The notes: generated from the sequence alone by a model not told the origin. Positions 1-64,000 are shown, counted from the first letter of the stretch. The stretch: 64,000 nt of DNA from Trypanosoma brucei (GCA_000002445.1 CH464491.1:960001-1024000), one strand, 5' to 3'. A program made the numbers and translations.

Positions 1-2813
1 ATGAACATACGGCGTCCCTACGCACTCCAGAGCAATTGCAGGAGGCGCAAGTGAAGATTGTTACCACCCAGCCGGATGCCGAGCTTCATTCCTGGAGTGG
101 TTGCATTGAAAGTAACGGTGAAGCATTCGCTGTGGATATTGGAAACTTTTTGTGTCGAGGTTCTGTCTTGCGGAAGACCGACTGGGTTTGGGGTGTTGTC
201 GTTTATGCCGGTGTAGATACTAAAATGTTCCGTAACCTGAAGGGGCATCCGATGAAGATGTCCGATCTCGACCGTAGGTTGAATGTAATGATTGTGGCGC
301 TGCTACTGTTCAAATGCGTAGTGCTCGCAACGCTGGCGTTCCTTCTGGTTTGGTGGAACCGGAACAATAAGGAACATATATGGTACCTACACTGGTACAT
401 GAACCAGTACGGCTCGACGGTGCTATTGTTGCGCTCCTTTGTGACGATATTTCTGTTGCTCTCTTACTTTATCCCGATTTCGCTATTCGTGACCATCGAG
501 GTTTGCAAGGTGATCCAGGCGTACTGGATGGTTGCCGACGGCAAAATGACGGACGTGGTGAATGGACGTTTGTGTCGCTGCAGGCCCAACACTTCAAACC
601 TAAATGAACAACTCGCGATGGTGCGCTTCATTTTCACAGACAAGACGGGTACCCTAACGGAGAATGTGATGAAGTTTAAACAAGGTGATTTTCAGGGGTT
701 TCGCCTTGATTCTGCGTGTGGAACCAAACCCACAGACCTCCTTGACCGCTGCAATCCAGCGCGTGAGGCTGCGTATGAGTACTTCCTTTCGATTGCTTTA
801 TGTAATACCGTTCAGCCAACCGAGGACCCCAATGCAGAAGGGGGTATCAGCTACGATGGCACCTCCCCGGATGAGGTGGCACTCGTCAGCATGGCTGCGG
901 AACACGGGTTCCGCCTGAAGAAGCGCACAACACGTGAAATGGTGCTAGACATTGAAGGTGTGGAACATGAATATAGGATACTTGCCACCCTTGAGTTCAC
1001 ACCGGAGCGGAAGATGATGAGCATAATTGTGCGGGATAACGTTAGCCATCACATTGTGCTCTTCACGAAGGGTGCCGATTCCTCTCTACTTCCAAGGACT
1101 TGCACCAACCGGCAAGCACAGAACTATGTGCAAAAGCTAAGAGGCACACTGCAGGATATGAGTGTCTGTGGTTTACGCACACTTGTTATTGGAAGGCGGT
1201 TTCTTCTTCCGGAGGAGTACAAAAATTGGGAGGATTCGTACAAAACTGCTTCAAGGACTCTCATTGATCGTAGCGCGGCCCTGGATGATGTTTGTATGCG
1301 GATCGAGGGTGACCTGTGGCCAGTAGGGGCGACAGCCATCGAGGACAAGCTTCAGCAGGAGGTTCCTGAGACCATCTCCTTTTTTCTGGAAGCTGGTGTG
1401 GTTATATGGATGCTTACTGGAGATAAACGTGAAACTGCCGTTACGGTTGCGGCCACTGCAAAATTGTGCGATCCGCAGAAAGACTCCATCATACACATAG
1501 ACATCGGGTCGTTTGATCCGAAGAGTGCCGAGGCGATCAGAAAGGTGGACTCTGACTTGAGCAAAGTGAGGCGGACACTGGAGAGCGGGGGCGAGAACGG
1601 CTCGAAATGCACTATTGTTATTGATGGTCTCGCACTTGGGGTTGCAATGAGCGAACACTTTTTAACCTTTCTGGATCTTTCCATGAGGGTCAATTCAGCC
1701 GTTTGCTGCCGACTTACCCCTTTGCAAAAGGCAGAAGTTGTACGCATGTTTCAGGGATCGACAGGGTTAACCGCCATTGCAATTGGTGATGGTGCCAACG
1801 ATGTTTCAATGATTCAGGAGGGGCGTGTTGGTGTTGGTATTATTGGGCTTGAGGGATCGCAGGCGGCCCTCTCAGCAGATTATGCTATACCCCGATTTAG
1901 GCACCTGCGTCGGCTTTGTGCTGTCCATGGTCGATACTCACTCGTTCGTAACTCGGGTTGTATTATGATTAGCTTTTATAAGAACGCGGTCCTCGGTATG
2001 ATGATGATTTTGTTCTGCTTCCATTCAGCGTTTTCAGGTGGAACACTGTTTGACGGGTGGCTGTTGACATTCTTCAACATTCTTCTGACGAGCATCCCAC
2101 CCTTCTTCCTCGGCGTGTTTGACAAGGACCTTCCAGAGGATGCGCTCCTACGCCGCCCGCATCTTTTCACTCAACTCTCTCACGGGTTGTACTTCGACGT
2201 GATGACAACAGTGAGGTGGTTCGGGGAAGCGTTAATCCACGGTACATTAATATTCTACCTCTTTTACTTGACTATCAGGAATCTCGACTGGAGCACGCAC
2301 AACATATCAATGATTGAGCTGGGGACCATGCAAATTTTTATCGTTGTTTTAGTTGTGCTCGTTCGGTGTGGCCTCGCTGTCCGCTGCTGGCGCTCGCTAC
2401 AGTTGTTGGGCCTATTGGCTTCTCTTGCGATTACCCTTGCTCTGACGCTCACTTACTCCTCCTTCAAAAGTGTGGGAGGCAGCTCCATTTATTGGCAGAT
2501 GTTTGACTTGGCTTTAGGGCCAAAGTTCTGGTTGTATATGCTGCTCGTGCTGGGATCTCTCATAATGATTAATCTTTCCGTATTATATTTCCAGAAGAGG
2601 CGCTACCCCACGTTGCGTGATACCGCTGATGAGGAAAATAGGGTAATGTGTCGTGGGTCGTTGTTGGATGAAAACGTGTCTCAAGGGGATAAAGCGGGTT
2701 ATGTGACATTTGGAGTCGAGAGTACCCAAAGTAGCGACAGAGAAGACAAGAGTATTGACATTCAGGACATGCGAAGGAGGGAAATCGAAGCCGGGGATAC
2801 GCTTCATGGGTAG
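1..2813 (+). CDS. Phospholipid-transporting P4-type ATPase (flippase), 5'-truncated at window edge
   Basis: The reading frame is open from the window start (ORF track 36..2813; codons in this frame have no stop back to nt 3). It carries the P-type phosphorylation motif DKTGTLT (nt 639-659) and the hinge motif GDGANDV (nt 1785-1805). It has a P4-type post-actuator segment (WVWGVVVYAGVDTKM) and a C-terminal multi-TM bundle. The N-terminal 300-400 aa (TM1-2, actuator domain) must lie upstream of the window. Confidence 0.9.
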   Translation, partial: EHTASLRTPEQLQEAQVKIVTTQPDAELHSWSGCIESNGEAFAVDIGNFLCRGSVLRKTDWVWGVVVYAGVDTKMFRNLKGHPMKMSDLDRRLNVMIVALLLFKCVVLATLAFLLVWWNRNNKEHIWYLHWYMNQYGSTVLLLRSFVTIFLLLSYFIPISLFVTIEVCKVIQAYWMVADGKMTDVVNGRLCRCRPNTSNLNEQLAMVRFIFTDKTGTLTENVMKFKQGDFQGFRLDSACGTKPTDLLDRCNPAREAAYEYFLSIALCNTVQPTEDPNAEGGISYDGTSPDEVALVSMAAEHGFRLKKRTTREMVLDIEGVEHEYRILATLEFTPERKMMSIIVRDNVSHHIVLFTKGADSSLLPRTCTNRQAQNYVQKLRGTLQDMSVCGLRTLVIGRRFLLPEEYKNWEDSYKTASRTLIDRSAALDDVCMRIEGDLWPVGATAIEDKLQQEVPETISFFLEAGVVIWMLTGDKRETAVTVAATAKLCDPQKDSIIHIDIGSFDPKSAEAIRKVDSDLSKVRRTLESGGENGSKCTIVIDGLALGVAMSEHFLTFLDLSMRVNSAVCCRLTPLQKAEVVRMFQGSTGLTAIAIGDGANDVSMIQEGRVGVGIIGLEGSQAALSADYAIPRFRHLRRLCAVHGRYSLVRNSGCIMISFYKNAVLGMMMILFCFHSAFSGGTLFDGWLLTFFNILLTSIPPFFLGVFDKDLPEDALLRRPHLFTQLSHGLYFDVMTTVRWFGEALIHGTLIFYLFYLTIRNLDWSTHNISMIELGTMQIFIVVLVVLVRCGLAVRCWRSLQLLGLLASLAITLALTLTYSSFKSVGGSSIYWQMFDLALGPKFWLYMLLVLGSLIMINLSVLYFQKRRYPTLRDTADEENRVMCRGSLLDENVSQGDKAGYVTFGVESTQSSDREDKSIDIQDMRRREIEAGDTLHG

Positions 2814-3334
2814 CGTTGAACACAGTCCCTGACTCTCTTCGCTACCCTCTGTGTTATTTATTGCTTTAAATGTCGGTTGATGTTACGAATTTGCTTCTTG
2901 ATGTGTCGTAGAGCCAGTTTGACTAAAGGTTTGTTGCGGGATGAATTGTGCGGTTATGCGTGTGGTGGAGAGTGGGGAAGTGGAAGGACGATCGAATTGG
3001 CAATTATCAATAGAGGGAAGTGAAAGCATGGAACTGGAAGAATATATAGGTGGAAACGGTTATGTACAAGAGGAAAATAAAGTTTGAAACTCCCCGTAAA
3101 TGCAGGGAGCGGAAGTATGTGTAATGGAAAGAGGGGAAAAAGCTGCCGAAACATAGGCCGTAAGAAACAATGCTTGTTTTGGATCGGGTACGGGGGAAGG
3201 AAGAAACAGGTGAATTTCTTCATACCGTGAGGTGGATGTTGTTGACATTTGCTTGGAAACTATTGAGAAAAACGTTTGTGACGGCTGCCAGTTTGCGCGA
3301 GGGATGAGTAGAAGTTGCGTATGCCTGTGCAGTG

Positions 3335-3350
3335 GTGTGTGTGTGTGTGT
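3335..3350. repeat. (GT)8 microsatellite
   Basis: Direct read of gtgtgtgtgtgtgtgt in the gene-free interval. Confidence 0.9.
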
Positions 3351-4043
3351 TGGTAGGGAGGAGGGTTGTAACGAAAAGGAAATAAAGAGTGCTGTGAAGC
3401 GCTCTAACTGTAAACTTGCATGCGTGTATTTGCATTCCAATTGCCTGGTGCTTCGTCAAGGCGGCGGTTGCCCTGTTAGCCACGCGCATTTTTCACTTGG
3501 ACGCTTCCTTCGTTTCCCCTGCTGTTGTGCCTCTTCTGCATTTCGAGGGTGCCGTTTTCCCTTCCATTTGAGGAAAGGTTGGAAACCATAACATTGAATA
3601 ATGAGGGAGACAAACATGACTGCCAAGCACACGCGTGCATACACATACACGTACATACACATACGGCTTTCCATCCATGTTTCTCGCACCTCTTTTTCTT
3701 TGTAACGGTAGTTTTTTCTTTTTATTTTTCATTGCCCTTCTCCTCTTGTTTATGTCCACTATTATAATATTCAGTGTGAAGGTTTGCCGCATTGATTAAT
3801 GCGCTGTCAAAATAACCAACCACATACTGCTGTGTCCCACTTTAGCGTGGGCATCTTTCTTTGCCTGTGTTCCGGCTCCTTCCCTACTTTTCGTTTATTG
3901 GGTTTACAATTGTGTATTTGTGAAACTCCCCGTCCCCTCCCCTATACGCGAAATTAAAGGGGGAGGGAAAGCCCCAACGTGTGCGTTAAGTTCCTCCGTG
4001 TTGTTGAGGGTCAGTTGTTGAAAATTTGAGCTCAGCAGATGTA

Positions 4044-4057
4044 TTTTTTTTTTTTTT
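4044..4057. repeat. poly(T)14 homopolymer
   Basis: Direct read. Confidence 0.9.
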
Positions 4058-4498
4058 GGTTTGGTTTCTTCATTATTTTGCTGCAGAAGTTCCTCTTGTC
4101 TAGATCCAAGGTGACGTGCTCAGAAGGAGAAGCATCCATCAAAACGAGGACTAAGAAAGTGGAAAGAGGCGGTGGCAGTTGTCCTTCTGTCTTTTGTCTT
4201 TTTTCTTTTTTTTTTTATGGGGGAGGTGGGGGTTGTTTCCTCAGGAACGCCGTATGGTGAGAAAGTAAAATGGAAAAAAAAAGAAAGAGGGATGTAATTC
4301 GTTCCCTGCATATTGTATATTATCAAGCACATTGGCTCCCTCCGCTGTTGTTCTCAGCAACGTTTGCGTTCATGTTTGGAAACCCCCACCCGTGTATGAA
4401 AAATACAAAATTTTATATTTATGCTACCAAACTTGTTTTTCCATGTTGTCTTCTTCCAGACTATTGGTTATGGTTTTGGTTATTAGGTTGAAGCTTTT

Positions 4499-4514
4499 GT
4501 GTGTGTGTGTGTGT
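4499..4514. repeat. (GT)8 microsatellite
   Basis: Direct read. Confidence 0.9.
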
Positions 4515-5659
4515 TGTCTCGTACCCTTGTGACGACTTAAAAGTTTTCCACTTCGCGTTACTTTGAGAGCAGAGAGATGGATTTTAGGGCGGTTGAAGGG
4601 AAAAAAAAATGGGCAGCGGTCCGTTATTAATCGACAGTGGGAGTAAAACCTGGTGTTTTCTTGCGGTGCATGTTTTGCCCGGCTCCCGTTCCCGTAACGC
4701 AGTTTTGCAATCTGGTTTTATTCTTAAACCTCGAATCCTTTCTTCTTGTTGTTATTGTTGTTGTTGTTTTTTCTACTTACTTGTTTTACTTTTACTTCAT
4801 GCTCTTTACCTCTCTTGCTTGGTGGTCGCCGATCCCTCCCTTTTTCTTTTGTTTTTGCTTTACCTTGGTTGTAGGTTTGGTCACTTAACTCCCTAATAGA
4901 GGTTCATTTTCCCTTTTCTTTTTCTTACGTTTTTCTCTTTCCATAAAATGTTTTTGTTCCTTTTACGATCATTTTTGATGTTTTTTCACTACTCCCTAAC
5001 CTCTATAAAACATAAATAGGCTTTATCAAATGAGAAACCATTTGCTTTTGTTATCTCTTGCTGATAAGTGACAATCTGCGGGGTGCGCACAGGATAGAAG
5101 TGGATACGTCAGATGGGCGCATATGTGTGTGATACTTGAAATAAGAACCCTGTGAGTTATTGTTTCCCTCACTCCGTCCTGTTGTAGAAGGAAAAAAATG
5201 AAAAGGGGATACTCCTCTTCTGTGTGTGGTGTTTTCTTTTTTTTTTTTCATCTTGCTTTTCTTTTCTTTTTTCTTTTCTTCAATTGGTCGATTGTGCTTA
5301 GACGATCTGCTGATGTTGCTGTTGTAGTTCCTCCCTCCCTCCCTGTCGTTCCTCTTTTTTTTTTTAGTTGCTGTGCCCCTCCCTCTCAATAGTGGTATTG
5401 TTTCTACTTTGTACTAAATTGTGCGCAGCATATGGGCACGACACATGTACGGATACTGAATATACTTATGCCCTGCGGTGAGGTTATGATGTATTACATG
5501 TTTTGAAAATATACACACCTCGTGTAATATATGTGTGACCTCTTACGATGTGATTGAGAAGAGACAAGCTCATATTTGACCGTGCGCATGCGCGTTTTGT
5601 TGCTCATCAATATCATTTGCATCGACTTGTGCGGAAATATCTCACCTTATATGCTTGTG

Positions 5660-5695
5660 CCTCTTTTTCCTTTCTCCCAATTTCTCAATTGTGAG
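5660..5695 (+). promoter_or_regulatory. Polypyrimidine tract + AG, candidate trans-splice acceptor for the gene at 5892
   Basis: A run of C/T (cctctttttcctttctcccaatttctcaatt) is followed by AG at 5694-5695, about 200 nt upstream of the ATG. Longer polyY blocks at 5232-5290 and 5330-5370 could serve instead. Confidence 0.4.
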
Positions 5696-5891
5696 TATTT
5701 TTTACGGCAAGTACTGGTGCCACCATATAAGGAACCATCGAGTACGCTGACGTCAGCGTGTGAAAGATAGGGGAAATAGACAAGATATTTAGAACGAAAG
5801 AAAAAAAAGGGAGAGAAGCAAAAAAAAAATCTGAAGGTCAGGGTTCGCAGGTGTTCGTGTCACCTGAAAGTTTCACCGCGTTGTTGGAGAT

Positions 5892-8621
5892 ATGTCTTCG
5901 TTGACATGTGAGGAGCTCTACAGACGAGCTTTGGACGATCTGACGGCAATATGGAGGGAAGATGTGAATGTTTCCAAGATGAAGGTGATGCCTACTGGAA
6001 GGCAGCGTTATGACCAACTTCTGCTCTGTTGGGCCTCGCTTTACGTTCAGTACCTGCGGACGGGGCGGCGGCTGGTGATCGTTCACGACGCACAGTTACA
6101 ACCACAGAAGAGGTACGACGTGCGCACAGTACTTGATGCATGTATGGCTCGAATGCTAGAACTTCGGGCTTTGTTATCCACAAACTGTGGTGAGTTTGTC
6201 AAACTTGATGAGTGTATTTTAGACTTGAAAATGACGCCGGATGAACTCGAAGTGCCTATCCCCCGTTACTTTGTGGAAGACAATGCTTCAGTTATGCAGG
6301 AGAGGCGGCGGCAGATCGCTTCGCTTCAACAGTACTACAAGGAAACGGAGCCGGACGCTCCCGTTACAAAGGCGCTAACAGCATCGAGTGTTCCTCCTCA
6401 GAAAAAAAGTACTGAAGCTGCGGCAGGGAATGTCATGTCGATGGATGAGGCCCTTATGCTACTAAAGATTAATGAACGTGGGCGGCAAGCGCGAGAACGG
6501 GCCAAATTTCAACTTTCCATGTATGCCCAGAAGCGGCACTCGGTGGAGCTTGCCAGTGTTTACAATCACCCGACGGGGAGGGAAAGAGCCGCTACAGTTC
6601 TGCAAAGTGCTGTGCAAGCTTACCTGACCCGAAAGCACATCTTTTCTGACCACCAGGAGGAACTCCAACTTCTTGGAATGGCTCCCTCCGCTGATAGCAC
6701 AAACAGGGAGGAAGCGGTACAGGCAGAGGCCCGTCTAGATGAGCAGAAGGCACGGCAACGTATGAACGAGGCGAACTTCAGGCAGAAGACCTTAGAGATC
6801 GAGAGCCGCATCAAGACGGAGGAGGGACCAAGGACAATGGAGTTGATGCTGAACGAAGCACTTACTCGTATGGCTTACGCTCGGATGGAAGGCAAGGATG
6901 ACCAGGGAATGCTGCAAGCTGCAGATGTTAGCGGCAGCCGTAGACTCGCAGATTCTTCTAACCAAGCTGGAAGTTTGGCTCCCATCATTACTGACTCGTT
7001 CCGGTCCCCGGCGCCCAATATATCTGGTACATTCCCCTCTGCCGGAGGCACGGGAAACGATGCTCGCAATGCCATGCGAAGAACTGGAAGTGTCTCAGCT
7101 CGACGGAGGGGCGAGGAGGATGAAACCGTTCCCGCTATGCCTCCTAGTGTTCTGTGGGAAACCATCAGGGCTGAGGACGAGCGCTACAGCTCATTGTGGA
7201 AACCTCGGTTTGAACAAACATATGTTAGAGAGGTAGATTTAGAGCAATCTGCGGACCTGGTCCTGCTTCGACAGCAACTACTGGAAGGGCCTCGTGGAGT
7301 CATGGAAGAACTGCGACATGTTGTTGACGAACTTATCTTGATGGAGGTGGAAAATCTGAAGAAGCGCCTGGAGCAGGAGCGACGCAGTGGCAAAAGGAAG
7401 GGAGCAAAGAAAAAGAAAGGTCCCCGAAAGCCACGCGCACCAAAGTTGAAGGATCCGACGAAGGGCTCAACGGTAGAAACACTCATGAATACTGCAGTGC
7501 ACCAGAATGTATTGAAATTACCTGACTCGGAGGTAGTCTTGAGTGGTTACTTGGGGTGTGTTGCTGTGCACGAGTCTCCACTAGACGCTCTACTCCGCGC
7601 TCAGAAGCCGGACGACGACATGAGGAAGAAGTGGCAGAGAATCCTCAACAACTGGGATGCTAACGTGGAGAAAGTAATGAAAATGAAGAAAGATGCTTTT
7701 CAAAAGGTCTTCGACAAATACCTACAGCAGTCTACATGGCTTGCTGAGCCCACAGCGGCTCACGTCCGGCAGTCGGTAACTGAGTATGCGATACTACCAC
7801 TTGGCTCCCAGGTTATCCATGACTTAGCGCCTAGTAGTAAAACGTTGCTACTCTACGGTTTTCATGGGACTGGAAAGACCCACCTGGTGCACGCCGTTTG
7901 TAACCATAGCGGCGCGAACTTCTTTGATTTGTCACCAGCTAACTTTGAGACAGACACGGGTTTAGCGGGTATCATTCAAACCGTATTTTACCTCGCGAAG
8001 GTGATGGCTCCGTCAGTCATTTACATTGACAACGTCGAAAAGCTGTTTTTGCGTAAAAAGAGAAAAGGACCAAAGGATCCACTTATGAAACGCGGCAGAA
8101 AAATGAAGAAAGAGGTACTTAAGGGCATTGCTAGCATTTCGCCAACTGATCGGGTTATAGTCATTGGTTGTACTTGTGCACCATACGATGCGGAGTTTAA
8201 TGCAATGGTAAACAATTTTGCCCACATGGTGTACTGTGGTTGCCCAGACTATGCCTCACGTGTTGTTGTTCTGCAGGAATTAGCGGGTAGTCACACTGGT
8301 GATGTCTGGTCACTCAAGCCGGAGCACTATCACGAGTTGGCGCTCCTCACAGAAGGATTCACATGCGGCGATATAAGTGCAGTGTTTGAGGAAGTGCTCA
8401 CCAAACGCCGCCTAAGGCGCATAGAACAGAGGCCACTTACGGCTGACGACTTTCTTTCCGCCGTTGCTCGTGCGAAACCGCCATCTGTAGAAGATCGAGC
8501 GCTGATGAAAGAATTTACTGCGCGTCTTCCATTACATTTACGTCGTGTTAACCCCATTGCAGATATCCCTCTGCCAGAGAAGGAAACAGCGGCTAAGAAG
8601 AGACCCAAGAAGAAGGAATAA
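5892..8621 (+). CDS. IQ-motif and AAA+ ATPase domain protein (IQCA1 / N-DRC subunit DRC11-like)
   Basis: 909-aa ORF with an ATG start. It has an IQ-like motif (VLQSAVQAYLTRKHIF, nt ~6589-6640) and a Lys-rich basic stretch (KRKGAKKKKGPRKPRAPK). The C-terminal AAA+ module has Walker A GFHGTGKTHL (nt 7858-7887) and Walker-B-like VIYIDNVEKL. The order IQ then C-terminal AAA matches IQCA1/DRC11. Confidence 0.85.
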   Translation: MSSLTCEELYRRALDDLTAIWREDVNVSKMKVMPTGRQRYDQLLLCWASLYVQYLRTGRRLVIVHDAQLQPQKRYDVRTVLDACMARMLELRALLSTNCGEFVKLDECILDLKMTPDELEVPIPRYFVEDNASVMQERRRQIASLQQYYKETEPDAPVTKALTASSVPPQKKSTEAAAGNVMSMDEALMLLKINERGRQARERAKFQLSMYAQKRHSVELASVYNHPTGRERAATVLQSAVQAYLTRKHIFSDHQEELQLLGMAPSADSTNREEAVQAEARLDEQKARQRMNEANFRQKTLEIESRIKTEEGPRTMELMLNEALTRMAYARMEGKDDQGMLQAADVSGSRRLADSSNQAGSLAPIITDSFRSPAPNISGTFPSAGGTGNDARNAMRRTGSVSARRRGEEDETVPAMPPSVLWETIRAEDERYSSLWKPRFEQTYVREVDLEQSADLVLLRQQLLEGPRGVMEELRHVVDELILMEVENLKKRLEQERRSGKRKGAKKKKGPRKPRAPKLKDPTKGSTVETLMNTAVHQNVLKLPDSEVVLSGYLGCVAVHESPLDALLRAQKPDDDMRKKWQRILNNWDANVEKVMKMKKDAFQKVFDKYLQQSTWLAEPTAAHVRQSVTEYAILPLGSQVIHDLAPSSKTLLLYGFHGTGKTHLVHAVCNHSGANFFDLSPANFETDTGLAGIIQTVFYLAKVMAPSVIYIDNVEKLFLRKKRKGPKDPLMKRGRKMKKEVLKGIASISPTDRVIVIGCTCAPYDAEFNAMVNNFAHMVYCGCPDYASRVVVLQELAGSHTGDVWSLKPEHYHELALLTEGFTCGDISAVFEEVLTKRRLRRIEQRPLTADDFLSAVARAKPPSVEDRALMKEFTARLPLHLRRVNPIADIPLPEKETAAKKRPKKKE

Positions 8622-9135
8622 AGCCCGGAATGTTCCTCACAATTGGAAGCAGAAAGTTCTTTGTGTTTGGGATTGCGGGGGTCGAAGAAAGTGGGGGGAG
8701 AGGGAAAACGAAAAAAAAGTCACATGACTCTGTGGGTATTAGAAGCGGTTTTGTAACGTCGACGACGTGAGGGAGCGGCGCGCATATTGCTCACTCATGT
8801 ACATTATGAAAGAGGATAAATAGTTGTCTCACCTGGATGTATGAAGCATGTGCCACCTTCCCTTCTCCTATACCGAGGTGACTTTCTCTGTTTCTTGTAT
8901 GTTTTTGCACATCAACAGTGCGTCTATGTACGTAAACACACTCATTGAGGAAGAGAGGGGGAGGGGGAGGGGGCGGCCTAAATCGTTGTTTTTTAGTGCC
9001 ACATCCCCGTTGTACAGGTGCGAAGCGTTCCTACGCCAACGGTGGTCTAAACACTCACCCTGAATTGTTGAAGAGCTTCAAATTATTCTATTCCATCTGG
9101 TCCATGCTTTGATAACCGTGAAATCGATGACACTT

Positions 9136-9175
9136 CGCTTTTTTTTCTTTTCTTTTCTTCCTTTTTTCACGGGAG
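9136..9175 (+). promoter_or_regulatory. Polypyrimidine tract + AG, candidate trans-splice acceptor for the gene at 9216
   Basis: cgcttttttttcttttcttttcttccttttttcac is followed by AG (9174-9175), about 40 nt upstream of the ATG. Confidence 0.45.
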
Positions 9176-9215
9176 CACGGAGTAGTCTCAAGGCACATCC
9201 GACACAGCTGCAGGT

Positions 9216-9779
9216 ATGCTCAACATCACCAGACTGCGCAACCTTCCGGAAGACCTCTTCGAGGTCGACCGGCGTCAAAAGAATGGTTCCAATCAAAGTG
9301 GCAAAGGTTGGCCTCAACATAAGGAGCTGATCTTCGACTTCACGTCACTAGTGCGAGCATACAATCAGAACAAATTTGAGCACTTAACAGATACCTTTAA
9401 CAACAACAGGATTCTCATTTCTGAGCTCGTCTTACATCAGTTGGATGAAAAAAACAAGGTTGTGCGATCTACAGATGCTGCGAATGCCCAAGAGGATGAC
9501 TTCCATCCCGTTCGGCTGCGTGATTTAATAAATTTTCTCGTTACCAATATGACCGAAAGTTGGCTTGAGTTCCAGAGGAAGGGCACTCAGGAGGACAAAC
9601 AGTTTACTCAACTCCGTTGCTTGAATGAAAATGTCGAAACCCCACTGCGGCTGATAAGTTATGCGCTTTATAAAAAGAGGCAAGGAAAGGATGTTTTACT
9701 CGTTACTTCCGACTCAGGGCTCAAATGTGAGGCGGGGCTGAACTCCATTGATAGCCAAAGTATTGAAAACATTGGGTAG
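9216..9779 (+). CDS. Hypothetical protein, PIN-domain-like fold
   Basis: 187-aa ORF with an ATG start, preceded by a polyY tract (9136-9170) and AG. The acidic residue pattern resembles PIN nucleases: LIFDFTSL (strand 1 Asp), ILISELVLHQLDE (conserved Glu), an internal DD, and C-terminal LLVTSDSGL (T-x-D motif). Confidence 0.55.
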   Translation: MLNITRLRNLPEDLFEVDRRQKNGSNQSGKGWPQHKELIFDFTSLVRAYNQNKFEHLTDTFNNNRILISELVLHQLDEKNKVVRSTDAANAQEDDFHPVRLRDLINFLVTNMTESWLEFQRKGTQEDKQFTQLRCLNENVETPLRLISYALYKKRQGKDVLLVTSDSGLKCEAGLNSIDSQSIENIG

Positions 9780-11554
9780 TTGCGTACTTAACAATACTTT
9801 GCGGGACAGATATCGCGCTCTTATGACTTCGTGAATGGGGGCAAAAGAAAAAAAGGATTGTTTCATGGTAGGTGTTGGTTCACTTATACATTAAAAGAAT
9901 GTGCCACTGCCATTTGTTAAAGGTCAGTTCCACAAGTATCATCTACCAGATTGCGCTAAATATGCTTGTTGAAGGAATAACATGTCATTCCTTCATCCTG
10001 TCTCCTCGGTATTAATTCACTTATCTCCATGTGTTTTCGGTGGTTGGAGGGCCCGATGGCGCATGTGCTGGCATCCCTCCGTCGTGGCCACTCGGGTGGT
10101 GTCTGCTACCGGTACCGTTGGGGCGATTTAACAAAGTTCCGTGTGGCGACTGCGCTCAGGCGCTTGGGAGGTGACTGTGTGTAAATACGGAAATGACGGT
10201 GAACCCTTCAACAACGCTGGTGGTTTCCACGCTTGGTCTGAAGGGTCCTGCGGAAGGCAACCACGTTTCCAGGACACCGTTCTATACACGTGCAGACTGG
10301 CGAAACTTTCTGCGGAATCATTCTAAATGTTTGTGGCATGTTTTGCTTTGCAGATACCTTTTGTTGTACAAAAAAGGTGTCTTCTTCCTCTTGAGGAGGG
10401 AGAGGGAGGAGCAACTGACCTTTGACTTCATTTTGAATCAAAACGCGGATAAGCAAGTGTGAGTTGCCGGGCCCGTGGCTAGCAGATGCACAGTAGCATA
10501 TAACTGCGCTTCAAGGAGTCACTCTATACCTCTTCAAGCTGCACAAGCGCGAGAATTAGTGGTATCTACATTGTGCTGTTTCATGTGAAATTTCTGGAGT
10601 TTACTTCATCGCCCCGCAAAACTACGGACTGAGAGCAAGTACGTGATACTGAAGGCAAGAAACAAACTGCTGAAGGCGGAAACCCCTAGTTTATTTCCCG
10701 ATCGACCTTCCCTGTTAGCGAAGGAGCGCAACCATCTTTACCGGTTGTCGTAGGAAATTAGTGGAAACATCGACTGTACACAACCTTTCCACATTGTTAC
10801 GGGTATGGTTGGGGCGATTCGGCTGTCGATGAGCGAAGAGGAATGGCGAGCAGCGAGTGCTCGTTCACACTACCTCTGTGCCATTGAGTTTCCTATAGGA
10901 ACCACGGCGTGAAGCATTCTGCCTTCTTCGGGTTTATAAGCGGTTACGACTGTTGCGGTGGGGTCCACAGCACCGCATGTCTCACTTGCCTTTACGAACG
11001 AGTTGAACAGATGCTACTTTCTTCGTCGTAAACACGTGGTGTGCTGGACCGAAAGAAGAAGGTAGGCACATGCCTACCGATAGGTCACTCAGTGGCACGC
11101 TAATTAAAGTAAATTCTCTGAGAAGCCTGTGGACTGGTGAAATATCTCTGCTTGGGAAGAAGAGAATGACCAGGGCCTCCGATTCTGGTAGTTTTTCCAC
11201 CACTGCGTGGACGGCTGAAAGAGTCGGCAATACGCAATGTCTTCGTGTGCTTCCTCACTCACGTTACACATGCGTATGTGGTTCAGCATGGGGTTATAGT
11301 TTTGTTGCAGCTTTATTCTTTCTTTCTTGGTCTTATTGACGCCTACATAAGATCTAACTGGAAAATATGCACTGGACATTACGCTGCAGTTCCTGCGCAT
11401 GTATTTACATGTACCTTGCTACATGCCTCGTGTTTATTTTTCCCCTTTAATTCTGTCTCAATTATCTCCTTTAATGTCCTTTGTATATAACGTGGTGCTA
11501 GGAGTAGTTCCCAGATTTGTCGGATACAACAGTACCACCAGGTGATCAAGATCA

Positions 11555-12028
11555 ATGGCAGACGGTAAGGCAGAAAATGAGTTGATGGAAATTGAAGAAA
11601 TCGCCGTTTCAGACGGAGGGGCCGCTCGCTTCGCACCAGTAGAAGTGAAGAGCGGTGAGGAAAAGTACAACATCGTTTGGGAGGAAACTGGGAAGCTTCT
11701 GCGCTTCGATGAGGGTGAGAATGCGTGGAAGGAGCGTGGGCAGGGCATGGCAAAGATACTACAGAAGAAGGAAGACAGTGGGGTGTACATGTTCGTATTC
11801 CGCCGTGAAGGTGTTGGGAAGTTGGCGGCCCAGCACTACTTACTTCGTGGCATGACGATTAAGGTGCATCCACAGAGCGAAAAAGCACTTCTGTGGACGG
11901 CGTTCAAGGACTACAGTGATGATGAGGAGGGGTTCCCCGAGAGGTTTGTGCTTCGGTTCGCCTCGAAAGAATTAGCTGATAGCGGGTTGAAGGCGTTCAA
12001 CGATGCCCTTTCCAAAACCACCACATAG
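11555..12028 (+). CDS. RanBP1: Ran-binding protein 1 (RanBD1 domain)
   Basis: 157-aa ORF. The RanBD1 hallmarks appear in order: KLLRFDEGENAWKERGQGMAKIL, VYMFVFRREGVGKLAAQHYL, HPQSEKALLWTAFKDYSDDEEGFPERFVLRFASKELADSGLKAFNDA. These match RanBP1 family motifs (WKERG, acidic FADE-like patch, RF..e.A..F). Confidence 0.85.
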   Translation: MADGKAENELMEIEEIAVSDGGAARFAPVEVKSGEEKYNIVWEETGKLLRFDEGENAWKERGQGMAKILQKKEDSGVYMFVFRREGVGKLAAQHYLLRGMTIKVHPQSEKALLWTAFKDYSDDEEGFPERFVLRFASKELADSGLKAFNDALSKTTT

Positions 12029-12296
12029 ATTGCATCCCTCGTGTTTGTTGTTTCGCTTGGTTTTGAATGTGATGTGCGTGTGTGCACTGTTGAAATCTCC
12101 CTTTTTTTATGTACGTCCACTTCCTCATTCTCATCTCTCCTCCTATTTGTAACGAGCTTCCTCGTTACTTTCTTTTCTCTTAACTCTTCGTTTTCTCGTC
12201 GGAACTTCGGCATATGTGACGGTGGAATTATCCACGTCGCGTTGGTCTTGAGGGGCCGAAGGAAGGGGGAGGGAGTGGTTCATTGTGTCGTCTGTT

Positions 12297-12314
12297 TGTG
12301 TGTGTGTGTGTGTG
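12297..12314. repeat. (TG)9 microsatellite abutting a G-rich block
   Basis: Direct read. It is followed by gcgtggagggggtggggaagggtggg at 12315-12340. Confidence 0.9.
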
Positions 12315-12760
12315 CGTGGAGGGGGTGGGGAAGGGTGGGTGATGGTCAATGGCGATATCAAGAGGAGAAAGCAACGCACTTTGCCGCTGATGTTGTCGTT
12401 ACGGTCACGCCAACCATTTGCAACTTCCCCCATCCCTCCCATGAATTTATCACTATACAGTGGCTCCTTGTTGGAGAAGAGGCTAAATAATGGTAGTCGG
12501 TGGGTGAGTGTGTGCGGACATGTGAAAATAGGTATGAGAGAAAAGGGAAAGAAGAGAGGTAACCGCAAAAGGGGAGAGGAGGAGGAGGAAAAACTCTAAG
12601 CAACGTAATAAACTGTGTAAGTGATGCGGTGGGGGTAACTACATACAACTGCTGACGGTTTGGTGCTACAGGTACATAAGTGTGTGTTCGTTGGGGGACA
12701 CTCTTTCGCGTGTGTTTTGTATTGTTATTTTCAGTGGCTACTTGGCTTCTGCCGCATGAT

Positions 12761-12810
12761 ATTTTATTTTTTTTCTTCGTTTATTCCGGTGGTTTTCTTT
12801 GTACTTACGC
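12761..12810 (+). promoter_or_regulatory. Polypyrimidine tract, candidate trans-splice signal for the HECT ligase gene
   Basis: A T-rich pyrimidine run (attttattttttttcttcgtttattccggtggttttcttt) lies about 180 nt upstream of ATG 12986. Confidence 0.4.
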
Positions 12811-12985
12811 TCGGGACTGCCTCGCGTGCACCGCAGGCAAATCACCAAGCCTGTGTCTGTAGAGTACGGAACCGACGTCAGCTGCGAGAAAGCAGCAAAA
12901 TAAGCAAAAAGAGGGATATCCCAGTTGAAGAGGGGATTAGAAAAGAGTTTGATAGCATTCCTTCTAACTTCACCAGAGATTTACC

Positions 12986-15900
12986 ATGGATGGTCTCAGC
13001 ACACAATACTTGCAGATGGCGAACGGCCCGCAGAGCCAGATGCATGATCCGGTATCTGTGGTGAATTTCGTAGACCAAATGCAACTTGCTTTTGAGAGAA
13101 GCACGGCCCCGCGTAAGAACTTCCTCCTTGACAGCACAACGCCTCGTGGTGATGCTATCATTACTGAAGTTTCTGCAATGAAGCCAGGGAACGGCTGGGT
13201 CACACTGCAGGTAACCGAGGGAATTAGGCGTGGTGTGCACGAATGGGGTGTAACCATTGAAAACCAGGGCGAGACCACAGACGGAAGTGGGCTCATGCTT
13301 GGAATAGTTCCCAAAAGCTTCTCAAAGTATGATTCCTTCATTTCACAAGGTGGTGGCTGGTGTCTAAGCCGCGCCGGAAAGTTTTACGGCCATTGGAGGA
13401 GGCACGAGGCGAACGCAAGCGTTACTTTTGGTACAGGTGACCGTGTCATTTTTATTCTGGATTACGAAGCGGCACGCATGACGGTGCGGGTGGGCGATAA
13501 GTATGTTGTGGGTGAGATTAGCAACATTGCTCCCGAGGTGTTCCCGGCGGTATCCCTGCATTATCGGCACCAGTTTGTGCGGTTTGAGTACCGCAAGGTG
13601 CATGATCGGCAGTCAAAGAAACTGAATTGGATAGAGAGACTTGCATTCCCTCACGCAACGGTGTTCCTACCACTGACAAGGCAACAATTAGAAGATGTAC
13701 CACTAGGTTCATACGTTTTTAGTCCACTATTCGCCGAGGGGCAGGGATGTGCGCCGCCGCGGAAAAGGCAGGGAGAGCATGGGCCAGCAACTGGCGAATC
13801 TCTTGACACTGAGGAAAGGGGAGCGAAGTTGCATTGCGATTACGAGGCTCACAGCGCTGCAAAGGCACGGTTGACTGTTGTTCTTCGCGCCATACAAGCA
13901 GTGAGACGCTACTGTACGAACGGTGTTGTGGCGGCACACACTTTTCTTGACCGAAACGTAACGGCAGAAATGCTGCGAAGTCAACGACACGCCTTAGCAA
14001 CTCGCGGGTCCGATCGGCGCGGCGGAGGGGACGCCGCAGTGGACTGCGGGGCGTTAATACTTATCCACATGTTTTCGCACTCCAGCATGACAATCACTGG
14101 TGTTACTATGTTACCGGTGCTGCGTAGCTTGCAAGAGTACCTTCGTAGTGTTGACCTCTTTAGCCTCAGTGAAGCATCTGTTGGTTGCACTAACGCGGGG
14201 ACCATCGTTTCTCCAGACGTTGTGCGGATGGCAGCAGATAACGTAGCTGGGCTCATTGACCGCGCTCGTAGGAATGAGTGTGATAGCAGCAATGATACGG
14301 CTGTCAGTGGTATGGGTAGCACAGATGCTAGCATCAGTTTGATTCCCGGTTTGACGGAACTCCTTGTACTGGTGGCACTGCAGTGTGGTACGGTGTGTGA
14401 AGTACTCCGTGCCGTCAGGGTGCTGCTGCGCGCACCCACAAGTGATGTTTCACCCGAGATGCTCACTTGGTTGCGGTTGAATAAGGCAGCGCTCACACCG
14501 AAATGTTACCTACCTAAACTTCACGAAGCCTATGACGCTATTGAAGAGGATATGGAGCATGTTACGCCCTTCGCTCCTACCATAGAGGTTAAGGTTATTT
14601 CAGTAGGTTATCATCGTGGAGCAATATACGTTCATACAGCTGACACCCTCCGTAGGTGGGGTGTTTTTGTTGGGGCATACACACCAACATCCACGACAAC
14701 CGAACCTAGGAACTGCTGCCTCAACTGTACCAGCTCCAGTATCGCTTTTATGAAGGACGAAGGGGTCATATTCCACACTGATCGTATGGCGGGTGCCGGC
14801 ATTGCTGTGGTGGTCTATTCTTCATCACTTGAGATCCAGCAAACGGTGATGCTTGCCAGTGTGCCACAGTGGCCTACGACGTCCAATTATGTGCGCATGT
14901 GCTCTGGGCCCGGCCACCACATATTGCTTGTGTACGACGTGCCTCACTCGGACACATCGTCAGCATTACGAGGAACGGCAGCTCCGGTGCCATCGACAAC
15001 CGCGGGAACGTTGACGGACGACGCAAGCAAAGCTTCTGCTACTGGAATCGAGGTACAAGTACTCAATGGCAAAAAGTTTCCGGAGGTAAAGTGGCGTACG
15101 AAACTTCAATTTCCACCATTCGACAACACAACAAGATCGTGTGTGACGTTGCGCAAAGGAAGCGTCATTGACTTTGGCAACCCTGAGACGTACCTTAACA
15201 CCACAGGTGGTCACATAACTGTGGAAGTGTGGATAAAAATGCTTGATAAGAACGATGTTTCCGTGTTTTACCAGCATGGTGACCGCAGCACAAGTGGCGA
15301 AGTATTTCTCGAGACGGCACGGCTGGAGGGGGCGTGGCGGATTCGTGGTGGCTATCGTCACGACTATCGTGGAATGTGTGTCGTTTCGGCGCCATTTAAC
15401 CCGGCTTCCGAGTCCCGTTTCGTTCATGTGGCGTTGGTGTTCGACGGAAACTGGCGACTTCATTTTGATGGTGAAGAGGTGTCGCGTACCAAACAGTGCC
15501 TCCAGGTGGCACTTGAAAACCCCCGGCAGCGATGGACAGCCGGCAATGACTGCGTTTGCCAGTTGGCGGGGCTGCGGGTATGGAAGGGGGGGCGGACATT
15601 TCGCGAGATTGCCCGTGATTCCTCCCGTGTTCTTGGTGGAGATGAGCCTGGTCTGGTGTGCCAATACCTATTCAACGAGCACAACGGAAACGTCGTCTAC
15701 AACCATGTGAGGGGCGAAGCGGCTGCGGGACGTCACGCCATTGTCCGGGGGGCATTTTCTCGCACTGTGTGCAACGATCATCCACTTCTCGCTTCTGCAC
15801 ACAGCGAGCCGGCACTCGGGACCTCGACGGTGCGTGTCACAGCCCCAACGTACGATCTACCTAAACTAGAGCATGCTCATGTGTTCTATGACGGTGTACA

Positions 15901-18900
15901 TCTTGGTATATTAGAACAGAAGGAGCGAGCATTTCATGGTTTTGCTGAGATGAAATGTCTCCACCAGGCAGTGTTTTTTGACATTGAAACTGGTCGCGGA
16001 GTGTATGGGAGTTTCATGCTTCGACATCGCTACAAGCTAGGTCTCCTCGGGTGCGATGAAAATGGCCGTTACTGGGAGCTATTTCAGGCAGGGGGGCAAC
16101 CAAACGTTTCTTTGTTTGGTCAGCAGCAGCAGCAGGCGCAGTTACCTGCAACCGTTTCAGCAGGTACACTCTCCGTCTCCCCGAGCGCAGTGCTGGAAGA
16201 GGACCACATCGCGTGGCACGACAACTTGGAATTTTTATCCTTCACTAGCTCAGTTAAGTCCGAAACACCGGGTGATGCCCCGAAGGGATCCATTTATGGG
16301 GACATGGGTACCAGCTCACCAACCGACAATGACATCAATACCCAGCATATGAGCTTTGGTGCATTGGCGATTTGGTTGTTGAACCTCCTTTCTTCGTTCT
16401 CGGAATCAAACGACACTGCGTCCACCAATTCCCTGTTTAGTCCACTACTTGACGATGTGAGTGTTCGCTGTGTGCAGGAAATACGGCAGTTGCTGCACGA
16501 ACACTGTCGCCCAGTGAAGTCCATCAGCTCGAGGCGTTCCCTGAGTCTTAAGGACAGTACTTCCACCATTGCCATTGGCACTGCCATGCGCATCCTTCTG
16601 CGCCTTGTGAGACGGGTGCGTGATTTCAGAATACATCCGGACACGATTGGACTTTCTGAAGCTGCTTCTGTCGGTGATCTCAGAGGTGTTTTTCGTGAAC
16701 TTAATGCCATCCAGCGCAGGCGTAGTACCGATTGGTCTAAAGCTGGCGATTCCTTTTTGACTACGCCAAGTCAGGCAGCAACGATGGCGAAGGCGGCATT
16801 GTCAGTACCGCCAAAAGACATATTCAACAGCATTTCACCAACTTATATACCACATGTTGGATTGGGCTTACTTGGCATTCTTCTTGACATCATAAATGAG
16901 TCGGGCTTAAGTTTACCCACAGAGTTGGGTAGCATAGCTTGCATCATCGTAAACGAAGGTGTAACACTTTTCTTCCCCACTGCGGTGGTGCGTGCCAATC
17001 TGCTACGTGAAATACTCGGAAAGGAGGAAGAGAGCATGACTCGGTCACCGGCTCTGAGTGTGCTTCTTCATGCTATTGTAAGGAGTTTTACTGATGTAAC
17101 ATCTGCGGCGTCCCTTCTTCAGATCACAGAACCCGACAACTGCATTCCGAGGCGAAATGATGGCATCGAACCGAACCGAAGCAAAAATGACGATACCGCG
17201 GCAGCCTATGGAAAGCTCGCTGCAGTAAAGAGCACACTTTCAACGTTAGTTGTAGAATGTACACAGCAGGTAATGCGCCAGGCTCCAAACAATCTGCGTC
17301 AGTCCCAACTTTCCCTTCTGTCGACAATGGCTGAGGCAATCGGGGTACTGCAGATGCTGCTTTTTAGTCACTGTGATGAGTTTGGGACAGTGGATGTACA
17401 CGAAAAGATGAACAAAGGTATTGAAAATATGCATTCACTCCACGGTGTCGTTGGACTTGGTACGACGGCAAGAGATTATTACACGGAACTTTTTGATAAT
17501 GCGGGGCTAATTTTCGAAACATTTGCGCAACGACTTGAGGTGATGTCATTGGGAGAGGAAAAGGAGACATCCGGAAGAGTTTCTTTTGTTCTCGATGTGC
17601 TTGGTAACTCCTTCGTTGGAAGCCCACTTCACACAGCTATTACCGCCTTGCCCCTTATGTGCTCTCAGGAGGAATCTGGGTGGTTGCTTGGGAGACTCAA
17701 CCACTTGTCGCTACGGTATCGCGCACTTCTTTGCTCACTTCGCGCAAGCATGACAACGGGAACAACACTTGGGTCACACCGTCCACTACATGTCCTCGAC
17801 ACCGCCCTGTCGTTGGCATCTTCGTGGGTTGCATCCTTCATGTCATTAGGACAAATATCGGCACCAACAATACGGGAGGAAAGTGCTTCCCCGTCCCACT
17901 CAACTGTCTCGACACCGCCTCACGACAACGCGACTGATGCACCGTCTTGTGAATTATCCGCCACCCTGAAGGAAATCTGTGACCACCCTCTGCTTGCTGC
18001 TGGAATAAAAAAAGACGACGACAAAAATGATAAAAAAATGGAAGTTCTAATGAAGCTTCAACAGCGGCAGGCCGAGTGGCAGTCCATTGCTCGACGGGAT
18101 GTGGTGCTTGCGTCCAAGACGCCGGTGGAGATTGAAGAAGTGATATCTATGGCTGCAATCGCAGTTGTTCATCTTAGCAGTGCGAGAATAGAGGTTCTCG
18201 CCATGAACGAATGTATCGAATTGCTTGCAAAGACATTGGTACGCCTGAAAGGACTAAGGAGTGGATTACTGGATAAACGTTCCAAGAGTCCCGGTGACTT
18301 TTTAGCTGTCCAACAAAACGCGAAGGAGTGCTGTCATTTCCTGCTGCGTGTGGCAAGAGTATCGGACTCTACAGTGATTCAAATGCCATCCCTCTATCTC
18401 GCTCGGACGTACGCGGATCGAGCGCAGGGGGATCCTAAACGGCCTGGCAATGTGAACGTCGACAATTGGAAACGGGCAGTCCTCATTATGCGGATGAAGC
18501 GGCTCTACCATCGTGCCCTTGTCTATGGCTGGTCATTGATTCAGATTCCCGCCGCAGTTGCACTTGTGGAACGTATCATTCTCTCCCCCGAAATAAAAGC
18601 ATCAGACATGCGGGAAGCCTTCGAAGAGAGGGAAAGGGGGGCGCTCAGGCGCTTAAGTGGTCTTCAGCATATGTACCAGCTATTTCAGAATAATGCCCGC
18701 CTTGGTTGTAAGGTTGCATCACTTCTTTTCAATGGTCGCGTGGGTGGAGGCCGACATTTTGAGCTTGGCATATCCGCGTCGGGTGATTCCACGCGTTGTA
18801 GCTACCGACAAACGATGTATGACATTATTCGGCGACTTTGTGAGATCACACGGCCGATAACAAATCACAAAGGCTTCCCCGAGGCAACCACTGATGGCTC

Positions 18901-21900
18901 TGCATCACCTGCGTCGTCTCCACGAGGAGTTGTCGAACCGTGTCGATCAGCTACGCTAAGCGAGGTACTCAACAGGCAGTGGCTTCCCAGTGATTTTTGT
19001 TTCTTCAGGGAGGTCCGCGTCGTGGAAGTAATGTTCCTTTCGTTCTGTAGCATATTCCAACCAAATGCGTCTGAAACGTTGCGGCATGAACGGGCACTGG
19101 AGCTGTCGCACCGGGGGGCCGTTAAGGGGAATAGAACCCACCCGGTGGCTGGCATCGGTGGGAGCAACAACGGCACTACCTTTCCAAGCTCTACCACTGC
19201 TATGAGTGGTGGTCGTACGAGCGGGAGCGGTAGACCTCTTGCTGTTGTCGCGCCCGGGGGTGTGGGAGATGAAGGAAATGAACAGACGTTGCAGCGCACA
19301 CCGAGCGAGTGGGCGTTGCTGGAATCTCTCAATGCCCTCAAGTCATTGGGACTACAGTGTGCTGCTGCGCTGGGTGATGAGAATGCGGCACCGAACGAGG
19401 TGCGTGGCTGTGTTAATTTTCTCGACCTCGTTTTTGAGGTGCTCGATGAGGAGCTACGTAAGTGCGCTTACTATGCATCACAGCCGTACTACCATAGTCA
19501 AGATCGCGTACTGGAGCACATCGGATTGCTGTGTACTCTAATCAGCACGTTTGCCCGAGCGCTTCCGGCTGGCTTTATTTGCACTGAGGTTGTCTGTCCA
19601 AAAGCGGCGTTTCTGGCCTTCCGCCTTTGGTTGGTGGCTGATGTAATGGTATTAGCATCCGCAATGAATGTGGGAGCCTGTCCACTGGCGGAGGTATGCG
19701 TTCACACCAGTATTTTGCTACTTCGTCACTGCTCGCCCGCTGCTGTCAACCCATTGTTTACCAAAGAGAGTATTATGAGTGTTGTGCGGAAGTTACTACC
19801 CGCCGTAGCCGCGGATTGTGCAGCTGTAGGCTACTTTTTTTCCTTTGCAATACGTTGTGTCTCTGGGGACAGTAGTACGGGTGGCAGTGGTGCAAGCGGG
19901 AGTGCGCTCGGTAATTTCGGTGACATTGGGATAAGCTGTGTGGCTTCGCTACATGCACTTCTCTGCAGTCACCCATGGGATGAGACATTCTCCGCCATGC
20001 GTGGGCCTTTCTTGGCTGACCTCGCAGACTCGGCAAATGGCGGAGAGGCCATGCGTCCGAACGGCGTTCGTCTGCTCATGTGGATTTATCTCATCGGGGG
20101 GCCTCCGTCTGCTTCGTTAGGTCCTGGCAGGAAGGTTTTCATGTGTGTTGACGAAACGCTAGCAGCAACCGAGGAAGCTTACATCGTCGACTGCAACGCG
20201 AAGGCGGGCACAGCAACCGTCTTGCCAATACAAGTGGGCGCATTCACCGAGGAACATGAGGTTCCCCTCGACAACCTCATCAATGCGTCGCAGGATGAGG
20301 TTCTACTTCCCCGCTCTGAGGTGTTATTCCAGTTCCTACTTCCAGCCTTGGAACAGTGCTTCTCACCGCGACTTCGGCCACATTCTTCGCCCCTCCCGTG
20401 GGCTGTGATCGCCAGCCTGCTGCGCATCACACTCGCCGTCTTGAAAAAAGATCCTTCTGCAAGTTATGTCCTGCTTGAGCGGGGGATCATCGCGCAAGTG
20501 GACGATTTCGCGTTCCGGACACCTGCCAAAACCCCGTTACCGTTGCGGTATCTTTACGAGATGTGGCCGTTGCTCCTTCCACAGACAATGAATTGTCAAC
20601 AGCGGGCATTGTTTGATGCTGTCACCTCTTCCTCGAAGGATAATGATGCAAAGGCTCTATCATCCGGCTATGTATATCCGGTACGTACACCATGCCACGA
20701 TATCCAAGGTCCGCCTTCTGACCCTTCTGCGCACACAGCAAACTCGCTGTTTAGTGTAGCAGCTGCGGCTAGATACTCGGTACTTCCCCGTTTGGATGTT
20801 GAATGCAGCAACGCTGACGTGGATGATTACAACGGCAGTGGGAACATGGGGGGTAGTCCGGCCAATATTAGTGGGAGCAGCGTCGGTTGCACTGGTTCAC
20901 CTCCGCTGTTCTCCCGCCTACAGCAAGCACACTCCTCGCTCTGTCTTACACCCTCTGTTCTGTGCTTCAGTGGAGCCAGGGGCGATCCAGCCGGAACACT
21001 CATCATGAAGGGTGTCAGTAAGGATAGCTGCATCCCACCTTGGGCGGACGGTATAACCATTGAGGCGAGTGTCCTTCTGTATGACCGCCTTTTCCCCGAG
21101 CTGGGCGAAGCGTTCGTAATCCCAGCTTCCTGGGGCCGCCCACCAATTTCTTTCTCACTGTTTTCCTTGTACGAGAAGAAAGGAGACGGTCGAAGGTCGT
21201 TCCTGCGAGTGGTGCTGGACGAGGCGCGGATGGATTGTATCATAGAAACGGCAGCAGTATCGGCAGTGGTAATATCTACGAAACTTCTTCAGGAGGATTG
21301 GGACCATTGGATTCATTTAGCAGTGGTCATCGATAGCAAAAGCATAACGTTGTACAAAGATGGTGCTGGGGTAGCGGCGGCCCTTCCCAAGCACTTGGGT
21401 GTATACCTGGAAAATCTGTTTCGTGAAGGAAGCGTAGACCGGCTTGTTATAGGAAATATTAGTTCTGATGGAAAGAGAACTGGTCGGGGGGTCGTGTCAG
21501 TGGACGAAACCGACAGTGATGAAGCCAGTAGCAGTGGTGGTGGCAGGAGCTATGGCAAATCATCCAACGGGGTTGTTGTGGCTCTCGACAGTGTGCGGCT
21601 GTGGGGATGTGCGCGTTCTATGAAGATGCAGCGATCGGCCGCCGATTTCGTTGCGCGGGAACAGACGCTCCCGGTTTACGGTGTAAACGATGGTTCCAAC
21701 GTTACCTTTCGCTTTTCAGAGGCCACCGGAAACGAGACTTACGCTGAGAAGTGCGAGGGAGTGGGGGTGCTTAGCGGTAGTGTGCGCTGGGCCCCCTTCC
21801 CCGTTTTCTCCAGCAACGTTAACCTAGACAAGGTTCAGCGCACTGACGTGGCCCCACCTACTGCCCTACCTCTTTTCATTCCACGGCGTGAGTTTGAAAG

Positions 21901-24900
21901 CTTCTTTGCCACGCTTGACCACTCACCAGCCCTCAGGCTGGGTGGGGAGTACATGCAGAGCATTTGTGCTCATCTCAGTCGGCAGTGTGTTGTTGCCGCC
22001 ATTCAGCAAGCGATGTCGCCACAGTACCGTGTCGTTCACTTTGAACATTGTCGCACCAAAGGCTGCGGTGATGTTCCGGCTTCTGCCATTGTCGACCCGC
22101 GGAACATCATCGCAAGTACCGAGCTGATCAGCCATCTGATCAATTTGCTGCGATATAGTGACACTGGTTACCTTGAAGAAAAGGTGGTATTGGCAGTTTC
22201 CCAGTTTGTGAAGGTGTATTTTAGCTCTATGACCTCAGAAAAGCGTCTCTTGAAGGGATTCCGAGAGGCCGCCGTTGCGATCACTAAGGCTCTGCACGAT
22301 GAAACAGAACCTTTCTGTGTGGAATTGCCGACTGTTTCGTACGTGGCAACAGATGCTAATTTGGTGCCCATTGCTACTATTAACGGACCAGGAGGGGTAG
22401 TATCCTTCGATGCGAACAGTCGAGGTATCGAGCAGATGACCCTCTTGCGCGACCGTAAGCAGCGGGTACTCCTTGCAAAGTATCCCGACGCACAAAGCGG
22501 TTGGCCGGAGTTAGAGGTGCCTAGCGACAGCCTTTGGTTCTATGCGAAACCAAGCATCAGTACACGGTCTGTTGCACCATCCTTCACAGTTTCAGCACGG
22601 TCGCTTAAACCGCAGGTTGCGTGCGCAATTTTTGCTGCACTTCGTGAAGTTCTCTCTTCGGATGCTCGATTCCATTGCGGTCTTGGTTCTTTCTTGAACG
22701 CACCATTCATATCACTCTTGACGGTGCGCACAGGGACGACGAAGTGCGCTGCCGTCCCCTCGTGCCGAATCTTTACCTCTGTGTTGGAGTTGTGGCGGGA
22801 ATTCCCCCAATTCTCTCAACAAGACCAATGTCCATTGAAGATAACCCTAGCTAACCTCAACGCGCCGCTCATGTCGGTTCTACAGCGTGGCCATGCATCA
22901 GTTGCATCTTCGCCCATTGGTCGCCACAACGTGAGGGTTCAAAGTGTATTTGAGCTTTTGGTGGCCGCAATTCGGACCGAAGCAGCATGGGATATTTTGA
23001 CTCATAACCAGCGGACGCAAATCCGGTGGAGGCGCCTTTGCTCGCTGTGGGAACGTTCCATTGGCTTGTGTGCGCCAGCCATAACCATCGGAGTTAATTC
23101 CTCCGCCCTGCCTGCTTCCGCCACTACAGCTTTGGGCAATTCCAATCGAAACCACAAAGTTAGCAACGTTAATGCTGGTGGGTGCGGTTTGTCGTCGTCG
23201 GAGCATAAGCATGGTTATGTACATCTGGTTTTGTTGCCTTTTTCTGGTTCCACGCTGCAGCATCAACCCAAGGCATCGATATTCCAGCGCGGCAGTGGCG
23301 TTTGGAATGCCTTCTGCGACCGGGGTTTCCTCTCGGCACGTAGTAACGTGGGCTTCAAACATGGTCGGTTTTACTTCGAGGTCCGCATTCCTGCTAACGG
23401 CGATCCCATATCAGTGGGTGCTGTCACCGAGCGGGCGCAGCAGAACTCGTTTCTCTCACCGCGGGGGCTTGGCCACGACGGCGATTCTTGGGGTTTTGAA
23501 AGTGCGCAAATGTGTCGTTTCTATCATGGCTTTCGCCATGAATTTACCATGCGTACAAAGTGGAAGGGGCTTGATGTCATAGGCATCATGCTAGACCTTG
23601 AGACGGACACACTCGCCTGCCTGCACGAGGAACGTCAAGTTAGTGTGTTCGACAATTTCAGAGCATCCTTAGGTGCAGGGGTGCCTCTATCGTTTTTCCC
23701 AGCCGTTTCATTTGGAGCGGGAGGCGTAGATGTAAACTTCGGTGCGGCGCCCTTCGCCTACCGCGTTCCAGCTGGATTCGTACCAGTTGACCCATCAAAT
23801 TACATGGCTTCACCAACGTCAACGCCGTGGATGCTTATTTCGGCGATTGACGTAAGCGAGTGCCTTGCGAGGAGTGGGAAGAAGGGCACCGGGACGGACG
23901 CTAGTGATGGTGCCGTCGTTGCCACTAGTTCCTCAAAGGAAACCCGGCAGCTCCCACCCTTTCTAGCAAGAGCTAATGCTTCTGCTGCAACTTATTATGA
24001 AGGTCGAAGTGGACCACTGTGTGTGAACCTTCTTCCTTGTGGTCCTAAAAACAAAATGACATCTGTACAGGGAAGTGAGGTACGTGCTGAAGAGGACCCA
24101 CGGTTCTTTCGGGGTAGCGTTTGTGTCCGCTCTGGACGCTGGTACTATGAGGTTGGCCTCCGTGGCGACGCATTAATAAGTGTCGGTTGGGCAACGTCTA
24201 CCGCTGCAACTGATTGGTCGCGATCAAGGGGGTTGGGCGACGATGCTGAATCATGGGTGCTCGAAGGAAACCGAGCGACGGCAAGGCACAACAAGCACAC
24301 GCGAAGTGTTGGCGGCCAGTTGTGGAAACATGGCGATATCGTTGGCTGCTTGTTGGACTGCGAAGCCGGTACGATTGCGTACACACTGAATGGCGTCCCA
24401 CTACAGGAAGCGCAAAACACCGATGGTGAAGGTATTCTCTTCCGCTCAGTGAATCATGCAAACGGCCTGATGCCGGTCATTGGTGTTGACCCTAAAAATA
24501 CCGCGGTCGTCTGCTTCTGCGAGGAAGAACTATCGCACCTTCCGAAAAGGTGTCGGGCACTTGGCACAACGAGCCCCCTAAGAAAGGCACTGGAAAATCA
24601 CTTTTGTGGAGTAGATACAAGTGGGGTGGCGGAAAGGGGCGTCAGTGGTGTTTGTAGTACCCAATTCTCTCCCTCGCTGGCGCGACGTCTGCTACTGACC
24701 CTTTCGTCTTTGACGGAACTGAACTTTCACAATGGCGCAGCTTATTGCTTGGAAGATACCCTCACGAAGACTGACAAAGCCGTACTATGTGATAAGTTTC
24801 TGGGTCACAAAAACGCCATGCAGCTCCTTGTCACGTTACAAAACCTCACGAGCTTGGCCGAAGCGGTGATCCCGTATGCAGGCGTCCCGAGCATTCCTAT

Positions 24901-26368
24901 GGAATGCGATGTGCTTCTGTCTGGTCCCATCCGTAGGGCGTTGGATCACCTTCATGACTACATGCTTCCTGCTGTTGGCTTGCGTTTCCTCCATGGCTTT
25001 TTCTCCCAGACTAGCAGCTCTGGTGAAAATCTCAAACTTACGCTCAATAGGCGGAAGGCGTTGTCGCTGGTGAAGGACACAACTGCCACGCTTCCTGAGC
25101 GCCTCAGCGGAAGCATTTTCGGTCAGGTTTACCAACTGTTACACGACAAGAATGTTTCCCTTTTCTGTACCAGCCGGAAGCTGTGGTCCGTTAATTTTGT
25201 GGGGGAAGGCGCTGATGACATTGGCGGGCCGTACCGTGAAAGCATCACACAGCTGTGTTCCGAGTTGATGGGCCCAAGCCTCCCGCTCTTTATTCCTAGT
25301 CCTAACCAAGCCAGCGAAATTGGGGAGTCTCGTGAGGTGTTTGTCGTGAGGCCTGAAATGGAGGCCCCTGTGCGGCTAAATATGTACCACTTCTTCGGTC
25401 GTTTTCTCGGCGGTTGTCTCCGTAGCTCAGAGCCGGTTCCGATTTACCTCTCCAGCCGCGTGTGGAAGACAATACTCGGTGCGCCAGTGGGCGTAAGTGA
25501 CTTGGGGAGGGTAGATGTGGCAACAGTGCAGTCGTATCGATACATTCAACAACTTAGCTCATTGGGTGGCGGTGAAGCGGGCGCTACAGATGGAGAGGTT
25601 GAAGAACTGTGTCCCGGAGGATTTACTGTTGTGGACGATATTGGAGTGGAGCGAGAGCTCTTTCCAGGAGGAAGCGCCATATCCGTCGGCCGTCACAATG
25701 TTGATCTTTTTCTCGAGCTTGCCATGGACTACAGACTGCACGTAATGGGTGAAGCGCAGGTTAAGGCAATCGCAGATGGATTTCATCAGGTGGTCCCCGT
25801 GTCTGCAGTATCGTTACTGAAGTGGTATGAACTGGAGCGCATGGTTTGCGGTCTGCCAGACTATGATGCGGATGAGCTGCTTGATGCAGCACGATATGAA
25901 GATCTAAATCCGGACAGCGTTATTGTGCAGTACCTTCGCCAAGTGCTGCGTCAGTTCTCTCGCCATGAGCGTGCATTGTTCATGCGGTTTGTGAGTGGGA
26001 GGGAACGACTTCCTTCCGGAGTGCGGCTTAAGGTAATGCTTGACACCTCTGCACAGCAGACGAGAGATGAGCGTGGTAACAACGCCTCAGGTGCCGACAA
26101 CGCGGAGAACTCCAACATGGGTGGCGATACGTTTGATGACAGCAGACTCCCACACGCCTCCACATGTTTCTACTGGTTATCGCTGCCGCGGTACAGTTCA
26201 GTGGAGGTGATGCGGGAGAGGTTGCTCTTTGCGATTCAACACTGCCTTGACATTGATGCTGACTTCATGGTGCGTGACACCGGTAGTATGGAGGATGAGG
26301 GGGAACCCATGTTGGCTGTAATTGTGGAGGACGACGACGAGTTTGAGGATTTTTCACATCTTCGGTAG
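12986..26368 (+). CDS. Giant HECT-type E3 ubiquitin-protein ligase with multiple SPRY (B30.2) domains and a ConA/LamG-like domain
   Basis: 4,460-aa uninterrupted ORF with an ATG start and a polyY tract at 12761-12810. The C-terminal HECT domain runs from ~nt 25150 to 26368, with the catalytic Cys in LPHASTCFYWLSLPRY (TGT at 26165-26167) about 67 aa from the C-terminus. SPRY-like domains lie at ~13166-13590, ~23250-23700 (GRFYFEVRIPANGDPISVGAV) and ~24050-24500 (GRWYYEVGLRGDALISVGWAT). A ConA/LamG-like segment lies at ~15100-15700 (GGHITVEVWIKMLDKNDVSVFYQHGD). Confidence 0.9.
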   Translation: MDGLSTQYLQMANGPQSQMHDPVSVVNFVDQMQLAFERSTAPRKNFLLDSTTPRGDAIITEVSAMKPGNGWVTLQVTEGIRRGVHEWGVTIENQGETTDGSGLMLGIVPKSFSKYDSFISQGGGWCLSRAGKFYGHWRRHEANASVTFGTGDRVIFILDYEAARMTVRVGDKYVVGEISNIAPEVFPAVSLHYRHQFVRFEYRKVHDRQSKKLNWIERLAFPHATVFLPLTRQQLEDVPLGSYVFSPLFAEGQGCAPPRKRQGEHGPATGESLDTEERGAKLHCDYEAHSAAKARLTVVLRAIQAVRRYCTNGVVAAHTFLDRNVTAEMLRSQRHALATRGSDRRGGGDAAVDCGALILIHMFSHSSMTITGVTMLPVLRSLQEYLRSVDLFSLSEASVGCTNAGTIVSPDVVRMAADNVAGLIDRARRNECDSSNDTAVSGMGSTDASISLIPGLTELLVLVALQCGTVCEVLRAVRVLLRAPTSDVSPEMLTWLRLNKAALTPKCYLPKLHEAYDAIEEDMEHVTPFAPTIEVKVISVGYHRGAIYVHTADTLRRWGVFVGAYTPTSTTTEPRNCCLNCTSSSIAFMKDEGVIFHTDRMAGAGIAVVVYSSSLEIQQTVMLASVPQWPTTSNYVRMCSGPGHHILLVYDVPHSDTSSALRGTAAPVPSTTAGTLTDDASKASATGIEVQVLNGKKFPEVKWRTKLQFPPFDNTTRSCVTLRKGSVIDFGNPETYLNTTGGHITVEVWIKMLDKNDVSVFYQHGDRSTSGEVFLETARLEGAWRIRGGYRHDYRGMCVVSAPFNPASESRFVHVALVFDGNWRLHFDGEEVSRTKQCLQVALENPRQRWTAGNDCVCQLAGLRVWKGGRTFREIARDSSRVLGGDEPGLVCQYLFNEHNGNVVYNHVRGEAAAGRHAIVRGAFSRTVCNDHPLLASAHSEPALGTSTVRVTAPTYDLPKLEHAHVFYDGVHLGILEQKERAFHGFAEMKCLHQAVFFDIETGRGVYGSFMLRHRYKLGLLGCDENGRYWELFQAGGQPNVSLFGQQQQQAQLPATVSAGTLSVSPSAVLEEDHIAWHDNLEFLSFTSSVKSETPGDAPKGSIYGDMGTSSPTDNDINTQHMSFGALAIWLLNLLSSFSESNDTASTNSLFSPLLDDVSVRCVQEIRQLLHEHCRPVKSISSRRSLSLKDSTSTIAIGTAMRILLRLVRRVRDFRIHPDTIGLSEAASVGDLRGVFRELNAIQRRRSTDWSKAGDSFLTTPSQAATMAKAALSVPPKDIFNSISPTYIPHVGLGLLGILLDIINESGLSLPTELGSIACIIVNEGVTLFFPTAVVRANLLREILGKEEESMTRSPALSVLLHAIVRSFTDVTSAASLLQITEPDNCIPRRNDGIEPNRSKNDDTAAAYGKLAAVKSTLSTLVVECTQQVMRQAPNNLRQSQLSLLSTMAEAIGVLQMLLFSHCDEFGTVDVHEKMNKGIENMHSLHGVVGLGTTARDYYTELFDNAGLIFETFAQRLEVMSLGEEKETSGRVSFVLDVLGNSFVGSPLHTAITALPLMCSQEESGWLLGRLNHLSLRYRALLCSLRASMTTGTTLGSHRPLHVLDTALSLASSWVASFMSLGQISAPTIREESASPSHSTVSTPPHDNATDAPSCELSATLKEICDHPLLAAGIKKDDDKNDKKMEVLMKLQQRQAEWQSIARRDVVLASKTPVEIEEVISMAAIAVVHLSSARIEVLAMNECIELLAKTLVRLKGLRSGLLDKRSKSPGDFLAVQQNAKECCHFLLRVARVSDSTVIQMPSLYLARTYADRAQGDPKRPGNVNVDNWKRAVLIMRMKRLYHRALVYGWSLIQIPAAVALVERIILSPEIKASDMREAFEERERGALRRLSGLQHMYQLFQNNARLGCKVASLLFNGRVGGGRHFELGISASGDSTRCSYRQTMYDIIRRLCEITRPITNHKGFPEATTDGSASPASSPRGVVEPCRSATLSEVLNRQWLPSDFCFFREVRVVEVMFLSFCSIFQPNASETLRHERALELSHRGAVKGNRTHPVAGIGGSNNGTTFPSSTTAMSGGRTSGSGRPLAVVAPGGVGDEGNEQTLQRTPSEWALLESLNALKSLGLQCAAALGDENAAPNEVRGCVNFLDLVFEVLDEELRKCAYYASQPYYHSQDRVLEHIGLLCTLISTFARALPAGFICTEVVCPKAAFLAFRLWLVADVMVLASAMNVGACPLAEVCVHTSILLLRHCSPAAVNPLFTKESIMSVVRKLLPAVAADCAAVGYFFSFAIRCVSGDSSTGGSGASGSALGNFGDIGISCVASLHALLCSHPWDETFSAMRGPFLADLADSANGGEAMRPNGVRLLMWIYLIGGPPSASLGPGRKVFMCVDETLAATEEAYIVDCNAKAGTATVLPIQVGAFTEEHEVPLDNLINASQDEVLLPRSEVLFQFLLPALEQCFSPRLRPHSSPLPWAVIASLLRITLAVLKKDPSASYVLLERGIIAQVDDFAFRTPAKTPLPLRYLYEMWPLLLPQTMNCQQRALFDAVTSSSKDNDAKALSSGYVYPVRTPCHDIQGPPSDPSAHTANSLFSVAAAARYSVLPRLDVECSNADVDDYNGSGNMGGSPANISGSSVGCTGSPPLFSRLQQAHSSLCLTPSVLCFSGARGDPAGTLIMKGVSKDSCIPPWADGITIEASVLLYDRLFPELGEAFVIPASWGRPPISFSLFSLYEKKGDGRRSFLRVVLDEARMDCIIETAAVSAVVISTKLLQEDWDHWIHLAVVIDSKSITLYKDGAGVAAALPKHLGVYLENLFREGSVDRLVIGNISSDGKRTGRGVVSVDETDSDEASSSGGGRSYGKSSNGVVVALDSVRLWGCARSMKMQRSAADFVAREQTLPVYGVNDGSNVTFRFSEATGNETYAEKCEGVGVLSGSVRWAPFPVFSSNVNLDKVQRTDVAPPTALPLFIPRREFESFFATLDHSPALRLGGEYMQSICAHLSRQCVVAAIQQAMSPQYRVVHFEHCRTKGCGDVPASAIVDPRNIIASTELISHLINLLRYSDTGYLEEKVVLAVSQFVKVYFSSMTSEKRLLKGFREAAVAITKALHDETEPFCVELPTVSYVATDANLVPIATINGPGGVVSFDANSRGIEQMTLLRDRKQRVLLAKYPDAQSGWPELEVPSDSLWFYAKPSISTRSVAPSFTVSARSLKPQVACAIFAALREVLSSDARFHCGLGSFLNAPFISLLTVRTGTTKCAAVPSCRIFTSVLELWREFPQFSQQDQCPLKITLANLNAPLMSVLQRGHASVASSPIGRHNVRVQSVFELLVAAIRTEAAWDILTHNQRTQIRWRRLCSLWERSIGLCAPAITIGVNSSALPASATTALGNSNRNHKVSNVNAGGCGLSSSEHKHGYVHLVLLPFSGSTLQHQPKASIFQRGSGVWNAFCDRGFLSARSNVGFKHGRFYFEVRIPANGDPISVGAVTERAQQNSFLSPRGLGHDGDSWGFESAQMCRFYHGFRHEFTMRTKWKGLDVIGIMLDLETDTLACLHEERQVSVFDNFRASLGAGVPLSFFPAVSFGAGGVDVNFGAAPFAYRVPAGFVPVDPSNYMASPTSTPWMLISAIDVSECLARSGKKGTGTDASDGAVVATSSSKETRQLPPFLARANASAATYYEGRSGPLCVNLLPCGPKNKMTSVQGSEVRAEEDPRFFRGSVCVRSGRWYYEVGLRGDALISVGWATSTAATDWSRSRGLGDDAESWVLEGNRATARHNKHTRSVGGQLWKHGDIVGCLLDCEAGTIAYTLNGVPLQEAQNTDGEGILFRSVNHANGLMPVIGVDPKNTAVVCFCEEELSHLPKRCRALGTTSPLRKALENHFCGVDTSGVAERGVSGVCSTQFSPSLARRLLLTLSSLTELNFHNGAAYCLEDTLTKTDKAVLCDKFLGHKNAMQLLVTLQNLTSLAEAVIPYAGVPSIPMECDVLLSGPIRRALDHLHDYMLPAVGLRFLHGFFSQTSSSGENLKLTLNRRKALSLVKDTTATLPERLSGSIFGQVYQLLHDKNVSLFCTSRKLWSVNFVGEGADDIGGPYRESITQLCSELMGPSLPLFIPSPNQASEIGESREVFVVRPEMEAPVRLNMYHFFGRFLGGCLRSSEPVPIYLSSRVWKTILGAPVGVSDLGRVDVATVQSYRYIQQLSSLGGGEAGATDGEVEELCPGGFTVVDDIGVERELFPGGSAISVGRHNVDLFLELAMDYRLHVMGEAQVKAIADGFHQVVPVSAVSLLKWYELERMVCGLPDYDADELLDAARYEDLNPDSVIVQYLRQVLRQFSRHERALFMRFVSGRERLPSGVRLKVMLDTSAQQTRDERGNNASGADNAENSNMGGDTFDDSRLPHASTCFYWLSLPRYSSVEVMRERLLFAIQHCLDIDADFMVRDTGSMEDEGEPMLAVIVEDDDEFEDFSHLR

Positions 26369-26828
26369 GACTGCAGGCAGCAGGGAAACTTGTCTCTGGA
26401 GGGATACCCTTGCTGAGAGTGTCGAAGTGATGTTTGTGTTTGGGAGAATGTATGTCGGTGGTGAGTGTTACCGCGGACTGTTGTAATATTTGTTCGTTTG
26501 GTGTCGGGAAGGTGGCCCCGTATGGGCTAGAACAAGAGGGATTTTTGCGAAGCTCAATGCACCGTTCTTGGGAATCAGCCATTCTGCCCCGTGTTTGTCA
26601 TTTGCCGTACCTACCCTGGCATGTTATTTCACTCTGTCATATGTCTCTCCTCTTTCGTGTGGGTGCGTCCACATACGCTCCAATTCCCTACAGAAAGGGT
26701 GTGTGAAGAAAATCAAGTAAAAAAAAGGAGGAAAACACAGCAAACCCCCTCATTTTCACACACATACACACACAGAAAAAGTGAGTAGTAATTATTGTAT
26801 TTAATAGAAGTAAATCCTGAGCGTTGTG

Positions 26829-27767
26829 ATGGAGGGAAGAGGGGGAGAAGACCCCTATATGCCTCCCCTAAGAAGGCGCCCGGGAACGCGACGGGACTAC
26901 CAGCCGCTCTACGCGTCGGACGCATCGCGTGGTCCGCGGTCCAGGCCGAACACGGCAAGATGTCATAGTCAACGTCCGGCTCCCCCGTCTGTACGCTGGC
27001 GCTCTCCGGACCACCTTAATACCAGCTACAGAGAAACTGACACATCGTCAATAATGCGTGCCACACCGAGAACTGGTCGGACACACGTTGCGGAGGAGCG
27101 GACGTCTAGGCACCAACAAAGGCGGTGCCAATCAGCAACACCTCCCGTGACGAGATCGGTGCTCTCCTGGGATCTGCAGGTACTTGACGGCGTTGAGTTA
27201 GGTTTCTCGGACCCAGGGTCATTGAGACTATTGGAGCTGCAGGTGCCTTGTTCCACAAGCGCAAATTTATTCGGCACCCACGAGCGGAGTAAGACGTTCA
27301 TTCCTGGCGATCCAGTTGGGTTGAAGTTGCGTCGCGACGCCATGAGCATCCACCCTTCGCGCCCTCGGGACCTTTGTTTCCTATCACCGGCTGCTGCGAA
27401 ACGAAACAACATACCGCTTTCCCTCGGGAACATCGGCGATGGAACGATCGCCACGATACCGTACTACCGTGTGAGTCGTATATCACGTTGCAGGTTCGCC
27501 TCCACTGACCGGCGAATCGTAGTACGTTTGACAGGTACCACTGGCCTTGTCCTTACCCTTGCTTTCACTGATAAAGCACTCTACACCACTGCCATGAAAG
27601 TTATCACTGGCTATTGCAGCAATTGTGACCGGAGGCCCGACGGGGTCAGATGTTCCTCTCCTGCTCGAAATATGTCACACCCGGAGGGTGAAGGAAGGTA
27701 CGTTTGTTTCGCTGAGCCGGAGGTGCGGACATTGCGTTCAAGCCGCGCCAACGGCTATACATATTAG
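26829..27767 (+). CDS. Hypothetical protein (Arg-rich N-terminus)
   Basis: The ORF-track start 26826 is GTG; the first ATG is 26829. The 312-aa ORF is CpG-rich, unlike the flanking UTR-like sequence. It sits 460 bp after the HECT gene, as expected in a transcription unit. It has no recognisable domain. Confidence 0.5.
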   Translation: MEGRGGEDPYMPPLRRRPGTRRDYQPLYASDASRGPRSRPNTARCHSQRPAPPSVRWRSPDHLNTSYRETDTSSIMRATPRTGRTHVAEERTSRHQQRRCQSATPPVTRSVLSWDLQVLDGVELGFSDPGSLRLLELQVPCSTSANLFGTHERSKTFIPGDPVGLKLRRDAMSIHPSRPRDLCFLSPAAAKRNNIPLSLGNIGDGTIATIPYYRVSRISRCRFASTDRRIVVRLTGTTGLVLTLAFTDKALYTTAMKVITGYCSNCDRRPDGVRCSSPARNMSHPEGEGRYVCFAEPEVRTLRSSRANGYTY

Positions 27768-29095
27768 TTCTGTAGGGCATGATGGATCCGCAGCCGTCGT
27801 TGGGGTTGTGAGGCAGGATTGCACCTGCTATTCTCATTGGTGGTGGTGGTTCCTTGTTTTTATTGTGAAGTGCTGAACGTAGGATCCTTTCTTTATGTTT
27901 TAGTTGTGTTTGTGGCGTTACGCGATGCCGAAGTGGCCAAAAGGTAGTTCACATGTATTAATACAGACTTTACAAATATTTATATATATAAGTGTGTACC
28001 TTGTCTCCTCCCCCTATTTATTTGTTTCGAATTCTTTTACTTTTCCTAACTGTTCTTTCTGTTGCGCGCTGCGCAGGGAGAATGAAGAAAGAGGGAGGAG
28101 AGAGCAAGAAAAAAAGTGAAAAAGCGGCGGTCCCTACGATAGGGGCTAGGCACCGCGTCTTTCGACCGCTCTCTCCCCTTTACCGATCTGTTGTTTGCTT
28201 AATTCGTTTGTTTTGTTTTTTTGCCTTGATGACGGGTCCTCACGGAGGCGGAGGACACCTTTTTATTATGGGCGCGCTCGCTAAGGTGGCCATGGTTTGG
28301 TTACTGTCGATAGTGTGTGTGTGTTTGTGGTTTTGTGTCTGTTGTAGTAGTCACTCACATTAACAGCACTCCAAGGGCAGCGAAAAGCCGGCGAAAAGGA
28401 CAGAATGGAAACATGGACACATATATATCCATGGAAACAAGCAAACATTCTTCCCCTAAGCAACTTTCATGTATGTATTATACCCACGTGTAAGTGCTCA
28501 TCCCACTCCTTGCGATTGACGGTAGGTGTGCATGCAGTTGCACTTACACATTACGTGATGGGGGAAGCTAGCAATGCCCTTCATAGTTTATTGTCTCCTC
28601 CCCTTTGTTCATTTTTGTTTTCTTTTCATACCTTTCCACGTTTGATATTTCTGTGGTACTCCAGAGCCTAACCTTCTCTGCTGCTTTGGTGCATCGGTGG
28701 AAACAAGGTTGGGGTTAGGGTCTTGGTGGTAACATCTTCCACCGGCCTTGTTATGTATGTGTGCGGTGCAGGGGAGCTAGCTCTGCCACGGGCCCGCATG
28801 GTTGTATCCTGTTATCCGTATTTCGCGTTCCTTTATATTTTCCCTCATCGTGATGATGCCCATCGGTTATTCAAACCCAAATTGCGGTGCGGGAGCCGTA
28901 TGTGTCCCGCTTTCAACGTTTGAGTCGCAACTTTCGACTTTGACTTTACGTCAATGCGCTCCTTCATGAATCCTTCCACTTGTCTTCTCTTCTCTTCATT
29001 CCTTCCTTCCGTACATGCATGTATGTACGTACACGTGTATAAATATATGTGTGACCGTGGATGTATCATCTTTCTAGTCGGCAGGCGAAGCGGAT

Positions 29096-32000
29096 ATGAA
29101 CAAGGCGGGTGTGTATTCTCTCCGCACTGACCCTTCCCTACAGGATTACTACGACGCCTGCGCAGAGGGGAGTGGAGATGAGGGTAATGGCAGCGGGGAT
29201 GAAAGTGATCAGGATTCTGGGAACTACTGGCGCTCCACGCGGCGCTCGCCGCTTCGTGGCAAAGCCCGGCTAAGGCTTTACCAGCGTGATTCCGTCCAGA
29301 AACTGCTGCGCGATCAGGGCTACTTCGCGAGTCGGGGCCCCGAAGCGGAAGCCGCAGCCTCTCTTCTCTCTAGGCCTCTGGTTTTTGCCGGTGGGAGCCA
29401 CGAGGCAAACATGTCGTGCTCAAGACAGCTACTTCCGCCATGCACAAGCAATGACAGTTACGTTCCCACAACGGAAGAGCGACTCATTTTTGATGCACTG
29501 TGTGCGCTGCGCCAATCGCCCAGTACAAGCTTTGCTGCGTCAGCAGGCCCCGAGGGAGCCAGTAATCTTGATCGCCCGGCCGTCTGGGCGCTACGGAGGG
29601 ATGTAATGCATACTGCGTCATTGAGGGGAATCTCTCTTAGCGTCCGTTCACTCGTGGATACGATACTCACTGGTTCCAATGAGGTGGCACGGGCCGAGTG
29701 GCAACTTCAGTCTATTTCAACATCCCTCTCCAAAGAAGATCTGAATACAATGGAAGATGCTTTCACCGATTATTCCGTAACTACCAGTGGGGATGAGGCA
29801 TTAATGTTGGCGTCACACCTCGTCCTCCGTCGGCTCTGCGGCATTGTTCGAAGTATCATGCGGGATGTTTCGATGTTGGCGCTGGGTTTCCTGGAAGATG
29901 AAGAGAGACAGCAGAGGCAAACTAACTCCTCAAGCTTCACGTACCATAGGAGGATGGAAATAGAAAAAGGCGTTGAAGAGGTGCTTCTTCCTCTGCGGCG
30001 GTGCATTCACATAATAGACTGCGCTTGCAAGCTGGAGGAGCGTGCAGAAAGCGAAACGGGCGAAGAAGATGACATAGACTCTATCGATCGTGCTTCAGGG
30101 TTGATGGACTACCTTATTGTTCGGATGAGTGCGCTTCAGGACAGTAGCACGATGGATTTATACCGGTTCTACATGGTGCTTTTGATGTTCTTCAGTTGGC
30201 CGTACGTGCAGCTCATAACGTCTGCTATTTTTGGTTTCGTGACGAAGATCGATTCGGACATGTGGAGGTCGCGTGTGCCGCGTATCTTCCGCCTCTCTTT
30301 TTCCCATATCCGTGTGGGGGAGGACCCCCGACGGGGTCAGAAGGCAGCCATCCTCCCAACGGATATACTTTCTCACGTCTTTTTGTGCGTTGGACATGCT
30401 CGACCGGAGGGGCGGCGGTGGTCTGGACGCGATGAGGGAGAGGGTGGGCACCAGCGGCAGAGGCAGTCGTTAAGCCGAGCCGAGAGGCGGGCCGCATATG
30501 GGTCAATGATGTCGTCGCGTAGCTTCATTCTTCATAGCTTTGTTGCCTTCGCTCGGCAAAGAGCGCTCAAGGGGTGGCGGCGCAAGCGAATGGCGGACCA
30601 TCACGCCATCTCTGGTTGTGTAGAGCAAGACGAGTGGGAGTTGTGTCGGTTTGGGCGCCTCGGATCTTCTGTTGAAGGTGGCGCCACAGATGCGTTGCCG
30701 CTAGCGTTGTGTACTTGTCATACAAGTGCGTCCACTCCCGTTGGGGTTGGGGCAACAAAATGGGGGCTTTGCGTAGAAAACTACAAAACTCATCACAACA
30801 TTGCACTCACCGATGGTGACAGACAGGAAAAAAGTGCGACTGGGGGGCGCTCGGACCTGTGGCTGCACCCGTTTATCCCGGCTGCTAGATGGGTGACAGT
30901 AAGTCTGCTTGTCCCCATCGCGCAAGTTGTGCAGCGGTTGCAAGAACGAGGACTGACCGACTTGTTGTCGGTTGCTGTCGTGCCTCCCTGTGTTAATAGC
31001 AGCGATACCGCTGACTTCGACGACCGCAATGAAACGGACGATGGGGCTCATATGGTCGAAGAGGGCAGTAGTATGGGGGAATTTCCCTCTTTGAAGTCAA
31101 TAAACGCTTTGCAAGTGTACAGCAGCGTCTCCGACCCGAGTGAAAGCCGTGCAAGTTTTCGCGACTACATGTCGTTGTTCATTGATATTGCGCTGTGTCG
31201 TGACACAGAGCGCATTGTGCACAAATTTCTGTATCGTCTTTTCACAGAGTCGCATTGGTGGTACCGTTGCGGTGAAGCGGAATACGCGTGCAGTGGGACC
31301 GCGTCTAGCTTCATTTCAAACACCTTCGCGGAGGCGATTAAAGAACATCCTCTCGGGCAGTTTGTTCGCCTCTCCGTCGCACCCAAGTTAGAGGTTGTAG
31401 ATGAGAATGACAATGGGAGCACCCGTGTTGATTGTCAGTCAGAAATGCTCCGCACTTTCGCCGCGTTTGAGCTCGTCTTTACTCTCCCGCCCGATGTTGA
31501 TCTTATACTTGTCCCCCGATATCTCTCAGTTGAGTGGGATGAGAGTGGAGATGTGCGGGAGACTTACACCTCCTATTTTTGGAAGCGGCGGCAATGCAGC
31601 GAGGAGCGAACAGGGCAACCAGCGGAATTGACGGATGCAACAGGGCAGCGGGCGCGAGATAGCTGGAGTTACTGCTTTGGTTACCTGTGTTCGCTTTACT
31701 ACGCCCAAATATCACTTCGAGAGCAAAGGAAGCGACTGCAGCGGCAGGACGTTGACGAATACAACAGCGCAGCAGCGCCAGGTGAGGCACTATTCGGGTA
31801 CCGTCATCGTGCTGTACGCGTTATTAGGGGCCTTGGTAGTGCCTACTTCGAGCTTTCATTTGCAGTTGATTGCCTTCTTAGTTTCAATAAAAACGTGGTA
31901 ACTGTTGTGGCGTGCGAAATGGAGAAACTGACGAGAGTGGGGTCCGCGAGTTCTTGTATAGCCCTGTGCCAGAGCCTTGACGCCTTGCTCCTTCGACTGC

Positions 32001-32266
32001 TCATTGTCTGCTTTCCGGAAGGAGCCAGCTCAAGTCTTGCGGGCGCATCAGCTGCCAAAACTTCCATTACTAACTCTGTTACTGCCCTGCTAGTAATTGC
32101 TTTGGACCCAGCAAGTCTTCCGGTTAGACGGGTGATGTCGTGCACACGCAGCGCCGTCGAAGCCCTTGTGGCGGTTGTACGGACGCTTCCAGCATCATCG
32201 GCGGTCCGAAAGCACGTCAAGCCGCTGTTGGTACTTCTCACTTTCAACCGATTTTACGGTGAGTAG
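29096..32266 (+). CDS. Hypothetical protein (1,056 aa; acidic Ser/Asp/Gly-rich N-terminus)
   Basis: Long uninterrupted ORF with an ATG start, same strand as its neighbours. No domain recognised by eye. Its length makes a chance ORF very unlikely. Confidence 0.8.
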   Translation: MNKAGVYSLRTDPSLQDYYDACAEGSGDEGNGSGDESDQDSGNYWRSTRRSPLRGKARLRLYQRDSVQKLLRDQGYFASRGPEAEAAASLLSRPLVFAGGSHEANMSCSRQLLPPCTSNDSYVPTTEERLIFDALCALRQSPSTSFAASAGPEGASNLDRPAVWALRRDVMHTASLRGISLSVRSLVDTILTGSNEVARAEWQLQSISTSLSKEDLNTMEDAFTDYSVTTSGDEALMLASHLVLRRLCGIVRSIMRDVSMLALGFLEDEERQQRQTNSSSFTYHRRMEIEKGVEEVLLPLRRCIHIIDCACKLEERAESETGEEDDIDSIDRASGLMDYLIVRMSALQDSSTMDLYRFYMVLLMFFSWPYVQLITSAIFGFVTKIDSDMWRSRVPRIFRLSFSHIRVGEDPRRGQKAAILPTDILSHVFLCVGHARPEGRRWSGRDEGEGGHQRQRQSLSRAERRAAYGSMMSSRSFILHSFVAFARQRALKGWRRKRMADHHAISGCVEQDEWELCRFGRLGSSVEGGATDALPLALCTCHTSASTPVGVGATKWGLCVENYKTHHNIALTDGDRQEKSATGGRSDLWLHPFIPAARWVTVSLLVPIAQVVQRLQERGLTDLLSVAVVPPCVNSSDTADFDDRNETDDGAHMVEEGSSMGEFPSLKSINALQVYSSVSDPSESRASFRDYMSLFIDIALCRDTERIVHKFLYRLFTESHWWYRCGEAEYACSGTASSFISNTFAEAIKEHPLGQFVRLSVAPKLEVVDENDNGSTRVDCQSEMLRTFAAFELVFTLPPDVDLILVPRYLSVEWDESGDVRETYTSYFWKRRQCSEERTGQPAELTDATGQRARDSWSYCFGYLCSLYYAQISLREQRKRLQRQDVDEYNSAAAPGEALFGYRHRAVRVIRGLGSAYFELSFAVDCLLSFNKNVVTVVACEMEKLTRVGSASSCIALCQSLDALLLRLLIVCFPEGASSSLAGASAAKTSITNSVTALLVIALDPASLPVRRVMSCTRSAVEALVAVVRTLPASSAVRKHVKPLLVLLTFNRFYGE

Positions 32267-32597
32267 TCTCTGCTGTAGATTTCTTGTTTGTGTAGACAGG
32301 CGGGTTACTGTGCCGATATAACTCTTGCCGTCACAGAGCCCTTATCCCGGCGCAAAGCGTTCCCGGGCAGCGGCAACTGTGCGTATCCCGCACTGGTGGG
32401 AAGATACAAACGATATTACTGCAATAAATTTCTTTGTGTTTGAATTTGCCGGTAGTTGTTGCACTCGCCAATTCGTTGGTGATTGTTACTTCATCACTTC
32501 CCTGTCTTCTCCTCACATCTATTATTCCCCTCCAAGTGTGCTCCGTCCGCGCGCAACCCAATTGAGGCCAAGGAGTGCGCTCAAGTACTGTCCAGTC

Positions 32598-34250
32598 ATG
32601 GTGCATAACACCTCCACTGCGCCTGATCCAGGGAATAAGGAAGATGACAACGAGGACTTCCTCGCAGTGGAAGAGGGGGAAATGATGGAAGAGGAGGGTG
32701 AAGAAGAAATGAGTGAAGAAGAGGTGGGTGGCTTAAGCTGCGTCGGCGCCCTTGTCAGCAGTTGTGGGAATGAAACTGTGCTTTTACGCAATGACGTGTC
32801 AGAGTTTACCCCTGCAGAACTAGAGGAGCTGGGACGCATGGAATTTGCTGATGACGATTATTACGGGAACATCCAAATGAATCGGGAGGTTGACGCAAAA
32901 GGGGGTGATGGCTCTAGTGACGACGATGACAGTCCACAAGTTGGCAGTCATATCCACGGTACCCGTAGTCTCGTCAGCAGCAGTGGAAGGGTGTCCGCGA
33001 TGCACAGTGCTCTTCGCCCCAAAACAGAGGCTGGGGGCTGTGCTTACAAGCAATGTACGTTGACGCAGCTTCTCCCTGCCCGGGGGCGTGTGGGTGGAAC
33101 TGATGCCATAGTAGATGCAGTGTTGCAGCAGCAGCAGTTGCAAGTGGCCGATCGCGGTCTACGTGACACGTTACCCATTGAATGTTTCCTCAATCTCACG
33201 CATCTGTACATGCAGCACAACGAGGTTGAGTCACTCGAAGGTCTTGTGCTACTTGTTCAGTTGCGTGTTCTCGTCGCTCACCACAACGCTGTCACGTCAT
33301 TACGTCCCATCGCTGTGCTTCCTGCTTTGAGCTTCATTGATGCCCGAAGCAACAAAATCGAGGATGTAAACCCCATGGAAGATTTACCTTGTGACTCACT
33401 GAAGTACTTGGCCTTACTCGACAACCCATGCTGTAATGGGGATCGCTCGGTAGATCGCGAGCAGATTATGAAGGCTTGCCCGAAGTTGGCAATGCTTGAT
33501 GACGTGCCACGGGACCCGTCGGCCGAAAAGGTGACTGGCAGCGAAGAGGAAGAGAATAGCGATGAAGAAGATGGGTGCAAAAGATGGCACGCAGTCAGTG
33601 AGACTCCAACCGGCTGCAGCAAGGGCGTTTCCTCGCGCATCCACTTATATCGGTCTCTGAAGATGTGTGAACCGCTGCCCGTGTCAGTGCCGTCCCTGGA
33701 ACCCATACCAGTCACCTCACAAGACATCGACACAAACAGAGTGACAACTACCACAGACCGACTCTGTGAGCAACTTAGGCATCGCTCTAGCGCCATACGC
33801 CGCATGGCGGGACACCATGCATTAGGTCAGACAGAGGTCAGCGACCCTGTGTGGGATTTTGGGAATCATGTTGAAAATGACGGTGATTCCGAACACCGCA
33901 GTAACGGGAGGAGGAGACTAGATTCACCAGAATCCACCCTGTCATTAACGTTGCCGCCAGAGTTGGAACAGGAGCGGGCGACAAAGGCTCGTCTTTATGA
34001 TGATATTCGCTTTGCTCTGCAGGCGGATGACAGGCGGCTCCGGCAGCTCGCGGGGGTTGTTTGGGACGACGTGGACAAAGTGTTGTCAACAAGGCAGGCA
34101 CTGGTGGGCCACCGACGCCATCGAATGCACACGGCGCATCAGCAGCCATCCGATGCGTATGCAAAGAGCCTTGAGATACTCAAGCACGAAAATCGTGTAG
34201 CCAACTTGGACAAGTATAGGAAGCAAGAGAATGCCAATGCACCGCAGTAG
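32598..34250 (+). CDS. Leucine-rich repeat protein (SDS22-like LRRs + LRRcap), acidic N-terminal region
   Basis: The ORF-track start 32325 is TTG; the first in-frame ATG is 32598, preceded by a polyY tract at ~32480-32545. LRRs: LTHLYMQHNEVESLEGLVLLVQLRVLVAHHNAVTSLRPIAVLPALSFIDARSNKIEDV. An LRRcap-like LKYLALLDNPC follows. There is a Glu-rich stretch EEGEMMEEEGEEEMSEEE. Confidence 0.75.
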   Translation: MVHNTSTAPDPGNKEDDNEDFLAVEEGEMMEEEGEEEMSEEEVGGLSCVGALVSSCGNETVLLRNDVSEFTPAELEELGRMEFADDDYYGNIQMNREVDAKGGDGSSDDDDSPQVGSHIHGTRSLVSSSGRVSAMHSALRPKTEAGGCAYKQCTLTQLLPARGRVGGTDAIVDAVLQQQQLQVADRGLRDTLPIECFLNLTHLYMQHNEVESLEGLVLLVQLRVLVAHHNAVTSLRPIAVLPALSFIDARSNKIEDVNPMEDLPCDSLKYLALLDNPCCNGDRSVDREQIMKACPKLAMLDDVPRDPSAEKVTGSEEEENSDEEDGCKRWHAVSETPTGCSKGVSSRIHLYRSLKMCEPLPVSVPSLEPIPVTSQDIDTNRVTTTTDRLCEQLRHRSSAIRRMAGHHALGQTEVSDPVWDFGNHVENDGDSEHRSNGRRRLDSPESTLSLTLPPELEQERATKARLYDDIRFALQADDRRLRQLAGVVWDDVDKVLSTRQALVGHRRHRMHTAHQQPSDAYAKSLEILKHENRVANLDKYRKQENANAPQ

Positions 34251-34511
34251 TTGATTACCACTCGTTCAGTCTCCCGATTCCTTCCATTCCATAGAAGCAA
34301 GTGTATATTTGTTACTCGGCATATGCGATATATATGTACATGTATCCGCACTGGCCGTACCCTGTTGTGCAACTAAATATACTTGAAGCCTCTCATTGGG
34401 GTGGTTTCCAGTACTGTTTTTCTCACTCTTACTAATATTGCCATTATTTGCATCGACTTGATAATCCTTGATTTTCTTTGTGGGCATCGGTATCTGTTTC
34501 CTGTGGTTCTT

Positions 34512-34527
34512 TGTGTGTGTGTGTGTG
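34512..34527. repeat. (TG)8 microsatellite
   Basis: Direct read. Confidence 0.9.
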
Positions 34528-34795
34528 CTTTACCCTTAGCTTCCCTCATCTGTTTACTTGAATTTCATTTTTCTTTTCTTTTGCTGTTGAAAACGTTCCG
34601 GTTTGACTCTCAATGTGCTGAAACAGTACGAAGTGTGACTTGAGTCGATTCCCCACGCGCGAGAACCCGTCTCCACATAAGATTTTGACGTATTGCAAGC
34701 GCGCTGCGGTTGGTCCGGAACCTCCAACAGCACTGCGGGGACTTGGTGTAAAAAAAAACGAAGGGAGGGTGAAACATACCCTCGTACTCAAGTAA

Positions 34796-35413
34796 ATGAA
34801 ACCGGAAGGTGCAAAAGGAGCGGTGGTTAGTGACGACGTGGGCGGTGACTCCGCCAACTTGGCCTACTGTTCTGATCGCATCACACTCTTAAGCCGAGCG
34901 GACATTGAAGCTTTCACTTGTTGTAGTAACGGTGCAGGTGGTGGTGGCGCGTCTAATTCAGAGAATCATAACGGTGGTTGTGGGGGACTTGCGTCAGAGG
35001 CTCAATCAGTGGATCCCTGCAGCACTTTAGACACATGCATAGCGGCACTTCCAATGTTCTTGCAATCGGAGGCGCTGGTGCTACGACGACATGAACAGCA
35101 ATTCAGGCATCACATGAAGGAGCTGGTAGAATTGACTGAATGTATAACGTTGCTGTGTGATGGGTCGCTACGGCAACACGCGGCCGCTGTTGCGGGGCAA
35201 CCTGCAGAGCAGTCGGCAGATGCGCAAAGGGCGGAAAGTGCTGCGTTGCACCGTATGTTGCACCGGGCGGAGGAATTGGAACGCTACGTGCGCGCCGCAG
35301 CTGTGGAGCGGTTGCGCAGTGCGCAACGGATGGTGCTAGCGGCTAGCACCACGAAGCGGAGGGAGAAGGTTGGGCGAAAGTCGGCAGTACGACCCCCGAA
35401 AGCAACGAAGTAG
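34796..35413 (+). CDS. Hypothetical protein (205 aa)
   Basis: ATG start preceded by a polyY tract (34533-34590). Ala/Arg-rich, predicted helical C-terminal half. No domain identified. Its position in the gene array supports a real gene. Confidence 0.45.
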   Translation: MKPEGAKGAVVSDDVGGDSANLAYCSDRITLLSRADIEAFTCCSNGAGGGGASNSENHNGGCGGLASEAQSVDPCSTLDTCIAALPMFLQSEALVLRRHEQQFRHHMKELVELTECITLLCDGSLRQHAAAVAGQPAEQSADAQRAESAALHRMLHRAEELERYVRAAAVERLRSAQRMVLAASTTKRREKVGRKSAVRPPKATK

Positions 35414-36238
35414 TACTGCACAAGCCCAAGACAGTGAAATATATCCACGCATCGAGATGTGAAGTGGTAGTCGTAGCAGTGCAGCACGGGGTTTTCGTGT
35501 CGCGTGCTCCTTGGTATTCACTTACGAAATTGCGGAGTGTACATGTGTATTTGCTGTGGATGCGGAGTGGTACGTTTCCAAAGGCCCTTTTCTCTGTTGA
35601 TGCTCTAGTTACGTTAAAAGGGGAGCGTGTACGCCTTCACCGGTACACCAGGAGTGCTAGTCCCTCAATTTTCTACTTCATTTCTTCCCCACACCCCTGT
35701 GACCATTCTCTTTGCCAGTGTTATTGTTTAGTCCTTCACCCTCAGTAGGTTCCGTTATACAGGGTTAAGGGTAAGACTAACTTTCGTTCGCATTGTGGTT
35801 TATTGAGACAAGGGGGAATATACAGCGAACACACGTGCCAGTTTCGTTGCTGTGTCTTATTGTTTTCATTTTTCTCCACTATATTCTTCCTTGCTTATTG
35901 GCTCCGGTTTGTACTTCTAACGAGTGGAGAAAGAAAAGGGGGGGAGGTTACCAGGAAGGTGGCTTCGTTGTTTTTTCCCTTCGTTAAGTTTCTGTTGGGG
36001 GAAGGGCTGCACACCTCATCCGTTCATGTGGGAGGGGGAAAGAAGGTTGTGAGGTGGGAAGGTAAAATGCTTGAACCCTTAACGAAAAAAGAAGGGAAAT
36101 ACGCTGGCGTGCACCTCTCTCCACCTTATTTCATCTTTTTCCATCCAATCATTTCCTAGGACCAACTCGAATTGAAAGCATCCGAGGACAGATAGAAAAG
36201 AGGAAGGAGGCAAAAGAATTCGTGGCTTAGTTTGAAAT

Positions 36239-37831
36239 ATGGTGTATGAGTTTGTGCTTGAGCACCAACCCGAAGCTGTGGGTACGGCGGTTCTTAACGT
36301 AATTCCGAAGGTGCGCCAGCCGCCCAAGAAGTCAGATGGTGACGTGCAGGAATATGCCCTTGCGCGCACCCAAGTGCCAAACCAATGCGCTGATGGCGGG
36401 GCTCAGTGGACAGGGGTAGAACCGGGTCCTTCTATCACTTTTCTGCCACAGCATATTCCGAACATACATTTCCAAGAGCGGCAACAGCAGAAGCAGCCAT
36501 CGTTGCGCGTTGGTGGCGTCGCTGTCTGCGCTGACGTGGGCCAGGAAGGGCTTGGCAGCAACGCGAACCCAGTCATGCACGGCAACTTCGGCACAAAATC
36601 GCCGATTGGAGGCCCGCCGAAAACCACTACTCTCCGGAAGACACGGACGAATAAGCCATACACCAGCCTTGTTCCGTTCTCCCCTGAGGAGGAGGAGCAA
36701 GAGGGGAAATACCGGAGGGATTTTGGACACGTTCGACCTAGTGAACAGGAGCTGATGAAGGGGCAACAGCAGTGCTTTTTGGGTCTTTATCAACGCCAAA
36801 AGGAACAAAGAGGTTCGCCAAATTGGAACCAGCAGGTCCAAGTGCTTAGTAGTGTGAAACAAGCACCTCAGTCGGATTACAAAATACAGGTGGGCAGTAA
36901 CAGTTGTTCCAACCTTACCGCTCTGTCTTCGGTACCAAGTGAGTGCTCTCCTGTACCGAAACCGCAAGTGCTGCAACAACAGATGAGTCCACCTCCGTAT
37001 TTTGGTCCACAGGAGGACCTGCATGGTTGGCTTCCTGGAGATGGTATGCGGAGTAACCACAGCAGCCACATACCAAGTGGGTCCATGCAAATGAAGTCAC
37101 GGTGTCGTGGTGGTGTGAACGTTGTAGGCAACGCTTTGAACCCTCAGGAGTACGGCAGGAGCATGTCCACAAACTCTGGTCCGCAGCCGCTGGTAGGGGT
37201 GGTGCCCAATCAACGACAAGAACAACAACAGTTGCAGTGGTGTGAGTGGCAAGGGGCACCCGGACCGCATGCAATGGTTCCTTCTGAGTCAGTGATGCCA
37301 CCGCAGGCAACCAACTCCGCGATGCCACAACATGTACCCGCCTATTATCCTCCACCAGGTGACGGCGGTTTCTCCGCTTTCCCCCAGGGCAATCGGACGC
37401 CTCAACACAGCGACCCGTCGTGTATGTCCATGAGTCCCACACCAGCGTGCGGGCCGTTTCTACAAGACCGCTGGGCCCATCCACGAGTCGTGAACGAACC
37501 ACAAGTGCAGTGGCACCCTGCACCCATGCCCTACCCTCTTCCGCCGTCATACAACAGTGAGGGTAGTCGGCCATCAAGCCTCTCTGTCTCGGTGGAGCCG
37601 TCTGCATACAACATGGAATACCATGACAACCAAAGACATATTATGCATCATCCAAACTCACAATGGGGTGGGGGTTGTGACGGGCCGAGGTTAACAGCAG
37701 CAACGCCCGGCTATCCATCACGTCGTGGGGGGCATGACGTGATGCGATGCCCTCAGTTTGTGCCACCACGTGGACCTGTCGCCCAATGGGCGATGGAAAG
37801 GACTATCGGACAGGACATGCATCCGTCTTAG
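36239..37831 (+). CDS. Pro/Gln-rich low-complexity protein (530 aa)
   Basis: ATG start; long ORF in the same orientation. Composition is biased toward P, Q, G, S and N with PPxY-like and QQQ runs. No enzymatic motif. It is followed by a 3.6 kb gene-free region. Confidence 0.65.
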   Translation: MVYEFVLEHQPEAVGTAVLNVIPKVRQPPKKSDGDVQEYALARTQVPNQCADGGAQWTGVEPGPSITFLPQHIPNIHFQERQQQKQPSLRVGGVAVCADVGQEGLGSNANPVMHGNFGTKSPIGGPPKTTTLRKTRTNKPYTSLVPFSPEEEEQEGKYRRDFGHVRPSEQELMKGQQQCFLGLYQRQKEQRGSPNWNQQVQVLSSVKQAPQSDYKIQVGSNSCSNLTALSSVPSECSPVPKPQVLQQQMSPPPYFGPQEDLHGWLPGDGMRSNHSSHIPSGSMQMKSRCRGGVNVVGNALNPQEYGRSMSTNSGPQPLVGVVPNQRQEQQQLQWCEWQGAPGPHAMVPSESVMPPQATNSAMPQHVPAYYPPPGDGGFSAFPQGNRTPQHSDPSCMSMSPTPACGPFLQDRWAHPRVVNEPQVQWHPAPMPYPLPPSYNSEGSRPSSLSVSVEPSAYNMEYHDNQRHIMHHPNSQWGGGCDGPRLTAATPGYPSRRGGHDVMRCPQFVPPRGPVAQWAMERTIGQDMHPS

Positions 37832-38734
37832 ATCCCACAGCTACACCAGCGGCTCCGACGCTGAAGGGACATCTGAAAGGGTGTGGTGTCGAAACACGTC
37901 GCGGGATCTTTTCAGACGACCCATTGAGTGAGGGGAAAGGGGGGAAAAGAATGGAAGAAGGTTAGCAGATGGAATGAACGAATGGGTCGTGTCAGGCATA
38001 GTGTGGGCGATGGAGTTGTCATGCTTTTATCGGTCGTTGGTGGTTAATATAGCAAATGTTATGGTGCGGCCAATTGCTAGAAGGGAAATCGAACAGGCAA
38101 CAAGTATTGTCTGTGCTCCGTTTAGCCCACTTGTGGACAGCAGTAGCAGGCTTATATTTACCATGCAGGGCTCTGCATATTTCGCGTTGCCAGTATGGAA
38201 AAAAAAAAGTGATGAGTAAACGGAAGGTGGAGGAACTTCCTTAACGAACCGAAGGGGAACGGTAGTTGCTAGACATCACGTGAACCAGAGATTTGTTCTC
38301 GCCGTACACTAAACAAGGCGTTATGTAGAAATGAAAAAAAAAATATAAGCGAAGCCCATGGGAGAGGAAACCTGGGAAGGGGGAGTTGATAAAGTCGGAA
38401 AGCGAAGGGGCCTCATATCTTTCTAGTGGCGCGTTTCCACATCGCATGGAGTTGTCCTTTTATCTCCATTTAACTTGCTCTCTTTTTGTTTCTTTCTTCT
38501 CGGTTTTATTGGCCCTCTTCATTTCGCTTTGCACTTCTTTATCTTCTGCTTCCCGTTACTTTTCCCTCCTCCTTACTACCGGGTGCAACGATTCCTCTCT
38601 CTCTCCGCTCGTTTTTTTCTCTTTTTATACGTTGTTATTTTTCGAACCTCGTTTGTTATTCCTTTTGTTTTTTTTGTTTCTTTATCTTTGGATGCGTGCG
38701 TGAGTTTGCTGTCCGTTAATTTGTTTACTTCCAG

Positions 38735-38758
38735 TATATATATATATATATATATATA
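38735..38758. repeat. (TA)12 microsatellite
   Basis: Direct read. Confidence 0.9.
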
Positions 38759-40792
38759 CGTATGAAGGTTACTGCGTTTTATTTTAAAAGAAAGTTGTTA
38801 TTCGGCCCTTTTCGTTTTTACGCTCTTATGTCTTGTGTGCTTATGCTGTCGTTTGTTGTTGATTTTCTTTTTATTGCAATGAGCCTGCTGATATCAATTT
38901 TTGACATCATATTCGTGTTGCCAATAAAAATGAAGAGATGAGATGAAAGTAAGGAAGAGCACAGAGAGGCGACAAAACACTTCAGTTTGGATGAGTCAAG
39001 CGAAATTACTCGATGTTATTGAGAGAAATAGAAAGTAGAAAGGGAAAAGGACACGGAAGAGGTTCTTTAGTGTTGCTTTTGCTCTACAATTAGTTTCAAC
39101 CTATTTGTTTCACTCGTTTATCTATTTATTTGTGGTGAAGGGTTGAACAGTGATGACGAGAGGAATATATATATATATATACATATTTTCAAAAAAGGAA
39201 AGGAAAGGAGGTGTGATTTAAAAAAAAAAAAAGGAAAGCCGATCACAAAAAGGTGCAGTGTCGTTTCTTTCATGTTCCGTTTGTTTGTTTTTCGATGAAA
39301 ATTATAACGAAAAAAGAATAATAGTAATAGCGTTGTTTGTCTTTTACTTTTATTTCAACTTCGTTGGTTTGGTTTTGTTTTCGTTTCAGTGTTTTTTTTT
39401 TCTTCTGTGCGTGCGTATGCTCAGTTTTTGTTTTTTGTGCATGGGGGTAAAAGAGTGATCAAAGACACGTGAGTTTTTGTTTCCATTTTGTTTTGTTTGT
39501 TAAATAAAGAAAAAGAGGGAGAAAACCGGAATGTGGAGTATAACTTAAGTGCGGTCATATGTGTGTGCGTGTATGACTGTATTTAAATAAATAACAAAAT
39601 GAAAATGAAACAACAACAAGGCGCAAACATGTGAGTATTCTCCCGGAGACGAAATGAAATAAGGAAGATCCAAAACAATACAGAACTCGCTGGTAGCAAG
39701 AGGTGCAAGAAAAATAAACACACAAATGCTTACAAGGAGAGGGTCCAGTTTCGCTATATGTATTAGTTGTGTCAATGTTATATTGTGGTTTCGTGTTATT
39801 TTTATATATATTAATATATTTTCATGTATTTACTTTTATATATTTTTATTTATCCATATTTTCATACTTTACTTGTATTATATTATATTATCTTATATAT
39901 ACATTTATATATGCGTGTACGTTTGGATATATGTATACATGCTTTACTCGTTCTGTCTGTGTGTGTCTTTCTTTTTGTGTTTACTTTGGTTTCTTGCTGG
40001 TTCATGACTCTGCGGTCTTCACCACAGAAATGTGCCTGCGGTGGGGGGAAATTTATACATATTTTTGTTACTTTGATAAAAACAACAACAAACAACAGCA
40101 ACACAAAAGAAGAAAGGACAAAAGGAGTATATTTAAAAAAAAAGAAACCGGGGAAAGCAACCGCGCTGTATGTATGATTGGGCTAAAAGCAAGAAAAGAT
40201 AATGGTAGTTTGTATTATTTTAGCCCCTTTATTTTCTTCGACAGGTCGATTCGGTTTTGCGGCGAGTGAAGGCCGAAGGTTTTGGCATCCAGTTGATTGT
40301 TTATCTTTTTATCAGGCGTGCACTTTGCCGACACTGTCTGACGCTCATTTTTTTTTTGTTTTTTGTCTTCTTTTACTTGTGTATTTTCCCAACCTCGCAT
40401 TTGATTCGTATTGTTCTTCTGTATTTCACTTATGTGGCACGACTTGGAAAAATATGAAAAAAAAAGGAAACAAAAGGGGAATTGTGAGCCGCAGAGAAAA
40501 TTTACATGTTACTGTTGTTGACGTTGTTTGTTTGGCTCTTGGTGACTTTTTTTGTGTGTGTGTTTGTCACCTCTTTCATCACCGTGACGAGTCTCCCTTC
40601 TTTGATGTTTAAAGAGAAGAAAAGGGGAAGGGGAAAAAAATGAAAAAGGAAGAGAAAAAGTAACTTGAAGGAAAAGGGATGCTCTCACGGTTCTTTGCGT
40701 TCGTTTATTAGTTGTGTTGAGGTTTACTGGTGTTTGCTTTTTGTCATTCCCCACTCATTCCTTCCTTCTTTTGTTGTCTCGGCCATGTTTCT

Positions 40793-40811
40793 TTTTTTTA
40801 AAAAAAAAAAA
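40793..40811. repeat. T7-A12 homopolymer junction
   Basis: Direct read of tttttttaaaaaaaaaaaa. Confidence 0.85.
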
Positions 40812-41097
40812 CTTCGTTGTGTGCATTTTTAACACTCGTTACCGTTACCGTCCCTAACATTTTGTTTACCGTTACCCATCACCAGAGCGGGGTTTTCACG
40901 AACCATAAATACAATAGCTCCTTCCCCACCATGTCAAAAAAAATGACGGGCAATAAGGAAAGAAAAATGAAAATACAGCGTCGCATCAGTTTACAGGAAT
41001 CGTAACTGGAAGCAAGGGAATTGAGTATTGTGGAAGAGAAATGGCTGTATTCATGAGACAAACACGTGGTCTCGTACGTGTATGATATGTAAGTGCA

Positions 41098-41100
<3 letters not shown>

Positions 41101-41135
<35 letters not shown>
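41101..41135. repeat. (AT)17 microsatellite
   Basis: Direct read. It is the longest simple repeat in the window and lies about 270 bp upstream of the WD40 gene. Confidence 0.9.
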
Positions 41136-41136
<1 letters not shown>

Positions 41137-41529
41137 GTGATCTGTGAGCGTGTGGGTGGAGGTTGCTCATTGCGTTTATGTGTAAGATTGGAAAATGAGG
41201 GTACTTGAAGTTCTTATCACTCACAAAAAGGGATTTGGATAGCGCTTCGCGTGGTGAAATAAAAAACGATGTATTCATCCCGTGTTCATTGGCATTAAAT
41301 TCTGCACGAACACGCAGAGCGGCTCTGTCGAGTCAACATTAAGCGTGACATGCGAATGGGGAAATGTGATATCGCTATTGAAAAATGAATATGCTACCAA
41401 CGCGTTCGGATGTTGCAATGCAAGTTTTATATTACCCTTTTCCTGCATATCATTTGTAGCCGTCGCCATGTCCCTTCTGTTATCCTTTGTTTTTTTTTTT
41501 TACTTTTGTCATTCGGCTATAAAAGATGC

Positions 41530-43599
41530 ATGTGGACCAGGCGTAATGTGTTTCCACTGATGTCTCTACGGGACGCAGCGCGTGCCCCTGTTGTTATCTC
41601 ACCACAGGCAAAAAACGGCGGACCATCGCCCCTCAGTCCGACCGCCAAAGAGGAATGCAAAAAGAGCGATTCAATTGTCTCAATGAATTACACATTGATT
41701 CCCGGTATTATGCCTGAAGAAGCTGTAATGATTCTCTCCTGGGCACTGTGCATTGACGACCCTATGGCCGTGTTTGGTAAGGAAGGCATTGAGGCGTTCA
41801 GGCAAGTGGAATATTTTTTCGCTGGCACAAGCGGCGGCCGGTTATTTGTTTACCCGCTGGTACCACCGGCAATGCGGCCTTTCCTCCCAAGTGATAACTG
41901 GGAGTGGTTGCAGGGTGAAGGGGTGAAGCAGAAACTGTCAGTGCCTTGGAACGCCGGACCACGGCGTTTGTTCCATCAACATCGGTACGATGAGCCGGTA
42001 ACAGCCATCGCTATTTTGGGGCGGCTGGTTGTATCCTGCAGCACGGACATGTATGTGCACATGAGTCTCTTTCACCCAACACCACATCACATTCTCACTA
42101 TTCGACATCCCTCCCCGCTGCGGTGTGTATTACTGTGGGAAGGTGCCGTGTTTGCCTCACGGTTGTTAGATTCACAACGAAGAGCACAAGTGGCTTCTGC
42201 TGAGTGTTGTGTTGTTTACCTCATCACCGGAGACGATGGCGGTATGGCCCGGATTTGGCGGTCCAACGTGGAAGCAGGTGAATATTTTCTAGTGGCTGTG
42301 TTAGCTGTTGTTACCAGTACATGCTACGTGGGCTTCGCTACACCTTTGCATTACATCGCGCGTGAGGATGCCGATGCCGAACACAGCAACCGCAGACCGA
42401 CGGCGGAGACAACGCGACAAACGAAAGCAATTTATTCACTTGCCGTCGATGACGACAGAAGGCTCATCGCCGGCGTGGAAGGCGGTGTTGTTGTGTGGTC
42501 TCTTGCTGATCTGCCGTACAAACAAAAGGAAAAGGATCATCTGCTGTGCTGGGACGAGAAGCGGATGGTGATGGAACCTCAAGCGACGTCGACGTTGCGT
42601 ATTCGTGGTCAACGACTGATGAACATGACAGTGTGGGTGAAAAGTGCAGCGTTTACTGAGGAATGCCTTTCTTCCTGCCGTATCGACCAGCGGGGCAGCA
42701 GCAGCTACGAGAGAGGGGAAAGCACAAATAACCATGCGGGAGAAAGTGTCATGAGGGATGCGGACGGGTCTCGAAAACCTCCTTTCCATACAGATGCTCG
42801 GTGGAGCAGTTGGAAGCCCAAGTACGGGACGCACGTTGCAGGTGGCCTCGATGTAGGCGTGGTAAGTAATGTTGTTTGTATGCCGTCCCTTAACGGTGAC
42901 AACCTCGATGAGAGGGGCTCTGCAGAATCGCTGCTCCGTGCAGCGTGTGCGCCTATAATATTTCCTTCACTGAAAAACATTGTGCACTTTCCTTTGTGGG
43001 TAGTGGAACCTGTATTTGCCCCAATGCGTATTTTATCCCTAACTGGAAGCATCTGCACAGCACTCCTCGTTCTTGTGCCTAGCGGCCGTGTTGTTACCGG
43101 TGGTTCGGACGGTGTGGTAACGTTGTGGTTGTGGGATGTCGCAGAAGCAACGTACGTACGGGCCATAGTTTCGGAGAGACCTCAATCCCACAGCGGTTTG
43201 TGCCGATGTCTGACGGCTCTACGCGAACCAGATATTTTTACCTCTTGTGGTTATGAAGACGGTATAATAAAGGAGTGGCACGTGTATGACGAACCGGAGC
43301 TGCTTATTCGCCTCGAGCGCAGTTTTGCTCTGCAGTCTGAAAGCTCCGGTAAATCTTCAACTTGGCCTGCCGAGCAGAAGCAGCAGTCATTTGGTGTGGG
43401 TGTGTCATGTGCTGTCTCCTTTCCGGCTTTTTGTGCCTTGTTTGTTGTCGGTGTTGATGAATGCCACATTAACACATTTGGACTGTTGGAAGTACTGGGG
43501 TGTAAGCCGCCCCCCGACTACATCTTCGACGGATACAAAACGGTGCGAGTCGTGCCGTCAAGCCATGATACCCACGGTATTGACAAGTGGGGAAAGTGA
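41530..43599 (+). CDS. WD40-repeat protein
   Basis: The ORF opens at 41410, but its first 40 codons translate a polypyrimidine tract (FFFLLLSF), so the start is placed at ATG 41530; ATG 41560 is an alternative. WD-like repeats: ITGDDGGMARIWRS, IAGVEGGVVVWSLADL, VVTGGSDGVVTLWLWDV, SCGYEDGIIKEWHVYD. Confidence 0.75.
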   Translation: MWTRRNVFPLMSLRDAARAPVVISPQAKNGGPSPLSPTAKEECKKSDSIVSMNYTLIPGIMPEEAVMILSWALCIDDPMAVFGKEGIEAFRQVEYFFAGTSGGRLFVYPLVPPAMRPFLPSDNWEWLQGEGVKQKLSVPWNAGPRRLFHQHRYDEPVTAIAILGRLVVSCSTDMYVHMSLFHPTPHHILTIRHPSPLRCVLLWEGAVFASRLLDSQRRAQVASAECCVVYLITGDDGGMARIWRSNVEAGEYFLVAVLAVVTSTCYVGFATPLHYIAREDADAEHSNRRPTAETTRQTKAIYSLAVDDDRRLIAGVEGGVVVWSLADLPYKQKEKDHLLCWDEKRMVMEPQATSTLRIRGQRLMNMTVWVKSAAFTEECLSSCRIDQRGSSSYERGESTNNHAGESVMRDADGSRKPPFHTDARWSSWKPKYGTHVAGGLDVGVVSNVVCMPSLNGDNLDERGSAESLLRAACAPIIFPSLKNIVHFPLWVVEPVFAPMRILSLTGSICTALLVLVPSGRVVTGGSDGVVTLWLWDVAEATYVRAIVSERPQSHSGLCRCLTALREPDIFTSCGYEDGIIKEWHVYDEPELLIRLERSFALQSESSGKSSTWPAEQKQQSFGVGVSCAVSFPAFCALFVVGVDECHINTFGLLEVLGCKPPPDYIFDGYKTVRVVPSSHDTHGIDKWGK

Positions 43600-44281
43600 G
43601 TTGATAGATGGAACCAGAAGGGCTCATGGGGTGCCGACAACAGCGAAGACTGTTAGGCGCGCGTGGGTGCACAGTTCGTGATGGTATGAGGAGGTTTTCG
43701 CTAATACTTTGTCACACACCGCTAGTCTACTTATGAATCACTTGGCGCGGTGCCCAGATTCAAAATTACCACGAGGCTCTAATAATAAGGATAATATTGG
43801 AAGGTGGGTGTTCCAGCGGCTCCGAGGCCCACCAAATTGCTTTGAGTTTGTTTGTTTTGTTTCGGTGGTAAACTCTATTTACCCTCTTTGGTGTTTGGTT
43901 TTGTTTTATTTGTGGTCGTTCTTCCAGCTTTCTTTAGGGAATTCTCCCCGTTTCACATATGCACATAGTGGTATGCATGGCACGCCATCATGATTGTTCG
44001 TGAAAACACCGGCCATTTTTGTGTTCTCTCATTCCTTCTCCTTAAGAGGGGTCACCCTACTTTCTGCACGCGTGCTCTCCTTTCGTTTTGATGCTATTAT
44101 GGGTTCTTGTCTTTCGTATTCCTTGATTTTTTTCTTTTTGATTTAATGTTTGTGGATTTACCATAGCGCTTAGGTGGGCGAACAAACTCACACACCTGTA
44201 AGGGAAAATATCTCTTCTCCCTTCCCCGTTGGTCTGGTGATATCACCCGCCATTCTCGTTCATATAAGCATATAGGCAGGG

Positions 44282-45178
44282 ATGCTGTCAGGTGCAGAGG
44301 AACTGATCTCTGACCTTTTCCGCCGTACTTCTACCACATCCAACGCAGTCGAATTTATTCTCAGTAGCAACAGTGCGGCGTACCATGATGTTATGCAGCG
44401 AATCTGCAACAGTAACCAACCCCAATTAGTTAAAGGTATTCTACGCACTGCACAGTCGCTGCTTCCAACAGAACTCTTCCAAGTATTTGGGAAGTCGGTA
44501 GTACCTGTCTTATTGCTCTTTGCTCCTGCCGTACTACGCAGAGTTGGTGAACTTCTGGCGGCACCAAAAGAAACTCCACTTTCAACATGCGGTGAGTGGG
44601 ATGCCTTTACTTCTTTTATTACCGGAATTCACTGCAAGCTGCTCGCTTCACCTGAATGTCGCGCCACCAACGTTAGGTCCCTCCCTCCACCACCCGTAGC
44701 CGCTCGGCATACACCATCATGGTCGAAAGTGTTCCATGGCGAAGAAAATGTGTCCGAAGGCGTGCCGCCACCTCAACCTTCTACTGACTGTGAGGTTAAT
44801 GTTACTGCGATTGGAACCGATAATTACGGTTCATTGTTGTGCACGATTGTCTGTGGACTTTCACACCTTCTGGCTTGCGTTGCAACTCCACCGTGTGTCA
44901 TCGGTGGTCCTGGTTTGACCACATTGTGTAACGAGGTTATGCGGCTGCTATCGTCGACACCGGTTTTTTGCTACGCTTCAAAAGACGCAAACCTGCAAAT
45001 TGCATGTGTCTCCCTATTGTTGTCTGTGCTGAATTTGGGGAAGGCAGTGCAGGGGTGTGTGGCATCATCATTCATGCCAACTATGCGACGGTGGTTTGAT
45101 CTGACATTATATTCAGCTAACGCCGTCTGCATCCAGTTGCTGTTTCCTTATATACTGCACGCGAGGGCGCATCGTTAA
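44282..45178 (+). CDS. Hypothetical protein (298 aa)
   Basis: ATG start. A polyY-rich segment lies upstream (44030-44160). No domain recognised. Supported mainly by position and length. Confidence 0.45.
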   Translation: MLSGAEELISDLFRRTSTTSNAVEFILSSNSAAYHDVMQRICNSNQPQLVKGILRTAQSLLPTELFQVFGKSVVPVLLLFAPAVLRRVGELLAAPKETPLSTCGEWDAFTSFITGIHCKLLASPECRATNVRSLPPPPVAARHTPSWSKVFHGEENVSEGVPPPQPSTDCEVNVTAIGTDNYGSLLCTIVCGLSHLLACVATPPCVIGGPGLTTLCNEVMRLLSSTPVFCYASKDANLQIACVSLLLSVLNLGKAVQGCVASSFMPTMRRWFDLTLYSANAVCIQLLFPYILHARAHR

Positions 45179-45802
45179 TTTTTTTTTTTTGCAGGGGGGA
45201 GCACAACACGGTTGGTAGAGGGCGGGACAAGGAAGAAAGAGGGGGAAACTGCAGATGCTCATTAAATCTTTTTGGATTATCCCCCGACCCGCTTATTGAC
45301 GCGTGGGATGTAGTGCAGTGTAGTACAAATGCACGCAGCAAAACATTGCTGCAGGCCGACTTACTTCCTGCTGGGACTTGATCTGCTGGCAATTGCACCA
45401 ATGAATTCACACCAGTGCGCATATTACTGCTGTTGGGCACCACCAGTCATTGTCACTGATTTACTGTCCATCCTAAACGTCACATCAAAGTAGTGTAGTG
45501 TTCTTGGTTACTCCTTGTATAGTGGTGATTAACTTCAATTGGTGCATACGCACACATAAACACACGCAGGGGCGTGTTACGGCTCTGCACGCGTTGTTTA
45601 TTTCCTTCTTAAGAAAAAAACCTACCTTGGGATCGGCATTAGTTGGCATGCACCAGTTCTTACCGCATCCGTTATGTTCTACGCGCATCATCTTGCTTTG
45701 ATTTGTTTTCTTGATTCAGTTAGACTTTACGTCAATTTAACCATACTTCTTACCTCTTAATTGTCTGCGCTAATGCGTACAGAGCGACTGCGGTGTAGAG
45801 TG

Positions 45803-45845
45803 TTTTCTTTTTTTTTTTTCTTTGCTTGTTTTCTTCCTCATTCAG
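45803..45845 (+). promoter_or_regulatory. Polypyrimidine tract + AG, candidate trans-splice acceptor for the TM9SF gene
   Basis: ttttcttttttttttttctttgcttgttttcttcctcattcag, with AG at 45844-45845. Confidence 0.45.
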
Positions 45846-46022
45846 AGGAAGCAAAGTGCGGTTACCGTTAGGTGGCTTTGGGAGGGGGAAGAGAATAATT
45901 AGGAATCAGCAGGGGTGACTTAACGTTTATACCCCGCTAAACTAATTCAGTAAAAAAGGGGGGAAACACGAAACACAAAACGTTAGATCCACAACAGCAA
46001 TTTTCCTTCGGCACCAAGCAGC

Positions 46023-47846
46023 ATGGGCAAGCAGGGAAATGTTGGGAACATACGTCCCGCAAGTAATAATGTGCGGACATCACTACCGCTGTTATTAGCT
46101 GTATTGCTTCCCATATGCCTTGTGCGTGCGGGTGAGGATACAAACACCTATAAAGCTGATGAGCGGGTGCGAGTGTACGCCGGTCAAATTGGGCCACTTC
46201 ATAACACATTTGAGACGTATAGCTTCTTCCGCACGCCAGGGTGTCCTCCAGCGTCGTGGAGTCGGAGGTCTTCCACACTCGGTCAAGCACTTACCGGGCG
46301 GCAGCTACAGGAAATGGGGGTTAATGTACGGTTTGGTAAAAATGTGACAGGCGGTGTTATGTGCACCTTCACACCGAAACAAGCAGACATCAAGCGTTGG
46401 CGCAAAATGATTCAAAAGAAATACGTCTATGAGCTATACGTGGATGAGTTGCCCATATGGGTGCTGCTTGGTGAGGTGACTCCGGCGGGCCCTGTGATTT
46501 ATCTTCATCGTAGGTTTCATATTGAGACTAACAAGAATCAGATCGTTCACGTTACGCTGGAGGCAGAGCAAGGGACAGTGTTAACGCAGGGGCGCGACTA
46601 CACTTTCACATATTCTGTCATCTTTACGGAATCCCAACTATCGTTTGAGGATCGCTTCAAGAAATATGTGGACCAGAAACTATTCGAACCGCGGTTTAGG
46701 TGGATTTCGGTTATAAACTCGGTGATCCTCGCTTTGCTACTTTCCATAATTAACATATTTATCGTCTCACGCGCCATCCACGCTGACTTGAAGGGCGACG
46801 AGGATGAGCTGGGCATTGATAGTAGCTATGGCCTCGTAGAGGGTTCCGGTTGGAAACAACTCAGCGCTGACGTGTATCGCGTGCCGCCGTATCCGATGGC
46901 TCTCTGTGCACTCCTCGGCACAGGAGCCCAACTTCTCTTAGTTTTCGTGGCTATGATTATGTCAGCAGCCTTTTACAATTCGCGGCACAAACCCACGTAT
47001 GGGGCGGTGACGGTGGTGACGGAGGCGTATGCCCTCACAGGGTTCGTTGCAGGATACGTTTCAGCTTCAAAGTTCGTCAGCTACACTGTATACAAACCGG
47101 CATTAGCAAGCCGGTGGATGCACTGCATGTATCTTACCATCGCCGCATTCCCTGCTGCCATTCTCTTCTGCGGTGTTTCAACCAATGCCATCGCATACCT
47201 GTACGGATCAGCTCGCGCACTTCACGTGGGCGGGGTGGCGTATGTAGCGCTTATATTGGTGTTTCTGTTTTGTCCCACGGTAGTTGTCGGCACCCTAACT
47301 GGAAGGTATATTTTCTGGCGTCGGTTTAACGCTGTGAGCAATCGCAACAGTTTGCCACACGTAAACCAGATCCCCCGCCTGGTGCCGAGGCCGCCCTATA
47401 GATTGTTATCACGACCGTATCTCATTCTTCTTACAGGTGCGCTGCCCTTTAGCTCTGTGGTCCTCGAGCTCTTCTTAGTGTTTAGTTGTATTTGGATGAA
47501 CAAACTCTATTATTTGTATTACTTTTTACTAATCGGTTTTACCATTTTTCTTGTCATCGCATGTTTTACATCGGTCGCCGCCACGTATTTACTGTTGAAT
47601 ATGGAGGATCATCGTTGGCAATGGATGGCATTTGGGTTTGGGGCATCAACGGGGATTTTTATTTTCATACATGCCACATACTTTTACTTTTTTCAGACGT
47701 CGATGAGCGGGATGTTCATGTTGGTGTTTTATTTCGCCTACTCGGCCCTATTTTCCCTCGCTATGAGTCTGGCGGGGGGCTGCGTTACATTCCTCGCCGG
47801 CTCGCAGTTTGTCCAGAAGATATACACTTCGGTGAAGCTTGATTAA
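46023..47846 (+). CDS. Transmembrane 9 superfamily protein (nonaspanin / EMP70)
   Basis: N-terminal signal peptide (LPLLLAVLLPICLVRAG), a luminal domain, then nine predicted TM helices. The C-terminus is characteristic of TM9SF (…AGGCVTFLAGSQFVQKIYTSVKLD). A polyY tract at 45803-45845 with AG lies upstream. Confidence 0.9.
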   Translation: MGKQGNVGNIRPASNNVRTSLPLLLAVLLPICLVRAGEDTNTYKADERVRVYAGQIGPLHNTFETYSFFRTPGCPPASWSRRSSTLGQALTGRQLQEMGVNVRFGKNVTGGVMCTFTPKQADIKRWRKMIQKKYVYELYVDELPIWVLLGEVTPAGPVIYLHRRFHIETNKNQIVHVTLEAEQGTVLTQGRDYTFTYSVIFTESQLSFEDRFKKYVDQKLFEPRFRWISVINSVILALLLSIINIFIVSRAIHADLKGDEDELGIDSSYGLVEGSGWKQLSADVYRVPPYPMALCALLGTGAQLLLVFVAMIMSAAFYNSRHKPTYGAVTVVTEAYALTGFVAGYVSASKFVSYTVYKPALASRWMHCMYLTIAAFPAAILFCGVSTNAIAYLYGSARALHVGGVAYVALILVFLFCPTVVVGTLTGRYIFWRRFNAVSNRNSLPHVNQIPRLVPRPPYRLLSRPYLILLTGALPFSSVVLELFLVFSCIWMNKLYYLYYFLLIGFTIFLVIACFTSVAATYLLLNMEDHRWQWMAFGFGASTGIFIFIHATYFYFFQTSMSGMFMLVFYFAYSALFSLAMSLAGGCVTFLAGSQFVQKIYTSVKLD

Positions 47847-48769
47847 AACAGTGCGCAGGGTCCAGTAGAAAAACCTGAAGGGCATGTGGAACATGAGACT
47901 AAAAGTGGGGCAACAAATGTTTGTTTTGACCACTTCTTATTTTTTCCTTTTCCCTCCTCATTACCGAAAGGGGAGGGGAGAAGGAATGCACTGCAGGGGT
48001 TTGCATATGTGGAACTGTGTGTGCAAACTTAGTGCGGGGTGTCAGAGGTGGGAATCCCCCAAATGAGAGAGGTGGAACACATATCCCACCGTGTGAAATG
48101 AAGAGGGGAGTATCATCTTGTGGGGACTGTAGGTTCAGACGGAATGCGATTTTGAGACGTGTGTGTGCGTGTGACCCGTCGTAGCCCTCGCATTTACTTG
48201 TTGTTGTGGCTTTTAATTTAACTTGCCGTCGTGATGTTTTTGCTGCTGTTGTCGTTGCAGTTATATGAAGTGGGGCAGTGGCCAAGCCCCCATTTTAACC
48301 TTTCTTGCATTTTGTTTCTTAACCGAAATGGGTACAGAGCCGCGGTGGTTTAATTTACGGAGGGGGGCAGGATTTCACAAGTCCGTAGCCCATTCAACTT
48401 CGTTATTGATGTTGTTAATTTTCGTTGTTGTTGTTGTTGCTTCCCTGTGCGTACCTTTCACAGTGTCTAGTGCTGCGCAGAAGGTAAAGAGAAAAAACGA
48501 AACGGAGATTTGGAAGCCTCCCTCAACGGTGGCTGCGGTGCTGGCCCTCGACAGGTGGCTGAAAAGCGTAAAGTATCGAGCATAGTAATACACTCCCCAG
48601 TGACAGAAGTGCAAGATATAATGTGTACATTAATAGTCTTCACAAAATTCTGTTTCCAACAGCACTTCTCTCTTGTTTGTTTTTTCCTATTACTATTGTT
48701 TTCCTGCATCTGTCACGAAAATGTGAAGGGACAGAGAGCGTGTCTGCATAAAAATCTCTACCTTACGGA

Positions 48770-50905
48770 ATGCAGCAGACCGAAAAGCGTGTGGGTGGTA
48801 ACTGTGACGATGATGAGGTAATAGCTACTTATAACGTGTACGCTTCCTCTTTTGCACAGCAGCAGCAGCAGTTACACATATTTCAATTCCCCTTAAGGTG
48901 CAGAGCTCGTCCCTATGAGGCTAACGAAGTGCGGCTCTTTGCAACGGAGGGTCTTATTCACAGCGACGAGGACTCAATTGCCAATAGTGGCTCGAGAGTG
49001 GGAGGAACTACGGCCTCCACACCGCGGCAAGAGACCTTCGGAGCTGTGGCTCCCGTCATCCATCATTCGTCACGACTGACAATGCACTGTCATATCGATA
49101 CGTTTGGCTCTAGTTCCTTCACTGAGCCGCAGCAGGATCATCGACTAGACGAGGACACCCAACGTGCGGAAGAGAGATCTAAGCACTCATACAACTACGC
49201 TCTACAGTCGCATCCTTTCAACCCTCACTGTGACTACATGGTGGGACTTATCGTGGACGGCGTCGTGCATATCACTCCGGTGACGAGCATCCAGCAATTT
49301 ACCCCCATTGTGAAGCCGCCTGATGCGAGCTCGATGCACCGAGTAGGTGATGGGTTTCTCAGCGTGCCTTCGGTGCCGATAGTTCCCGGTCTTGCCGTTT
49401 CGGACCGCATAACCAGGGAAATGCTGCGACAGCGGAGTGTAATGCTAAACAACGATGCGGACACTGCAAAAGAGCTGCAGTACTTCCCTATACAATCCGT
49501 AGAAAGCATGGCAATGCGGCGACGATTGTGGGACCGCACGGGCGCGTCGCACTGTTTCGCAGGACCCGCGGGTTGCGTTGGGAGTAACCCTTTTGGTGAC
49601 AGCAAAGACGGCCATAACAACGGGCCGTACGTCGGGCCGCGCACGGAAGACTGTTTTTTCCCACCGGAACTTCTTGTATCCGGTGGGATTACAGGTGGCG
49701 AGCACGTCGTTAGTGGTGACAAAATGCTCCGGCGCTACGCCAACAGGCGTAGTCTTGTTGACCAGGTGCATATCTACTTACGTCGCTGTCAGGTGCTGAC
49801 GCTTGATAAGCTGCGAGAGATGGTTGTTCCCCCTGACGGGGCCTTCTCTGGTGGTGCTTCTTCAACAAACCAATCAAAGGTACAGGAGAGTGTGACAGAT
49901 GGACAGCTGCTCGCCGCTTTGCGTGATGGTGCCATATGGATGCACGGTGTATGGGTGTCCAAAGTTGATCCAAACATGCGGGGTAACGCAGCTGCCCTAC
50001 GCGAAGTTGTTTTGCTACACTTCTGCGAGAGCCCCAGTGGTGCCTTGTCCCGTGCACGGCTTAACGCCCTCGTAAGCAGCAACACGTTAAAACGTACTGT
50101 GAAGGAAATACTGGAAAGTATTGCTACGTTGAATAGCGGGGAGAAAGACCCAGCACTGCGCGTGTGGCGGCTGCGGCACGTACCAGCCGATCCAATGGAA
50201 CGAGCCGCATTGCTGGAGGTTGCGCAAAATGCGTACAGACAGGAAATAGAATTCCAGACCATGCAGTGCAAAAGGCTTCACTCAAGCATAATGTCCCACC
50301 TTGAGGTGATCAACACCGGTAGGTTAGTGACACGTCTTCACTTTGTCAGTCGGGGAGGGGACAGAGGTGCAGAGGGCCCGACGGGGGCAGTAAACACAGC
50401 GGTCAGTACTGCAGCGGCGGCAGCAGCCACCACAGTGGCAACAAGTTTTACCGATAATGAACTTGCCCCCATCATCGCATTTATCCGACGATTGTTCCTT
50501 GAGCACGGAGTGGTGAACAAGCAGCGTGCGAAGGAGTTAGTATTGAAGGCAAAACAACAGAACTATCCCCATGCGACGAATGCAATGCTCAGCGCGGCGC
50601 TCCAGAGATGTGTTCAGCCCTTCACGGACGCAACGTGGGTATTGAAGACACTGGAGGAGCCCGATGTGGATCGTCACCGCCCATTGATACTCGAAACCGC
50701 GCTGGAGTTGGTCAACTTCGGGATCAGGCCGTTTAATGCTTTATTAGCGCAAAAGCAACAACAGCAGCAGCCGGATGGAGAAACAGCTGGTGCCCGGAAG
50801 GAGGACATGCAGAAAGTTGTTTCACGTGTGTTAGCTGAAATCGCGGTGTATCAATCGCACGAGAGGCTGTGGCACCTCAAGAGTGGCAATGTCATTGGAC
50901 AGTGA
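48770..50905 (+). CDS. Hypothetical protein (711 aa)
   Basis: ATG start after a polyY tract (48640-48712). Long ORF with short poly-Q and poly-Ala stretches. No domain recognised. Confidence 0.7.
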   Translation: MQQTEKRVGGNCDDDEVIATYNVYASSFAQQQQQLHIFQFPLRCRARPYEANEVRLFATEGLIHSDEDSIANSGSRVGGTTASTPRQETFGAVAPVIHHSSRLTMHCHIDTFGSSSFTEPQQDHRLDEDTQRAEERSKHSYNYALQSHPFNPHCDYMVGLIVDGVVHITPVTSIQQFTPIVKPPDASSMHRVGDGFLSVPSVPIVPGLAVSDRITREMLRQRSVMLNNDADTAKELQYFPIQSVESMAMRRRLWDRTGASHCFAGPAGCVGSNPFGDSKDGHNNGPYVGPRTEDCFFPPELLVSGGITGGEHVVSGDKMLRRYANRRSLVDQVHIYLRRCQVLTLDKLREMVVPPDGAFSGGASSTNQSKVQESVTDGQLLAALRDGAIWMHGVWVSKVDPNMRGNAAALREVVLLHFCESPSGALSRARLNALVSSNTLKRTVKEILESIATLNSGEKDPALRVWRLRHVPADPMERAALLEVAQNAYRQEIEFQTMQCKRLHSSIMSHLEVINTGRLVTRLHFVSRGGDRGAEGPTGAVNTAVSTAAAAAATTVATSFTDNELAPIIAFIRRLFLEHGVVNKQRAKELVLKAKQQNYPHATNAMLSAALQRCVQPFTDATWVLKTLEEPDVDRHRPLILETALELVNFGIRPFNALLAQKQQQQQPDGETAGARKEDMQKVVSRVLAEIAVYQSHERLWHLKSGNVIGQ

Positions 50906-51665
50906 GAGCATCACTTCGTTTCTACGGAGAGTGGGTAAGAAGAAAGGGAAGGCGTTATCAGCACAGGGAACCGCGATCGATCACGGTCAGTATTGGCATG
51001 GTTAAATGAAAAGGAAACAACTAAAGGGGAGGTGAAAGTGGTTATAACGGTCTGCGGCTCCTGAACAAGAGGTAATAAGAGGGTATTCGTGTCCGTGATG
51101 TTGCTCGTTCATCTTGGTCTATAACTTCTCTCCTCTACTTCCCAGCCCTTTTGTGGGATGCGTTTAAGCAATGTTGTGCATTTCGGTGCATCTCTTCTCG
51201 TTTATATGCGTGTGTGTGTGGGGGGGGTGAAGATTGTTGTTCTCCCTCTATGGAACACTATGTGTTGAATTCGAGGTATATTTCTTCTTAATGAGTACAT
51301 CCCCCCTGAAGCCCCCCCCAAAAAAAAAAATGGTTTTGTTCCTGCTGTATTACCTCTCTTTTTTCCTTTGTTACACCTCGTCACAGTGCGAAAGCGAAGA
51401 GTTGAAGAGGGAAAAGAGAAGGACAGACAATAAGCAGGGGGAAAGAATATCCGTATTTAACCGAAAGGGGAATAGCAAGGGGGAGTTAGTGAATACTGGC
51501 TGCGCGTTGCCACAGTTGCGGACACGCACACGCCCATTTGTACGGATATTTCTACATCCTTTTGCTTAGTTGGGCACTTTCTCGAGTAAAACAAGAGGGG
51601 GGTGGCTGGCGTAAAAAGGACCTCTGTTGATATCCATCGCGCCTACACATAGGTTTCGAGTGACC

Positions 51666-54062
51666 ATGGACACCCTTACGTACGTGTGCAGGGAGTGCGA
51701 AGCCAGCGCGTTGCGCATTGAGGTGCCGTTAATTTCAGTTAAGGCAACCGCTTTTAACGATGACGTACCCGCGCTGATTTCATCCCACCGCCGGCTGCTC
51801 TGCATGAACATGAAGCAATCTAACCGCCTTCGTGTTCTCACACACCGGGGAAGTTACGCGGAGGTGGAAGTGGGCGCTACAGTACTCCGCAACCTCGTCT
51901 CCTCTGAGGGGTTACTGGAACACTGCTATTTTTTCGCAGCCGGTGGTAATGTGGTAGCGCGACTGGCCCCCATCAGGCAGGCGAACGGGGATGTAAAGAT
52001 CGAGAAACGTGAGGTGCGTCTGCCCGAAGAAGTATACGGTGTAACTGTGGGTTACGGAGATATCGTGTATGTACTAGGGAGGTCTTGTGCTTTTGAGGTG
52101 CATATGGAGTCATCAAAAACGTCACCAATTGGACTGGCACCCCGCACTTTTGTAAAACATTCGGTAATTGGATATCATCAACAGGCGAAATTACTGTTAG
52201 CGCCGGCAAAGGCGAACTGCCTCGACCTCGTATCAGCAACAGCCGGCACGAGCGTCTTACCGAAAGTCTGGGAACCGCACGCCAACTCGATGCCAACTGC
52301 CGCATTTTTCTTCCAGAGACGCAGTTTTTCGAATGAAAATTCGGATAACTTGTTCATTGTTACTGCGTCTCATGGCAACAGGGAACTCCGATTGTGGTCC
52401 TACAGCCAACGGACGAAGACATTTACTCTCAAACAGGACATATCCATCACTATGGAGGACGATGGAGTGGTGGATGGGGACGAAAATGCTTTTCTTATTA
52501 GCTGCACACCCACAGAAGAGTATATAACGCTTTGCTCAAAACAGCGTCCTCTTGCTGTGGTGCTGGAGCTCAACCGCAGTAGTTTCAAGGTCGATCGTGT
52601 TACTTCGTGGAGACTTAATGGCCCCGTACTGGGAAGTGTGGCAGCTGTTAGCAAGATGACAGAATCGGCGAGCAGCACATCTGTCGAGTACCAGGTGATT
52701 TTAACCGTCCGCACGGCGACCGGTTTTTATGGAGAAGTGCTGGACGTAGAAAAGCCTGCGGAAGCATCCAACACACCTTCACTGAGGACAAACTCCGCCT
52801 CCTCGTGGTTTCCGAAAAACGAGGCGGCACACATCGGTGGGACAGAGATTGCTCTGCCCACAGCACTGACATCGGTCTCTTCGTCCGTCTTGGGTGACAA
52901 AACGACAAACGCCGTGCCACAGGGAGTTGCATCTAACATTGTCCGTCAACAAGCCTCTCAGTTCTGTGAAACGCTGCGAAGCATTGATGAACGAGTTGTC
53001 AATTTGCAAAAGCATGCATCGGAAGCGATGCGCCTCCTTCAAGAGGCATGGGAGCGAGAAAAAGCACAGACAATCGGGCGCGAATTTGCCATTCGTAACA
53101 AAGGCAGGTTGGAGCAGCAACAACAAGTAGCAGGACAATCTACCGATAACCTCACCCCCAGGCAGCAGGAACTACTGGAGGAAATCCGTTCTATTGTGGA
53201 AAAGTCAGAGCAGCTGGCCGTAGATACTGCCACCGAGGTAGTGAAGGCACAACTTTCCCGGCGCCTGAAGGACGCCGTAGCGAAGGGTGCAAAGGAGGCA
53301 GATCAGGTTGAGTTGAGCTCCGGAACCCCCATTGTTCGTTCCACGGACAGCATGCGCCTGTTCAGCAACGGCGTGGACGCTGCCGTACGCACACTCGTTC
53401 GCGCAGTAAAAGGATACCACAAAACGATGAAAACTGTCGTGGATTCCTCATCAGCTGCGACAGCTAGTTGTGTTGCTAAAGCCAGGGAGTTCACGGCGTC
53501 CCTGAACCGTGAGAAGCAGTTACTTGCATCGGAATTGATGGCCACAATGGAGGTTGTGAGGCACGGCGGAGCACCGACCCAGCCGGTGGATCCAGACGCT
53601 CTTGTGGCGCGGGCAATCGCGCTAGCAGAAGCAAACGATTGGGTCACCTCCTTTACGACCGTGTTGGGGGCATCTGATATCACTGTCTTGTTGCACTTCC
53701 TCGAGAGTGAGGTGTGCGTGAATAACGTGACAGCTATGGTGAATCCGCAGTCGATTACCTTGCCTATATTTCTTAGCCTCTGTCTCCAGTTATCCTTTGA
53801 GCTGAATAACTTGCAGGGGCTCATTCCATCGCGTGTCAAGGCCCTTCACGCCTTCTTTGTTGAGTGGGATGATACACTGAAGGATATGAAGAGCAGGGCA
53901 GCAGATGGTAATAGCAAACACAAGCCGATGTTTGAGCTGACAAAACGCGAGTTGCGGAATGTATTGGAACAGTTGGAGATTGTCGACGATAAAGCAGTTG
54001 ACCGATGCAGTCGAAACAATCTCCGGCTGCTGAAGAAACTCATTCACTTCCTGGTGACATGA
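51666..54062 (+). CDS. Hypothetical protein with predicted coiled-coil segments (799 aa)
   Basis: The ORF-track start 51627 is TTG; the first ATG is 51666 (MDTLTY). A polyY tract lies upstream (51340-51375). Heptad-like Q/E/K/L-rich segments occur in the C-terminal half. Confidence 0.75.
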   Translation: MDTLTYVCRECEASALRIEVPLISVKATAFNDDVPALISSHRRLLCMNMKQSNRLRVLTHRGSYAEVEVGATVLRNLVSSEGLLEHCYFFAAGGNVVARLAPIRQANGDVKIEKREVRLPEEVYGVTVGYGDIVYVLGRSCAFEVHMESSKTSPIGLAPRTFVKHSVIGYHQQAKLLLAPAKANCLDLVSATAGTSVLPKVWEPHANSMPTAAFFFQRRSFSNENSDNLFIVTASHGNRELRLWSYSQRTKTFTLKQDISITMEDDGVVDGDENAFLISCTPTEEYITLCSKQRPLAVVLELNRSSFKVDRVTSWRLNGPVLGSVAAVSKMTESASSTSVEYQVILTVRTATGFYGEVLDVEKPAEASNTPSLRTNSASSWFPKNEAAHIGGTEIALPTALTSVSSSVLGDKTTNAVPQGVASNIVRQQASQFCETLRSIDERVVNLQKHASEAMRLLQEAWEREKAQTIGREFAIRNKGRLEQQQQVAGQSTDNLTPRQQELLEEIRSIVEKSEQLAVDTATEVVKAQLSRRLKDAVAKGAKEADQVELSSGTPIVRSTDSMRLFSNGVDAAVRTLVRAVKGYHKTMKTVVDSSSAATASCVAKAREFTASLNREKQLLASELMATMEVVRHGGAPTQPVDPDALVARAIALAEANDWVTSFTTVLGASDITVLLHFLESEVCVNNVTAMVNPQSITLPIFLSLCLQLSFELNNLQGLIPSRVKALHAFFVEWDDTLKDMKSRAADGNSKHKPMFELTKRELRNVLEQLEIVDDKAVDRCSRNNLRLLKKLIHFLVT

Positions 54063-54801
54063 CATCAGCGAAGGGAAAGGGTCGGAGAGGTTGGAGACTA
54101 GTAGGGAAAAAACGAAGAACGGATTGTGGATGAAAATGAAAACAAATACAAGGGGGGAAAGAGAAGAAGCAAGGTAAAAAGCAAATATTGTGAAGTTTAT
54201 AATTGTGGAATGCGCCGCCGCTACCCTTAACCAGCTAGCAAAAGGTACTTGGGCTGAGGAGCTAGTTTTCATTGAAACAGCAAATCGTGATGATGTGTAA
54301 AAAGTAAGTGGCACCGCTGCGAGTCGTGATGGTTTGGGCATGAGTTCGACGGTGTACGGTTTGCGCGGAAGGGGTGGACTGCATGAGCAAGAGGCTGAAA
54401 GTAAGATGATACAAATTAAGGTAAATAAACGTGGTGACTAGGCGTTTGATCAGTGTGTGTATGATCTAATGCCAAACAGGAGGACGGTTCGCGCACGCAA
54501 ACACATACACGCATGTGCGTATGCAAGTGTATACATCACACGCGTTTGTGTACTAGGGTAAAGAAGGGTGGGACAAGAAGCGATTGGTCACTTGATTTAC
54601 CTTCCGACTCTTAATCAATTCATCACCATTATTCTCTCCCTTTAAAGCGCGAGTGTGTTGACTTGGGTCGTCGGTAATGAGGTAACTTTCCTCTTTGAAC
54701 ATTTCCGACAAGTCCGGATATCTTGTTGTTTTAAGCATCTTCCCATCTTTTCTTTTCACTCGTTCCTTGTGCGTGCGGTACGTTCACCTAATCCTGACGG
54801 T

Positions 54802-54825
54802 GTTGTTTATTTTTTTTTTTTGCAG
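54802..54825 (+). promoter_or_regulatory. Polypyrimidine tract + AG, candidate trans-splice acceptor for the AK7-like gene
   Basis: gttgtttattttttttttttgcag, with AG at 54824-54825, about 160 nt upstream of ATG 54984. Confidence 0.45.
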
Positions 54826-54983
54826 TTAGAGTCCCTAAAAGGTGAGGAGGAGAACCATTAATAACGGGAAGATAAACAGAACAAAAAGAATATAAATTAG
54901 ATAGAAGTTTAGGACACATAAAGGATCAGGCAGCTCAACGAAGCAAGGAGCAGTGAAAGAGGAGAGATCGCTGTAAATAACAA

Positions 54984-57900
54984 ATGAGCGTAGAAGAAGT
55001 GTCATGTCTTTCGGAGGACTTCGCTAGCCGCACAACAACCAGCGTTCTCATCCTCTACGCTGACACGTACTTTGGTCGGAGGATGTTTCAGCAGTTTTAC
55101 GGCCGCAAGAGTAAGACGGGTACGTGCTACAGGATTAATGCGTGCATGTGGAGTGAGAGCAGCGTGGAAAACTTTATTGATTACTGTGACACGCTACCGT
55201 TCCAAATGGGTCACAGTTTCCGGTCCCGTCAGTCACTGCCAACCGTAATCGACCTCGGAACCCAGGCCGAAAAAGCCAATCTTGGTTCCACTATCGACGG
55301 TGGCGCCACACAGGGCCCAGATAATGCGGACGGGACGAGCCATCAGCTCAATGTCTTCTGGCGCCGAAATGGACCCAAGTTGCACCAGGCCGTGCTGGCA
55401 TCAGACCTGATAGTAGTTGAGTTGCGCAGTGCACAGGATGTATTTGACATTGTGCACCTTCTCACAACAAAGATTTTGCGAAAAACAAAGCGCCTTATTC
55501 TCGTCTCGTCACTACTAACGTGGTACGCCACGCCGCCCCTACAGAGGGAGTCGGTGGAGGAAGTGAACGGCGAAACAGACTCTGTTGAGAATGAAGAGGA
55601 GGGAGAACACCATGAGGAGGAACAGGAGGAGGTGCAGCAGCCCATGAAACCAGATGAAGTGGAGGCTTTGTTGGGACCTCTGGAGGTGGCCGAAGATGAT
55701 TATGAAAACTCTCCCTTGGAGGGGGAGGCAGAAGGTGAGTTGGAACTCCTAACAGAAGATCAATACAACCGTCGCATCCCGCATGCCAAGTATTTCAACT
55801 GGCGCGAGGCGGAACGAGTTGTGGCTTCAGCGAACAGCGATGATCGCCATTTGCAGACCTGCGTTGTGTTTGCGGGTCTCACATACGGTGAGGGGGAAGA
55901 TGTGATGGAGTCCTTCTTTCGCCAGGTGTGGAGCCGGGAGGAACATGGATTGCCCATATATGGTAGTGGCTCGCAGATTGTGCCATGTGTGCATATTCGC
56001 GACCTCGTGACGTTTGCGCAGCGGCTTTTGGAGGCGGCTGCACCGCCAACAAGCCGCTACGTGTTCGCTACAGATAACAGTAATGTTTCATGGCGGCGGA
56101 TGGTTCTCGCACTAAACCGGGCGTTCGGTGGGGAGAAAACATTCCATGTACCGCCTTCGGAGTACCTGCTTCACAAAAACGTAGAGCTCTTTACGATGAA
56201 CCTTCGTGTGGAGAATTCCACGATGAATGAAATGATGGACGAAAGTGATTGGGCGGCACGGGGCGGTTTCGTGGATTCCATTGATAAGGTTGCCCATGAG
56301 TTCATTGAGTCACATAACTTGCAACCGATACGCATCCTGATTCTCGGGCCACCTCTGTCCGGGAAAACTGCCCTGTCCGGGGCTGTGGCGAAGCGGCACT
56401 ATCATGTGCCTACTTTCACGATAGAGCAAGTGCGGGAAGAGTACAAGGAGCACATCGAGATCCTGAAATCTAGACTTGCAAAGTTCCGTCAGTGCCTACA
56501 TGAACGGGAAAAGACGCGTCGTGAAGAAGCGAAGAAGCGGGCATTCTTGCGACCGCGCAATAAGCCAGAGGTTAAGGAAGAAGAGGAAGATGACCAAAAT
56601 GCCATGGGTGAGACACAGCAGCAACCAACAGCGTCCCCCGACAGCGGCCGGCAGGGAAATATGGAAAGCACCAGGCTAGTGGATTGTTCAACTACCGTTG
56701 CTGAGGATGATGTCGATGGTAAGGCGGTTGACTTTTCGCTGAACGAGGAGGAAATGCAAAACGTGGAGGCACTCGTCGACGATTGGTACCAGGGCAACGA
56801 ACGTGCTATACAAATACGTGATACTATTGCGTCAATGGAGCGTGTACTCTCAATGCGGATAAGAGTACAGCCCCCAAGCTCAAATGACCCGTTGGGTTCC
56901 AGTAACCCAAAGAAGCGTAAAGAGGGAACGAAGCAGAAGCGTGTAGCAAAAGTTGTAAACAAGAAGCCAGTCGCTGAAGAAGAAGAACACAATCCTGTAC
57001 AACAGGAAAGTGCTCCATTTCAGGACAAGGCACTTGCATGCATGGTGCGGTGGCGGCTGTCCCGTCCGGATTGCCGTAACCAAGGATACGTGCTTGACGG
57101 CTTTCCAGAGACCGTGGAGCAGGCTCGCCTTGTCTTTGGCCAGACCCCACTGGAGCTTCCCGAAAACAATGAAGACACAGTAATTTCGTTGCCCTCCGCA
57201 CCAGCCGGTAGTGGAGGGTATGCAAGGACGGCGGTTGTGCGTCACTCGGCGTCACTCTCGGCGAATGCTCCACCCGAGAGCACGGAGTTGTGTGACGAAG
57301 ATCGGTTGCCTGATTTTGTCTTCGTCCTTACTGCTCCGGATAATTACCTCCTTGATCGTCTGACCGCTGTTTCCAAGATATCAGGCGAGACGGGAAGTAC
57401 TGAGGAAAAGTGTCTGAGGCGGTTCGAGGCAGCGATGGCAAACTACCAACAACAGTACACGAACGCAGAATACACCCTTCCAAACTTCTTCGAAACTGCC
57501 AGCACCGTCGCCAAAGTGCTTACGCCAGGAGGCCGCACCCCCACCGTGTTGGCGGTTGATGTGAGTGGTCAGCCCCTACTGCCTCCGCCACCACCGGAGT
57601 CCGATTTCGCCGTGCCCGAACCAGGTCAGCTGGAGAAACTTCTCTGCGCATACGTCGGACCCTCCCACACGTTGGGGCTTTCTCCAAAGCAACTCTTCGA
57701 TGAAGAAATACGAGCTCGTAATTTAGAAATGGAAGAAAGAAAGAAGGAGATGCGTGCCATCACCGAGCAGTACGAACGCGAGTTGCGTGAGTGCATGATG
57801 GAGAGCGAGCAGCGGTCCGTCGTAGAAGATGCTCGGCGCGCCATCGACCTCGCGGACCGGGAGGCCCTAGAAGAACGCAAAAGACCGCTGCGGATGTATC

Positions 57901-58037
57901 TTAACCATAACATCATACCGTTGCTGAGCAAGGGACTAGTAGAGGTGTGTAAAAGGCGACCCGTTGACCCTGTAGACTTCCTCGCCGAGTGGCTTATGCT
58001 CCACAACCCTCACGATGATTCGTGTTTTGAACTGTAA
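54984..58037 (+). CDS. Adenylate kinase 7-like protein with C-terminal Dpy-30/RIIa-like motif
   Basis: P-loop ILILGPPLSGKTALSG (nt 56347-56373). Downstream is an AMP-binding-like motif GYVLDGFPETVEQARLVFG. Acidic low-complexity inserts are present. The C-terminal LVEVCKRRPVDPVDFLAEWLMLHNP (nt ~57940-58010) matches the Dpy-30 dimerisation motif. The N-terminal ~400 aa is an NAD(P)-binding-like extension, as in metazoan AK7. A polyY tract at 54802-54822 with AG lies upstream. Confidence 0.8.
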   Translation: MSVEEVSCLSEDFASRTTTSVLILYADTYFGRRMFQQFYGRKSKTGTCYRINACMWSESSVENFIDYCDTLPFQMGHSFRSRQSLPTVIDLGTQAEKANLGSTIDGGATQGPDNADGTSHQLNVFWRRNGPKLHQAVLASDLIVVELRSAQDVFDIVHLLTTKILRKTKRLILVSSLLTWYATPPLQRESVEEVNGETDSVENEEEGEHHEEEQEEVQQPMKPDEVEALLGPLEVAEDDYENSPLEGEAEGELELLTEDQYNRRIPHAKYFNWREAERVVASANSDDRHLQTCVVFAGLTYGEGEDVMESFFRQVWSREEHGLPIYGSGSQIVPCVHIRDLVTFAQRLLEAAAPPTSRYVFATDNSNVSWRRMVLALNRAFGGEKTFHVPPSEYLLHKNVELFTMNLRVENSTMNEMMDESDWAARGGFVDSIDKVAHEFIESHNLQPIRILILGPPLSGKTALSGAVAKRHYHVPTFTIEQVREEYKEHIEILKSRLAKFRQCLHEREKTRREEAKKRAFLRPRNKPEVKEEEEDDQNAMGETQQQPTASPDSGRQGNMESTRLVDCSTTVAEDDVDGKAVDFSLNEEEMQNVEALVDDWYQGNERAIQIRDTIASMERVLSMRIRVQPPSSNDPLGSSNPKKRKEGTKQKRVAKVVNKKPVAEEEEHNPVQQESAPFQDKALACMVRWRLSRPDCRNQGYVLDGFPETVEQARLVFGQTPLELPENNEDTVISLPSAPAGSGGYARTAVVRHSASLSANAPPESTELCDEDRLPDFVFVLTAPDNYLLDRLTAVSKISGETGSTEEKCLRRFEAAMANYQQQYTNAEYTLPNFFETASTVAKVLTPGGRTPTVLAVDVSGQPLLPPPPPESDFAVPEPGQLEKLLCAYVGPSHTLGLSPKQLFDEEIRARNLEMEERKKEMRAITEQYERELRECMMESEQRSVVEDARRAIDLADREALEERKRPLRMYLNHNIIPLLSKGLVEVCKRRPVDPVDFLAEWLMLHNPHDDSCFEL

Positions 58038-58777
58038 GTGACCTGTTGTCTTTTCGTTTCTTACTTCGTCGGGTTGGGTTGTGAAGAGGGCCACACAGAG
58101 ACTTAGAGTGCATTGGAACTCGTACAGCGTAGCCGCTATTGTCTATAACACCCCTCCCTCCTATTTGACCCAGTAATAGGGGAAGTTTTGTTTATGTATG
58201 TTGTGAGTGTGCGCTATGCATATGCATATATATATATATGGATAATACCCCTTTCCATGTATATTTCATTCCTCAAGTCCACTCCTCTCGCCCCTTTCCT
58301 CTGCATGTTTCGGTACTTAGGTTGTTGTGTTGTGTCTGTGCTCGGCGAAAGGCCTCGGTGCTGTAGGAATGGAGGGAAGATTATCTTTCACGTTGCTCCT
58401 CAGCCTGTGTTGAGAAGGGATCTCTCGCCTGGCGTAAACATGTCATCTACTCGGCGGAATAACATATGCTTTTGTGTGCCAAGGGCGAGACGCCAAATAA
58501 GAGTGGTAGGAGGGGATGAAGAGGATTCAAATATCATCATTTTGTGGTCGGTCTGCATGAAAGAAAGGTTTTGCGTGGGAAGCACGCTTTTGAATTACGC
58601 CACAGCCTGATCTGTCCACTGTTTTCGCCCATTATTTCTTTCCCATGGTTTCCCCTCCTTTGTATGTGTTCGTGTAGTTTACAATTTAGGTTACTTCTGT
58701 CAGAAGTTGAGGAGGTGTAGCCGTGGCCCCGGCTGTGTGTCGCGTGTTTGGGGGTGTGCCTGTGTGTTTTACCCCAA

Positions 58778-61330
58778 ATGTTTGGTGGTTTGGATTCGTC
58801 GGGTGACGAAGGTGAAGGATTGGCTAATCAGGGTCCATCTGGAAATAGAAACACACGACAAGTAGCGAGCAGAGGTATGAGGTCGATGTTTGCAGAAGAT
58901 GATATGCAGTCAAGGCAAGGCGTTACATCCCTGCGTTACGAAGATAAGGGGACTGACAAAGCGGTAGCACGTTCGGTGATGGGTAGTGGAGGCGCCACTG
59001 GGCAACAGTCAAATGCTTCGTCGCCACTGCAAACAGCAGTACAGGCCGTGGTGGTCGCATACAAAGGAGAGGAGGTGATTGGGTCATGCGTTGTGGCCGC
59101 ATGTGTGCCTCGTACAAGCGCCACGGCTCCTCCCCTCATTGCAATTATTGACCGGGACAAGCGACCGCAGTGTCGGGTGCGCATGGACGAAAATCTGCAA
59201 CTCATTCAGAGTGAAGGGGAGCCGCAGTACGCCTCGCTGTTCGATCCAAGTTTTGGAGGTCATTGGTCACTGATGTTCAAGGGGCGCCGGGAGTGCACAG
59301 AGTTTGTTGCTTCAGTACTTACTGCCCTCAACTCTTCGCGTCTGCAAGACAGTGGAGTGACGCCTCCAATTGTTGAGTGGGGAAGCGGCGCGTCGCCATA
59401 CGAAGAGCTGGGCGCAGCCGCACGCACGGTAACGCGTGGAGACACGGTAACGATTTCCTTCACGTCTTGGCTGCTACAACGGGTGCCGGGAACGTCCTTT
59501 TTTTCGTTAGGGAAAGTGATTGAGGAGGTGCCACCAGAGGCACCGCGTGAGGTAAGTGTGGGCTCCGGTACAATGATGATTGGTGTAGAAAACGCCCTGA
59601 CTGGCATGAGGGAAGGTGGTTTCTCACGACTGGTGTTTGTGACGCCGCGGTTGACGAAAGTGAACCGCGGCTTGGGGAATCCGGAGGTTCAGCCGTCTGA
59701 TACGGTCGTTACACACATCACTTGCCACGAGATTCTGCGGGCCGTGGGAAGAAACAAAGCTTCAAGGCCCGCACACCAAGTGGGGACGGTAGAAGCAGAC
59801 AATGTTAACTCCGCTTTTGATAACACAACGGCGGCATTGGGAGCGCCAGCGGTAATAAGTGACCGTAGGGAGTGCCCACCAGGGTCGGTGGAAACTGGAG
59901 CCGCGCAAACAGGGTCGTCAGACGTGAATTCGCTCATGCAAGTCCTTCTGCTACAGACGCTACAACAGCAGCAGCAACAGAAGCAGAGCGTCAGTGCCCC
60001 AGTTGCCGAGGGAGGGCAGTTGAGCTCAATTGAGCGAAGCGTGGAGCGACTTCACCTTCAGATTGCAACCCTTTATGAGAAGGTTGATCGCCTTGGCATT
60101 GACGAGAAGATAGAGAAAAACAACGCAGCGATTGAGCGGATCGTCAAAAAAGTTGTAGGGAAGGTGCCGATGGGTGAGGTAGATTTGGAAGATGCGGTAA
60201 AAGACCGTGATGGGCTTCTTGCGACTATTGAAAGGCTGAAAGGACGGCTCGAAGAGGAGACGAGTAATTACCATCGGGCCCTGGAGGCAATGAGTCGGCA
60301 CAAGGATGAGGTGCTCCAGTTACAGAAGGACCTGCAGCTGCAACAGGAAACTCACGGAGCGCGCGTGCAGCAACTTGAAGAAGATAGGCGCCTGCGGCTC
60401 GTGGAGGCCCATGTTCAGCAGCAACAGGCCGTAGAACGTGTAGGGGAGGAAAAGTTCCGCGAAGGCTACGAAGCCGGCGTCCGAGCAACTGAGCAAAAGC
60501 ATAAGGAACAGCGGGCCCTAGACCCCGCCGCAACCGATGGCTGCACAACACAGGAGTGGAAGGATCGTCTATTTGCCAGTGAACAGCGTGCAGTGCAGCT
60601 GGAAACGGCGCTTCAGCAAGCTGAAGGACGTCACATAGCAGAGAGGCGCCAACTGCAGGAGCATGTCGATGCGCTTACAAGGATGACGACGATGCTGCAG
60701 GAACGGGCAGAGGCCAAAGCATCAGCTGTAGAAATATTGGATGGCCAGCAGACGGCTGAACAGCAAAGTGCTTTCCTCCGCCGAACGATGAATTCGGTCT
60801 ATGTGAACTTGGAGACCCAACTACGTGCCATGGGGAGCGATACGGTTTCCGTGCTAGATGTGTTGCACCTGCTGAGTTCTGTTACTGCCGCCGAGGTCAG
60901 CGCGTTCAGCGATGATGCTTCCAAGGAGGCACTGCTACAGTGGAATCCAGCAGTGAGTGCTAACTCTGATCCGGTGGAACTGCACTCGACACACGTTGCA
61001 AACTACTTGCAAGACGCGAGCGAAATGCGAGCTGGAGGCACCGAGGGCACGTCGGACACACTCGGGTCTGTGGGTTATGCACATATCTCTGGCATTGACC
61101 AGCCGCCAGTTGTGCATGACGAGACAGGCCAGCTTGGTGTGCCACCGCCACCTGAGGGCGAGTCTCTATTTGCTTTCAACTCTGATGTCGATGGGTTCCC
61201 CGAGCCGCCCAACCTCCTGATCGATGCTGAGGATGGCAACGATGCCGCAGGCGGTGGAATTGATAACGTGAGGAACCTCGGGGAAATCTTTTTGGAAGGG
61301 GCACCAAGAGTAACGGACGGAGATGATTGA
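58778..61330 (+). CDS. FKBP-type PPIase-like domain + long coiled-coil protein (FKBP15-like)
   Basis: The ORF-track start 58748 is TTG; the first ATG is 58778. The FKBP-like segment is GDTVTISFTSWLL…GKVIEEV…IGVENALTGMREGGFSRLVFVTPRL (nt ~59420-59720). It is followed by ~350 aa of Q/E/R/L-rich coiled coil. Confidence 0.75.
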   Translation: MFGGLDSSGDEGEGLANQGPSGNRNTRQVASRGMRSMFAEDDMQSRQGVTSLRYEDKGTDKAVARSVMGSGGATGQQSNASSPLQTAVQAVVVAYKGEEVIGSCVVAACVPRTSATAPPLIAIIDRDKRPQCRVRMDENLQLIQSEGEPQYASLFDPSFGGHWSLMFKGRRECTEFVASVLTALNSSRLQDSGVTPPIVEWGSGASPYEELGAAARTVTRGDTVTISFTSWLLQRVPGTSFFSLGKVIEEVPPEAPREVSVGSGTMMIGVENALTGMREGGFSRLVFVTPRLTKVNRGLGNPEVQPSDTVVTHITCHEILRAVGRNKASRPAHQVGTVEADNVNSAFDNTTAALGAPAVISDRRECPPGSVETGAAQTGSSDVNSLMQVLLLQTLQQQQQQKQSVSAPVAEGGQLSSIERSVERLHLQIATLYEKVDRLGIDEKIEKNNAAIERIVKKVVGKVPMGEVDLEDAVKDRDGLLATIERLKGRLEEETSNYHRALEAMSRHKDEVLQLQKDLQLQQETHGARVQQLEEDRRLRLVEAHVQQQQAVERVGEEKFREGYEAGVRATEQKHKEQRALDPAATDGCTTQEWKDRLFASEQRAVQLETALQQAEGRHIAERRQLQEHVDALTRMTTMLQERAEAKASAVEILDGQQTAEQQSAFLRRTMNSVYVNLETQLRAMGSDTVSVLDVLHLLSSVTAAEVSAFSDDASKEALLQWNPAVSANSDPVELHSTHVANYLQDASEMRAGGTEGTSDTLGSVGYAHISGIDQPPVVHDETGQLGVPPPPEGESLFAFNSDVDGFPEPPNLLIDAEDGNDAAGGGIDNVRNLGEIFLEGAPRVTDGDD

Positions 61331-62330
61331 TGAACGTTGTTCGTAGGAAAAATATCTGGTACCTGCTTGATCACACGAAGTTGATTTCTACCCTTTTCCT
61401 CCCCATGCACGTTCTGTGAGGTCTGGTTGAGGGGCCAGGAAGGGTGGGGGGGGGAGGGGTACGTCGAGTGGAAAAGAGGGGGCAAATTTGGTGTGAAAAA
61501 AAGCCAAACAATGACAACGCAACTCCAAACACAAAAGTTTCCCCACCCATTTGAGGAAACATGTGCGCTGTACACAACTTTTCGTCGCAGTTGCTTGACG
61601 GATTTCGCTTATTTTTATTCTTTTCTTTTTTCTTCTTCTAATCTGTCTCCTCATTTCGCTTGCTCTGTCATAACTCGTTGTTATTATTTTCCACGGTATA
61701 CGTGTTTATACCATACTTTGCGGCACTGTGTAGGCTTGTATGAACCCCCGTAGGTACGCAACTGTTTCACCGGCCCTCCTTCCTCTAGTGCCATAACATA
61801 TTCAAACCTTCCTGTCAGGGAAAACAAGGTGTACCAATAAAAAATAGGTTACGGGGTGCTGCACGCAGTTTTCTTAATTTGCTGTGGCGCTTAATGTGGG
61901 GGCCAACAACTGCTGGATGACTCCGTTGGCAACTGTGTCTTTCTTGATGTTGTTGTCGCCCCTGTGAAACGGAATGGAAAAGGTGGGAGATGTCTATGCG
62001 AGGCTGAACCCTCGGTGTTTGCTGTTCGTTTTTTTGAAAAAAAACAAGAGAGAGATGGAAAAGTTGAGTGTGGGTGAAAGAGGAAAGTGATCACCACTTT
62101 GGAAAGTGTTGCGAAATGTTTTTAATAGGGAAAAGAGAACCCCCTGATTTTTGACCTCTCGTGATCAGCGAATTACGATAAAGATGCCTTCTATCCCTTC
62201 ACACAATTTGTCCCCCAATTTTCTTCCATACGAAACACAAAATTGTATAACGTTGCGCGTATATAAATCGGGGGTAAAACAGCGCTTCCCACTGCACGGT
62301 GCAGGGTGCCAATAAATAGGCAGAGCACAT

Positions 62331-63056
62331 ATGAAGGGGAATAAAGGTGCGAACATCGCCTATCCCGACAAGTACCACAAAGTAACGGAATTTTTTGATC
62401 GTGAATATGGTGACCTAGAGACGTGCACGAAGCTCAACGACTGTCAAAAGCTACTTTTTTACGCACTCAGACAGCAGGTGGAGCACGGCCCGTGCACCAG
62501 TGGCGCTCCTTTTATATGGCAGGTTCGGGAGCGTGCCAAACACGATGCTTGGAAACAACTAGGCGCCATGACGAAGTTTGAGGCGATGGTTCATTTTGTT
62601 ACGCATCTTGAAGAGTGCATTGGCGGGAATGTGGACTGGGGAGAAAAGTTGAGAGACCTCAACGGCATGCGAGACCAGCAGCGCGTCGGGGTGGAAAATG
62701 GGACTGGTGAGTCAAATGCTAACGAACAAACGGAGCGGGGAGTGAGCGAGGCGCATTGGGACGCTGATGTGCAGGCCCACTTGCAGCCTAGCGCGGAGAA
62801 TATAGAATATTTGGCGCGGGAAGTAATGCGGCTGCGCGGCGAGCTCCAACAGGTGCGACCTAACCGGGTGGTGCCCACACCCATCGTCGTTCCGCCACGG
62901 AAACCCATTGATTACGTCAGCACAAAAAATATTGTTCCCCCAGCCCGTACACTTGCTACGGTGGCCACGCGGACGGCGTTGTTGAATGCGCAAACAACCA
63001 ACAATCTTGTGGAGAGGCAACCACAAGGTTGGGGTGAGTGGTTTGGGCTCATCTAA
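62331..63056 (+). CDS. Acyl-CoA-binding domain protein
   Basis: N-terminal ACBP fold motifs: KYHKVTEFF…LLFYALRQQVEHGPCTS…RAKHDAWKQLGAMTKFEAMVHFVTHLEE. These correspond to ACBP consensus L.LYglyKQat.G, K.dAW, and eAm..Y…l. A C-terminal extension is predicted to be a coiled coil. Confidence 0.8.
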   Translation: MKGNKGANIAYPDKYHKVTEFFDREYGDLETCTKLNDCQKLLFYALRQQVEHGPCTSGAPFIWQVRERAKHDAWKQLGAMTKFEAMVHFVTHLEECIGGNVDWGEKLRDLNGMRDQQRVGVENGTGESNANEQTERGVSEAHWDADVQAHLQPSAENIEYLAREVMRLRGELQQVRPNRVVPTPIVVPPRKPIDYVSTKNIVPPARTLATVATRTALLNAQTTNNLVERQPQGWGEWFGLI

Positions 63057-64000
63057 AGGAGCTCTTCTCTTTTGCGGCCACAGCGAGATGCGCTGTGGTT
63101 GTGGCGCAGTCACTCGTGTAGTCCTCAGAGGGACGTATGCGGCCGCCGGTTGAGGCGATTACCCGCGTTGTTTGAGAAATTCTACTTGGCATGTGTTATT
63201 CGGAATGATGCATCTGGAAGTTGAAAACCATTGCTGGATGTTCCTCTCACTTTCATCTTCAATTGCAGCATGCAATCTGATCCTTGTTCGTTAACGCTGC
63301 AATAACGAGAAGAAATGCAAGTTTTTTTTTTGCTTGCTGTTACCTGCATTCACCCTACACCTTCTTGCACGTTGCTCGTGGCGTGTCTGTGGCGCATGTT
63401 TGTGCAAACATATATATATATGTGTATACCTCATGTGTTTCTCTTGGTCCCATCTCGCTCTTCACTTGAATCCCCTTCTCCCATTCGGTCTGCACACGCG
63501 GCGAAATACGCGCTCACCGAGATTATGGGTCTGCCGTTAGGGTTCATTGCAGGCGCTGTGCCGCTAGCGCCAGCGGTAGAAGAAAACCGAACGAAAGGAT
63601 TAAAGTGCTCACGTGCTCGTGAATGAATCTCACTGCAAACTGGAGGATGTGTGAAGAGGCATGCGCACATAAATTTCCCCCGCTAAAATATGCGTAGCAC
63701 GCATCGCGAAACGCGTGACGTTGCCGCAGGTTTCTTGTCGGAACTGACGGGAAAATGGAAGGGCAAATAACGGGTGTGGATCTCGCGGAGTTGTGTGTAG
63801 CACACCACCCTGTTGTTGTTTGTGCAAGGTGTGGCTGATTCGCGCATACTCCACGCGCGCATGTGAATGATTGTTATGTTCTCCCGCTTTCCACATGTGT
63901 ATCCTATTGAATGCAAATTTCTCCCCCTTTCTGTGGTTGCCTCTCTGAAATGTATGCGCGGTCGCTTGTCAAGCAAGGGGCCTTCAGTTGCTTCCGGTCT

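What the first reader, a model, noticed from the sequence alone, without database searches (positions are those of the whole stretch)
12986..26368. 4,460-aa HECT ligase with three SPRY modules and a ConA/LamG-like module
The ORF runs uninterrupted for 13.4 kb. The architecture is SPRY, then a ConA/LamG-like fold, then a long helical region, then SPRY, SPRY, and a C-terminal HECT with an intact catalytic Cys (TGT 26165-26167). SPRY domains usually recruit substrates. A HECT enzyme carrying three of them, spaced by more than 3,000 residues of probable armadillo/HEAT-like scaffold, resembles the giant HERC/HECTD scaffolds of animals, but the domain order is different. Between residues ~250 and 3400 I recognise no domain at all.
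Basis: partly seen in the sequence, partly recalled or inferred. Interest (0 to 1): 0.5.

Follow-up and report, generated by a model that had tools for sequence, protein, structure and literature searches.

The report
Known giant trypanosome HECT ubiquitin ligase
This is the already-annotated Trypanosoma brucei gene for a 4,460-residue HECT-type ubiquitin ligase (most likely Tb927.11.3390, the orthologue of Leishmania HECT4); its SPRY plus ConA-like layout was described as a family in 2013, so the finding is real but ordinary.

Summary
The ORF is real: 12986..26368 (+), 4,460 aa. Its protein is identical to T. brucei brucei TREU927 XP_828421.1 / UniProt Q386H2 on chromosome 11. The catalytic Cys4394 (TGT 26165-26167) is invariant in all 25 family members examined. 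Full-length, colinear orthologues exist in Trypanosoma, Leishmania, Phytomonas, Leptomonas and unnamed environmental sequences, so this is not a frameshift or fusion artefact.

The L. mexicana orthologue is HECT4 (LmxM.13.1470), already knocked out in a published bar-seq screen. The Laminin_G3 + SPRY + HECT layout defines family 'HECTEx1' of class I HECTs (Grau-Bové 2013).

Two AlphaFold models cover 2,400 residues. They show helical blocks broken up by β modules and disordered linkers, not one continuous ARM/HEAT solenoid.

Small additions from this work: the second ConA-like module; four β modules with no Pfam match; an extremely conserved, unusual N-terminal SPRY; and a family-wide C-terminal tail ending in DDDEFEDFSHLR.

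Verdict: already known, function still biochemically untested, low interest.

The parts
12986..26368 (+). Complete CDS of the giant HECT E3 ligase (4,460 aa, 486.5 kDa). Identical to T. b. brucei TREU927 XP_828421.1/Q386H2; inferred to be Tb927.11.3390
13121..13630 (+). SPRY1 (residues ~46-215; Pfam 85-198). The best-conserved part of the whole protein, but a divergent SPRY subtype
   Evidence: Pfam 30 bits; 74% mean identity over residues 101-200; hhalign to SPRY2 94.4%; no PDB hit by phmmer; profile reaches GUSTAVUS/SPSB1 only at E 0.006
13823..14548 (+). Helical block (residues ~280-521)
   Evidence: AF2 model 1, DSSP
14561..14941 (+). Beta-rich block with no Pfam match (residues ~526-652, 11 strands, pLDDT ~90); fold type not resolved
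15044..15769 (+). ConA-like / Laminin_G_3 module 1 (residues ~687-928; Pfam 739-867)
   Evidence: Pfam 31 bits; Foldseek hits to ConA-like carbohydrate-binding protein 4dqa (1.2e-7), laminin LG4-5 and BoNT Hc
15875..16171 (+). Second beta-rich block with no Pfam match (residues ~964-1062)
16355..17119 (+). Helical block (residues ~1124-1378), start of the central scaffold. Residues 1400-2299 (17183-19882) were not modelled and have no Pfam hit
20132..20284 (+). Small beta module (~50 aa, residues ~2383-2433) inserted between helical blocks
   Evidence: AF2 model 2; no Pfam hit
20954..21796 (+).
22304..22600 (+). All-beta module of ~100 aa (residues ~3107-3205) containing the invariant K3165, P3167, D3168, W3184; no Pfam match
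23309..23758 (+). SPRY2 (residues ~3442-3591; Pfam 3461-3586)
   Evidence: Pfam 46 bits; hhalign to SPRY3 99.7%; nearest solved relative is nematode SPRYSEC-15, 7e-8
24080..24535 (+). SPRY3 (residues ~3699-3850; Pfam 3718-3845)
   Evidence: Pfam 75.5 bits; nearest solved relative is a ryanodine-receptor SPRY, 5e-16
25106..26266 (+). HECT catalytic domain (residues ~4041-4427; Pfam 4089-4420), ending in the class-I-type motif C.DIDADF
   Evidence: Pfam 200 bits; HECTD3 1.6e-42, HUWE1 5e-31
26021..26143 (+). Low-complexity insertion in the C-lobe just upstream of the catalytic loop (residues ~4346-4386); about 80 aa longer in Leishmania
26165..26167 (+). Catalytic Cys4394 codon (TGT), invariant in 25/25 family members
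26267..26365 (+). Family-specific 33-residue C-terminal extension beyond the HECT domain, ending in the conserved acidic-aromatic motif DDDEFEDFSHLR (26330-26365)

Best explanation
This is a single-copy housekeeping gene of T. brucei (inferred Tb927.11.3390, orthologue of L. mexicana HECT4). It encodes a giant single-chain class I HECT ubiquitin ligase of the euglenozoan 'HECTEx1' type. Shown here: a complete bilobal HECT domain with an invariant catalytic Cys4394; three SPRY and two ConA-like beta-sandwich modules; and a colinear architecture kept across kinetoplastids and more distant unnamed relatives. Inferred from established HECT biochemistry: a ubiquitin-charged E2 docks on the HECT N-lobe; ubiquitin passes to Cys4394 as a thioester; it is then transferred to a lysine on a substrate. 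The substrate would be held by one or more of the five beta-sandwich modules (SPRY domains typically bind short peptide motifs), which sit on a mixed helical and beta scaffold. The invariant Asp residues of the DIDAD motif may supply the carboxylate normally provided by the C-terminus, because the chain runs on for another 33 residues. Substrates and the cellular pathway are unknown. The only functional data are from Leishmania: the HECT4 null mutant is viable in promastigotes but less fit during amastigote differentiation and infection.
Against: No enzymatic activity, E2 partner, substrate or localisation has been shown for this protein or any orthologue, and no paper in the searched library names Tb927.11.3390. 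The C-terminus is non-canonical: a 66-residue post-Cys tail against 33 in HUWE1, plus a low-complexity insertion next to the catalytic loop, either of which could alter or restrain catalysis. Class I placement rests on similarity ranking and shared motifs, not on a phylogeny built here. The gene ID is inferred indirectly. Residues 1400-2299 were not modelled.
Confidence: 0.85

Rival explanations
1. Self-regulated ligase. The conserved acidic-aromatic C-terminal tail (DDDEFEDFSHLR) is a built-in peptide ligand for one of the protein's own SPRY modules, most plausibly the ultra-conserved SPRY1. Binding in cis or in trans would give auto-inhibition or oligomerisation, relieved by a competing partner.
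For: The tail is present in 25/25 members with near-invariant F4453, E4454, D4455, H4458 and L4459, and it is absent from other class I HECTs. SPRY1 is the most conserved region at 74% identity. Its weak nearest solved relatives, GUSTAVUS/SPSB1, are peptide-binding SPRYs. The SPRY1 signature at residues ~40-220 is found only in this family among 1.84 billion representatives.
Against: The tail could instead act in catalysis or bind an outside partner. SPRY1-like domains also occur, at 90-165 bits against more than 265 within the family, in an EGF-repeat protein, a B-box/coiled-coil protein and two stand-alone ~170-aa proteins, none of which ends in this tail motif.
Confidence: 0.1
2. Lectin-type E3. 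The two ConA-like modules bind glycans and direct the ligase to glycosylated substrates, in the way SCF-Fbs1 recognises N-glycans.
For: The closest folds are carbohydrate-binding ConA-like domains, sialidase lectin domains, pentraxins and laminin LG domains. Grau-Bové 2013 annotates Laminin-G3 as binding complex sugars.
Against: LamG and pentraxin folds very often mediate protein-protein contacts. No sugar- or Ca2+-binding residues were examined, and sequence identity to the lectins is only 8-17%. No signal peptide or transmembrane segment was noticed in the translated sequence (no predictor was run), so the protein is probably cytosolic or nuclear, where glycan ligands are scarce.
Confidence: 0.1
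3. Catalytically dead scaffold (pseudo-HECT), with the C-terminal extension and C-lobe insertion having abolished ubiquitin transfer.
For: Non-canonical 66-residue post-Cys tail and a ~40-residue low-complexity insertion before the catalytic loop.
Against: The catalytic Cys and flanking loop are invariant, and the HECT domain is conserved at 44-54% identity across the family. HERC2 and HECTD3 share the C..ID.D ending, and HERC2 also carries a long acidic extension. Burge 2020 found the catalytic Cys in L. mexicana HECT1-12, which includes HECT4.
Confidence: 0.04
4. Assembly or annotation artefact: several genes fused into one ORF.
For: None, beyond the unusual length.
Against: Independent assemblies of at least 10 genera give colinear single ORFs of 3,948-5,883 aa. 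One of them is an 11.8-kb uninterrupted gene on a 1.49 Mb metagenome contig.
Confidence: 0.01

Closest known systems
Leishmania mexicana HECT4 (LmxM.13.1470; Burge et al. 2020, PMC7647121)
   Same: Orthologue. It is colinear along the whole length, with the same SPRY, ConA-like, HECT and C-terminal tail features. Its listed T. brucei orthologue is Tb927.11.3390.
   Different: The Leishmania protein is about 1,150 residues longer (5,610 aa), spread over many insertions, including ~80 aa before the catalytic loop. Only the Leishmania gene has knockout fitness data.
HECTEx1 family, class I HECTs (Grau-Bové et al. 2013, PMC3673628)
   Same: Excavate origin. Laminin_G3 + SPRY + C-terminal HECT is the stated defining architecture.
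   Different: I could not confirm that kinetoplastid sequences were in the original family, because the supplement is not held. The paper does not describe the domain order, the second ConA-like module or the C-terminal tail.
Human HECTD3 (PDB 9R85/9R8T/9R94)
   Same: Closest solved HECT domain (1.6e-42). It shares the ...C.xID.D[FM] ending and has Ser rather than His two residues before the catalytic Cys. According to the 2026 review, its N-terminal region is also a non-repeat helical domain with inserted beta units.
   Different: HECTD3 is 861 aa, carries a DOC/APC10 domain and has no SPRY or LamG domains. The trypanosome protein has no DOC domain and has a 33-aa tail extension.
Animal large HERCs (HERC1, HERC2)
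   Same: Giant class I HECTs. HERC2 HECT domains are the best named non-family hits (35% identity, ~1e-52). HERC1 carries a SPRY domain. HERC2 also has a long acidic C-terminal extension.
   Different: The trypanosome protein has none of the HERC-defining RCC1-like domains, and no WD40, Cyt-b5, MIB-HERC2, ZZ or APC10 domains. The tail sequences are unrelated.
HUWE1 / Tom1 / UPL1 (class VI giant HECTs)
   Same: Similar overall size, and a C-terminal HECT domain on a large scaffold with inserted modules.

Membership tests
HECT E3 ubiquitin ligases (PF00632) | C-terminal bilobal HECT domain | tested here: met
   Pfam 200 bits, profile positions 2-300 of 306; HECTD3 1.6e-42, HUWE1 5e-31
HECT E3 ubiquitin ligases (PF00632) | Catalytic cysteine in the LPxA/SxTC loop | tested here: met
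   Cys4394 in RLPHASTCF, invariant in 25/25 members
HECT E3 ubiquitin ligases (PF00632) | Canonical C-terminal end (about 33 residues after the Cys, -4 Phe, free carboxylate near the active site) | tested here: inconclusive
   F4427 sits at the equivalent position (DIDADF), but the chain continues for 33 more residues. Class I relatives share this, and an acidic side chain can substitute for the carboxylate
HECT E3 ubiquitin ligases (PF00632) | Forms a ubiquitin thioester and ubiquitinates substrates | not testable with these tools
   Needs biochemistry
Class I HECTs (Grau-Bové 2013) | SPRY domain(s) N-terminal to the HECT domain (stated to be exclusive to class I) | tested here: met
   Three SPRY modules; paper statement
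Class I HECTs (Grau-Bové 2013) | HECT domain groups phylogenetically with HERC1/2, HECTD3 and KIAA0614 | tested here: inconclusive
   No tree was built. As a proxy, the best solved hit is HECTD3 and the best named hits are HERC2, and the C..ID.D end motif is shared with HERC2, HECTD3 and stramenopile SPRY-HECTs
HECTEx1 (Excavata family of class I) | Laminin_G_3 plus SPRY plus HECT in an excavate | tested here: met
HECTEx1 (Excavata family of class I) | Clusters with the sequences originally assigned to HECTEx1 | not testable with these tools
   The paper's supplementary sequence lists are not held
Large HERCs (HERC1/HERC2) | RCC1-like domain(s) | tested here: not met
   No PF00415 or related hit in any of the 11 family members scanned
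HECTD3 | DOC/APC10 domain | tested here: not met
   No PF03256 in 11 members
HUWE1/Tom1-type (class VI) | DUF908/DUF913/DUF4414 armadillo-like solenoid | tested here: not met
ConA-like lectin/glucanase superfamily (LamG/pentraxin type) | Jelly-roll beta-sandwich fold, present twice | tested here: met

The most novel reading that the evidence does not exclude
The euglenozoan HECTEx1 ligases regulate themselves through a family-specific C-terminal acidic-aromatic peptide (…DDDEFEDFSHLR). This peptide docks into their own ultra-conserved, atypical N-terminal SPRY domain, closing or oligomerising the 0.5-MDa enzyme. The protein would then carry both a SPRY 'reader' and its own ligand.
Probability: 0.1. 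Interest if true: 0.45.

Novelty: already known. Interest (0 to 1): 0.2.

Why it matters
Little changes. The gene is in the reference genome, UniProt already calls it a ubiquitin-protein ligase, and one database record already names all three domain types. The family architecture was published in 2013 and the Leishmania orthologue has been knocked out. For anyone who studies this ligase, this work adds a corrected domain map: two ConA-like modules, four beta modules with no Pfam match, and a scaffold that is not a simple solenoid. It also adds two conserved features that give concrete handles for mutagenesis: the atypical SPRY1 and the C-terminal tail motif. Kinetoplastid E3 ligases are of some interest for targeted protein degradation, but nothing here makes this one a priority.

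Tried and rejected
- Pfam on the whole protein, on ten overlapping tiles, on 11 family members and on the isolated small beta modules found nothing beyond HECT, SPRY and Laminin_G_3.
- All-against-all hhalign of 40 family sub-alignments found no internal repeats other than SPRY-SPRY and ConA-ConA. This gives no support for detectable repeated helical units.
- Chou-Fasman style composition profiles did not discriminate anything, so I dropped them.
- SPRY1 against PDB sequences: no hit by single sequence, and only marginal by profile.
- A literature search for the gene IDs returned nothing. Of the five IDs searched, only Tb927.11.3390 and LmxM.13.1470 came from a source; the other three were guesses.
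- The supplement of the 2013 survey is not held, so original HECTEx1 membership could not be checked.
- I could not name the organisms behind the distant homologues P0022-P0025; the databases give none.
- Rfam, tRNA and tandem-repeat scans of the window were empty.
- Readings rejected: a HERC (no RCC1 domain), HECTD3-like (no DOC domain), HUWE1-like (no DUF908/913/4414 domains), and a fused-gene artefact.

Full report
**Observation.** The window holds one uninterrupted ORF at 12986..26368 on the + strand, 4,460 codons long. An in-frame stop lies seven codons upstream of the ATG, and the N-terminus aligns with the orthologues, so the start is sound. All 17 genuine large ORFs in the window lie on the + strand, as expected for a kinetoplastid polycistron; two more ORFs of over 200 aa are antisense and overlap one of these genes. 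A polypyrimidine tract followed by AG sits about 150-220 nt upstream of the ATG, consistent with a trans-splice acceptor.

**Identity.** The translated protein is identical to T. brucei brucei TREU927 XP_828421.1 / EAN79309.1 / UniProt Q386H2, which lies on a 5.26 Mb contig (chromosome 11). It is 99% identical to the T. b. gambiense protein. UniProt calls it 'Ubiquitin-protein ligase'. The 90%-identity cluster member from the NCBI record SCU69485.1 is already named 'Concanavalin A-like lectin/glucanases superfamily/SPRY domain/HECT-domain'. The L. mexicana orthologue P0019 (5,610 aa) has a computed mass of 592.1 kDa. That is exactly the value listed for HECT4 = LmxM.13.1470 in Table S1 of Burge et al. 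2020, which names Tb927.11.3390 as its T. brucei orthologue. I therefore infer the window gene is Tb927.11.3390. In that study the hect4 null mutant was obtained in promastigotes. It lost fitness during axenic amastigote differentiation and early macrophage infection, and had compromised fitness in mice. No paper in the searched library mentions the T. brucei gene ID.

**Domain content.** Pfam gives these matches:

| Module | Residues | Bits |
|---|---|---|
| SPRY | 85-198 | 30 |
| Laminin_G_3 | 739-867 | 31 |
| Laminin_G_3 (partial) | 2744-2797 | 26.8 |
| SPRY | 3461-3586 | 46 |
| SPRY | 3718-3845 | 75.5 |
| HECT | 4089-4420 | 200 |

**Not an artefact, and conserved order.** Full-length colinear homologues were found in these groups:

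| Source | Length (aa) | Identity |
|---|---|---|
| T. vivax | 4,492 | 54-56% |
| T. grayi | 4,431 | 54-56% |
| T. cruzi | 4,423 | 54-56% |
| T. rangeli | 4,413 | 54-56% |
| Phytomonas | ~5,075 | not calculated |
| Leptomonas | 5,753 | not calculated |
| Leishmania | ~5,600 | not calculated |
| Unnamed transcriptome or metagenome sequences | 3,948-4,753 | 24-36% |

One of the unnamed sequences is an intronless 11.8-kb gene on a 1.49 Mb contig. The distant member P0022 shows three SPRY and two Laminin_G_3 stretches; P0024 shows two and one. I could not name the organisms behind the most distant members.

**What lies between the Pfam domains.** Two AlphaFold2 models were built on 25-sequence family alignments.

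Residues 200-1399 (pLDDT 70, pTM 0.65):
- disordered 200-293
- helices 280-521
- a confident 11-strand beta block at 526-652
- the ConA-like sandwich at 687-928
- another beta block at 964-1062
- a disordered linker
- helices 1124-1378

Residues 2300-3499 (pLDDT 72, pTM 0.72):
- helices 2313-2371
- a ~50-aa beta module at 2383-2433
- helices 2444-2535
- a 117-residue disordered linker
- ConA-like module 2 at 2657-2937
- helices 2967-3104
- a ~100-aa all-beta module at 3107-3205, carrying the invariant K3165, P3167, D3168 and W3184
- helices 3208-3358
- a disordered linker, then SPRY2

**Conservation pattern.** Across 11 diverse members, the N-terminal SPRY1 is the best-conserved part of the protein: 74% mean identity over residues 101-200. 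That compares with 44-54% for HECT, about 50% for ConA-like module 1 and 53% for SPRY3. Yet SPRY1 is the least typical SPRY. It scores only 30 bits in Pfam, has no solved relative by phmmer, and its family profile reaches only GUSTAVUS/SPSB1 SPRY domains, at E 0.006-0.09. An exhaustive profile search of 1.84 billion cluster representatives found 16 proteins above 265 bits. All carry the domain at about residues 40-220, so they are family members or their N-terminal fragments. Scores then fall sharply to 165 bits and below. The weaker hits include an EGF-repeat protein, a B-box/coiled-coil protein and two stand-alone ~170-aa proteins that keep the motifs TPH, GWVT, GGWC.SR.G and YPA.SL.Y.

**The catalytic end.** The HECT domain is closest to HECTD3 (1.6e-42), then HUWE1 (5e-31) and HACE1. 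The best named hits outside the family are HERC2 (~194 bits, 35% identity), against ~94 bits for HUWE1-like proteins. Like HERC2, HECTD3 and other SPRY-HECTs, the domain ends in C..ID.D. All 25 family members then continue, giving 65-68 residues after the catalytic Cys where HUWE1 and UPL1 have 33. They all end in a conserved acidic-aromatic motif, [DE][DE]x[FY]E[DN][FY][ST]HL[RL], which in T. brucei is DDDEFEDFSHLR. F4453, E4454, D4455, H4458 and L4459 are invariant or nearly so. A variable low-complexity insertion at ~4346-4386 precedes the catalytic loop and is about 80 residues longer in Leishmania. The review cited states that HECT aminolysis uses either the C-terminal carboxylate or an acidic side chain. 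The invariant D4424 and D4426 could fill that role here; this is inference.

**Comparison with what is known.** Grau-Bové et al. 2013 place HERC1, HERC2, KIAA0614, HECTD3, HECTEx1, HECTAm1 and HECTHe1 in class I. They state that SPRY is exclusive to class I, and they define HECTEx1 (Excavata) and HECTHe1 by Laminin-G3 plus SPRY. The window protein meets those architectural criteria. It is not a HERC (no RCC1 domain), not HECTD3-like in its N-terminus (no DOC domain) and not HUWE1-like (no DUF908/913/4414 domains). A 2018 T. cruzi survey already lists the 4,423-aa orthologue among HECT proteins with SPRY and Laminin G3 domains.

**Mechanism.** The most likely reading (confidence 0.85) is an active single-chain class I HECT E3. 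An E2 charged with ubiquitin docks on the N-lobe, ubiquitin moves to Cys4394, and it is then passed to substrates held by the SPRY and ConA-like modules. The domains, the Cys and their conservation are shown here. The catalysis and the recruiting role of the beta-sandwich modules are inferred from family knowledge. Rival readings are:
- a self-regulating tail-to-SPRY1 interaction (0.1)
- glycan recognition by the ConA-like modules (0.1)
- a dead scaffold (0.04)
- an assembly artefact (0.01, effectively refuted)

**Verdict.** The feature is already known at gene, family and architecture level, although its biochemistry is untested. Interest is 0.2.

Noticed in passing
window 26267-26365 (residues 4428-4460): All 25 family members extend 32-35 residues beyond the normal HECT end and finish with a conserved acidic-aromatic motif (DDDEFEDFSHLR in T. 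brucei). Other class I HECTs have unrelated extensions, and HUWE1-type proteins have none.
   Followed up: partly
window 13121-13630 (residues 46-215): SPRY1 is the most conserved region of the protein (74% identity across the family), yet it is a divergent SPRY with no clear solved relative. The same subtype occurs weakly in stand-alone ~170-aa proteins (P0149, P0151), a B-box/coiled-coil TRIM-like protein (P0150) and an EGF-repeat protein (P0144), all from unnamed organisms.
   Followed up: partly
window 14561-14941, 15875-16171, 20132-20284, 22304-22600: Four confidently predicted beta modules have no Pfam match (residues 526-652, 964-1062, 2383-2433, 3107-3205). The first two flank ConA-like module 1 and may form a propeller-like domain or a second jelly roll. 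The last carries the invariant K3165, P3167, D3168 and W3184.
   Followed up: partly
window 26021-26143 (residues ~4346-4386): A low-complexity insertion sits in the HECT C-lobe directly before the catalytic-Cys loop. It is length-variable and about 80 aa longer in Leishmania.
   Followed up: partly
window 36-12028 and 26826-63056: The neighbouring + strand genes are ordinary. Upstream: a P4-ATPase flippase (cut by the window start), an AAA ATPase and a RanBP1-domain protein. Downstream: several ORFs with no Pfam hit, an LRR protein, a WD40 protein, EMP70/TM9SF, RNA polymerase III subunit RPC5, an adenylate-kinase-like protein with a Dpy-30 motif, an FKBP-like protein and an ACBP protein.
   Followed up: yes
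window 37832-41409 (also 2814-5891): Long AT-rich stretches without convincing ORFs (GC 0.36-0.42) contain several (TA)n microsatellites (38735, 39165, 41100). They are most likely long UTR or intergenic regions. Rfam, tRNA and TRF scans found nothing.
   Followed up: partly
window 13981-14496, 14966-15664, 18865-19341, 22898-23362 (- strand): Antisense ORFs of 154-232 aa lie inside the giant gene, mostly with non-ATG starts. Such ORFs are expected by chance opposite a long GC-balanced coding region, and they were not examined further.
   Followed up: no
L001 3001-14847: A distant homologue (P0024, 3,948 aa, 25% identity) is encoded as one intronless 11.8-kb gene on a 1.49 Mb ENA metagenome contig (ERZ25333236). 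The source organism is not identified.
   Followed up: no
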